Part shown: in pieces, positions 1-41,761 of the stretch | Position numbering within the stretch: the stretch's first letter is position 1 | Layout of the letters: each line of letters starts with the position of its first letter | Assembly: GCA_022565235.1 (NCBI GenBank) | Contig: JADFJW010000003.1 | Coordinates: 1 to 41,761, forward strand | DNA length: 41,761 nt | Source: Nanobdellota archaeon | GTDB taxonomy: Archaea > Nanobdellota > Nanobdellia > Woesearchaeales > GW2011-AR4 | Direction of reading: 5' to 3' | Translations under genes and position numbers: made by a program | The notes under the pieces: generated by a model | Told to the model about the DNA's origin: nothing | Databases searched by the model: none | What the model saw: the letters and a program-made list of their open reading frames with translations, nothing else

Positions 1-2
1 AA

Positions 3-2762
3 CCAAGAATCATCGCTTCAATCTTTAATGTCACTTCTCCCAGAAAAGGTGATGTGATTAACTTTACTGCAAACGCTACTGATGATACTGCTTTAGATAC
101 TTGCATATTCTACATGAATGGCACGACTGGTGGCATATTCAAGGTTGAGAATGAAAGCTTCCCCACACAACCAACTTCTGGACAATGCTCTCAAAACTGG
201 ACTATTGATTTAATCAGGGGAAATGTAATTAACTTTACAACTGTAGTTAATGATACCTCAACAAATGTTGCTGGCGGTAATTTAAATCAATCAGAGCAGA
301 TAATAACGGTAGCCGATTTCATAGCAACTGTAAGCATAGGAATAAATAATTCTGCGCCAAAGATAAATGAGGTTATTAATGTAAGTTCCAATACAACAGA
401 TCTGGATAATCTTGCCTGGTGTTTAATTAAGCATAACGGGACTGCAGATGGCAGCTTTACAAACAATACTTTTGAACTTTCCGGAACAGATGGCTTTTGC
501 TCTGACCCTATAAGCATTACTTTAGTCAGGGGCAATGTGATTAACTTTACCATAGAAATAAATGACAGCCTAGGTGGGATTATCTATGAGAATTCCACTA
601 AGGTTACAGTTACAAATACACCGGCACCGCAAGCTAGTATCATATTTCCGCCAGATGACTTTAAGACTAATAAACTACCTTTGGACTTGAATGTAACGTT
701 TGCTGCTGATCCTGATAATGATGTTATCAATATAACTTATTATATTGATGGTAAGATAAATCAGACACAAATAGAATTAAACACAACATTTAATGCTTCT
801 GATGGAGTTTATATTTTGAATGTTAGCTTGCATGATAATGTTATACCTGTTGAATATAGTATTAATGTGACTATTAACTTTACTATCGATACTGTTGTTC
901 CGGTTGTTAATACAAGTTTGAATCAAACAACAAATATTGGGTTTGGTGATGTCATAAATTTAACAGCTAATGTTACTGATGGTGTTGATCTAAGCTTCTG
1001 CCAGATTATTATTAATCAATCCGGTCCAAACGACTTAGAATTCATTAATATATCACTTTCAGGAACAACTGGACAATGTTCTAAGTCATCTACTGTAACT
1101 TTAGTCGGTGGAAACGTAATTAATTATACCATTAGGGTTAATGACACTGCTGGCAACTTTAGGACTAATGATACTATAATTACTGTTGTAGATAAAATAG
1201 CTCCAGTTATAAACGGCACCTTGAATAAGTCCTTATCAAATATCTTGCAAAATGATGTAATTAATGTGAGCTTTAATGCAACCGATGAAATTGAATTAAG
1301 CGATGGGACTATAATTATTAATGAGACTGGATTTAATAGGTACTTTAACTTTAGTCTTGAAGGAAAAACAGCGGCAGGATTCAGCCAGAACTTTACCATT
1401 AACTGCACAGCAGGCTGCGTTATAAACGTTACAGGAAGGGTAAATGATACATCAGGGAACATAAAACAGAATGAAACAATATTTACAGTCACAGAAGAAG
1501 AAATACCACCTGGAACTACGACAACCACTACAACAACCGGGGGCGGAGGAGGCGGAGGCGCTCGAGGAGGCGGCATCGTACTTCCGAAAAAAGATTTCTC
1601 AGTAGATCTAAACACGATAAAATCCAGCATATTGCAGGGAGAAACAAAAACAACGACATTGAGAGTAAAAAATACTGGAGGTACAAAGCTTCAATTCTCC
1701 GTTGAGATACAAAACCTTGGTAAATTTATTGAGGTTAGCGATGATTCTTTCGAGCTTGGACCGGATGAGTCTAAAACTATTACTTTCTCCTTTACAGCAT
1801 CAGAAAATGAGCTGCCCGATGTTTATAGTGGAAAAATAGTAATTAAAGCTGATGGGATTGAGAAGAGCATAATAACAATAATAGAGGTAACGGAAAGAAA
1901 AGCATTATTTGATGTCAGTATAGCTGTGGATAAGAATTATAAAAAAGTTCTAAAGGACCAGGAAGTTAAGATAGATATCGATCTGACAAATCTTGGTACT
2001 CTTGCACCTGTAGACGTTGAATTATTTTATGCAATAAAAGATCTGGATGAAAATATTATTGTCTTTAAAACAGAAAGCCTGGCAGTAAATGATAGGCTGA
2101 CTGTAAGCAGAAGCTTACAAATTCCGAATGATCTTGAGGTAGGCAAGTATATAGTCTATGTCAGGGTTTTATACAATGACCAGATTGCAGCGAGCAGTGA
2201 TTTGTTTGAGGTTGTGGACATTCTTCCGGGGCTCGGTGGATTAGGTGCCATAAAGACAATAGGCACAATAGTTCTTGCACTAGTCTTACTGTTACTGGTT
2301 ATTAATGGACTCTACTATTCAGATATATTAAGAGAACAACAAAGAGAACAATTACAAAGAAAAGTACAGGAATTCCTAGCCAAGAGAAAAGAAAAAATCA
2401 TAACACGACCAAAAGAAAGAGTTCTAGAGACCAAGGAAGGGTTGCAAATTCTTTTAGAAAAACCAAAACAAAAGATTAGCAAGGTCATGGAGACAATTAA
2501 GGTAGTGCCGAGAAAGACACCTGAACAGAGGATAATAAGTGAAAAAGAACTTGAAATAAGGAAAATTTCGTCACAAATTGAGGAGTGGGAGAAGAAAGGC
2601 TATGACTCCACAATGCTGGAGCTTGAAATAAAAGCATTGGAAGATAAAGAACTAGGAAAACAAATTGAAAAATTAAAAGAGTGGAAGAGTAAAGGTTACA
2701 ACACTTTTATACTGGAAGAGAAGATCAAAAACAACTATAAAAAAGATTTAATGAGGAAATAA
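3..2762 (+). CDS. Large membrane-anchored surface (S-layer/adhesin-like) protein with repeated Ig-like domains; 5' end lies outside the window
   Basis: The frame is open from nt 3 (PRIIASIFNVTSPRKGDVINF), so the GTG at 54 is internal. It has ~95-aa repeats (xVINxTxNxTD...C...C...VINxTxxVND), many N-x-S/T sequons, a Thr/Gly linker (PPGTTTTTTTTGGGGGGG), further beta-rich domains, one TM helix (TIGTIVLALVLLLLVINGLYY) and a charged tail. Confidence 0.75.
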   Translation, partial: PRIIASIFNVTSPRKGDVINFTANATDDTALDTCIFYMNGTTGGIFKVENESFPTQPTSGQCSQNWTIDLIRGNVINFTTVVNDTSTNVAGGNLNQSEQIITVADFIATVSIGINNSAPKINEVINVSSNTTDLDNLAWCLIKHNGTADGSFTNNTFELSGTDGFCSDPISITLVRGNVINFTIEINDSLGGIIYENSTKVTVTNTPAPQASIIFPPDDFKTNKLPLDLNVTFAADPDNDVINITYYIDGKINQTQIELNTTFNASDGVYILNVSLHDNVIPVEYSINVTINFTIDTVVPVVNTSLNQTTNIGFGDVINLTANVTDGVDLSFCQIIINQSGPNDLEFINISLSGTTGQCSKSSTVTLVGGNVINYTIRVNDTAGNFRTNDTIITVVDKIAPVINGTLNKSLSNILQNDVINVSFNATDEIELSDGTIIINETGFNRYFNFSLEGKTAAGFSQNFTINCTAGCVINVTGRVNDTSGNIKQNETIFTVTEEEIPPGTTTTTTTTGGGGGGGARGGGIVLPKKDFSVDLNTIKSSILQGETKTTTLRVKNTGGTKLQFSVEIQNLGKFIEVSDDSFELGPDESKTITFSFTASENELPDVYSGKIVIKADGIEKSIITIIEVTERKALFDVSIAVDKNYKKVLKDQEVKIDIDLTNLGTLAPVDVELFYAIKDLDENIIVFKTESLAVNDRLTVSRSLQIPNDLEVGKYIVYVRVLYNDQIAASSDLFEVVDILPGLGGLGAIKTIGTIVLALVLLLLVINGLYYSDILREQQREQLQRKVQEFLAKRKEKIITRPKERVLETKEGLQILLEKPKQKISKVMETIKVVPRKTPEQRIISEKELEIRKISSQIEEWEKKGYDSTMLELEIKALEDKELGKQIEKLKEWKSKGYNTFILEEKIKNNYKKDLMRK

Positions 2763-2763
2763 A

Positions 2764-3507
2764 TTGGACATTAACGAACTCAAGAAAGATGTTGAAGCCT
2801 TTGGCAAGGGAGTAGAAAGACTTGAGCAGCTTAAAGCGCAGTTTGATAAGATTAATACTTCCGGCCATAAAGATGAAGCTAAGGAAATAGAGAGCATGCT
2901 GAAGAACGTTTCAGCTATACCTGAGCTTGAAGTTAAGATTGTTAAATTGAAAAATGCTGTTCAAAGGAAAAATAGTAAATATACTAAAAAAACTGAATTT
3001 AAGGTAAAACTGCAGCAAAGAGAAGAAAATATTCTAAAAGAAAAATATGAATCTGAACTAAAAGCTAAAATGGTGGAACTGGAGAGGAAAAATTCTCTAT
3101 ATTTAGCAGAAAAAGAAAAAGGAATAACGGATAAAGTAAAGGAGAATAATCTTAAATATCTAAAAGATAAAGAAACCCTTATCAGAAATGAAGCCTTGAC
3201 CAATTTGGAGAAAGAAAAAGAACTTTTGAAAGACAAAAACGAATTGGAAATTCAAGGTAAAATTAGAGACATGGAAATTAAAAATGCAGATTATTTAAGA
3301 AATAAGGAGAATGAGTTAAGGGCTGAGAACGAAACATCCGGAAATGATTTCTATGAAAAATTACAGGATAAGGAGAAACAGTTAAAAAAAGTTCCGGAAA
3401 TCGAATTCACTAAATCGAAAGTGCCGCAAATTGAACAAACAAAAGATCCTCAGGAAAATAAGCATGAACAGGATGATTCAGTAAAGCATGAACCAGATAA
3501 CAAATAA
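2764..3507 (+). CDS. Hypothetical K/E-rich coiled-coil protein
   Basis: 247-aa ORF with a TTG start 1 nt after the upstream stop, preceded by GAGG; heptad-like charged sequence. Confidence 0.65.
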   Translation: MDINELKKDVEAFGKGVERLEQLKAQFDKINTSGHKDEAKEIESMLKNVSAIPELEVKIVKLKNAVQRKNSKYTKKTEFKVKLQQREENILKEKYESELKAKMVELERKNSLYLAEKEKGITDKVKENNLKYLKDKETLIRNEALTNLEKEKELLKDKNELEIQGKIRDMEIKNADYLRNKENELRAENETSGNDFYEKLQDKEKQLKKVPEIEFTKSKVPQIEQTKDPQENKHEQDDSVKHEPDNK

Positions 3508-4293
3508 TTATTCAATTTTAAAATTTCCAGCAGGCAAAGCCCTTATTATCTCGTCCAAACTTAAACCCTTGCCTAATTTATAATTTATTTTCTTTGCAAC
3601 GCTGCTTACCTTTTCATTTCCTTGTTTTAAGGTAATATATTTTTCACAATTTTTCTTGATTGCCTCTAAAGGACCTGACATTATCGCTCTGTCTTTTGTA
3701 ATTCCTACAGCTAAATTAATTTTGTTTTCTGTATAATCAGTCTTGCCGTAAATCATAAATGCTCCTTTCCCCATATATTCTCCGGCTTTTGTTTTTTTGC
3801 TTACTTGGTCTGGCTTGACATAGAAGACATCTGATGTCTGCAAGCCCAATTTCCATGTTCTTGAAAATGTGCAGACAGCATCAGCAGCTTCTTTGATAGT
3901 AGAAGTAGGAATTTCCTTGTCCTCTGCCTTGATAACAAAGAAAGGGCTCCCTGACATATCTGTATGCAGGACTAAATCATTTTTATCAGTATGTTTTTTG
4001 ATTACAATTTCATTGGAGGTAGCATCTCTTCCGCCGATGACAAGAAATCCATCAGAAGAAATAAACCAGCGAAACTTCTCATACCATTCTTTATCCCTCT
4101 CAACTATTCTATTTTCTTTTTCTTCTGCTGCTAATTTCTCATTTTTTTCCTCAAGATTTTTCAGTTTCTTGATGCCCCGCTTCAAAGCTTCCTCTGCACC
4201 CTTGATCTTCTTTTTCATCTTTTTGGCCTTTTCATAGTAATCAGATGCATTTTCCTCTATAGATTTCTTCAAATCCAGGACTAATCTTGTCAT
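3508..4293 (-). CDS. NFACT RNA-binding (NFACT-R/DUF814) protein, C-terminal portion of an Rqc2/NEMF-like factor
   Basis: Motifs SIEENASDYYEKAKK, WYEKFRWFISSDGFLVIGGRDATSNE, LHTDMSGSP and VSKKTKAGEYMGKGAFMIYG are typical of archaeal Rqc2 C-terminal halves. Confidence 0.85.
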   Translation of the reverse strand: MTRLVLDLKKSIEENASDYYEKAKKMKKKIKGAEEALKRGIKKLKNLEEKNEKLAAEEKENRIVERDKEWYEKFRWFISSDGFLVIGGRDATSNEIVIKKHTDKNDLVLHTDMSGSPFFVIKAEDKEIPTSTIKEAADAVCTFSRTWKLGLQTSDVFYVKPDQVSKKTKAGEYMGKGAFMIYGKTDYTENKINLAVGITKDRAIMSGPLEAIKKNCEKYITLKQGNEKVSSVAKKINYKLGKGLSLDEIIRALPAGNFKIE

Positions 4294-4379
4294 GAAATAA
4301 ATAGTTATGAAAAGTTTTTATAAGCTTTTCTTAATTATTAATACAAATATTTATAAAACCTAAATCCAAGAAAAGCAAT

Positions 4380-5114
4380 ATGCCAGAACAACCGCAACAA
4401 CAAGCGCCTCAACAGCAGATGAGTGAAGAGCAAGTTAAGGTCCTGCAGGAAAAGCTCAAGAATATGTCTCCTGAGGAATTAAAAGAATTTCAGAAAAAAC
4501 AATGCATTTTTTGCCAGATCATAGCCGGGAAAGTGCAGTCAAAAAAGGTCTATGATGATGAAGAGGTAATTGCGATCCTTGATGTCAATCCTGCTAATCC
4601 GGGGCATCTTCTGATCATGCCCAAGGAACATTACTCAATAATGCCTCAAATCCCTGAAGATGAAGTAGGGCATATTTTCATGGTCGCTAAGGCTCTTTCT
4701 AATGTTTCATTGAGGGCATTGGAAGTGCAAGGCTCTAACATCATTGTAGCAAACGGTGTCGCTGCCGGGCAGCGCGCCCAGCATTTCATGGTGCATTTAA
4801 TACCAAGAAAAGATAATGACAATATAAATTTCCAGATTCCGCAAAAAAATATTCCAGAGCAGGAATTGAAGAAAATAAGGGATTTATTGTCAAAAAATTT
4901 GGGTACAAAGGCAAAAGAGCAGGGAATGCCGCCTGTGCCGGTAATTCCCACAGGAAAAAGGGTTGTAGAGGCTGAGTTCAAAGAAAAGAAGCCCGGTAAA
5001 AAAAGGGAAGTGGAAAAAGAGACTAAAAATAAAGAAACAAAAAAAGAAGTAAAAAAATCAAGTGAAAGTGGAATCAATCTTGATGATATAGCAAAAGTCC
5101 TGGGTGCGAGATAA
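4380..5114 (+). CDS. HIT-family protein with degenerate histidine triad
   Basis: CIFCQII, LDVNPANPGHLLIMPKEH, NGVAAGQ, then HFMVHLIPR in place of HxHxH; Q-rich N-terminus and K-rich C-terminus. Confidence 0.85.
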   Translation: MPEQPQQQAPQQQMSEEQVKVLQEKLKNMSPEELKEFQKKQCIFCQIIAGKVQSKKVYDDEEVIAILDVNPANPGHLLIMPKEHYSIMPQIPEDEVGHIFMVAKALSNVSLRALEVQGSNIIVANGVAAGQRAQHFMVHLIPRKDNDNINFQIPQKNIPEQELKKIRDLLSKNLGTKAKEQGMPPVPVIPTGKRVVEAEFKEKKPGKKREVEKETKNKETKKEVKKSSESGINLDDIAKVLGAR

Positions 5115-5115
5115 A

Positions 5116-5679
5116 ATGGCTGATAAAACTAGAGAAAGCTGCTTGATATGCCAGATCGTCGCAAACAAAGTTCCATCACATAAGGTTTATGAGGATGATT
5201 TAACACTGGCTGTTTTGGATGTAAACGGAGCTAATCCTGGGCATTGTTTTGTTATTCCAAAAAACCATTATCCTATTATTGAGCAAGTGCCTGACCAGGA
5301 ACTCGCGAATCTTTTTGGTGTGGCAAATAAGATTTCCAGCTCAATATTCGAGAATTTAAAAGCCCAGGGAACAAACATATTTGTTGCAAATGGAATCCCG
5401 GCCGGCCAGACCGTAGCTCATTTTGTGATTAATGTCATACCAAGAAAGGAAAATGATGGCATTAACTTACAATGGAAGCCTAAACAATTAACTCAGGAAG
5501 AGATGTCAACTGTTGAGCTTAAGCTTAAAGAGCAAATAGAGAATATTGGTGTGGGAAAGATCGAACCCATAGAGGGGTCAAAAACTTTATCGGGGCCAGT
5601 ACAAGCAGGCACACAACCTATATCGGAGGATGATGAAGATGAAGATTATATCTCCAGGCAGATGAATAGGATACCTTAA
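5116..5679 (+). CDS. HIT-family protein with degenerate histidine triad (tandem paralog)
   Basis: CLICQIV, LDVNGANPGHCFVIPKNH, NGIPAGQTVAHFVINVIPR. ATG at 5116 follows a GGGTG RBS and lies 1 nt after the upstream stop. Confidence 0.85.
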   Translation: MADKTRESCLICQIVANKVPSHKVYEDDLTLAVLDVNGANPGHCFVIPKNHYPIIEQVPDQELANLFGVANKISSSIFENLKAQGTNIFVANGIPAGQTVAHFVINVIPRKENDGINLQWKPKQLTQEEMSTVELKLKEQIENIGVGKIEPIEGSKTLSGPVQAGTQPISEDDEDEDYISRQMNRIP

Positions 5680-5725
5680 ACAATGAAAAATGAATTTTTC
5701 AAGTATAAAAATATGAGAAATATTT

Positions 5726-6631
5726 TTATACAATCAAAAACACCAAATTACCATAAATCAAAGTAATAACATAGGCAGCAAAAAAACTAGGGACAAAAGG
5801 AATCCCTTCTTTGATTAATATCCTCTTTACCTTGCCTCTTTTATAGAACTCTATCAATTTCTTAATTTTCTTTTTCTCTATTCCCAGGTCTTTTGGTCCG
5901 GTTATGTATTTTCCATCCACTTTAACATCTTTGGCGATCCAGTCTCCCTCAGTAAGCTGCTGCGGCTTAACATACTTCAGCATGCATATATTTTCAACAG
6001 CTTTAATGGAAATCCAAAGGTAAAATGTCAATACTGAAACAATCGCAACATAAAACATCATCAGCTTAACTAAATTATCCTGGATAAATAGACCGACTAA
6101 AATTAAAATTATGAATAAGATAAATACTGCCCTTTTTGATAATATAACTTTCTTATTTTTTATGGATTTCTTAAATTCCTCAACAAATTTCTTTCTATTC
6201 CTAAAAATAGAAAAAACAGCCCATAAAATCCCATACAAGGCCCCTAAAAGCAAAGCATTGATTAAAAACCCAAAAAGGAAAAATTGTCCGGAAAAGAAGT
6301 CTATTCCAATTATAGCTCCCAAGCCCATCAATATCTTGCTGTCGCCGCCACCCCATTGGCCTGTATAAAACATCATCCATGCTATTACAAAGAATATTGC
6401 AAATCCTACAATACTAGCCAGAATAAAATTAATATTCCAGAAAATAATGGAGAAAATCAGATTTATCCCGAAACCGGTTCCTATCAACCCAAAATTAACC
6501 CAGTCAGGAACTTCTCTTGTCTTAATATCTGTGTAAGAGCCTATTAACAAAACAAGGAATCCAAGAGTATAGGGAATAAGGACCGTTAAAGGCGTATTTT
6601 GGATGCTATTAATGATTGTCTCAATGGGCAT
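5726..6631 (-). CDS. A24-family prepilin/preflagellin peptidase (PibD/FlaK-like)
   Basis: Multi-TM protein with catalytic Asp motifs TDIKTREVPD and WGGGDSK, and C-terminal GIPFVPSF. Confidence 0.88.
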   Translation of the reverse strand: MPIETIINSIQNTPLTVLIPYTLGFLVLLIGSYTDIKTREVPDWVNFGLIGTGFGINLIFSIIFWNINFILASIVGFAIFFVIAWMMFYTGQWGGGDSKILMGLGAIIGIDFFSGQFFLFGFLINALLLGALYGILWAVFSIFRNRKKFVEEFKKSIKNKKVILSKRAVFILFIILILVGLFIQDNLVKLMMFYVAIVSVLTFYLWISIKAVENICMLKYVKPQQLTEGDWIAKDVKVDGKYITGPKDLGIEKKKIKKLIEFYKRGKVKRILIKEGIPFVPSFFAAYVITLIYGNLVFLIV

Positions 6632-6789
6632 TTTGCGTTTAAAAACAACAATGTTTATAAATATTATCGCATTATAACTTGCTATGGATAATGTTCGTAA
6701 GTCCGGCGCGTAAAGAGTTCTTACATTTTTATTAGTTTATAGTTTATTTTTTATTGTTTTGTCGATATAATGTTTTTAGGGTGTTAAAA

Positions 6790-7821
6790 ATGTCAATATA
6801 CCAGAAAAATCCAAAGTGGAAAGGGCATTTGAAGAATTATATGTCCATGGACAGGTTTCCAAAGATAGAAGGCTATAATTTCGATGATAAGTTTGATTTT
6901 AAAAGATTCATTGAGAGCTATCAAAATATCGGCTTCCAGGGCTCTAATTTAGGCATGGCATTCAATATATTTGCAAAAATGCTGGAAGAAAAGAAAAATA
7001 AGAAACTAAGCATATGGATGTCTTTTACCGGCAATATGATAAGCTCTGGAAACAGGGAAATCATAGCTTATCTGGTAAAAAACAAGCTTATTGATGGCAT
7101 TACAACAACCGCAGCTTCTTTAGAGGAAGATGTCATTAAATGCATTAAGCCATTCCACTTAGGCAGTTTTGACATAAAAGGAGAATTTTTGTTAGACGAA
7201 TCCATAGGGAGAATAGGAAATATTTTAGCGCCAATGGACCGTTACTTGTACTTTGAAAGGTTCTTTAATGATTTTTTCAAGAAATTAATGAAAGAATTTA
7301 AGGGAATTCCAGGAACTTATGAAGTTGCAAGAGAGATGGGAAAGCACATTAAAAATAATCCATTAACAAAAAAAAATTATAATAAATCATTCTTATACTG
7401 GGCATGGAAAAATAAAGTTCCTGTTTTCTGTCCGGGCATAACAGATGGCGCCATGGGAGACTTAACGACTTTCTTTAAAAGAAAGCATCCGGAGTTTGCA
7501 ATAGATGTGACTAAAGACAATTTTACATTAACAAACTTATTGCAAAATACCAATAAAGCAGGATGCATAGTTTTAGGTGGTGGAATTGCAAAACACTTTT
7601 TATTGAATTCAGCAATCTTTAGGGAGGGCTTTGAATACTCTATTTATATAACTACGGCTAATGAGTATGACGGTTCAGATTCTGGTGGAAACCAGGAAGA
7701 AGCGATAAGCTGGGCAAAGATAAAGCCAAATGCTTCCAGAGTAAAAATAGTTGCAGATGCTACGTTGATATTTCCGTTGTTGGTTGCTGGGACTTTAGGT
7801 AAAATCAGAACTTTTTCTTAA
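6790..7821 (+). CDS. dys: Deoxyhypusine synthase family protein
   Basis: GFQGSNLG, SFTGNMISSG, EEDVIKC, RIGN, PGITDG, LGGGIAKH, DGSDSG and EAISWAKI (catalytic Lys). ATG at 6790 preferred over TTG at 6754. Confidence 0.92.
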   Translation: MSIYQKNPKWKGHLKNYMSMDRFPKIEGYNFDDKFDFKRFIESYQNIGFQGSNLGMAFNIFAKMLEEKKNKKLSIWMSFTGNMISSGNREIIAYLVKNKLIDGITTTAASLEEDVIKCIKPFHLGSFDIKGEFLLDESIGRIGNILAPMDRYLYFERFFNDFFKKLMKEFKGIPGTYEVAREMGKHIKNNPLTKKNYNKSFLYWAWKNKVPVFCPGITDGAMGDLTTFFKRKHPEFAIDVTKDNFTLTNLLQNTNKAGCIVLGGGIAKHFLLNSAIFREGFEYSIYITTANEYDGSDSGGNQEEAISWAKIKPNASRVKIVADATLIFPLLVAGTLGKIRTFS

Positions 7822-9199
7822 TAGGTTTTTTCTTTTTGTCAATCAGCCCATTGTTTTTGATCACATCTTTGTAGAAGTATGCGCTGTCTTTCCATGTTCT
7901 CTCAAGAGTCTCAAAATTAACGTGTATTAATCCGAATCTTTTAGAGTATCCCCACTCCCACTCAAAATTGTCCATTTGAGACCATACTAAATAACCTTTC
8001 AAATTTACTCCGTCTCGAATGGCTTCCCATGCTTCTTTAAAATGTTCTTTTAAATAATTAATTCTCTTGATGTCATGTACTTTCTTATCTTTGGTCAGAA
8101 AATCTTCAAATGCGGCTCCGTTTTCAGTAATGTATACTGGTATATCCCTATAATATCTTTTCAGCATTAACAACATATTGTGTATTCCATGAGGATATTT
8201 TTCCCAACCCATATCCGTATATTCGGATCCTTTAACTTTTACTTGTTCAATGCATAATTCATTTCTACACATCTTTTCTGCACGGTCATCCGACTTATAG
8301 ACAGTCCTAAAATAGTAATTGATACCCAAAAAATCGATTGGACTTCTAATAATATCCATATCCCCACTTTTAATCACTGGTGTCTTTCCTCTTTCTTTGA
8401 AAAAGTTAAACAACATTCGTGGATAAGATCCTCTAAATAATGGGTCTAGGAACCAAGAATTCTTAAGTTCATGCTGCTTTTGTGCAGCAAGTTGATCTTC
8501 GTTGGAATTGCTATTTGCAAATACTTCATGATTGCTCAATGCAATTCCTATTTTTCCTTTAAATCCAAGTTTTCTATATATTTGAATTGCTTTTCCATGT
8601 GAGAGAAGAAGATTATGTGCTACTTGAAGGGCTATTTTCATATCCTTGATACCTGGAGCTTTTTTTCCAAAAGCATATCCTTCATAAGCAACAACAGCAG
8701 GTTCGTTAATAGTAATCCACAAAGAAATTTTATTGCCTAATTCTTTAAAAATGAAAGTTGCATACGATACAAATGCATCCACGGTTTTTCCATTTAACCA
8801 GCCGCCTTTTTCCTGCAACTTTTGTGGCAAGTCCCAATGGTAAAGAGTAACAACAGGCTGAATATTGGCAGCCAGCAATTCATTTACCAAACTTCTGTAA
8901 AACTTTAAGCCTTTATTGTTTGGTTTTCCAACTCCATTTGGAAAAATCCTGGGCCACGAGATAGAAAATCTGTAGCTCTTAACACCCAGTTTCCTCATTA
9001 TTTTGATGTCTTCTTTATACCTATGATAATGATCGCACGCTACGTCTCCAGTTTCGTGATTTTGAATTTTTCCAGATTTATGAGTAAAATTATCCCAAAT
9101 AGACTCTCCTTTGCCATCCTCATTCCACGCACCCTCTACTTGGTATGCGGATGTCGCCGTTCCCCATACAAATCCCTTTGGAAATATATAATTTGCCAT
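7805..9199 (-). CDS. bglA: GH1 beta-glucosidase
   Basis: FPKGFVWGTATSAYQVEG, YRFSISWPRI, TLYHWDLP, TINEP (acid/base Glu), ITENG (nucleophile Glu), DNFEW and RFG. Confidence 0.95.
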   Translation of the reverse strand: MANYIFPKGFVWGTATSAYQVEGAWNEDGKGESIWDNFTHKSGKIQNHETGDVACDHYHRYKEDIKIMRKLGVKSYRFSISWPRIFPNGVGKPNNKGLKFYRSLVNELLAANIQPVVTLYHWDLPQKLQEKGGWLNGKTVDAFVSYATFIFKELGNKISLWITINEPAVVAYEGYAFGKKAPGIKDMKIALQVAHNLLLSHGKAIQIYRKLGFKGKIGIALSNHEVFANSNSNEDQLAAQKQHELKNSWFLDPLFRGSYPRMLFNFFKERGKTPVIKSGDMDIIRSPIDFLGINYYFRTVYKSDDRAEKMCRNELCIEQVKVKGSEYTDMGWEKYPHGIHNMLLMLKRYYRDIPVYITENGAAFEDFLTKDKKVHDIKRINYLKEHFKEAWEAIRDGVNLKGYLVWSQMDNFEWEWGYSKRFGLIHVNFETLERTWKDSAYFYKDVIKNNGLIDKKKKPIKKKF

Positions 9200-9214
9200 A
9201 ATATGATCTAGTAA

Positions 9215-10369
9215 TCAACAAACATTATATTTGTGTTTTTTATATTTTTTAGCTGCTTCTATCTCTACTAATCTTGTTAAATAGGGGACGATATGGATAT
9301 AATTCACCCATACTTTTGCTCCAAGAGATTCAAGGAAATTAGCAGCATTTACTCCTATTTTATCCTGACTGCAAATTATAAATTTGTAGCCTTTCTTAAG
9401 ATAATTTTTTATGGTTTCTCTCTTTATTGGTTTAATACCACAATAGTAGCCATTACTGATAATACCTTCAACATCTATTTTGCGATTGGCTACCCACTCA
9501 AGAAAATGTGGAACAAAAATCGCTTCCCTTTCACCTTTAAATAGGATAACTTGTTTACAATTTAGAAAGTTTTCTAATTTGTTGTTAATCCATTTGTATT
9601 GGACGTCATAAATTTCATTTATTGGGACATCAAAGAATAATGAAGATACTTTAGCGTCCCAAGCAGATCCTAAATTTAATGGATTTTTCCAAGGTGTAGG
9701 GGGTACATTATGCGTTATAGATTCAGAATGCACCCTGTAATGAACTAAAACTTTTGGAACAGCTCTCAGTTCCATACCAAGTTTAAGTGCTTTTACATGC
9801 AAGTCATAATCCTCTGCTACTTTTAATTTTTCATCATACCCCCCAAGGAGATGAAAGGTTTTTGCACGTATGAAATTGGAAGGTCCGCTTAAACTGTTGC
9901 GAAAATGCAATTCATTTTCTATGTCTTTAGGATGCCATGATCGATACTGAATATCTCCGTCGTGAGCAGTTCCAGGGTATTTGGTTTTAGTAAACCAACT
10001 ACCACAGATTTCACATCCCGTATATTTTTCCATGAACTTAAGTTGTGTTTCCAGCCTAGAGGGGATGGAATAATCATCTGCATCAGCTGTGGCATAAAAT
10101 TCACCCTTAGAGTTCTTAATTGCTAAATTTCTTGCTGCAGCAATGGAAGAAGTTCTTTTCTTAAGAAAGATAGGTTTTATTCGCTTATCAATTTTTGTAT
10201 ATTTCTTTATAATTTTAGCAGTTTTATCCGGAGAATTACTCTCTACAATAATTAATTCAAAATTTCTATATGTTTGGTTGAGTATACTTTTAATAGCTGT
10301 CTCTATAAACTTTTCTTCATTCCAAGCACACATAATTACGCTTATTAAAGGTTTATTTTTAAATATCAT
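9215..10369 (-). CDS. GT2 family glycosyltransferase with C-terminal extension
   Basis: ISVIMCAWNEEKFI, SILNQTYRNFELIIVE, ARNLAI, DADD (DxD) and AEDYDL. Confidence 0.88.
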   Translation of the reverse strand: MIFKNKPLISVIMCAWNEEKFIETAIKSILNQTYRNFELIIVESNSPDKTAKIIKKYTKIDKRIKPIFLKKRTSSIAAARNLAIKNSKGEFYATADADDYSIPSRLETQLKFMEKYTGCEICGSWFTKTKYPGTAHDGDIQYRSWHPKDIENELHFRNSLSGPSNFIRAKTFHLLGGYDEKLKVAEDYDLHVKALKLGMELRAVPKVLVHYRVHSESITHNVPPTPWKNPLNLGSAWDAKVSSLFFDVPINEIYDVQYKWINNKLENFLNCKQVILFKGEREAIFVPHFLEWVANRKIDVEGIISNGYYCGIKPIKRETIKNYLKKGYKFIICSQDKIGVNAANFLESLGAKVWVNYIHIVPYLTRLVEIEAAKKYKKHKYNVC

Positions 10370-10454
10370 AGTTATTAATTCCTTAACTACTAAACTTATT
10401 AAATTATTTTTTATCTTTTGTGATTCTATCTATCAATTCTATTTAAAGTTTATG

Positions 10455-11690
10455 CTATCTTTTTAAAGAATTAATTAATGGTTCTATTTCTGTTTCAAAA
10501 ATACTTTCCCACCTATAATTCCTTACAACTTTCTTAAACATATTTACAGTTAAATGTGAATCAAAATATTTGATGATATCTTTAGCTATCTTCTTGTAAT
10601 CTTTTTTCATAATGTCTATATAAAATACATCTTTTCCGCATAATTCCTTGAATGGCTCTATATTTGAGCATATAATCAGCAGATTAAAAATACCCGCTTC
10701 AAGAAGGGGGATTCCAAAACCTTCCTCAGAACTTGGAAAAAGTAACAGATCACATAAGATATACAAGTCTCTTATTATACCTTGGTCAATATGACCCCTC
10801 TTTCCACCAAGTTTATATTCATGCAGGAAAATAACCTTGTCTTTTGCTAATTTTTTAAGTTCAGCATAATATTCCCGGTCACTAAGGATATGCGGGTTTG
10901 GAGGTCCGGTTACAATCAATTTGCTTTTTTTGCCTAATTTATTCAGCATAAGGGTTATCTTTATTGCGTCTTTTAGATTTTTTCTTTTGACTATACGTGT
11001 AGGCGCAAACATGACTAAATCTTCTCTGAATAGATTAAAATCTTCGAATATCTTTAAAGAATGTTTATTTAAATTGAGAAGCTTGACCAAATTTATTCCA
11101 TTTGGTATAACTTTGATATTTTTTTTATTTACTTTGAATAGATTACTCAACTTATTTTGCCTATAGTTAGAGACTGTTACATAAGTAACTTTTTTTATTT
11201 GTTGTGATATAAAATTATAAGGGAATGTTGTTCTTTTTTTGATATTATAAAGAGGGTCATTAAAGGTCGCATCGTGGCTCCACGAAATAAATTTGATGTT
11301 AGTGTCTTTTATTATTTTTACTAATGCGGCAGTTAAAGGCATATTAAGATGCATGGTTAGAATGTTATGGATAATGCATACATCTGTTTTACTCAATTTC
11401 TTTTTTAATTTTTTATACAGGGTTTCCACTCTTTTATTAAATAAATCACTTACTATATTTTTATCTAATTCACCATTAATCTTATTGTTTATATTTTCAA
11501 GAGAATACATTTCAGGGATGATAGCAACAGGTACATTTTTATCAAACTTTTCACCTTTGCCAACAATCAAGTTTATTTTATATCCGCGTGATGAAAATAA
11601 TTCAGCATGCTCTTCTATCACTGTCTCTACTCCACCAACAATTGGCGGGCATGAATAGTGTATTATAGTTATATTTGGTTTTTTTATCAT
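10455..11690 (-). CDS. GT4 (GT-B) glycosyltransferase
   Basis: HYSCPPIVGGVE, WSHD, VIPNGI, PTRIVKRKN and FPSSEEGFGIPLLEA (ExFGxPxxE). Confidence 0.9.
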   Translation of the reverse strand: MIKKPNITIIHYSCPPIVGGVETVIEEHAELFSSRGYKINLIVGKGEKFDKNVPVAIIPEMYSLENINNKINGELDKNIVSDLFNKRVETLYKKLKKKLSKTDVCIIHNILTMHLNMPLTAALVKIIKDTNIKFISWSHDATFNDPLYNIKKRTTFPYNFISQQIKKVTYVTVSNYRQNKLSNLFKVNKKNIKVIPNGINLVKLLNLNKHSLKIFEDFNLFREDLVMFAPTRIVKRKNLKDAIKITLMLNKLGKKSKLIVTGPPNPHILSDREYYAELKKLAKDKVIFLHEYKLGGKRGHIDQGIIRDLYILCDLLLFPSSEEGFGIPLLEAGIFNLLIICSNIEPFKELCGKDVFYIDIMKKDYKKIAKDIIKYFDSHLTVNMFKKVVRNYRWESIFETEIEPLINSLKR

Positions 11691-11729
11691 ATTTGGGTTT
11701 AAGAAACACTCTTTTATTAAATTTTCCCT

Positions 11730-12518
11730 TCAACCCTTCCTAGCAACACCAACAACAAACTCAGAAACCGTATCATCAAAGAATTCTTTTTCCGTATTTA
11801 ATACTTCCACTTCAAATCCTGCATTATTCAGCACTTCACTTATGCTTTCTTCATCGTAAAACTTCCTTCTCTGGCCATCCTCAAAGACCCAGACATCCTT
11901 GTCAATTTCTTCCCCCTTGCCAAAGAGGTGGTCTCCTTTGCCCTTTACCCCAAATACAAAATGACCTCCTGTTCTTAGCAATCCATAAATCTCAGAAAAT
12001 AATACCCCAGTCATAATTGGCTTTGTATAATGCAAAAAAGAATGAGCATGAACCACATCAACAAAACCTTTCTTTAGATTATTCTGCCTCTTTAAAATAC
12101 TCCAAACATCATCGTTTAAAATTTCTACATTTTTTATTCCTTTCCTCTCAAGCTGTTTCTTAATATCATTAGCTGCAGTCTTGGTTATTTCAATGCTCGT
12201 CACATTATTACAATACTTTGATAAGAATATAGAATCTCTTCCGGTTCCTGCTCCCAATTCCCACAGTACACCATCCCTTATCTTTTTAAGTATGGGCATG
12301 GTGTAATTTACTGCCAAATCACTGGGCTCTACTCCAAACCTTAATTTATCTTTTGACCATATCTTTTCCCAGCAATCTTTGAAGCTTGCAACCTCGTTTA
12401 AATAACTTATAATAGCCTTGTATTGGCTTTGAGAATAACCATTGGGCCCATGTCCAATTACATCCCTCAGTACTTCAAGGGCCATTCCATTTCCATGAAC
12501 ATTTATCGTTGTAAGCAT
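11730..12518 (-). CDS. Class I SAM-dependent methyltransferase
   Basis: LWELGAGTGRDS motif I, DVVHAHSFLHY and LRTGGHF. Confidence 0.85.
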   Translation of the reverse strand: MLTTINVHGNGMALEVLRDVIGHGPNGYSQSQYKAIISYLNEVASFKDCWEKIWSKDKLRFGVEPSDLAVNYTMPILKKIRDGVLWELGAGTGRDSIFLSKYCNNVTSIEITKTAANDIKKQLERKGIKNVEILNDDVWSILKRQNNLKKGFVDVVHAHSFLHYTKPIMTGVLFSEIYGLLRTGGHFVFGVKGKGDHLFGKGEEIDKDVWVFEDGQRRKFYDEESISEVLNNAGFEVEVLNTEKEFFDDTVSEFVVGVARKG

Positions 12519-12643
12519 ATTTACCCCTAAAAACTATGAATTCTAAGTCTTTAATAACCTATGGTTTCATTTTGAAAGAAAATAGAACAAATTAGTTAAA
12601 AAACAAAAAATTTAAATACTACAAAAATAATAGCTGTTTCATA

Positions 12644-13189
12644 ATGAAACTTACTAAGAATGAACAAAAGACCTTGGAGCTAATACTTGGCAATGCTAAA
12701 ATAAAGAATCAGGAAATTGCAGGCCAATTAGGGCTTACGAGCCAGGCTATAGGGAAAATAAGAGGAAATCTACGCAAAAAAGAGGTACTAAGAGGCTACG
12801 AGGCGGTACTGGATTACGAGAATATGGGCATAAGACTATTTGCATTGTCTTTGGTCAAGATAATGCCCAAGGCGTTTAGAAAATACAACAAAGATGAAAT
12901 AAATGAGATTTTACAACCGCCTAATGTAATAGCGTTGTTTACTGTACCTCAGACGACAATAACACATATAATACTTTATGCCTTCCGCAACATTGCGGAA
13001 TATGATCATTACTTCAGAACATTACAAGAAAAACTAGCGGGGCTGATGGAAGTCAAAGAATCTTATGTTTTTTCAAATAACAGCTATATAAAGAATTCTC
13101 CAAGAGACCTTTTCTTTAAAATATTGACAGAAATGAGGACAGAGAAAAAGATGCCCGTACCATTAAAGCCAAAAATCAGGGAGAAATAA
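12644..13189 (+). CDS. Lrp/AsnC family transcriptional regulator
   Basis: N-terminal wHTH (NAKIKNQEIAGQLGLTSQAIGKIRGNL...LRGYEAVLDYENMG); divergent from the methyltransferase gene. Confidence 0.8.
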   Translation: MKLTKNEQKTLELILGNAKIKNQEIAGQLGLTSQAIGKIRGNLRKKEVLRGYEAVLDYENMGIRLFALSLVKIMPKAFRKYNKDEINEILQPPNVIALFTVPQTTITHIILYAFRNIAEYDHYFRTLQEKLAGLMEVKESYVFSNNSYIKNSPRDLFFKILTEMRTEKKMPVPLKPKIREK

Positions 13190-13202
13190 ACACTTACCAA
13201 AA

Positions 13203-13775
13203 ATGATATATAAATTTTCAATAATCATATACTTAAATCCTGTCCTAGCAAAAAAAGTCAGAAAACTGCAAAAAAATCTTTTTGAGGTGACAGATTCCGA
13301 AGCTGCCATTAAATTATGGAAACCTCATTTTACAATCGGTTCTGGGATAAAAGTTTCGGAAAAAGAACTTGAAGGATTATATGGAGACATTAAAGCAGCA
13401 ATTTCTTATATTAAACCTTTTAAAATTAGGATAAGGGATTATGATTTCATGGATGACTGGACTGGTGGTGAATTACGCGGATATACTCAATATGTGATAT
13501 ATTTAAAGGTCCTTTCAAACAAAAAACTTTCAAGGTTAGCAAAGATCATAAAAGAAAAAGTTACTGATAAGGGAAAGATTTGGTATAGGCAGCCTTGGCC
13601 ATTTAAGCCACATGTCGCTCTTGCATATAAGGATTTGAGCAAAAAAGGCTTCATTAAAGGAAAAAAAATTTCTAAACACGAAAAATTCTCCGGAAAAGAT
13701 ATAACTGACCACATATCTTTAGCTAAGGAAAATAAAGATGGTAAGTGGATAGAATATAAGAAATTTAAATTTTAA
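13203..13775 (+). CDS. 2H phosphoesterase (2'-5' RNA ligase/YjcG-like) family protein
   Basis: PHFTIG and PHVALAY motifs about 95 aa apart. Confidence 0.75.
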   Translation: MIYKFSIIIYLNPVLAKKVRKLQKNLFEVTDSEAAIKLWKPHFTIGSGIKVSEKELEGLYGDIKAAISYIKPFKIRIRDYDFMDDWTGGELRGYTQYVIYLKVLSNKKLSRLAKIIKEKVTDKGKIWYRQPWPFKPHVALAYKDLSKKGFIKGKKISKHEKFSGKDITDHISLAKENKDGKWIEYKKFKF

Positions 13776-13830
13776 ATTAATCAAAAAATATTTAAGGGAA
13801 GTTTAATGCGCTAAAATTCCACCAATTTCA

Positions 13831-13928
13831 TGAAAATCGTAGATTTTCAGGATCCTCGGAAACAAAGTTTCCGGGAAACAGGAAATTCTTTCGGAATTTC
13901 CAAGTTCACCAAAAATCTTCGATTTTTG
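13831..13928. repeat. Cluster of four short intergenic hairpins (REP-like)
   Basis: TGAAAATC-GTA-GATTTTCA (13831-49), CGGAAAC-AAA-GTTTCCG (13857-73), GGAAATTC-TTTCG-GAATTTCC (13881-901) and CAAAAATC-TTC-GATTTTTG (13910-28). Confidence 0.75.
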
Positions 13929-14060
13929 CGTGCTATGATTGACAGTAAGATAGTGGCGGAATTCGCTGAGTCAAGAACCACACTAACTGCCAATGCTAAT
14001 AATTTCATGCCATCCGTCTTTGACAGATGGTTCTTGACTATTATGGCCTAGTCCGTTCTA

Positions 14061-14079
14061 AGAAAAACTTTTATAAACA
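14061..14079 (+). promoter_or_regulatory. BRE/TATA promoter of panB (probably leaderless)
   Basis: AGAAAAAC TTTTATAAA centred about 27 nt upstream of ATG 14100. The same arrangement precedes 4380, 12644, 14928, 33933 and both tRNAs. Confidence 0.6.
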
Positions 14080-14099
14080 GGCCCTCTAACCTGGCTTTT

Positions 14100-14870
14100 A
14101 TGAAAACAACAATCTCCAAAATAAAGTCCATGAAAGGCAGGGAAAAGATATCTATGCTTACTGCTTATGATTGCAGCACGGCAAAGTATATGGATGAAGC
14201 AGGAATTGATATAATATTGATAGGAGACAGCATGGGGATGGTAGTTTTAGGGTACAAAAATACATTAAGTGTTACAGTAGAGGATATTATGAGGCATACT
14301 GGAGCCGTGGCTCGTGGTGCAGGTAATGCCTTAATTGTTGCAGATCTTCCGGCGAATAGTTACGATAGCAATGAGACTGCTGCATTAAATGCAGAATCAT
14401 TGATTAAATCCGGAGCCGATAATGTAAAAATTGAGAATGAACCGGAAATAGCAAAATTCTTGGTAGAGAATAAGATTGATGTGATGGGCCATGTGGGTAT
14501 TACACCGCAAACAGTTACTGATTTTAAGGTACAGGGAAAAGAAAAAGAAACTGCAAATAAAATAATTAAGATGGCTAAGGATTTAGAAGAAGCCGGATGT
14601 TATTGCATAGTTCTTGAAGGAATTCCCCTGGATCTTGGAAAGAGAATAACAGAGGCTCTAAAAGTCCCGACCATAGGCATCGGAGCTGGACCTTATTGTG
14701 ATGGCCAGGTTTTGGTGGTAAATGATATGTTAGGTCTATATGATGCCTTTACTCCAAAGTTTGTAAAAAAATATGCTCATCTGGCAGAAGATATGAAAAA
14801 AGCATTTAAGGATTATGTTAAAGATGTGAAAGAAGAAAAGTTTCCGGAAGACAAGCATTGTTTTCATTAG
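14100..14870 (+). CDS. panB: 3-methyl-2-oxobutanoate (ketopantoate) hydroxymethyltransferase
   Basis: MLTAYD, LIGDSMGMVVLG, VADLP, MGHVGITPQ, TIGIGAG, CDGQVLV and PKFVKKY. Confidence 0.96.
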   Translation: MKTTISKIKSMKGREKISMLTAYDCSTAKYMDEAGIDIILIGDSMGMVVLGYKNTLSVTVEDIMRHTGAVARGAGNALIVADLPANSYDSNETAALNAESLIKSGADNVKIENEPEIAKFLVENKIDVMGHVGITPQTVTDFKVQGKEKETANKIIKMAKDLEEAGCYCIVLEGIPLDLGKRITEALKVPTIGIGAGPYCDGQVLVVNDMLGLYDAFTPKFVKKYAHLAEDMKKAFKDYVKDVKEEKFPEDKHCFH

Positions 14871-14927
14871 AATAATATGCATCAATAAATGCAATAATTT
14901 ATAAATTAAATTTTATTTCTAGGATAT

Positions 14928-16154
14928 ATGGATAATTCCCTAAAAAACAAAAACATCGTAATAGGAATTACAGGCGGAATAGCATGCTACAAGACTCTTG
15001 ATCTGATCAAAAAACTCAAAAAAATAGGTTCCAATGTTCATGTAATTATGACTGAAAGTGCAACAAAGCTTGTCGATATAAAAGATTTTGAAAAAGCAAG
15101 CGAAAATCCAGTCCAGACGGATTTATTTGATCCAAACATCAATTATAAGGATTATATCAAGAAAAACAGGCCGATTAAGCATATTTCTTTGGCGGATATA
15201 GCTGATTTGTTTCTTATTTGTCCTGCTACTGCCAATATTATTGGGAAAGTGGCTAATGGTGTTGCCGACGATCTGCTAAGTACGAGCATAATGGCCACTA
15301 ATGCTGCCGTTCTTATATGCCCAGCAATGAATGTGAAGATGTGGAAAAATCCCATAACCCAGGAAAATGTAAATAAATTGAGAAAATTTAATTATGAATT
15401 TACAGAACCGGAATATGGAATATTAGCATGCGGTTATGAAGGTATCGGCAGATTAGCGAATTTGAATAAAATTGTAGAAAGGATAAAAATAATAATAGGA
15501 AGAAGGAATGACTTAAAAGGGAAAAAAATACTTGTAACGGCAGGCGCAACTTCTGAGGAAATAGACCCGGTGCGTGTAATCACGAATAAAAGCTCCGGAA
15601 AGATGGGTGTTTATATCGCTGAAAATGCATTTCTAAGAGGCGCGGATGTAACCTTGATAAGGGGCATGAATGCAGTAGAACCGCAATACCCTTTCAAAGA
15701 TATTAAAATACATAGTGTTAAAGACTTATTCAATGAGATCAAAAAAAATATCAGGGACAAAGATATAATGATCCATGCTGCCGCTGTTTCTGATTTTACA
15801 ATCAACAATAGGGCAAAAGGCAAGATAAAAAGCAATGAAAATTTGCATTTGGAGTTAACACCAACAACAAAAATATTTGAAAACATCAAGAAAATTAAAA
15901 AAAGCATATTCTTAATAGGATTTAAGGCAGAATACCGAGTGAGCAATAAAGAATTGATTGATAGGGCTTATGATTTGCTAAAAAGCGCAAAAGCAGATTT
16001 TGTCGTAGCAAATGATGTCGGAAAGAAAAACAGGGGCTTTGACACAGAGACGAATGAAGTTTACGTTGTTGATAAACATAAGAAAATAAAGCATTTGAAA
16101 TTAGCAGATAAACGGGTCATTGGGAATAAGATATTGGATGAGATAAAGAATTAA
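14928..16154 (+). CDS. coaBC: Bifunctional phosphopantothenoylcysteine decarboxylase / phosphopantothenate-cysteine ligase
   Basis: GITGGIACYK, HISLA, PATANIIGK, CPAMN, LACG..G.GRL, VTAGATSEEIDPVRVITNKSSGKMG, AAVSDF and GFKAE. Confidence 0.96.
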   Translation: MDNSLKNKNIVIGITGGIACYKTLDLIKKLKKIGSNVHVIMTESATKLVDIKDFEKASENPVQTDLFDPNINYKDYIKKNRPIKHISLADIADLFLICPATANIIGKVANGVADDLLSTSIMATNAAVLICPAMNVKMWKNPITQENVNKLRKFNYEFTEPEYGILACGYEGIGRLANLNKIVERIKIIIGRRNDLKGKKILVTAGATSEEIDPVRVITNKSSGKMGVYIAENAFLRGADVTLIRGMNAVEPQYPFKDIKIHSVKDLFNEIKKNIRDKDIMIHAAAVSDFTINNRAKGKIKSNENLHLELTPTTKIFENIKKIKKSIFLIGFKAEYRVSNKELIDRAYDLLKSAKADFVVANDVGKKNRGFDTETNEVYVVDKHKKIKHLKLADKRVIGNKILDEIKN

Positions 16155-16166
16155 TTATGTCATTCA

Positions 16167-16430
16167 TCACTTCTTACCCTTTTTTTGCTCAAGTAACTCA
16201 ACCATTTTTTCCGTTTCAATAAGATGTTTCTTTGAAATATCCACGGCAAGGCTTAATGATACGAACAAAACCATAAGCATAAGCCAGTTAAATATTGCTA
16301 TTATCATCAACCAGCTGATCTTGGCCTCTGCACTATAAACCTGGTTTATGAGATTAAAACCCAGAACAGCAACACCTATACCTACAATCAAAAGAACTAT
16401 TTCAAAAGTACTGATTCTTGTTTTAGCCAT
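16167..16430 (-). CDS. Small two-TM membrane protein
   Basis: Two hydrophobic helices and a charged tail; GAGG upstream of the start. Confidence 0.7.
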   Translation of the reverse strand: MAKTRISTFEIVLLIVGIGVAVLGFNLINQVYSAEAKISWLMIIAIFNWLMLMVLFVSLSLAVDISKKHLIETEKMVELLEQKKGKK

Positions 16431-16536
16431 ATTTCCTCTTCAACCATATTCTTAACCATAATATTTAAAAGTTTGCTTTTTTAATCAAACAACCAATACA
16501 TAACATTTAAAAACAAATATAATTTTCGGGTATTTA

Positions 16537-16974
16537 ATGGCAAAGAAAAGTCGAGGAATAAATGCGGGCAAGAAGCTTAAAGCTAGAAGGCATAAAAGCA
16601 GATATGCTGATAAATGGTTTGTAAGGCGTGTAAGGCGTTTAAAGGCAAAATCTGACCCCTTAGAAGGTTCTTCCCAGGCAGAAGGCATCGTTTTGGAGAA
16701 AGTGCAGCTGGAAGCCAAACAGCCAAACTCTGCAATGAGAAAATGTGTAAGGATACAGTTAATCAAGAATAGTAAGCAAGTAACTGCATTCTGTCCTGGA
16801 GATGGCGCAATAAAGCTGATTGACGAGCACGACAAGGTTATGGTGGAGTGCATAGGGGGAGCAATGGGCAAGAGTAAAGGTGACATACCGGGTGTAAGGT
16901 GGCAGGTAATTAAGGTAAATGATCAAAGTTTAAATGCTTTATTAAGGGGCATAATAGAAAAGGCAAGGAAATAA
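16537..16974 (+). CDS. rps12: 30S ribosomal protein S12 (uS12, archaeal type)
   Basis: [27 protein letters not shown] and GDIPGVRW. Confidence 0.98.
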
Positions 16975-16975
16975 G

Positions 16976-17578
16976 ATGGCATTACAAATTCTAGCTTTTA
17001 ACAGATGGTCTGTAGAAGGGATTAATGTAGACGATCCTGGATTAAAGAATTACATTACTTTAGTGCCAAGAATTGTCCCTAAAACCGGAGCTAGATATGC
17101 AAAAAGCCGTTTTCACAGGAGCAAGATTTTCATAGTTGAACGATTAATAAATAAGATCATGATACCCGGGCATAAGGGCAAAAAGCACACCCATTCAAGC
17201 TCAAACACAACCGGAAAAGCGAATAAGGCTTTTTCCATTGTGGAAAATGTTTTTAGCCAAATAGAAAAACAGACAAAGGAGAATCCAATCAAGGTTTTTG
17301 TAAAAGCTTTGGAAAATGCTTCTCAAAGAGAAGAGATAATCACTATCGAGTACGGCGGCGCAAGGTATCCGAAAGCAGTTGAATGCGCGCCTCAAAGGCG
17401 CATTGACATCGCTTTAAGGAATTTTACACAAGGAGCTTACCAAAAATCCTTCAATTCAAAAAAATCAATAGAAGATACGCTTTCAGAGGAAATAATCAAT
17501 GCTTACAGATTAAATGCCGCTTCTAATGCAATTTCCAAGAAATTAGAAGTAGAAAGGCAAGCTGACGCTTCTAGATAA
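16976..17578 (+). CDS. rps7: 30S ribosomal protein S7 (uS7, archaeal type)
   Basis: DPGLKNYI, IVERLIN, ENPIKVFVKALENA, YGG..YPKAV..APQRRIDIAL and ERQADASR. Confidence 0.97.
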   Translation: MALQILAFNRWSVEGINVDDPGLKNYITLVPRIVPKTGARYAKSRFHRSKIFIVERLINKIMIPGHKGKKHTHSSSNTTGKANKAFSIVENVFSQIEKQTKENPIKVFVKALENASQREEIITIEYGGARYPKAVECAPQRRIDIALRNFTQGAYQKSFNSKKSIEDTLSEEIINAYRLNAASNAISKKLEVERQADASR

Positions 17579-17627
17579 ATTTTGATTATTTTGATATTGA
17601 TTTTCCATAAGGACACAATAACATTTT

Positions 17628-18695
17628 TTAAGTAATTTTATTCAAATAAATTGTTTGCGTTGGGAATGCAAATACAATTCCTTCTTTTTCAAATCTTTCC
17701 TTAAGAGCAAAGTTTATTTCTTGCTGTGTGTCCATATATGTTAGATAATCGGGTTTGTTAACATAATAAACCACTTCAAAATTCAGGCTAAAGTCACCGA
17801 ATTGTTTGAAATGGACCCTATCAAGGTCTGCAATCTTTATTTTATCTAAAATTTCTTTTACAATGCTCGAAATCTTTTTAAGTTGTTTTAGTTTAGTACC
17901 ATATTCAACGCCAAACGTAAAGGATATTCTTCTGCGTTCCATCTTTTTATAATTGTTTACTCTTGTCTCTGTAAGTTCCTTGTTTGAGATAATGAGTTCC
18001 TGGCCCTGCAGAGTTTGAATTCTTGTTGTCTTAATGCCTATGTGCTTTACTGTACCTAAATCATCTCCAACTATAATAAAATCGCCTATTCTAAAAGGCT
18101 TATCGAAATATATTGAAAAAGATGCAAAAACATCACTTAATATGTTTTGCATAGCAAAGGCAATTGCTAGTCCTCCAATACCTAATCCAGCAGCTAATGC
18201 AGAAACATTATACCCAAAATTTGATAAAATAATTATTACAGCTACAGCCCATAACACACCCTTAATTATTTTATTTAGAATACCAATTATATGGGCATCA
18301 AATTTTCCTTCTTCCTGCCCTTTTTGTTTTATTTTATTTACACCAAAATCAATAATACCCTGAATAAATTTAACAGCATAATAAGTAACAAAAATTATGG
18401 CTATAAAATTAAAAGCCTTCTGTATAAAATCTGGCAACGTTACAAATTTTAAAGAAATAACTAATGAGATAATAACATAAAAAGGCCAACGTATATCATT
18501 TACGGATTTAATCAACAAATCATCAAATTCAGTTTTTGTTTTTTCTGCTAATTTTTTTAGTCTATGGATTATAACACCTTTAAAAATTACCAGCGCAATA
18601 ATAAATATTATAAAACTAGCTGTAGCCATTAAATAATCTATACCACTATTATTCCCCACAGAATAATTTAAAAGATCTGTAAAAGTCAATGCCAT
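17628..18695 (-). CDS. mscS: Small-conductance mechanosensitive channel
   Basis: LAAGLGIGGLAIAFAMQNILSD, DKPFRIGDFI, GTVKHIGIKTT and GIVFAFPTQT. Confidence 0.93.
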   Translation of the reverse strand: MALTFTDLLNYSVGNNSGIDYLMATASFIIFIIALVIFKGVIIHRLKKLAEKTKTEFDDLLIKSVNDIRWPFYVIISLVISLKFVTLPDFIQKAFNFIAIIFVTYYAVKFIQGIIDFGVNKIKQKGQEEGKFDAHIIGILNKIIKGVLWAVAVIIILSNFGYNVSALAAGLGIGGLAIAFAMQNILSDVFASFSIYFDKPFRIGDFIIVGDDLGTVKHIGIKTTRIQTLQGQELIISNKELTETRVNNYKKMERRRISFTFGVEYGTKLKQLKKISSIVKEILDKIKIADLDRVHFKQFGDFSLNFEVVYYVNKPDYLTYMDTQQEINFALKERFEKEGIVFAFPTQTIYLNKIT

Positions 18696-18745
18696 GAACT
18701 AATTTCCAGTTACTATTAGTTTATAAATTTTATTAAAAATGCAAA

Positions 18746-20725
18746 CTATCTAATCTTACCATTTTTAACCTTCTCAACAGAAACAGCTTCTTTGTCTGTC
18801 TTTAATTCCAAGTCATTGAATAGGACTTTTCCTTCTTTCACCTCAATCTTTATTTTCTGGAAATTGTCAAAACTTAATCCTTTGCTGGAATTTTTTAGAT
18901 TTCCTGCTTTAACCTCATCCCCCGGTTTTGAATCCTTAACAGTCAATACTCCTACGGTTCCATTATCCTCCCCTGCCAATAACATTCCCTGGCTTTCTAT
19001 ACCCCTTAACTTAGCATGCTTTAAGTTCGTTATAACAATTATTTTTTTATTTTTCAATTGATCTTTGGAATAATGTCCCTTAAGGCCAGCAACCAATTGC
19101 CTTTTCTCTTTTCCAAGATTAATCTGCAGTACATATAGCCTATCAGCATCCGGATGATCCTTAACTTCAACTATTTCTGCAACTTTCAGATTTAGCGGAA
19201 AAAATTCTTCCTCGCTTTCCTCAATCTTCTTGACTAGAATCTCCTGTTTTCCGATCTTATGGTTCTTTAGATCAAAACCAAGGTCTTTCCATCTTAAATT
19301 CTTTAAATTTAGTTGTTTTTGCAGGTTTTCGGAGAATTGCGGCAATATGGGTTGTGTTAGAATACCAAGATTTCTTGCGATATTGATGCATAATCCGCAG
19401 ATTTCTTGCACTTTATCTTTATCATTCTTGATCAAAGCCCAAGGCTCATTTTTCTGGAAATATCTATTCCCTATATCTGATATCAATAATATTTCATTAA
19501 CAACTTCATTAAAATTAAAATTTTCATAGCCTTCTTTTATTTTTTTTACTTTCTTATTTATCTCATCTATTATCTTTTTGTCATTATCTATTGTTTTTAT
19601 CTTTCCATTGAAATTCTTATTGACAAAACTTATTATCCTGTAGCAGAAATTCCCAAGATTCCCGACTAATTCGTTGTTTATTCTTTCTATTACCAGATTT
19701 TCAGAATACTCCCCATCACCATCAATGGGCATAGCTCCGACTATATAAAACCTGAATGGATCAACACCATACTTTTCTATCTGCTCAAATGGCTCAACTA
19801 CATTGCCCGTGGATTTGCTCATTTTTGCCCCTTTTGATAATATGAATCCGTGGACAAATAATTGCTTAGGCAGCGCAATTTTCGCAGACAGCAGCATAGC
19901 AGGCCAGAAAGCAGCATGAAACCGTATTATGTCTTTTCCGATAATGTGGATATCTGCTGGCCATATCTGCTTGAATTTTTTTTTATCTTTTCCGTAGCCT
20001 ATGCCAGTTATATAATTTGACAAAGCATCGCACCATACATACATCACCTGCGTGTTATCTCCTGGAACTGGGATGCCCCATGGCAATGATTTTTTAGGCC
20101 TTGAAAAGCTGATGTCTTTGGCATCTTTCAGGAAAGATAAAATTTCATTTTTTCTTATCTCTGGGAAAACTTTATACTCGTCAGATTTTATTCTTTTTGC
20201 GACCTCTTCCTTGTATTTAGAGAGTTTAAAAAAGTAGTTTTCTTCTTCAATTACCTCAATTTCTCTTGTTGGGTGATCAGCACATTTTCCGTTTTCAAGA
20301 TCTTTTCCTGTTTTAAATGACTCACAACCTGTGCAATACAGCCCTTTGTAGTTTTTCTTGTAGATATCCCCTGCTTTAACTAGTTCTTTCCATAGTTTTA
20401 TAGCGCCGGGATAATGAATTTTCTTATCAGAAGTCCTTATGAAATAATCATTAGAGATATTTAATTTTTTGTATAAGTCCTTGAAAATTTTGACGTTTGC
20501 ATCAAGAAAATCCTTAATGTCTTTCCCCTCTTTTTGAGCGGTTTGCCAGTTCTTATTCCCATGCTCATCCGTACCGGTCTGGAAAAATACATCTTTTCCC
20601 AATGATCTATAGAAACGCGCAATAACATCTGCTTGTACGATCTCCAGAGCATGGCCTAGATGAGGCACCGAATTTGGATATGCAATAGCTGTAGTTATGT
20701 AAAATTTCTTAGTTAGTTTAACCAC
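18746..20725 (-). CDS. metG: Methionyl-tRNA synthetase with C-terminal tRNA-binding OB domain
   Basis: YITTAIAYPN..PHLGH, GTDEHG, YVWCDAL, GKDIIRFH, KMSKS; C-terminal HPDADRL...RGIESQGMLLA. GTG start. Confidence 0.96.
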   Translation of the reverse strand: MVKLTKKFYITTAIAYPNSVPHLGHALEIVQADVIARFYRSLGKDVFFQTGTDEHGNKNWQTAQKEGKDIKDFLDANVKIFKDLYKKLNISNDYFIRTSDKKIHYPGAIKLWKELVKAGDIYKKNYKGLYCTGCESFKTGKDLENGKCADHPTREIEVIEEENYFFKLSKYKEEVAKRIKSDEYKVFPEIRKNEILSFLKDAKDISFSRPKKSLPWGIPVPGDNTQVMYVWCDALSNYITGIGYGKDKKKFKQIWPADIHIIGKDIIRFHAAFWPAMLLSAKIALPKQLFVHGFILSKGAKMSKSTGNVVEPFEQIEKYGVDPFRFYIVGAMPIDGDGEYSENLVIERINNELVGNLGNFCYRIISFVNKNFNGKIKTIDNDKKIIDEINKKVKKIKEGYENFNFNEVVNEILLISDIGNRYFQKNEPWALIKNDKDKVQEICGLCINIARNLGILTQPILPQFSENLQKQLNLKNLRWKDLGFDLKNHKIGKQEILVKKIEESEEEFFPLNLKVAEIVEVKDHPDADRLYVLQINLGKEKRQLVAGLKGHYSKDQLKNKKIIVITNLKHAKLRGIESQGMLLAGEDNGTVGVLTVKDSKPGDEVKAGNLKNSSKGLSFDNFQKIKIEVKEGKVLFNDLELKTDKEAVSVEKVKNGKIR

Positions 20726-20788
20726 TTATAGAAATAGAAAAAGTTTAGGTTTAAAAAGATTATTATTAATCCGGTATGTCAATAACCT

Positions 20789-21190
20789 TTATTTCTTCTT
20801 CTTGCTCTTCTTCATCTTCTTAGTAATCCCTATCTTCTTGTTGCATTTGCCGCATTCAAATACATAAGAAGGAACTCCTTCAAAAGTTTTTCTTGCATAT
20901 TCTGTTGTGGCTTCTCCTTCATTCCCGCAATGAGGGCATTTATACTGGATTTCTACTTTTAATTTAGACTCAGTTTCTTCATTTGGCTCTTGATATTTAC
21001 ACTTAGAGCATTCATAAACATCAGCTTTCTTGTCTACTTTACCATTTTTTTTGATTGGTTTTCCTACTGTAGGAGTATTGCACTTTGGACAGGTTCCCCT
21101 GTAGACCCATGCTGTTGCAAAGCCTTCTCCAATAGACCTGTTTGTAAAGTAAAGGCATTCTTCCATGCTGTTTGGTTTCTTTAAAGCCAT
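20789..21190 (-). CDS. Small multi-Zn-ribbon protein
   Basis: Four CxxC pairs (CPKC, CSKC, CPHC, CGKC) and a Lys-rich tail. Confidence 0.75.
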   Translation of the reverse strand: MALKKPNSMEECLYFTNRSIGEGFATAWVYRGTCPKCNTPTVGKPIKKNGKVDKKADVYECSKCKYQEPNEETESKLKVEIQYKCPHCGNEGEATTEYARKTFEGVPSYVFECGKCNKKIGITKKMKKSKKKK

Positions 21191-21191
21191 T

Positions 21192-21782
21192 TTAAATAGT
21201 TATATTGAGCTCTTTTATCTGCTCTTTGCAAAAACCCCTGATAATTTTTGAGTCTCTTACTGCTTTGTCTTCAACTTGTTGATATGCTGCATTAAGGAAA
21301 ATTACATCTATTTGCGTCAGATTTACGCTTTTTGCTTCATTAGGAAATTCGTCTACAAGCAGTTGTAGGGCTTCCAAGGACTCATAGCCTTTATAGGCTG
21401 AACTGTTCCTTATTTTTGACGAATTAAGAATGCGGGCAGAGCCTTTTCTGCACCCAAAGCCCCAGTCAGTTGTGCTTCCCCTGCCCCATTGCCACCCTTC
21501 TATATGCAGCTTTTCTGCTTCCAGGCTTTTTATTCTGAAATCCAGCAAATATTCAAGAGCTTTCGTAGTGTCCTCATTAGCAACTCCAAATCCTACCAGC
21601 TGCACAAGAAGCTCATCTATCTGCTCTTCAGAACCGGGAATAGATTTCATGTTAGTGTCAAATTTATCATCTATTTCATTTATTCTCTTAACTCCTTTTT
21701 TGAAAGAAGCATCTATGAGGCTGGTGCATCCATATAGGATTACCAAAAGGAATAAAATGCCAAAAATTATTGTTTTATTCAA
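21192..21782 (-). CDS. Putative lipoprotein / secreted hypothetical protein
   Basis: Signal peptide ending in lipobox-like ILYGC; overlaps the upstream gene stop. Confidence 0.65.
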   Translation of the reverse strand: MNKTIIFGILFLLVILYGCTSLIDASFKKGVKRINEIDDKFDTNMKSIPGSEEQIDELLVQLVGFGVANEDTTKALEYLLDFRIKSLEAEKLHIEGWQWGRGSTTDWGFGCRKGSARILNSSKIRNSSAYKGYESLEALQLLVDEFPNEAKSVNLTQIDVIFLNAAYQQVEDKAVRDSKIIRGFCKEQIKELNITI

Positions 21783-22587
21783 GTCTCTTCACCTCAATAC
21801 TTATTGCATTCTCGTTAACCCTTATAAATCTTGGGCATTCGACAAACTCATATTTATTCTTTTCGCAATAATCAATCATCCTGTTTTTTTCCTCTTCACT
21901 GCCAAACCCTATTATGACGTTGATGCCATTCCTGTTTTTATGTAGGATGTTTAATTTTTTTAGATCACTTTTAATTTTTCCATTTATTTTTTCAAAGAAA
22001 TCATACCTGCTTTTTAAATCTGTCAGTTTTTTATATAAAGCGCTATAATATCCCTTCTCAAATGTTAGATTTTCTAAATATTTTTTATCTTCTGATGTAC
22101 TGCTATTAATTGAAATAAAGCCGCCATACTCCAGATTAACTGGCTTCCATTTACCAAAGCTGCACACAATTATATCTGCATAACCTCCATGATAAAAATC
22201 GGATCCAATGCACCCGGTAACATCTAAGATGACCATAACCCCCTTATCTTTACAAATTTCATAAATCTCTTTTACAGGCTGCTCAGCATAATACCCGGCC
22301 GGATTTGAATAGATTATCGTAGACATATCCTTTGCATCTTCCTTCAAAGACTTCAGGTCTATCACTCCCATATCGGTTTTTAAATTTTTTACCTCAAGTT
22401 TCAGCTTATTCGCGTACTGAGAGTAAGTTATCCATCCGCCTTGGTCGGGAATCAATATTCTTCCATCAGGATATTTTTCCTTTACTATCCTCAAAGCTGT
22501 TAAAATAGCCTTGTTGCCCCTTTCAGCCAGAAAAACATTATCCTGTTTAGTATATCCTTTAAGAATATCAATTATTTTATTTTCCAT
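21775..22587 (-). CDS. Fold-type I PLP-dependent enzyme (DegT/aminotransferase-like)
   Basis: RGNKAI, IPDQGGW, NPAGY, ILDVTG and SFGKWKP (candidate PLP lysine). Confidence 0.7.
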   Translation of the reverse strand: MENKIIDILKGYTKQDNVFLAERGNKAILTALRIVKEKYPDGRILIPDQGGWITYSQYANKLKLEVKNLKTDMGVIDLKSLKEDAKDMSTIIYSNPAGYYAEQPVKEIYEICKDKGVMVILDVTGCIGSDFYHGGYADIIVCSFGKWKPVNLEYGGFISINSSTSEDKKYLENLTFEKGYYSALYKKLTDLKSRYDFFEKINGKIKSDLKKLNILHKNRNGINVIIGFGSEEEKNRMIDYCEKNKYEFVECPRFIRVNENAISIEVKRLE

Positions 22588-22673
22588 TACCTGAAGAATT
22601 TTATCTGGATATTTAAATGATTACAATTTATAATAACAAAACTAATATAAATAATGGCCTTTTTCAGATATAT

Positions 22674-23168
22674 ATGCAATTTTACAGTTCAATAGCAAAA
22701 GGCTATGATGAGCTTTATTCAGAAGAGCAGCAAATCAAGCATAGGATAATAAAAGAGAACCTAAAGATCAAGAATTCTGATTTTCTCCTTGATGTAGGAT
22801 GCGGAACCGGATTATTGGATTTTAATTGCAATGTTATCGGGTTAGATCCATCATTGGATCTCCTAATGCAAAATAATCCTTTGGGTCATATCGAAAATAA
22901 AATAGTGGCTCGTGCCGAAAATATGCCGTTTAAGGACAATTCATTCGATAAGGTAATATCGGTGACATCTATGCACAATTTCGACAGTATAGGCAAGGGA
23001 ATCCAGGAGATAAAACGAGTAGGTAAAAATGAGTTCGCCTTCAGCATCTTGAAAAAAACGAAGAATTTTGATTTAATTGAAGAGAAAATAAAAAATAATT
23101 TTAATATCCGAAAAATAATTGATGGTAAAAAGGACTGGATTTTTATTTGTAGTAAGATTTTTAAATAA
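22674..23168 (+). CDS. Class I SAM-dependent methyltransferase
   Basis: YDELY, LLDVGCGTG, GLDPS and AENMPFKDNSFD. ATG at 22674 preferred over 22617. Confidence 0.85.
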   Translation: MQFYSSIAKGYDELYSEEQQIKHRIIKENLKIKNSDFLLDVGCGTGLLDFNCNVIGLDPSLDLLMQNNPLGHIENKIVARAENMPFKDNSFDKVISVTSMHNFDSIGKGIQEIKRVGKNEFAFSILKKTKNFDLIEEKIKNNFNIRKIIDGKKDWIFICSKIFK

Positions 23169-23188
23169 CTGATTACTTTCTAAATATA

Positions 23189-23393
23189 CCCCACCTAGCT
23201 CAACGGTAGAGTGTTCGGCTGTAGGTAAAATCCACTATTCGACTAAGCTTTATGCTAATGGATGAAGAATAGATAGCTGATCCCGAAAGGTTGCTGGTTC
23301 AAAACAGCTTTTTTGCTTCCGCAAAAAACCTGGGAAAAACAGGGATTTTGCTACGCAAAATCAAAAAAGCTGATGAAAGTCCGGCGGTGGGGA
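23189..23393 (+). tRNA. tRNA-Tyr(GTA) with two introns (~23225-23281 in the anticodon loop; 23304-23379 at 59/60)
   Basis: Acceptor CCCCACC/GGTGGGG+A (C1:G72, A73 archaeal Tyr identity), D-stem GCTC/GAGT, anticodon stem TTCGG/CCGAA with CT-GTA-G, T-stem GCTGG/CCGGC, TTCAAA|T loop. TATA TTTAAATA upstream; CCA not encoded. Confidence 0.88.
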
Positions 23394-23402
23394 TCAATTC
23401 TT

Positions 23403-24431
23403 TTAAGTAATCAGCCCAGAGAAAACAAAACCTAAAACATTCATAAAGATAAAATACATGGTCAAAGAACCGATCAAAAAAATTGGTATATACTTTAAAC
23501 CGCTTTTAATATTGCCTTTTTCTACAGTAGAGACAATAAGCGAAGAGAAGAATGATATTACCACTAAAGACAATATTGAGAACATTTTGAAATTATTAGG
23601 ATCTACAGAGACCTGGGTAATAGTTAAGGGCAAAGTTCCTACAGTGCTCGTTGCAGCCGCAACTCGGGATACAAAACCAAGGATAACTATCAAAAGATGG
23701 AATGATAAAGAGAAAAGCAAAGGCGCAATAACAATTACTATCGCCCCTATAAAGATAGTGTAGCCTACAGCTGAAGCGGATATTTCTTCCTTCAGGACTT
23801 TCACTTCCCTGATATTTTCAACTATCCGGTCTATCAAGTCGGCTATTTGGCCTCCGCCTTCAATCTCGCTTATCATCAGGTCAATCGTCCTTTTCAGCAT
23901 CGGGCTGTCGTATTTCTGTCCAAGTTCGGATAATGCCTTGCCAACTTCATGGCCGGTCATTACTTTTTTTGACACCTCTGCCATCTCATTTGCCAGTACA
24001 TCAAATCTTGGATTGATAGATCCAAGCAAAGCATTCTCAAATGACATGCCCCCTTTTAAATTAGACGATACAACCTGCAAAAATTCCGGCAACATTTCCT
24101 CCATTTTCTTTGTCCTGAAGAATATCTGCAAATCCACATAAAAATAAATCACCAGAATGATAAAAGTTGCCAGCAGGGTCTGAATTACAAACCAGGATAG
24201 TGCAGATGCAGCTAACACAATCAACTGGGAGTATTGCAGAAGAAAGGGGTATACAAAGAGCAGATAGATAATTGCAGTTATGAGCGTTGTAAGGTAAAAT
24301 AATGCCCCAAAGAATTTGTAAGGGACGCGCGGAATGCCTGCTTTTAGCAGAAACATCCTTAAATGAGGTATAGCCCTTTTTGGCACGAATGCTTTGCCGA
24401 ATTCTTCCAAAAATATGATTCTAAATGCCAT
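23403..24431 (-). CDS. Type II secretion F / TadC-like pilus platform membrane protein
   Basis: MEEMLPEFLQVVSSNLKGGMSFENAL and KYDSPMLKR; multi-TM; downstream of the secretion ATPase. Confidence 0.88.
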   Translation of the reverse strand: MAFRIIFLEEFGKAFVPKRAIPHLRMFLLKAGIPRVPYKFFGALFYLTTLITAIIYLLFVYPFLLQYSQLIVLAASALSWFVIQTLLATFIILVIYFYVDLQIFFRTKKMEEMLPEFLQVVSSNLKGGMSFENALLGSINPRFDVLANEMAEVSKKVMTGHEVGKALSELGQKYDSPMLKRTIDLMISEIEGGGQIADLIDRIVENIREVKVLKEEISASAVGYTIFIGAIVIVIAPLLFSLSFHLLIVILGFVSRVAAATSTVGTLPLTITQVSVDPNNFKMFSILSLVVISFFSSLIVSTVEKGNIKSGLKYIPIFLIGSLTMYFIFMNVLGFVFSGLIT

Positions 24432-24435
24432 TTTC

Positions 24436-25260
24436 TTACAAATTTACGGTTGGTTTCACTGTATTAAACACAGACAAAAATAATAATTGCACTATAATCA
24501 TAAACACAACTGCAATTAGAAAGTGAGTCATGGTTATGCTAAAGTTAATGAAGCTTGATAGTACAATAAATAAGGTCATGCCTATAGAGGGTATTACCAC
24601 TGCAATCAGCATGTAAAAAATAACAATAGTGTTCAGTTTTTTCCCATATCTCTTAATCTCGATGTTTTGTTCGTCCCTTATCTCATCCAAAACAGCCCTT
24701 AATGGTTTTGTAACGTCAATTCCAAGCTTCAATGCATTGTTTACATGGAATAATATTTTCCTGAATTTTTCTGATGGGGAATATACCATAGCACTTTCCA
24801 GTGCCTTCTCCAGAGAACTCCCGGTGCTTATATCATCGACTATCTCCTTCATGTATTTTGCCGCAACCCCATAACTCTTGCTTGTATAAATCAAGGCGTT
24901 AAGTATGGGCCTGCCCGAATAAAGCTGGATAAGCAGGTATTGACCTACAAATAAAACTTCTCTGTCTATCTCCTTCTGCCTTTGGACTATTTTTGCTTTA
25001 AGCTTCAAAAATGCAAACCTGAATACTGATATGAAGATGACGATGAATGCGACTGGAATTAAGATCAGGGGAAGTCCTGCTTTATCCACTATGAAAAAAA
25101 AAAGAATTGTAAGCCCTAATGAGAATGGCAAAGAAAATTTCAGGCTTTTATAAACAAATTCCTGCGGAGTTGTTTTTATATGGGCAATCCTAAGCTCCTT
25201 TTTTAGGTCTGGAAAAGATGAACTTATCCTTTGCACCAGCTTGTTTATAGCTATTCCCAT
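24436..25260 (-). CDS. Type II secretion F / TadB-TadC-like platform protein
   Basis: EIDREVLF, SGRPILNAL, GSSLEKALESAM..SPSEKFR and TM helices. Confidence 0.85.
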   Translation of the reverse strand: MGIAINKLVQRISSSFPDLKKELRIAHIKTTPQEFVYKSLKFSLPFSLGLTILFFFIVDKAGLPLILIPVAFIVIFISVFRFAFLKLKAKIVQRQKEIDREVLFVGQYLLIQLYSGRPILNALIYTSKSYGVAAKYMKEIVDDISTGSSLEKALESAMVYSPSEKFRKILFHVNNALKLGIDVTKPLRAVLDEIRDEQNIEIKRYGKKLNTIVIFYMLIAVVIPSIGMTLFIVLSSFINFSITMTHFLIAVVFMIIVQLLFLSVFNTVKPTVNL

Positions 25261-25262
25261 CT

Positions 25263-26717
25263 TTATACAACTTGCTTAAAAGGTTTTTTCGCATAGTATT
25301 TAGACATGATAATCCCTATTTTGTTAATATCGGTTATATTATTCTTCATCATCCATTTTAAAATATCAATCTTTTCATCGATATCTTCCATAATTTTTTC
25401 CTTTGAAAGCCCCATGTAGAGATTTAACGTTTCAAACATAGTAGTTGGTTCGTCGACCTTCATGAGAGTGTCTTTCATCACATCGAGTTGCATAATTGGC
25501 TTTGCATCGCCATTATGCATCACCTCCCCTATTTGCAATGTTCTTCTTCTTCCATTTCTCCTGTCTATATGCTGCACCACTATTAATGACAAAGCTGAGA
25601 GCATCTGTTTGGGAAGGCCTATGGGCGGCTGTGTCAGCCTGTTTATGGTTTCCCTTACATTGTTTGCATGCAAAGTTCCATAAACGCTATGGCCGGTGTG
25701 CATCGCCTCAAAAAGAACCTCTGCTTCTGCTTTTCTTCTTATTTCTCCTATAAGAATCCTGTCAGGCCTCATTCTCAATGAATTTATAATCAAATCAAGC
25801 ATACTAATGCCTCCCTTCCCTTCTGGATTTGGAAGCCTGGTTTCTAACGGTACCCAATGGAGGCTATCTGGGAGCATTAACTCGCGGGTATCCTCCAAAG
25901 ATATTATTCTCTGGTTAGGCGGGAAAAAATTCGAGATAACATTTAGCATAGATGTCTTACCGCTGGCCGTACCTCCTGAAATGATGATGGAAAGCTCATT
26001 TTGTACAGCCATCCACAAAATAGCAGCTGCTTCGTATGATATGCTTTTTTCTTTAATGAAATCTATTATTGTCCATGGCTTTACCGCGAACTTCCTTATT
26101 GTTATTGTATTGCCCTTTGATGATATCGGGCTTAGGGTTGCATTTACTCTGTCTCCTGTCTTTAGATGCGCATCCATCAAAGGATTTAAGACTGTTATCT
26201 CTTTACCGACATCCCTCCCTATAATCGTTGAGTAATACCTTATTCTTTCTTCATTGGTGATTCTTATATTTGTCTTGAGCCAGCCGTGTTTCCTGTGATA
26301 AACCCAGACTAACTCATGTGCATTATTGACCACAATCTCCTCGAGATTTTCGTCTTTAAGCAGTATTTCAATATCACCTAGCCCTATATTCTGCTGCAGG
26401 ATATAATTTATAAGCATGTCCATGGTTTTTTTATTTGCTGTAGGAAAGTACTTGCGCAGCAAAACCGCTATACCCTTTTTAAACCGGTTCTGTATATTTG
26501 ATGCTTCAAACGACTCCTCTTCAGGTGTTTTTGTCTGCTGCACAACAAACTCTTCCCTTATTTTTTCAAGAATAATCTTTGTAGTTTCGCTTATATTGGT
26601 TATAGAAATATTATAAATCGGAACAGGTTCACTTTCATCAGAATAAATGGAAATTCCTATTATTATGTCATTTACAGTTAACTCATAAGAATCCATTAGT
26701 TGTTTAGCAAGTGCCAA
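25263..26717 (-). CDS. Type IV pilus / secretion ATPase (TadA/CpaF/VirB11 family)
   Basis: LEEIVVN, GDRVNA, ITIRKF, Walker A GGTASGKT, EDTREL, LRMRPDRILIGEIR and HTGH..GTLHAN. TTG start with GAGGTG RBS. Confidence 0.94.
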   Translation of the reverse strand: MALAKQLMDSYELTVNDIIIGISIYSDESEPVPIYNISITNISETTKIILEKIREEFVVQQTKTPEEESFEASNIQNRFKKGIAVLLRKYFPTANKKTMDMLINYILQQNIGLGDIEILLKDENLEEIVVNNAHELVWVYHRKHGWLKTNIRITNEERIRYYSTIIGRDVGKEITVLNPLMDAHLKTGDRVNATLSPISSKGNTITIRKFAVKPWTIIDFIKEKSISYEAAAILWMAVQNELSIIISGGTASGKTSMLNVISNFFPPNQRIISLEDTRELMLPDSLHWVPLETRLPNPEGKGGISMLDLIINSLRMRPDRILIGEIRRKAEAEVLFEAMHTGHSVYGTLHANNVRETINRLTQPPIGLPKQMLSALSLIVVQHIDRRNGRRRTLQIGEVMHNGDAKPIMQLDVMKDTLMKVDEPTTMFETLNLYMGLSKEKIMEDIDEKIDILKWMMKNNITDINKIGIIMSKYYAKKPFKQVV

Positions 26718-26737
26718 TTTCCACCTCTTTTTTATTC

Positions 26738-26867
26738 TATGGTGGCGGAACTAAATAATCTAGCAATAATTTCAATCTCTGATTGAAATCTACGAACAAC
26801 ATTGAGTATGTTATTCCGCCACTGTGTTAGAGAACACAAGCTATTTTACTTAATTATTTGTGTTCTC
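26738..26867 (-). promoter_or_regulatory. Structured putative 5' leader of the pilus operon
   Basis: Inverted repeats GTGGCGGAA/TTCCGCCAC, ATTTCAATC/GATTGAAAT and GAGAACACAA/TTGTGTTCTC lie between a minus-strand TATA (~26907-14) and the ATPase RBS. Confidence 0.5.
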
Positions 26868-27059
26868 CGCTATAATATCTGATATTATCAATTATTTTAT
26901 TGATTGTTTTTAAATTTTGTTAATTATGTCAAAGAATAAACTTAATTATGGGCTAAAATTATGATGTACATGGGTGGGCACCGAACCGCACGAGCGAAGT
27001 GTGACGCGTGCTCTGTCGTAAAGAACTGGTGGGAGGTTGAAAATTTCTCGAAGTGAAAT

Positions 27060-29249
27060 TTACTCCATAGGAACTGCTGACCATAGCGTCCAGTCATTGC
27101 TTGGCGCATACGCCCCAAAAACAAAGTATGGCGGCTTATTCTGGCCAAAATATGAGTATTGTATATCTGTCCATTTTTGAGGTATTTGCGGGCTCCCCAT
27201 ACCCATTCCATAAACATTGCTTCCAAACAATCTCCAGGTTTTCATCAAGCCATGAAAATCACTTAAATCAGTTGTTGCATCTGCCCCCGGTTCCACTGTT
27301 ATAGCTTTATCGTACCCATATTTTTTTAATATTGAAACTGTTTCTTTAATTGGAGCATTTCCCTGGCCAGGGCTTAGATGCTCATCCTGATAGCCATAAT
27401 TATCTGCAAGATGCACATTGCCGACCATTCCTTCTTTTGCCAAACTCTCCACTTGCTTTAGATACCAATCTTTGAATTTTGCATCATTATGCTCACGATT
27501 AAGTTTAGGATCCTCCTGCCAGAACTTTCTCCACATATTCAGATGTCCAGTATCCAGTGTAGCTTTAATGTGTGTTGCAGCAATTTTTTCCGCTTCTGCT
27601 CTGCTTATTCCGGCATAAAATGGATTTTCCTGCAGCATCCCTTTCAGTCCGGGCACTACTGCTTCAATTAACTTTTTTTCATCCATTTCAGTCGGCTTTC
27701 TGCTTACTCCCATCTGTATTCTAGGCTCTGTAAGCAGCTCAACCATCCTTTCTCTCGATTTTTTAATGACCCATTTTAATTCCTCTATATGGCCGCCGAA
27801 CCTTTCTGGAAACAGATTCTCAATATTAACTACAACCGGATTGTTGGGCTCTTTTGTCCTGCGCATAGCATGAATTCCTGCTTCAGCATACATCCTTGCA
27901 CCATGCTGCTCCAGCCTTTTTATCGGCGTTATCAGGTTTTTTGCAGTTTCTCGTGTATCCTCTGCTTGCTGTTCTTGGGAAGCTGAGGCTTGTCTTGAAT
28001 GTTCTAAGCTCCTTTGTGTGTCAATAATCTCTCTATCAATAATTTCTAAGGGATGTTGAGTATCAGTAGGTAGAAGCCCCAGGTTTGCAGAAATTGAATT
28101 AAAAGCTGGCTCTTGTTTCATTATTTTCCATTTTTCTTCATCTGGGATACTCTCATCAAGTTTTTGGTAAAATTCCCTTGCATTTCTTAATTTCTCTAAA
28201 GTTTCAATTTCTCTATCCACTCTTTGAGCGAATTGCAGTGCCCACCCACGCGCATGGCCTTCCTGTGTAAATAATGTTGCTCTTAAGAACTGCTCTTCAG
28301 GGTATATCTTATCATAAAAATTCGGCGCCTTTCCCTCCTTTTCCGTCATATATTTATTGTAATCATCTGCTTCCTTCTTGAAATAGTCAAAATGCCTCAG
28401 CACCGTATCAAATCTTCCTGTTTCTTTATTATATCTTGGAACTCTCCCCTTGGTAGGACTCCAGGAATCTATTATCTTTTCTCCTTCATAACCTATGTAG
28501 TCACCCTTTTTTATCAATGCCTTGTTTCCGTCTTGGTCAATCCCTTCGTAATCTTTTTCAGAAACTAACCAAACAGGATAAGCGACTAACCTGTCTTTTT
28601 CCACTGTCTCCATTTTCTGGCTGGTTCTTGCATCCAATAAGTCAAACTTTGCATCAAATTCTTGCGTATGAGACATTCTGAACATTAATCTTCCTGATTC
28701 ATCTCTGGCAAGGTTTAAATTATGGGTTTCATCATCCAGATGCATGTCTGTCATCGGCCTTTCAAATTCTCCGGAGTGCATTACTACACTGCCGCCCCCC
28801 ATATCCGCCTGAAAATCAATCGCCCTCTTTAATTCAAATAAATCCTGGTAAGCGCCTGGAACTGAGAAATTACCCCTCTCATCTCTACCCATCATCCCCA
28901 TAAGGCCAAAGCTGGCATGTGTATTGAATCTTACTTCATTAGCCATCTGCATTTCCCTTAAAGCCTGCCTTTGGTCTTCTCCATACATTTCCGGAGTTTG
29001 TTGATTTCTATTTCCTATTCTGTAGCCGGGGAATTGTATTTCCAGCTTGCCTGCACCCATTCTTATTTTCGAATATATTCCGGCTACATTAGATGCAGAG
29101 ATCCCCATAGGAACTGACATTCCGATATCCTGGATGCCTAAATTTACATCAGGCTCATTAGCCGGTTGCGCGCCATATGTTTCCGGTTCCATGGCATTAA
29201 AATAATCAACCATGGGATGGTGTCCATAATTAAGGTCTCCAAAGTTCAT
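27060..29249 (-). CDS. Xylose-isomerase/AP-endonuclease-2-like TIM-barrel protein with large insertion
   Basis: Metal-ligand motifs NTHAS, VVMHSGE, NIENL, TLDTGH, VHLADN, DEHLSPGQG and TVEP; ~310 aa lie between HSGE and IEN. ATG 29249 preferred over TTG 29270. Confidence 0.8.
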   Translation of the reverse strand: MNFGDLNYGHHPMVDYFNAMEPETYGAQPANEPDVNLGIQDIGMSVPMGISASNVAGIYSKIRMGAGKLEIQFPGYRIGNRNQQTPEMYGEDQRQALREMQMANEVRFNTHASFGLMGMMGRDERGNFSVPGAYQDLFELKRAIDFQADMGGGSVVMHSGEFERPMTDMHLDDETHNLNLARDESGRLMFRMSHTQEFDAKFDLLDARTSQKMETVEKDRLVAYPVWLVSEKDYEGIDQDGNKALIKKGDYIGYEGEKIIDSWSPTKGRVPRYNKETGRFDTVLRHFDYFKKEADDYNKYMTEKEGKAPNFYDKIYPEEQFLRATLFTQEGHARGWALQFAQRVDREIETLEKLRNAREFYQKLDESIPDEEKWKIMKQEPAFNSISANLGLLPTDTQHPLEIIDREIIDTQRSLEHSRQASASQEQQAEDTRETAKNLITPIKRLEQHGARMYAEAGIHAMRRTKEPNNPVVVNIENLFPERFGGHIEELKWVIKKSRERMVELLTEPRIQMGVSRKPTEMDEKKLIEAVVPGLKGMLQENPFYAGISRAEAEKIAATHIKATLDTGHLNMWRKFWQEDPKLNREHNDAKFKDWYLKQVESLAKEGMVGNVHLADNYGYQDEHLSPGQGNAPIKETVSILKKYGYDKAITVEPGADATTDLSDFHGLMKTWRLFGSNVYGMGMGSPQIPQKWTDIQYSYFGQNKPPYFVFGAYAPSNDWTLWSAVPME

Positions 29250-29357
29250 TTTTTGTACAATCCCGTACAACAGTGTATTGGGGCATCTGCGATGCCCATA
29301 GACGGTACACTATTATGGGATTTTGTATGTTTGTTTTTAATTTTAGCTTACAAAACT

Positions 29358-30767
29358 TTACCAATTCAGCATATCATGATGTTTTTTAAAATGATGATAA
29401 ATTGTCCATGCTGTACTTTTTGCCGATGTTTCTGCGTTCCCTCTTGCCAATGTATCTCTCATCGCTTGTGTACTGCTCTTTTTTTTCGGCCTCGCTTCTT
29501 TTTTTGCTTTTTTTGCAGCGCCAAACAATTCTGAAAAACCCTTAAAAATTGAAGTGTAAGGGCTCATAAATGAAGAAGTCTTCTCAGCTTTTTTCTCAGT
29601 TTTTGCTCCGATTTCTTCCCCAGCTTCTTTTAGGTACCTCATCAATTCATCCCCTAAAGATTCCATTGCAGCCTTGACAGAAGCATCTATCACTCCCAAA
29701 AGCTGAAAATCTTCCAACTCTCGCATCTTTTTGTAATTTTCAACTTCCTGGTCAGACCATGCGTATACCCTAAAATCTATTTCAACTCTGCCGAGATGCA
29801 ATGGTCCTTTTTGATACTCCTGCTGGTAATTCATCTCCGGCCTGGTCCTAAATAAATAATGTATTAACAAGCATTGATTAAATGCCCCCGGTTTTCTTGC
29901 TAACAGCTCAACTTCCATCATAGAGCTTTCAAATGCAACCAGTAAATCAGGTGTTTCTGTCTTTGTTAAGTCTAGTTGCAAGCGCTGTATATTCCTTAAG
30001 TAAGGTTTTACCCAATGCATATACATCCTTATAACTTCATAATGCTGTCTTAGAAACTTTAATGTAAACACTCTCCTGTTTTTCATCTCCTCAAAAGTAT
30101 GCTCTTTCCATGCCAAAAATGTCCTTAATTTTCTTTTGAGCACTTCCCTTACCTTCCTGTTAAAAGCGCCTCTTTCTCTATCTACAACATCATCAGTATC
30201 CTCCTGTTTTTTTGGGTGTGTTGAGAAAAATAAATCAGGTAAGGTTGTAAACTGAACTTCCCGTGCCATACCATAAACAGATGCTGGATTTTTTGCGCCT
30301 TGCTCGACTAGGTCTACCCATATGCCTTTTAATGTTATTTCAGCGCTTTCAGAGCTTCTGCTTTTTGTAAAGCTGTCATTGTAATAGCTTAACCTCTCAT
30401 CCAGAATTCTTAGCTCCCTTACTAACTGGAACAACTCGCGAACCATTTTCCCTATAGTCGCCAGAAATTGAGATACCTTATCTTGCTGCAATCCTAATCT
30501 TTGCTGGGATGCTCCAAAAAAAGAGGAATTTTCAGCAGCCGCAAAAACATCTGTTATCTTATCAATAGTTGGAAAACCGGAAAAATACCTCAAATAATGC
30601 AGAATCCAGAAATATGGCTCCTCAATAGAAATATTATAGCCCTCATAATGTAACCTATATCTTCTTGCCGGATTGGGAAATCCTGTTTTAATATAAATGC
30701 CTCTTGTTTGCTCTGCAACTTCCTCATTTGTAAAACCAAATTTCTTCAGGTCAACAACTGTTACCAT
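29358..30767 (-). CDS. Hypothetical alpha-helical protein (~470 aa)
   Basis: Long ORF with protein-like composition; GGTGA RBS precedes ATG 30767 (30773 alternative). No family recognised. Confidence 0.8.
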   Translation of the reverse strand: MVTVVDLKKFGFTNEEVAEQTRGIYIKTGFPNPARRYRLHYEGYNISIEEPYFWILHYLRYFSGFPTIDKITDVFAAAENSSFFGASQQRLGLQQDKVSQFLATIGKMVRELFQLVRELRILDERLSYYNDSFTKSRSSESAEITLKGIWVDLVEQGAKNPASVYGMAREVQFTTLPDLFFSTHPKKQEDTDDVVDRERGAFNRKVREVLKRKLRTFLAWKEHTFEEMKNRRVFTLKFLRQHYEVIRMYMHWVKPYLRNIQRLQLDLTKTETPDLLVAFESSMMEVELLARKPGAFNQCLLIHYLFRTRPEMNYQQEYQKGPLHLGRVEIDFRVYAWSDQEVENYKKMRELEDFQLLGVIDASVKAAMESLGDELMRYLKEAGEEIGAKTEKKAEKTSSFMSPYTSIFKGFSELFGAAKKAKKEARPKKKSSTQAMRDTLARGNAETSAKSTAWTIYHHFKKHHDMLNW

Positions 30768-31054
30768 AACCATACTCACCCACAAAATTATATTTAATTT
30801 GTTGTAGATTCGTAGCATTGAACTGTAAATAATTATTATCTAATTCTAGTTACAATTCAATATACATCAAACCTCTCTTTCCCTATATACAGTATACTAA
30901 TTTGTATATTAATATAGTAATAGTATTTAAAGGTTTTGGAAAATTTAATTTTCCAAGTATCGAAAAATTAAAAAATATTTTTCGGACCTTTAAACTAGAA
31001 AATACCTTTAGAATTTTTCGCTGTTTAAAGGTATCTATGAAGATTAGGATGTTG

Positions 31055-31453
31055 TTAGAGCGGCATAATATCATTAGTATAATCACGCCTAAAAGTTTCA
31101 GCTGCTTCATAACCTATTTGTTCTGGTGAAGAATATTCCCTGTATTCATCTGGACGCACCATTTTGTTCCCTCTTATCTTAGCAAAATAAACATTCTGTT
31201 CTGGATTTGCACTTCCTATAGGAATCTCTACAGTAGTTTTAGTCCCAGAATATCGATCCTGGATAAGGAAGGTTAAAATCGGGCAATAACCATCCTCTCT
31301 TGCATTAACTTTTACCAATGTTTTTTCAGGAATTTTGCCATTTAGTCTACTTGCTACAGCTTCTTGGAAAGCTATCTCAACTCTTTGGCTTAAAGTTTCA
31401 CCACTTGCTCCATCAGCACCTTGTCCAGCAATAGATGTCATTTCTCCACTCAT
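31055..31453 (-). CDS. Hypothetical protein
   Basis: 132-aa ORF with GAGGT upstream. Confidence 0.6.
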   Translation of the reverse strand: MSGEMTSIAGQGADGASGETLSQRVEIAFQEAVASRLNGKIPEKTLVKVNAREDGYCPILTFLIQDRYSGTKTTVEIPIGSANPEQNVYFAKIRGNKMVRPDEYREYSSPEQIGYEAAETFRRDYTNDIMPL

Positions 31454-31678
31454 TTTTCATAACCTCATAAATTTTTATTTCTTAGTATATCCTAGAATTT
31501 AGTTTTCAATTGAAAAGGCCCTTTGAGAATATACTAAATTTTTGGGCCTATAACAGCAGTAGAAGCAAAAGCAATAGATTCAAAGCTAACAATAACTTTG
31601 CAGAATTTAATTTTTTATTTATGTTAGCCATTTTTATAATTTTATACAAATGGGGTTTTGTATTTAAACTTTACGATT

Positions 31679-32890
31679 TCATAAGAACTTTACTAACTTA
31701 GATTGATTTTTAATTTCTTTTAATAACAATGATTTTTCTAGAATTCTGCTTAAATCCAGATCAAATTTCTTTTTAACTAGTTTCTTTGCGTATTCCAGCA
31801 TCAATTCTTTAGACGAGAATTCAATAGATCTAGATGCCATTGATTTTCTTGCAGCTTCTCTTGTTACCCATACCCCAAGCGGCAAAGTATAATCTCCAGT
31901 AACAAACCTCAATGCCAAGACGCTGCCTTGTCTTTTCATCTCATTTAATTTTTCCAGAATAGCTAATCTTACAGTATAATAACCGCCTGCTGTCTGCTCT
32001 GCATAGTATTTTCTTCCTTCATAAGGCTCATAATCTGTCATAGAATTATTTGGATTTGAAACTAAAGTCTCAAACAATTCATAGCTCCATACTTCCGGAA
32101 AGCATAGCATCAAATAATGATTTCCTAAATAGTTGCCAAAGAAAGCAGAATAATTGATCTGATTATACTCTTTTATTTTTTTAATCAAATGTTTTCCCAA
32201 TGTATCATCAGTAGCTGTAATAGACCATCTTGTTGGAACTAATTTTCTGTTTTTACCAAGACCCAATATACCAACACTCAAAATCTTAGATAAAAAATTC
32301 TCATCAAATTTATTCTCATACAAATAAATCAATGCCTCATTAGCCTTTAGATCAGTATCATAATGAACTTTCTGCACTTTTGTATGTATATTTGGATTTT
32401 CAGTTAACTTAGCTTTTTTCAGCTCTGCATACGGCCCGGTAGGAGCCATCAGATTATCATAGTTCATCCTGAAATGGGGTTTATCTTTTAGATTAATATC
32501 CATATCTACCGGTTTAGAAGCCATGCTCACTTCCTGATTTAACTCAAGAAATTTATTTCTCTGCTTTACGCTTATTTTTTCCCTTGAATTTATTAAAGAA
32601 GATCTTAAATCAACTATTTTCGGAATCTGGAAATTATTGACGGACCAGTATTTCGGAGCGTCATATAGCCATGTATCCTCAGTTTCTTCCGGCGGAGCTA
32701 AAATCCCGATGTTTATGGAAGGATAACCATACCTTCCGATGAACGGGGCAACACCCTCTGTCGAGAAGTTTTCTTTCACAATCCTGTTTTTTATCCTTAT
32801 CTGAGAATAAGCCTTTGCGCATATAGGGCAGTTATAATTACCACAATTAAACAAAGGATGGTTTTTAATATTGTATTTTGGAAGGTGCAT
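31679..32890 (-). CDS. nreA: Archaeal Nre DNA repair protein (PCNA-interacting)
   Basis: N-terminal Cys cluster, PFIGRYGYP, RKLVPTRWSITATDD, GGYYTVRL, PLGVWVTRE and C-terminal PIP box QSKLVKF. Confidence 0.9.
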   Translation of the reverse strand: MHLPKYNIKNHPLFNCGNYNCPICAKAYSQIRIKNRIVKENFSTEGVAPFIGRYGYPSINIGILAPPEETEDTWLYDAPKYWSVNNFQIPKIVDLRSSLINSREKISVKQRNKFLELNQEVSMASKPVDMDINLKDKPHFRMNYDNLMAPTGPYAELKKAKLTENPNIHTKVQKVHYDTDLKANEALIYLYENKFDENFLSKILSVGILGLGKNRKLVPTRWSITATDDTLGKHLIKKIKEYNQINYSAFFGNYLGNHYLMLCFPEVWSYELFETLVSNPNNSMTDYEPYEGRKYYAEQTAGGYYTVRLAILEKLNEMKRQGSVLALRFVTGDYTLPLGVWVTREAARKSMASRSIEFSSKELMLEYAKKLVKKKFDLDLSRILEKSLLLKEIKNQSKLVKFL

Positions 32891-32900
32891 AATTAATGCA

Positions 32901-32925
32901 AAGAATTTAGTTAATTTAAAGGTTT
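32901..32925. repeat. 25-bp direct repeat, left copy (AAGAATTTAGTTAATTTAAAGGTTT); contains the nre BRE/TATA on the minus strand
   Basis: Identical to 33856-33880. Confidence 0.9.
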
Positions 32926-32943
32926 GGCTTTATCATAAAAATT

Positions 32944-33789
32944 TTACAAATATTTCTTATGCGCTCTGAGATATCTTCTGAAGAAATAATTGATGAAATC
33001 ATTTTCATCTTTGCTCAATGCATGATAGTAAGATTTCCTTTTTTTAGATTCTATGATCAACAATGGATAGTTGCTCTTTCTCAATATATGAGCGATAATC
33101 AGCCTTCCAATCCTGCCATTTCCGTCCCCAAAAGGGTGTATCATTTCAAATTTGTAATGTGCTCTCGCTGCTAGTTCAACGGGATTTAGAATTTTTTTAT
33201 TCTTATTGTACCATTTGAAAAATTCTTTTAAGAGCTGGTCTAAATCCTGCCAATCTGGCGCCCTATAACTGCCAACTCTGACTAAATAATCTCTTATTTT
33301 TCCAGAAATGTCCGGTTTTGTTTCAAAAAATACTTCTTTATGCCATTGCAGGATTTTTTTAAGAGACATTTCATTTTTTTCATTTAGCACTCTAAAAAAT
33401 ACTTTTGAATGATTTATTGTTTCTTGTATATCTCTTAATGGCTTATTTGGAGCTATCTTTCTTTTGATTATGTCTTTTGTTTCCTCCAAGGTTATTGTAG
33501 AACCCTCTATTGCATTTGTGTTATAAGTAAACTCAATTGAAAAATCCAATAAAATCTCTTTTTTTACTGATTCCGGATAATGTTTCCATTCTTTCCGGAA
33601 GTTCTTTTTTATGGTTTTTAGCTTTTTTATTAAGTCTTCCTGCATGCATCTATGTAAAAACGACTCTTTGATATCGTCAATATTGGCAGGTATTTTTTTG
33701 CCGAGATATTTCTCGCGGTGCACTACTTTACCTTCCACTCTGAAAGAATGGGCTAGATAATAGTAATTTTTATGTTTTACAATATTCAT
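32944..33789 (-). CDS. Fic family protein (class II, auto-inhibited type)
   Basis: Fic motif HPFGDGNGRIGR; inhibitory TNAIEG motif N-terminal to the catalytic motif. Confidence 0.93.
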   Translation of the reverse strand: MNIVKHKNYYYLAHSFRVEGKVVHREKYLGKKIPANIDDIKESFLHRCMQEDLIKKLKTIKKNFRKEWKHYPESVKKEILLDFSIEFTYNTNAIEGSTITLEETKDIIKRKIAPNKPLRDIQETINHSKVFFRVLNEKNEMSLKKILQWHKEVFFETKPDISGKIRDYLVRVGSYRAPDWQDLDQLLKEFFKWYNKNKKILNPVELAARAHYKFEMIHPFGDGNGRIGRLIIAHILRKSNYPLLIIESKKRKSYYHALSKDENDFINYFFRRYLRAHKKYL

Positions 33790-33855
33790 GTCGGTAGTAG
33801 TACAATTACTTTTATTTAAATTTTGTGGTTTTTTGATAGAATGTAATTGTATGGT

Positions 33856-33880
33856 AAGAATTTAGTTAATTTAAAGGTTT
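33856..33880. repeat. 25-bp direct repeat, right copy
   Basis: Identical to 32901-32925. Confidence 0.9.
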
Positions 33881-33932
33881 TGAAATAATATTAATAATCA
33901 CATTTATATATGAGGTTGGAATACAATTCAAA

Positions 33933-34958
33933 ATGCTAACACCAAAACAATATGAACAAATGAAAGATGAATTAGATAATTGCCAAAATCCTATTTTCTT
34001 CTTTGATGATGATCCGGATGGGTTGTGTGCTTTCCTGCTGTTTTATCGCTATAAAAAAGAAGGCCATGGCTTTGTTGTAAAAACACATCCTAAATTAGAT
34101 GCAAGATCTGCACCGAAAATAGAGGAATATGATGCAGACAAGGTTTTTGTTCTTGATGTAGCTAACTTAGAGCAGGATTTTATTGACGCTTCTAAAGTTC
34201 CGGTGATATGGATAGACCACCATGGACCGACTGAAAGAGACAATGTGAAATACTTTAACCCCCGGCTTAATGATAAAACCGCCAATATTCCGACAACATA
34301 CCTATGTTATAAAGTTGTTCAGCAGGATTTATGGATTGCGATGACCGGATGCATAGCAGATTATTATATGCCTGATTTTTTTGATGAATTTAAGGAAAAA
34401 TACTCTGACTTATTGAATGGCAAAAAAACTGTAGGAGACATCTATTTTGACAGCAGGATTGGAACTTTAATCAAGGTTCTTTCTTTCTGCTTGAAAGGTA
34501 AAACTGGCGATGTTTTGAAATGCATGAAAATCCTGACAAGGATAGAAAGCCCTTATGAAATACTAAACCAGGAAAGCGCAAAAGGAAAATTTATATTCCA
34601 AAGATATGAAAAGATAAATAAGATGTATGACAGTCTGCTGGATGATGCAGTTAAGGCAGAAGGAAAAGAAAAACTCATGGTATTTACTTATGAACATGAC
34701 AAGATGAGCTTTACCGGTGACTTATCCAATGAGTTATTGTACAAATTTCCGGATAAGGTAATTATTGTTGGAAGAAAGAAAGACGAGGATGTAAGGATGA
34801 GTATAAGGAGCAGGAACATCTTAATACCGCCAATCTTAGAAAAGTCTCTTGCAGGATTAGAGGGCTATGGCGGCGGTCATGAACATGCCTGCGGGGCAAA
34901 TATCAAGCAGGTAGATTTTAAGGAATTTGTTAAGAGAATGAATGAAAATATAACCTAA
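33933..34958 (+). CDS. DHH/DHHA1 family phosphoesterase (RecJ/NrnA-like)
   Basis: DDDPDG, VLD, IDHH, NP, IAD, SIRS and GGGHEHACG. Confidence 0.88.
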   Translation: MLTPKQYEQMKDELDNCQNPIFFFDDDPDGLCAFLLFYRYKKEGHGFVVKTHPKLDARSAPKIEEYDADKVFVLDVANLEQDFIDASKVPVIWIDHHGPTERDNVKYFNPRLNDKTANIPTTYLCYKVVQQDLWIAMTGCIADYYMPDFFDEFKEKYSDLLNGKKTVGDIYFDSRIGTLIKVLSFCLKGKTGDVLKCMKILTRIESPYEILNQESAKGKFIFQRYEKINKMYDSLLDDAVKAEGKEKLMVFTYEHDKMSFTGDLSNELLYKFPDKVIIVGRKKDEDVRMSIRSRNILIPPILEKSLAGLEGYGGGHEHACGANIKQVDFKEFVKRMNENIT

Positions 34959-35467
34959 ACCTTTAATCTCTCATTGATCATATTAACAATAAAATCTTTT
35001 TTATCCTTAAGGCCATGCCTTTTTGCATAAATCTCAAGATTTTCTTTTTTTATTTTGGAATTAAGCCTTGCAACCTTGTCATTTATCTTATTAATCCGGT
35101 TTATCACCATATTAAGCTTGCCTTCCATGCTCCTCGGGACCGAAATAACAAGTATCTTATCAAACGCTTCATTAATATAGAACAATTTACTGCCGCCAAA
35201 TGTTTTTTGCTCTGCCTTAATCATTTCTATCAATGCGGCATTTCTGCTCACCTTGCTTAAAGATATTATTACGGCTTCTTTGTAGGCTTTATTATTGATT
35301 AAGCTCAATTCTATTGCATCATTATTAGAATTAATGTCATTCAAAAATTCCTTAAATACCGGTTCATTATTTATATCCCTAAAATTAATATATTCTATAG
35401 AGTCTATGCTCCTATTTATGTCAATACTAGAAATAAGATTCCTATAAACAGGACCTTCTGCGTACAT
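34955..35467 (-). CDS. Hypothetical protein
   Basis: 170-aa ORF with GGGGGTG RBS and a TATA-like element upstream. Confidence 0.6.
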   Translation of the reverse strand: MYAEGPVYRNLISSIDINRSIDSIEYINFRDINNEPVFKEFLNDINSNNDAIELSLINNKAYKEAVIISLSKVSRNAALIEMIKAEQKTFGGSKLFYINEAFDKILVISVPRSMEGKLNMVINRINKINDKVARLNSKIKKENLEIYAKRHGLKDKKDFIVNMINERLKV

Positions 35468-35584
35468 CTAACACCCCCAATCAAAGTTTCATGCTTTCTT
35501 AATATATAAGGTTTTTGGGTGTTTTATGATTATTTGCGCAAAATAATTAAATTTATAAAGAAATTACTCATCTATACTTTTAAT

Positions 35585-35760
35585 GCGCTGGTGGTCTAAT
35601 GGTTATGACTCGAGCCTTCCAAGCTCGGTATCTGGGTTCGAAACGATCTTTTCCGTGAATTGCGAGCGAACTCGCTTCGCTCGTCGCGGGTAACCGTAAA
35701 AGCTCGACCAAAATCGGGCTTTTCCTACGGAAAAGAACGATGAAAGTCCCAGCCAGCGCA
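35585..35760 (+). tRNA. tRNA-Gly(TCC) with 104-nt intron at 59/60 (35643-35746)
   Basis: Acceptor GCGCTGG/CCAGCGC+A, anticodon stem CGAGC/GCTCG with CT-TCC-AA, T-stem CTGGG/CCCAG, TTCGAA|T loop. TATA TTTATAAA at 35552-59. Confidence 0.92.
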
Positions 35761-35779
35761 TTTTAATTAATACTTAAAA

Positions 35780-36220
35780 ATGGGAACTATAATTATATTC
35801 ATCTGGATATGGGCGGCTATGGTAGCAAATGGATTCTGGGAAGCATATGTAGAGGGTAAGCGTGCATGGGATGAAGGAAAGCTTGGATGGAAGATAAAGA
35901 CAAAAAAGCGCGTATGGCTGACAGCATACCATTTCTGGTTGTTTTTTGTTATGTGGCCATTGCTTTTAACATTGCCATTCATAATTTTTGGGTTTGATTT
36001 AAAATTACTGGGTATTTTATTAAGTGCATTTTTTTCGGGATTAATAATCGAAGACCTAACTTGGTTTATTGTAAATCCAGTCTTTAAACTAAAGCATTTT
36101 AATTCGAATTATGTCGAATGGTATCCTTGGTTAAAAATAGGAAAGTTTGAAATGCCTCTTTATTATTTAATTGCTTTAATTCTTAGTATTGTTTCCTGGT
36201 ATTTTTTGTGGAGTCAATAA
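35780..36220 (+). CDS. Trp-rich integral membrane protein
   Basis: About four hydrophobic helices with motifs EAYVEG..AW, TAYH and IEDLTWF..NP. Confidence 0.75.
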   Translation: MGTIIIFIWIWAAMVANGFWEAYVEGKRAWDEGKLGWKIKTKKRVWLTAYHFWLFFVMWPLLLTLPFIIFGFDLKLLGILLSAFFSGLIIEDLTWFIVNPVFKLKHFNSNYVEWYPWLKIGKFEMPLYYLIALILSIVSWYFLWSQ

Positions 36221-36922
36221 ATGCTAAGCATAATTATTCCAACGTTAAACGAAGAAAAGTATCTGCCTAAACTATTGAAGAGCATCAAGAGCCAAACGTT
36301 CAAGGATTATGAAATTATAGTTGTAGATAATGGTTCCAAGGATAAAACAAGAACGATTGCTAAAAAATTCGGCTGTAAGGTCGTTAAAGGCGGAAATCAC
36401 CCCAGTATCTCCAGAAATAAAGGTTCAAGGAAAGCAAAGGGAAATTTATTATTGTTCATGGATGCCGATTGCGCAATCCATAAAGATTTCTTAAAAAATG
36501 CGATAAATGAAATCAAAACCAAAAATTTAGACGTTGCTGGGTGCAAGGTGATGCCATTAAGCAGCAGGATTGATGATAACATAGCCTTCTTCATTTTTAA
36601 TTCATGGATTACAGCCACACAGCTTTTCTATGCGAATGCATCCGGGCATGGAATTTTTTGCAATAAAAAATTACACAATAAAATAAAAGGCTTTAATGAA
36701 AATATCAAGCTATCCGAAGATATGGATTACTGCAAAAGGGCAAATAGGATAGGCAAGTTCAGAATTTTAAAATCAACTATTATCCATACATCTACAAGAA
36801 GATTTGATTGCTATGGAAGATTTAATACTTATCTTAAATTACTGCTGTCAGCGTTCTACAGGCCGATCTTTGGGGAAATTAAGTCAAATATTTTCAACTA
36901 CGGATTCAATTATAAGAAATGA
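36221..36922 (+). CDS. GT2 family glycosyltransferase
   Basis: LSIIIPTLNEE, IIVVDNGSKD, SRNKG, FMDAD, SEDMD and TSTRR. Confidence 0.9.
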   Translation: MLSIIIPTLNEEKYLPKLLKSIKSQTFKDYEIIVVDNGSKDKTRTIAKKFGCKVVKGGNHPSISRNKGSRKAKGNLLLFMDADCAIHKDFLKNAINEIKTKNLDVAGCKVMPLSSRIDDNIAFFIFNSWITATQLFYANASGHGIFCNKKLHNKIKGFNENIKLSEDMDYCKRANRIGKFRILKSTIIHTSTRRFDCYGRFNTYLKLLLSAFYRPIFGEIKSNIFNYGFNYKK

Positions 36923-39900
36923 CTAAACCCTCAAGCTGACAACTTGAGAAATTCCATGCTCATTCATGGAAATTCCATACAGGCTGTCGGCTTCAGATAT
37001 CACGGCATCATTGTGGCTCATAATCAGATATTGCGCGTTATCAGAATACTTCCTTATTAATTTTGCAAATTTCTCTGAGTTATGCTTATCGAGAGCAGCG
37101 TCTACCTCGTCCAGTACATAGAAGGAAGCTGGCTCATGCTCCTGTATGGCAAAAATAAAGGCTAAAGCCGTCATGGTTTTTTCTCCTCCGGACAAGCTTC
37201 GGATATCCAGGAATTTGCTTCCGGTGATCTTGACATTTATCCTGACACCAGCCTCAAAAGGATTCTCTTCATTCTCAATTACCAAATTTGCATCCCCTTT
37301 AGTAGTTAGCATGGAAAAGAATTTCTTAAAGTTTTCATTAACAACCTCGAATACTCTCATAAATATGTCCTTTTTTTTGCTCTCTATTTCCTGCATCATC
37401 TTAAGCACATCTTCTTTTTCCCTGCCTAGGCTGTCTTTCTTCCCAAGCAGCTCATTGTATTGTTTCTCCACTTCTTCATAAATTTCCAAAGCCCTCATGT
37501 TTACAGAGCCTATTTGTTCCCTCATATTTTCAAATTTCTTTATTTCATATTTGAACTGATCCTCATTTTTGCTCAAATCTAGCTTAATGCCTTCATATTG
37601 CTGGAATTCCATATTCAGCCCGGAAAGTATCGATTGCAGCTCCGCCATCTTTAACGACAGCGTATTTGCCCTTACTTCAACCCTCCTGCTGTCATCCTGC
37701 CTGTTATTCATCGTAGCCTGGTTTCTCTGAATCTCATGGTCGATCTCTGATCTTTCATGAAATAAGCTCTTAAACTTTGCATAGAACTCCTGGGCCATGC
37801 CTTCTTTCTTCTTCAGCTCTATATCTTTTTCTTTGACCTCATCACTTAAAGCCTTTAGCTCTTCGTTGAAATCCTCATTGTCTTTCTCAAGTTGATTGAT
37901 TATCTTGTCAGTCTTTTCGAGCTCATTTTTGTAGATGTCTTCTGCCTGTACATCTATGTTCTTTATCTCGGAATCAATCCTTATTAAGCCTTCATCCAGT
38001 TCCTTCAGCTTTTCTTCAAAAGCATTCAGTTCTGCTATCAAAGTGGGGTTGCTTAACTGTGCTATGCTGCTCCTTAATTTCTGTTTTTCTGTCTTAATTG
38101 CCGCAAGTCCGCTGTTAAGGGTGTTAATCTTTTCCTGTACAAGCCTTATTTTTTCAACAATCCCCTTTTCATGCTTTTGCAAGATCTCTTTTTTCTCTTT
38201 TGAAGCCTCCAGATCCGAAGCTTCAAGATGCAATGATTTTTCCATCTTTATTATCTCCCCCTCTAAGGTAGCTTTTTTAGTCCTTAAAGAGGCTATTGAT
38301 TCCTCGTTTTGCAGCCTTGTTTCCTCCAAAACATCAATTGTAGTTTTTAGCTCCTTAATTTCTTTCTCGTATTTTTCTATTTCCATTGCAATATCCTGTT
38401 CCTTGAAGCCCATGCTGTGCTTCCTCTTCAGCCTAAAGCCTCCGACCATTGCCCCCTTTCTTTCCGCTAAGTCGCCATCCAGGGTAACATACCTTGCCTT
38501 GCCAATGCCCAATCTTCTTGCAACATCTATGTTGTCTACGACGATAGTATCGGAAAAAACATATTCAAAGATTTTTTTGAATTTGCCGTCGAATGATACA
38601 AGACTTATGGCCGTGCCATGGGCCCCGTTTGACTTAGAAACCTTTTTTATTTCCGCACTGGCTGGATTTGATTTGATTTTATTTAATGGCAGGAAAGTTA
38701 CAACACCTAATCTGTTTTCTTTCAGATATTTGATGCACTCTGATGCTATTTTATCGTCTTCCACAATTATGCTTTTGAGTTTCTGTCCGGCAGATATCTC
38801 CAATGCCAAAGAATATTTTGATGGCACGTTTCCAAGCTCTGCAACTGTCCCGTAAATTCCCGGCTTTTCTTTTTTAAGGTTCAGTATCCTTTTAATCGCT
38901 ACATCAGCATAGCTTAATTCCCTGGTACCTAATTGTTTGGCCTTTAATTTTGCAAGCTCTTCATCTGCACTATACACCTTTTTCCTTGTATTAGACAGCT
39001 GCATAGCCATGGAGGAATCCTCCTCCAGTGTTTTATTAAGCTCCAATGTTGATTTTTTGAACTCATCCCTCTTATTTTTTACTTCTTCGACTTTTTTCTT
39101 GTTTTCTTTCTCTATATCCAGCACCTTGTTTATCTGGGCATCTATTGTGCTTACTTCATGCATTATCCTGTCATTTTCCCTTATCAGGTTATGCTGTTGC
39201 TCTCTTGTTGATTGCACTTCTTTCTCAATTTTTTCAGATCTTTTCTCAATCTCTTCAACTTGCGCCTCTATATCCGCAATGTTGTCAAGCTTGTACTTCC
39301 CCCTAAACTCCTGTATTTTCTTGGTTATTAACCTACGCTCTTTTTGTTTTTCAGAAATATCTTTCTTCATGTTTTCCTTATCTGTTTCCAGCTGCTTTAT
39401 CTTGTCCTCTATCTCTCCGGCGCCTTTCTTTAGGTCATTTTTCCTGTTGTTTAGCTTGACTATCTCATTCTTTATCGTATCTATCCTGGCATTGTCCTTG
39501 GTGACCCCTATTTTCAGCGATTCAACTTCCTTGTTGAGTCTAACTTGTTCTACTTCCCCTTTCTGCTCTATTTCTTCGTTTATCTGCTCAATCTGGCTTC
39601 TTTTTTCCAGGTTAAGCTGGTTTAGATTGCTGATTTTCTGGTTGATTCCGCTTAACTCCTGGTTAGTTTCATCTAAATTTTTTTGCAATTCGTTTTTTTC
39701 TTTTTCCTTCTTGTCAATCTGCAGCTTTAAATAAGAGGCCTTGTTCTGCTTTATCCTGTCATTCATGTCCTTGTATTTTAACGCCTGGTCCCTGTCTTTC
39801 TTAAGCTCTTTAAGGTATGTATGCCTTTCTGCAAGAACTATTTCTGACTCTTTAAGCCTCTCATCAACCTTTTGCAGCTCTAATAAGGCCTTGTGCTTCT

Positions 39901-40462
39901 TTTCCTCATAAACAGAGATTCCGGATATTTCTCCTATTAAATCACGCCTTTGGTCAGGATGCATCTCCACAAATTTTACTATATCTCCCTGCAGGATTAT
40001 GTTGTAGCCATCCGGGTTTATTTTCGCTATAGCCAGCAGATCAAGGATTTCCTGCCTGGTCCTTGTTTCATCATTTATCTTGTAGACTGACTGGCCGCTC
40101 TGCTTTACAATCCTGGTAATTTTTACTTCAGCATCTTCTGTTGGAAATGTTTTTTTGCTGTTGTCAAAGAAAATAGAGACTTCTCCTTGCTTAGCTGGCT
40201 GTTTTGATTTGCCGCCGTTGTAGATTAAGTTAGATGCCTTCTCAGCCCTTAACGATTTTGCAGAACTCTTTCCCAAAACAAAGCATAAAGCATCAAGGAC
40301 ATTACTTTTTCCGGAGCCATTCGGCCCAAGAATGCAATTAAAGTTGTCATTAAATAGAATCTCAGTATGCTTTGCAAAACTCTTGAAGCCGTTCATCACA
40401 ATCTTATTTATTTTTGTGCCTTTTCGCTGTACTACTACCTGTTGCTGCGTTTGCTCTTCCAT
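36923..40462 (-). CDS. smc: Chromosome segregation ATPase SMC
   Basis: GFKSF, Walker A GPNGSGKSN, Q-loop LQG, coiled coils, hinge (GIYGTVAELG, VTFLPLN, VTLDGD), LSGGEK and LDEVDAALD. Confidence 0.97.
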   Translation of the reverse strand: MEEQTQQQVVVQRKGTKINKIVMNGFKSFAKHTEILFNDNFNCILGPNGSGKSNVLDALCFVLGKSSAKSLRAEKASNLIYNGGKSKQPAKQGEVSIFFDNSKKTFPTEDAEVKITRIVKQSGQSVYKINDETRTRQEILDLLAIAKINPDGYNIILQGDIVKFVEMHPDQRRDLIGEISGISVYEEKKHKALLELQKVDERLKESEIVLAERHTYLKELKKDRDQALKYKDMNDRIKQNKASYLKLQIDKKEKEKNELQKNLDETNQELSGINQKISNLNQLNLEKRSQIEQINEEIEQKGEVEQVRLNKEVESLKIGVTKDNARIDTIKNEIVKLNNRKNDLKKGAGEIEDKIKQLETDKENMKKDISEKQKERRLITKKIQEFRGKYKLDNIADIEAQVEEIEKRSEKIEKEVQSTREQQHNLIRENDRIMHEVSTIDAQINKVLDIEKENKKKVEEVKNKRDEFKKSTLELNKTLEEDSSMAMQLSNTRKKVYSADEELAKLKAKQLGTRELSYADVAIKRILNLKKEKPGIYGTVAELGNVPSKYSLALEISAGQKLKSIIVEDDKIASECIKYLKENRLGVVTFLPLNKIKSNPASAEIKKVSKSNGAHGTAISLVSFDGKFKKIFEYVFSDTIVVDNIDVARRLGIGKARYVTLDGDLAERKGAMVGGFRLKRKHSMGFKEQDIAMEIEKYEKEIKELKTTIDVLEETRLQNEESIASLRTKKATLEGEIIKMEKSLHLEASDLEASKEKKEILQKHEKGIVEKIRLVQEKINTLNSGLAAIKTEKQKLRSSIAQLSNPTLIAELNAFEEKLKELDEGLIRIDSEIKNIDVQAEDIYKNELEKTDKIINQLEKDNEDFNEELKALSDEVKEKDIELKKKEGMAQEFYAKFKSLFHERSEIDHEIQRNQATMNNRQDDSRRVEVRANTLSLKMAELQSILSGLNMEFQQYEGIKLDLSKNEDQFKYEIKKFENMREQIGSVNMRALEIYEEVEKQYNELLGKKDSLGREKEDVLKMMQEIESKKKDIFMRVFEVVNENFKKFFSMLTTKGDANLVIENEENPFEAGVRINVKITGSKFLDIRSLSGGEKTMTALAFIFAIQEHEPASFYVLDEVDAALDKHNSEKFAKLIRKYSDNAQYLIMSHNDAVISEADSLYGISMNEHGISQVVSLRV

Positions 40463-40651
40463 AATAACAAATCCATTGGTTAATTATATTTAAAGGTTTT
40501 GAAAATCAAGATTTTCAAACCCCAAGAAAAATTCCATGTTTCCGCTGTGTTTTTGATTTTTATAAATTTGGCGAGAAAAAACTACACTTTGGTTTGCCTA
40601 ATATTAATTAGTTTCAATCGCTAAGGGACAAAATAAAATTATGTTCAGAAA

Positions 40652-40951
40652 TCAAGAAAGTATATCATCTAATTTCTTTCTAACCATTTCTTCAATTTTT
40701 TTATTAAAACTACTACCCATAGATGGAACTTTTCCTTCCCAATTAACTTGACCTTCTCTTAAAGTAACCTGACCTTCAGTGTTGCCTCCCATAATCTCCA
40801 TACTATAATCCATTCTTGTATGTTCGGGATTCCAACTTTGTAGGGGTTTCCTTATATTATCAGCATGTTGTCTTAGAAAATCTAAAAAACTATTATCTAT
40901 TCTTCTGTACGCTTCCTCTGTTGTCAAGCTATGCTGATATTCTATTATCAT
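40652..40951 (-). CDS. Polyhydroxyalkanoic acid system (PHA_gran_rgn)-like small protein
   Basis: HSLTTEEAYRRI...W...G.VT...V..EGKVP....KIE pattern of this family. Confidence 0.6.
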   Translation of the reverse strand: MIIEYQHSLTTEEAYRRIDNSFLDFLRQHADNIRKPLQSWNPEHTRMDYSMEIMGGNTEGQVTLREGQVNWEGKVPSMGSSFNKKIEEMVRKKLDDILS

Positions 40952-41089
40952 AGTTTTGTTGAAAAATATCTATTTTATAAACCTTCCCAATTGCCTCTAC
41001 GAGACTTTGGATTTTTCGGACTTTGTCCCTCAGGTCACCCATAAGGAATTAGTCATAAGTTCTCAAGAAATCAGCTTCTCAAAAGTTTT

Positions 41090-41761
41090 TTATGCAGCTA
41101 ATTTCTTCCCTAATTTTTTATAGGGGGTACTGTCTATAATCCACTTGCCAGCAAATGGCCTGTCCAAATCGGAAATAACCAGGTAAAGAAGATGCATTGA
41201 AATGACCATGGACAAAATCATTATGACGTGCACCCATACATTGGAAATTGACATTAATGCGAAGCCAAGAGTCAGTACAATTGACATAAATATTATTAAT
41301 GCTTTCAATCTAGGTGGTAATTCTTCATTACTCAGATTAATGCGCTTAGTTCTGAAAGTTGTTACATCTGCTATTTTTGCGACTATTGCTCCTAATGCTA
41401 CTTGATCCGATTCATTATTAATTTTTATCTTGTGTGTGGTTTCCATAATCTGGTAAAGCTCTTTTGAAGTATCAGAATCAACAGTCTTGGATAAATCACT
41501 CATAGCAGGAAATTCTTTATTTACGACAGAATCAACATACCCATATAACGATTTTTTCATTCTTGCGACAATGTTTTTATTTCCATCAAGGTATACAAGA
41601 AAATCCCTGATATCCTCAAGTGAATTAATTTCTAGCTCTATGGTTTCTGATAAAGACCCATAACGATTTAACACATCTATTAACAAAAAACCTAGTAATA
41701 TAGCATATAACACTCCAAAAACAGTAAAGAAAACACCCCACGCCGATAAATCATTTTCTAT
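41090..41761 (-). CDS. DUF4239-like membrane protein; 5' end lies outside the window
   Basis: The frame is open to the window edge (IENDLSAWGVFFTVFGVLYAILLGF); motifs E...L, R..RI....LPP and DLDRPFAG. Confidence 0.7.
   Translation of the reverse strand: MENDLSAWGVFFTVFGVLYAILLGFLLIDVLNRYGSLSETIELEINSLEDIRDFLVYLDGNKNIVARMKKSLYGYVDSVVNKEFPAMSDLSKTVDSDTSKELYQIMETTHKIKINNESDQVALGAIVAKIADVTTFRTKRINLSNEELPPRLKALIIFMSIVLTLGFALMSISNVWVHVIMILSMVISMHLLYLVISDLDRPFAGKWIIDSTPYKKLGKKLAA

What the first reader, a model, noticed from the sequence alone, without database searches (positions are those of the whole stretch)
23298..23385. Related long T-loop (59/60) introns in two different tRNAs: candidate mobile intron family
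Seen: Tyr TTCAAA|ACAGCTTTTTTG...CAAAAAAGCTGATGAAAG|TCC (76 nt) and Gly TTCGAA|ACGATCTTTTCCGT...ACGGAAAAGAACGATGAAAG|TCC (104 nt, 35643-35746). They share the site, the 5' AC and 3' GATGAAAG ends, and the junction: TTCR/TGAA helix, AG|T bulge, and AA|A facing one extra A (relaxed BHB). Both have a T-run/A-run terminal stem and a C-TAC-G hairpin near the 3' end, but different interiors. Established: BHB introns at non-canonical sites, including the T-loop, occur in Thermoproteales and some DPANN, and are usually short. Inference: a hairpin element that targets the universal TTCRAAT loop and brings its own splice signal, so insertion is silent. This is the best candidate for an undescribed system in the window.
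Basis: partly seen in the sequence, partly recalled or inferred. Interest (0 to 1): 0.85.

Follow-up and report, generated by a model that had tools for sequence, protein, structure and literature searches.

The report
Mobile T-loop introns in archaeal tRNAs
Two hidden tRNA genes in this small archaeal genome are each interrupted in the T-loop by related introns from a large family that has been copied between different tRNA genes across a whole archaeal order, giving an unusually clear natural record of how tRNA introns spread.

Summary
The window holds tRNA-Tyr(GUA) (23189-23392) and tRNA-Gly(UCC) (35585-35759). Each has an insert between T-loop positions 59 and 60 (76 nt and 104 nt). ARAGORN and Rfam miss both genes.

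In the 592-kb genome, 10 of about 21 recognisable tRNA genes carry a 59/60 insert. All share one junction: T-stem, AG|U bulge, 4-bp UUCR:YGAA helix built from T-loop and intron, a 3x1 loop with the 5' cut, then an intron stem.

Introns in unrelated tRNAs are 88-89% identical while their exons are 51-55% identical. The junction signature occurs in 30 of 41 genomes of the order and 116 of 401 of the class.

Orthologous Gly and Tyr genes in sister genomes carry different introns, a 53/54 intron, or none.

Best reading: endonuclease-spliced introns repeatedly copied between tRNA genes. This resembles the intron transposition described in Thermoproteales, but here it is tied to the universal T-loop. 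Splicing and the copying route are inferred, not shown. No RNA data were available.

The parts
23189..23392 (+). tRNA-Tyr(GUA) gene in three exons (23189-23224, 23282-23303, 23380-23392); no encoded CCA
   Evidence: ARAGORN call after in-silico removal of the T-loop insert; sequence; not found by ARAGORN or Rfam as it stands
23225..23281 (+). 57-nt intron at the canonical 37/38 position of tRNA-Tyr
   Evidence: ARAGORN intron call; homologous intron present in Tyr orthologues of the 22 relatives read
23304..23379 (+). 76-nt T-loop (59/60) intron of tRNA-Tyr; 88% identical to the T-loop intron of tRNA-Arg(UCG) at G000:C6:6831-6979
   Evidence: (BLAST E 3e-21)
23298..23301 (+). T54-A57 (TTCA), exon strand of the 4-bp central helix; pairs with intron TGAA at 23374-23377; 5' cut after 23303, 3' cut after 23379 (bulge A23378 G23379 | T23380); single A23373 faces the 5' loop
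   Evidence: MFE fold; pair counts
35585..35759 (+). tRNA-Gly(UCC) gene in two exons (35585-35642, 35747-35759)
   Evidence: ARAGORN call after in-silico removal of the insert; Rfam tRNA model reaches only 19.4 bits on the 5' part
35643..35746 (+). 104-nt T-loop (59/60) intron of tRNA-Gly; 88% identical (93% over 88 nt by BLAST) to the T-loop intron of tRNA-Ser(UGA) at G000:C4:57347-57550
   Evidence: (E 2.9e-31)
35656..35697 (+). 42-nt G+C-rich hairpin module, present only in the long form (Gly, Ser); the short paralogues (Ala, probable Leu) have 9-15 other letters here
   Evidence: alignment; contigs of paralogous short forms bridge exactly this stretch (tables 5 and 5c)
35637..35640 (+). 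T54-G57 (TTCG), exon strand of the central helix; pairs with intron TGAA at 35741-35744 (G.U at the fourth pair); bulge A35745 G35746 | T35747; single A35740 faces the 5' loop
   Evidence: MFE fold

Best explanation
These are archaeal protein-spliced tRNA introns of the bulge-helix-bulge kind, inserted between T-loop positions 59 and 60. [quoted passage not shown] Inferred mechanism of removal: in the precursor, the intron's 3' segment YGAA pairs with the universal T-loop bases U54-U55-C56-R57. This gives a 4-bp helix flanked by the T-stem and a 3-nt bulge (A-G|U60) on one side. On the other side lie a 3-nt loop (A58-A59|A) facing one nucleotide, and the intron's own long stem. The splicing endonuclease EndA cuts at both marks. 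RtcB joins the exons and probably circularises the intron. The exon half of the signal is the same in every tRNA and the intron supplies the rest, so any copy can work in any tRNA. That would explain why this site fills up. Most likely route of spread, inferred and least certain: DNA-level copying between T-arms (gene conversion or template switching). It would use the short identical flanks, GGTTCRAA(AC) and (Y)GAAAGTCC. Introns then grow and shrink by hairpin modules, and are sometimes lost.
For: Genes: removing the insert restores a cloverleaf that ARAGORN calls in 8 of 10 cases in this genome. The remaining 2 have further introns and I read them by eye as Leu-UAA and Ser-GGA. In relatives, 65 of 75 got a call. 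Structure: all 8 class-A T-arms fold by MFE into the same junction. On their alignment, 87.5% of cells pair against 75.6% in shuffles (0 of 500 reach it), 10 of 19 pairs change on both sides, and slid controls give 31-61%. The R57:Y pair is A-U 45, G-C 22, G-U 3, A-C 4 and A-A 1 in 75 introns. The two shorter class-B introns (His, Phe) fit the same layout with UUCG:YGGG; that is my reading of the sequence, since the MFE fold pairs differently. Homology and copying within the genome: intron identity is 0.88 for Gly/Ser and 0.88 for Tyr/Arg, against mature-tRNA identity of 0.55 and 0.51. Ala and the probable Leu share 0.89. So 6 of 10 T-loop introns here sit in >=80% families that span two tRNA types. 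In G303, one 65-nt intron is letter-identical in 3 tRNAs with different acceptor stems and differs by 1 nt in a fourth. An HMM of the family finds only the 8 tRNA copies in this genome (E<=3e-8) and no free-standing copy. Copying seen between genomes: one subfamily sits in Glu-UUC (G000), Ser-CGA (G002), Tyr-GUA (G008) and Gln-CUG (G009). Gly-UCC orthologues carry 59/60 introns of 13 to 104 nt and of different subfamilies in 11 genomes, one of which (G021) also has a 53/54 intron. Two more have a 53/54 intron only, and 6 have no T-arm intron, out of 19 Gly-UCC genes read in 19 genomes (a 20th locus, G037, looks like Gly-CCC). Tyr genes of G008 and G009 are 95-97% identical to the window's over 112-118 nt. 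Yet they carry another 59/60 subfamily (G008) or a 53/54 intron (G009), and G005 and G007 have none. Exon stems keep pairing through double changes among intron-bearing Gly orthologues. Enzymes: RtcB is present in G000 (E 3e-173). One EndA per genome was found in 33 of 41 genomes of the relatives set (19 of 19 high-quality). For the DNA route: reverse transcriptase was found in 3 of 41 genomes, against the intron signature in 30 of 41. The three identical G303 copies share the whole T-arm and 3 bases upstream.
Against: There is no RNA evidence of splicing or circles. EndA was not found in G000 itself, which is 66% complete. The 5' cut lies in a 3x1 internal loop, not a strict bulge; 46 of 75 introns have this by a simple helix measure and the others vary. 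The lineage's EndA looks like a plain 189-191-aa alpha4-type enzyme, a type classically said to need a strict motif (PMC5829648, passages). Copies in relatives were found with a pattern that fixes the intron ends, so end conservation there is partly by construction. Only the scan of G000 was free of that. ARAGORN identities of multi-intron genes are unreliable (for example the Phe-AAA calls). In G000 the closest intron pairs sit in different T-stems, which leaves only about 8 + 3 nt of exon homology for a DNA route. No step of copying was observed.
Confidence: 0.82

Rival explanations
1. Same introns, but they spread at the RNA level. An excised intron pairs through YGAA with the T-loop of another tRNA or precursor, the host endonuclease and RtcB ligase insert it (reverse or mis-directed splicing), and the product is copied back into DNA.
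For: Boundaries always lie at the splice sites, even where the T-stems of donor and recipient differ. The intron carries the strand that pairs with a universal target. All copies lie in tRNA genes, none elsewhere in G000. RNA recombination by archaeal endonuclease through motifs formed in trans is reported (PMC8707768; I saw the search listing and abstract only).
Against: Reverse transcriptase was found in only 3 of 41 genomes, and not in G009 (9 copies) or the complete G039. No cDNA-type footprints were looked for. Shared intron ends plus T-loop flanks give 10-13 nt of identity, which lets a DNA route give equally precise junctions.
Confidence: 0.2
2. Ancient vertical inheritance. T-loop introns were present in the ancestral tRNA genes of the lineage, were lost differentially, and look alike only because the splice motif constrains their ends.
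For: One intron does behave vertically. The Ser-GGA type (G000:C17) forms its own cluster in the corresponding tRNA of 8 genomes of the family (cluster 1). The ends A...YGAAAG are largely dictated by pairing to UUCR.
Against: Interior identity of 88-100% between introns of unrelated tRNAs, against 51-55% for their exons. Orthologous genes that are 95-97% identical carry unrelated introns. The same subfamily sits in four different tRNAs in four sister genomes.
Confidence: 0.04
3. They are not spliced. The inserts are scars or small insertion elements that inactivate tRNA genes (pseudogenes), or they are assembly artefacts.
For: No RNA data. Standard tools do not recognise the genes.
Against: The same design occurs in independent assemblies of 30 of 41 genomes. 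Exon stems show compensatory changes. In the complete single-contig genome G039 the Rfam model finds only 14 tRNAs, and the only tRNA-Pro seen is the one with a T-loop intron. There are no target-site duplications at the junctions (read).
Confidence: 0.03
4. The family is kept because it does something: it shields the conserved tRNA 3' half from integrating elements, orders T-loop modification, or yields stable circular RNAs. On this view it is not merely tolerated selfish DNA.
For: High load: 10 of about 21 genes here. It persists across a class. Interior motifs and hairpin modules recur. The shielding idea is in print (Randau and Soll 2008, cited in PMC3239211, passage).
Against: Turnover is fast. 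Interiors are not conserved between subfamilies, sizes run from 13 to about 195 nt, and sister species do without the intron in the same tRNA. No Rfam family matches.
Confidence: 0.12

Closest known systems
Transposed tRNA introns of Thermoproteales (Fujishima et al. 2010, Mol Biol Evol; the paper itself is not held; I read it only through passages of PMC4090602, PMC4033280 and the preprint 10.64898/2026.10.13.758758)
   Same: Protein-spliced introns at non-canonical sites, with near-identical intron sequences in different tRNA species of one genome. The arrival mechanism is unknown. [quoted passage not shown] Here the figure is 6 of 10 T-loop introns.
   Different: The lineage is different: small DPANN-type genomes, not Crenarchaeota. 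Here the family is tied to one universal site (59/60), where the exon half of the splice helix is the same in all tRNAs. The EndA is a single alpha4-size protein, not the (alpha-beta)2 type with the Crenarchaeal loop.
59/60 introns of Candidatus Micrarchaeum (ARMAN-2): pre-tRNA-Cys(GCA), and pre-tRNA-Pro(GGG) with 53/54 + 59/60 (PMC3239211, passages)
   Same: Same positions, both 59/60 and 53/54 (both occur here). Same superphylum. Relaxed or strict BHB motifs.
   Different: Those are two single cases in a genome with an epsilon2 three-unit endonuclease. No family, copying or order-wide spread is described in the passages I read. Here there are dozens of homologous copies and an alpha4-size enzyme.
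Canonical 37/38 archaeal BHB introns
   Same: Same enzymes and the same helix-bulge logic. tRNA-Tyr in the window has one as well.
   Different: At 37/38 the intron must pair with anticodon-region bases that differ between tRNAs, so a copy is not portable. At 59/60 it pairs with UUCR, which is universal.
Repeated intron gains in Asgard tRNA genes (preprint 10.64898/2026.10.13.758758; abstract and section 2.5 read)
   Same: Many hidden introns missed by standard tools, repeated gains, and placement at splice-competent sites.
   Different: In Asgard only 1.5% of 1,062 introns lie in cross-tRNA families, and copying between genes was not supported. Here cross-tRNA families dominate.

Membership tests
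Archaeal BHB (endonuclease-spliced) tRNA intron | Two 3-nt bulges separated by a 4-bp helix, each bulge holding a cut site (strict hBHBh') | tested here: inconclusive
   The 3' bulge (AG|U) and the 4-bp helix are present in all 8 class-A folds. The 5' site is a 3-nt loop facing 1 nt in 46 of 75 introns, with other geometries in 29. This is a relaxed form, not the strict motif.
Archaeal BHB (endonuclease-spliced) tRNA intron | Removal at the predicted sites restores a standard cloverleaf tRNA | tested here: met
   ARAGORN of 10 in G000 and 65 of 75 in the whole set. The mature T-loop becomes TTCRAAT.
Archaeal BHB (endonuclease-spliced) tRNA intron | Splicing endonuclease EndA and ligase RtcB encoded by the organism | tested here: inconclusive
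   RtcB is present in G000. EndA (PF01974) was not found in G000, which is 66% complete. It is present once in 10 of 12 same-genus genomes and in 33 of the 41 searched.
Archaeal BHB (endonuclease-spliced) tRNA intron | Spliced tRNA and excised (circular) intron exist as RNA | not testable with these tools
   No usable RNA run was available.
Transposed (copied) tRNA intron families, Thermoproteales type | Closely similar introns (>=80%) in different tRNA species within one genome, with dissimilar host genes | tested here: met
   Three pairs in G000 at 0.88-0.89; exons are 0.51-0.55 identical for the two pairs compared. Identical copies in 3 tRNAs of G303. Further same-genome pairs in G006, G007, G009 and G012.
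Transposed (copied) tRNA intron families, Thermoproteales type | Patchy presence or different introns among orthologous tRNAs of close relatives | tested here: met
   Gly-UCC in 19 genomes and Tyr-GUA in 23 genomes. Gln-CUG and Leu-UAG are intron-free in G000 but interrupted in G009, G001 and G016.
Self-splicing group I / group II introns or homing-endonuclease introns | Ribozyme core or an intron-borne ORF | tested here: not met
   No Rfam family at gathering score in the window. Sizes are 13 to about 195 nt. The 131-400-nt range shows no enrichment, 11 hits against 13 control hits.
Box C/D sRNA-bearing tRNA intron (Haloferax tRNA-Trp type; recalled, not from a call) | C box (RUGAUGA) near one end and D box (CUGA) near the other, forming a K-turn | tested here: not met
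   Only the Tyr copy has overlapping CUGA/UGAUGA letters at its 3' end. Other family members have CGACGAAAG or GGTGAAAG. There is no Rfam match.
Miniature inverted-repeat element / IS-type DNA transposon | Terminal inverted repeats plus a target-site duplication, and copies outside tRNA genes | tested here: not met
   A terminal stem exists, but the flanks (..RAA | TCC..) are not duplicated. nhmmer finds no copy outside tRNA genes in G000.

The most novel reading that the evidence does not exclude
The family is a protein-free selfish RNA element. It is a hairpin that carries a four-base guide (YGAA) to the one sequence every tRNA shares, and it hijacks the host's own splicing endonuclease and RtcB ligase for both exit and entry (reverse or swapped splicing into T-loops) before being fixed in DNA. 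That would make it a new class of mobile element whose 'transposase' is the tRNA-splicing machinery, and a living model for how protein-spliced introns colonise genes.
Probability: 0.18. Interest if true: 0.88.

Novelty: new variant of a known kind. Interest (0 to 1): 0.64.

Why it matters
How archaeal (and by extension eukaryotic) tRNA introns arrive in genes is an open question. The reviews and the 2026 Asgard preprint I read say the route is unknown. This lineage offers an unusually clean record. It has one universal target site and dozens of short homologous copies. Different tRNAs of one genome carry identical copies. Host genes that are 95-97% identical carry three different T-arm intron states. 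That makes the question testable by population metagenomics and by simple in-vitro assays with a 190-aa enzyme.

It also explains a practical problem. Standard tools find 0 tRNAs in this window and only 14 in a complete relative genome. tRNA complements, and codon-usage or completeness inferences for these DPANN-type archaea, are therefore badly under-called.

Finally, an alpha4-size endonuclease cutting a non-strict motif would bear on the rules of substrate recognition.

Tried and rejected
RNA evidence. The look-up of sequencing runs listed no RNA holder; two 'metatranscriptomic WGA' runs are probably DNA. Read laying on window 23100-35800 with X2, X4, X7 and X19 gave only contigs. The joints at 35655-35698/35702 and 23313-23364 carry other letters between their sides and have loose ends at the T-stem. 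They are therefore paralogous short-form introns of other tRNA genes, not intron-free alleles or spliced RNA. Nothing on expression or polymorphism follows.

Whole-collection scan of genome contigs. Of the five archaeal-titled loci read, one titled Nanoarchaeota and one of two titled Candidatus Woesearchaeota (L079, L091) showed the same design. So did a 6-kb contig titled Methanosarcinales (L080). The second Woesearchaeota-titled locus (L118) and a Nitrososphaeraceae-titled one (L115) did not. I take the lineage to be Woesearchaeota-like DPANN by this likeness only; the taxon of G000 was not determined.

Viral vectors. The pattern scan of viral contigs gave 35 matches, and 0 passed the T-stem plus acceptor check.

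Longer or ORF-bearing copies. Not enriched.

Full tRNA inventory of G000 by relaxed stem rules. The output was swamped by noise, so the count of 'about 21 genes' is a lower bound. It is made up of 9 Rfam hits over the cut-off, C8:1684-1844, the 10 genes with a 59/60 intron, and Pro-GGG with a 53/54 insert.

Nearest-neighbour tally. Of 50 same-genus introns, the nearest neighbour was in the same genome in another tRNA for 16, in another genome with another key for 28, and in another genome with the same key for 6. The 27-nt host key is crude and splits true orthologues such as Ser-GGA, so I use it only as a rough figure.

C/D-box, MITE, group I and group II readings are rejected (see Membership tests).

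Literature. Searches found no description of a T-loop intron family in Woesearchaeota or DPANN; one search found 0 papers holding all of DPANN, tRNA genes, introns and T-loop. Fujishima 2010 is not held.

Full report
**What is in the window.** ARAGORN finds no tRNA in the window, and Rfam finds nothing at gathering score. When the stretch between T-loop positions 59 and 60 is taken out in silico, ARAGORN calls tRNA-Tyr(GTA) at 23189-23392. That gene also has a 57-nt intron at 37/38. ARAGORN likewise calls tRNA-Gly(TCC) at 35585-35759. The T-loop inserts are 23304-23379 (76 nt) and 35643-35746 (104 nt). Both genes lie between ORFs.

**The genome.** The window is contig C30 of a 592,661-bp, 35% G+C assembly that is 66% complete. 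I scanned for T-stem + TTCRA + acceptor pairing and allowed an insert in the T-loop, with no assumption about intron ends. This found ten convincing genes with an insert at 59/60:
- Tyr, Gly, Ser-UGA, Ala-UGC, Glu-UUC, Arg-UCG, His-GUG and Phe-GAA, all called by ARAGORN after in-silico splicing.
- Two genes with further introns, which I read by eye as Leu-UAA and Ser-GGA.

There are also 9 tRNAs that Rfam recognises, one gene with an 80-nt intron, and a Pro-GGG with an 18-nt insert at 53/54. So about half of some 21 recognisable genes are interrupted in the T-arm. That inventory is a lower bound (searches were too noisy to extend it).

**Structure.** All eight class-A T-arms fold by minimum free energy into one junction. 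From the outside in:
- the 5-bp T-stem;
- a 3-nt bulge A-G-U60 on the 3' strand;
- a 4-bp helix of U54-U55-C56-R57 with intron YGAA;
- A58-A59 plus the first intron A, facing a single nucleotide;
- a long intron stem.

On the alignment, 87.5% of cells pair against 75.6% in shuffles (0 of 500 reach the observed value). Ten of 19 pairs change on both sides, and slid registers give 31-61%. Across 75 introns from 28 genomes, the fourth pair of the central helix is A-U 45, G-C 22, G-U 3, A-C 4 and A-A 1.

The two short class-B introns (His, Phe; 40 and 35 nt) fit the same plan with YGGG in place of YGAA. That is my reading of the sequence; the MFE fold pairs differently. The 5' site is a 3x1 loop in 46 of 75 introns, so the motif is relaxed rather than strict.

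**Homology.**
- The Gly intron is 88% identical to the Ser-UGA intron (BLAST 93% over 88 nt, E 3e-31).
- The Tyr intron is 88% identical to the Arg-UCG intron (E 3e-21).
- The Ala intron is 89% identical to the probable Leu intron.
- The mature tRNAs of the first two pairs are only 55% and 51% identical.

The long form (Gly, Ser) equals the short form (Ala, Leu) plus a 42-nt hairpin module at 35656-35697. A family HMM finds the eight tRNA copies and nothing else in the genome. BLAST also finds one 26-nt piece next to tRNA-Gln on C10.

**Relatives.** The junction signature GGTTCRAAA-N(30-130)-GAAAGTCC gives 87 hits in 30 of 41 genomes of the order, against 4 hits for the reversed-pattern control. 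That covers 12 of 12 same-genus genomes, 21 of 24 in the family and 8 of 16 other families. It also occurs in 116 of 401 genomes of the class-wide sample, with roughly 260 hits against about 33 control hits by my count of the table. The tallies include the unpublished genomes G004 and G360.

I fetched and analysed 77 of the 81 hits outside G004. Introns fall into many subfamilies that do not follow the host tRNA. One subfamily sits in Glu-UUC (G000), Ser-CGA (G002), Tyr-GUA (G008) and Gln-CUG (G009). tRNA-Glu carries four different subfamilies in five genomes. In G303, which belongs to another order, one 65-nt intron is identical in three tRNAs with different acceptor stems and differs by one base in a fourth.

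**Orthologues of the two window genes.**

The 19 Gly-UCC genes read, in 19 genomes (a 20th locus, G037, looks like Gly-CCC), show the following:
- 59/60 introns of 13, 14, 19, about 24, 41, 69, 103 and 104 nt, of different subfamilies;
- a 53/54 intron instead (G001, G014);
- both sites occupied (G021);
- no T-arm intron (G015, G018, G020, G027, G030, G033).

Their anticodon and T stems keep pairing through double changes.

For Tyr-GUA, read in 23 genomes, G008 and G009 are 95% and 97% identical to the window over exon 1, the canonical intron and exon 2. Yet G008 holds a different 59/60 subfamily, G009 holds a 28-nt 53/54 intron, and G005 and G007 (same genus) have no T-arm intron.

One counter-example behaves vertically: the Ser-GGA intron (cluster 1, 8 genomes).

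**Enzymes.** RtcB is encoded in G000. EndA was not found in this incomplete genome, but it occurs once in each of 33 of 41 genomes of the relatives set. In three same-genus genomes and one same-family genome it is a 189-191-aa protein with both EndA domains. It is collinear with the M. jannaschii homotetramer enzyme (1a79, E 2e-33). It lacks the six extra residues that the N. equitans alpha subunit has in that alignment. Reverse transcriptase was found in 3 of 41 genomes.

**Interpretation.** Shown:
- hidden but intact tRNA genes;
- a conserved, covarying splice-type junction;
- homology of introns across unrelated tRNAs;
- rapid gain, swap, resizing and loss among close relatives.

Inferred: removal by EndA and RtcB, and the route of copying. 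I favour DNA-level copying through the short shared flanks, because reverse transcriptase is rare and the identical G303 copies share their whole T-arm. An RNA route by reverse or swapped splicing is not excluded.

The site preference has a simple reason. At 59/60 the exon strand of the central helix is the universal UUCR, so an intron that carries YGAA is portable.

**Comparison with the literature.**
- Introns at 59/60 and 53/54 are reported in ARMAN-2 (PMC3239211, passages).
- Copying of introns between tRNA genes is reported for Thermoproteales (passages of PMC4090602 and PMC4033280; preprint section 2.5).
- Incomplete tRNA sets in DPANN were noted as a sign of unidentified disrupted genes (PMC5829648, passages).

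My four searches found no description of this T-loop family. The 2010 paper and all supplements could not be read. I therefore class it as a new variant of a known kind.

Noticed in passing
L009 40-165 (G000:C10:21939-22064): A Gln-like 5' tRNA fragment is fused to a piece of about 100 nt whose first 26 nt are 96% like the Glu T-loop intron. Its acceptor is the one seen in G009's intron-bearing tRNA-Gln. It lies directly upstream of the intact, intron-free tRNA-Gln(CUG). It may be a remnant of an intron-bearing gene or of a rearrangement between intron copies.
   Followed up: partly
window 23225-23281: The canonical 37/38 intron of tRNA-Tyr is conserved in the orthologues of the 22 relatives read. 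It keeps RGATGA ... CTGA near its 3' end, which may be a K-turn or box C'/D-like motif.
   Followed up: no
G000:C12:2447-2537 (-): tRNA-Pro(GGG) has an 18-nt insert at 53/54. A second set of T-arm introns, ending GRAAA|TTC, occupies 53/54 in Gly and Tyr orthologues of relatives. ARMAN-2's Pro(GGG) is reported with the same site.
   Followed up: partly
G039 (complete single-contig relative), loci L206-L229: The Rfam tRNA model finds only 14 tRNAs over its cut-off in a complete 1.3-Mb genome. tRNAs for at least nine amino acids are not recognised, so most tRNA genes of the lineage are hidden.
   Followed up: partly
L236-L244 (G303): In this genome the D-loop, anticodon-loop and T-loop introns all share one hairpin module (a pyrimidine run, a loop, a purine run, then ACGGAAAGAA-like ends). 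The element type is therefore not confined to the T-loop there.
   Followed up: no
L202 (G023:C3:11784-11903) and window 35698-35746: Introns grow by modules. One intron holds a tandem duplicate of a whole 36-nt mini-intron unit around a G+C hairpin. Many introns hold an internal, degenerate copy of their own 3' end (AAAAGCTYGACCAAAA against AAAAGAWCGACGAAAG).
   Followed up: no
L080: A 6-kb contig titled 'uncultured Methanosarcinales archaeon' carries a tRNA-Ser with the same kind of T-loop intron. It is possibly a mis-binned contig.
   Followed up: no
G000:C4:57347-65333: Four of the ten tRNA genes with T-loop introns (Ser, Phe, probable Leu, His) lie on one strand within 8 kb.
   Followed up: no
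window 7805-9199 (-): A full-length family-1 glycoside hydrolase (Pfam E 1.7e-183) lies in this very small genome, beside MetRS, SMC and type IV pilus-type ATPase genes.
   Followed up: no
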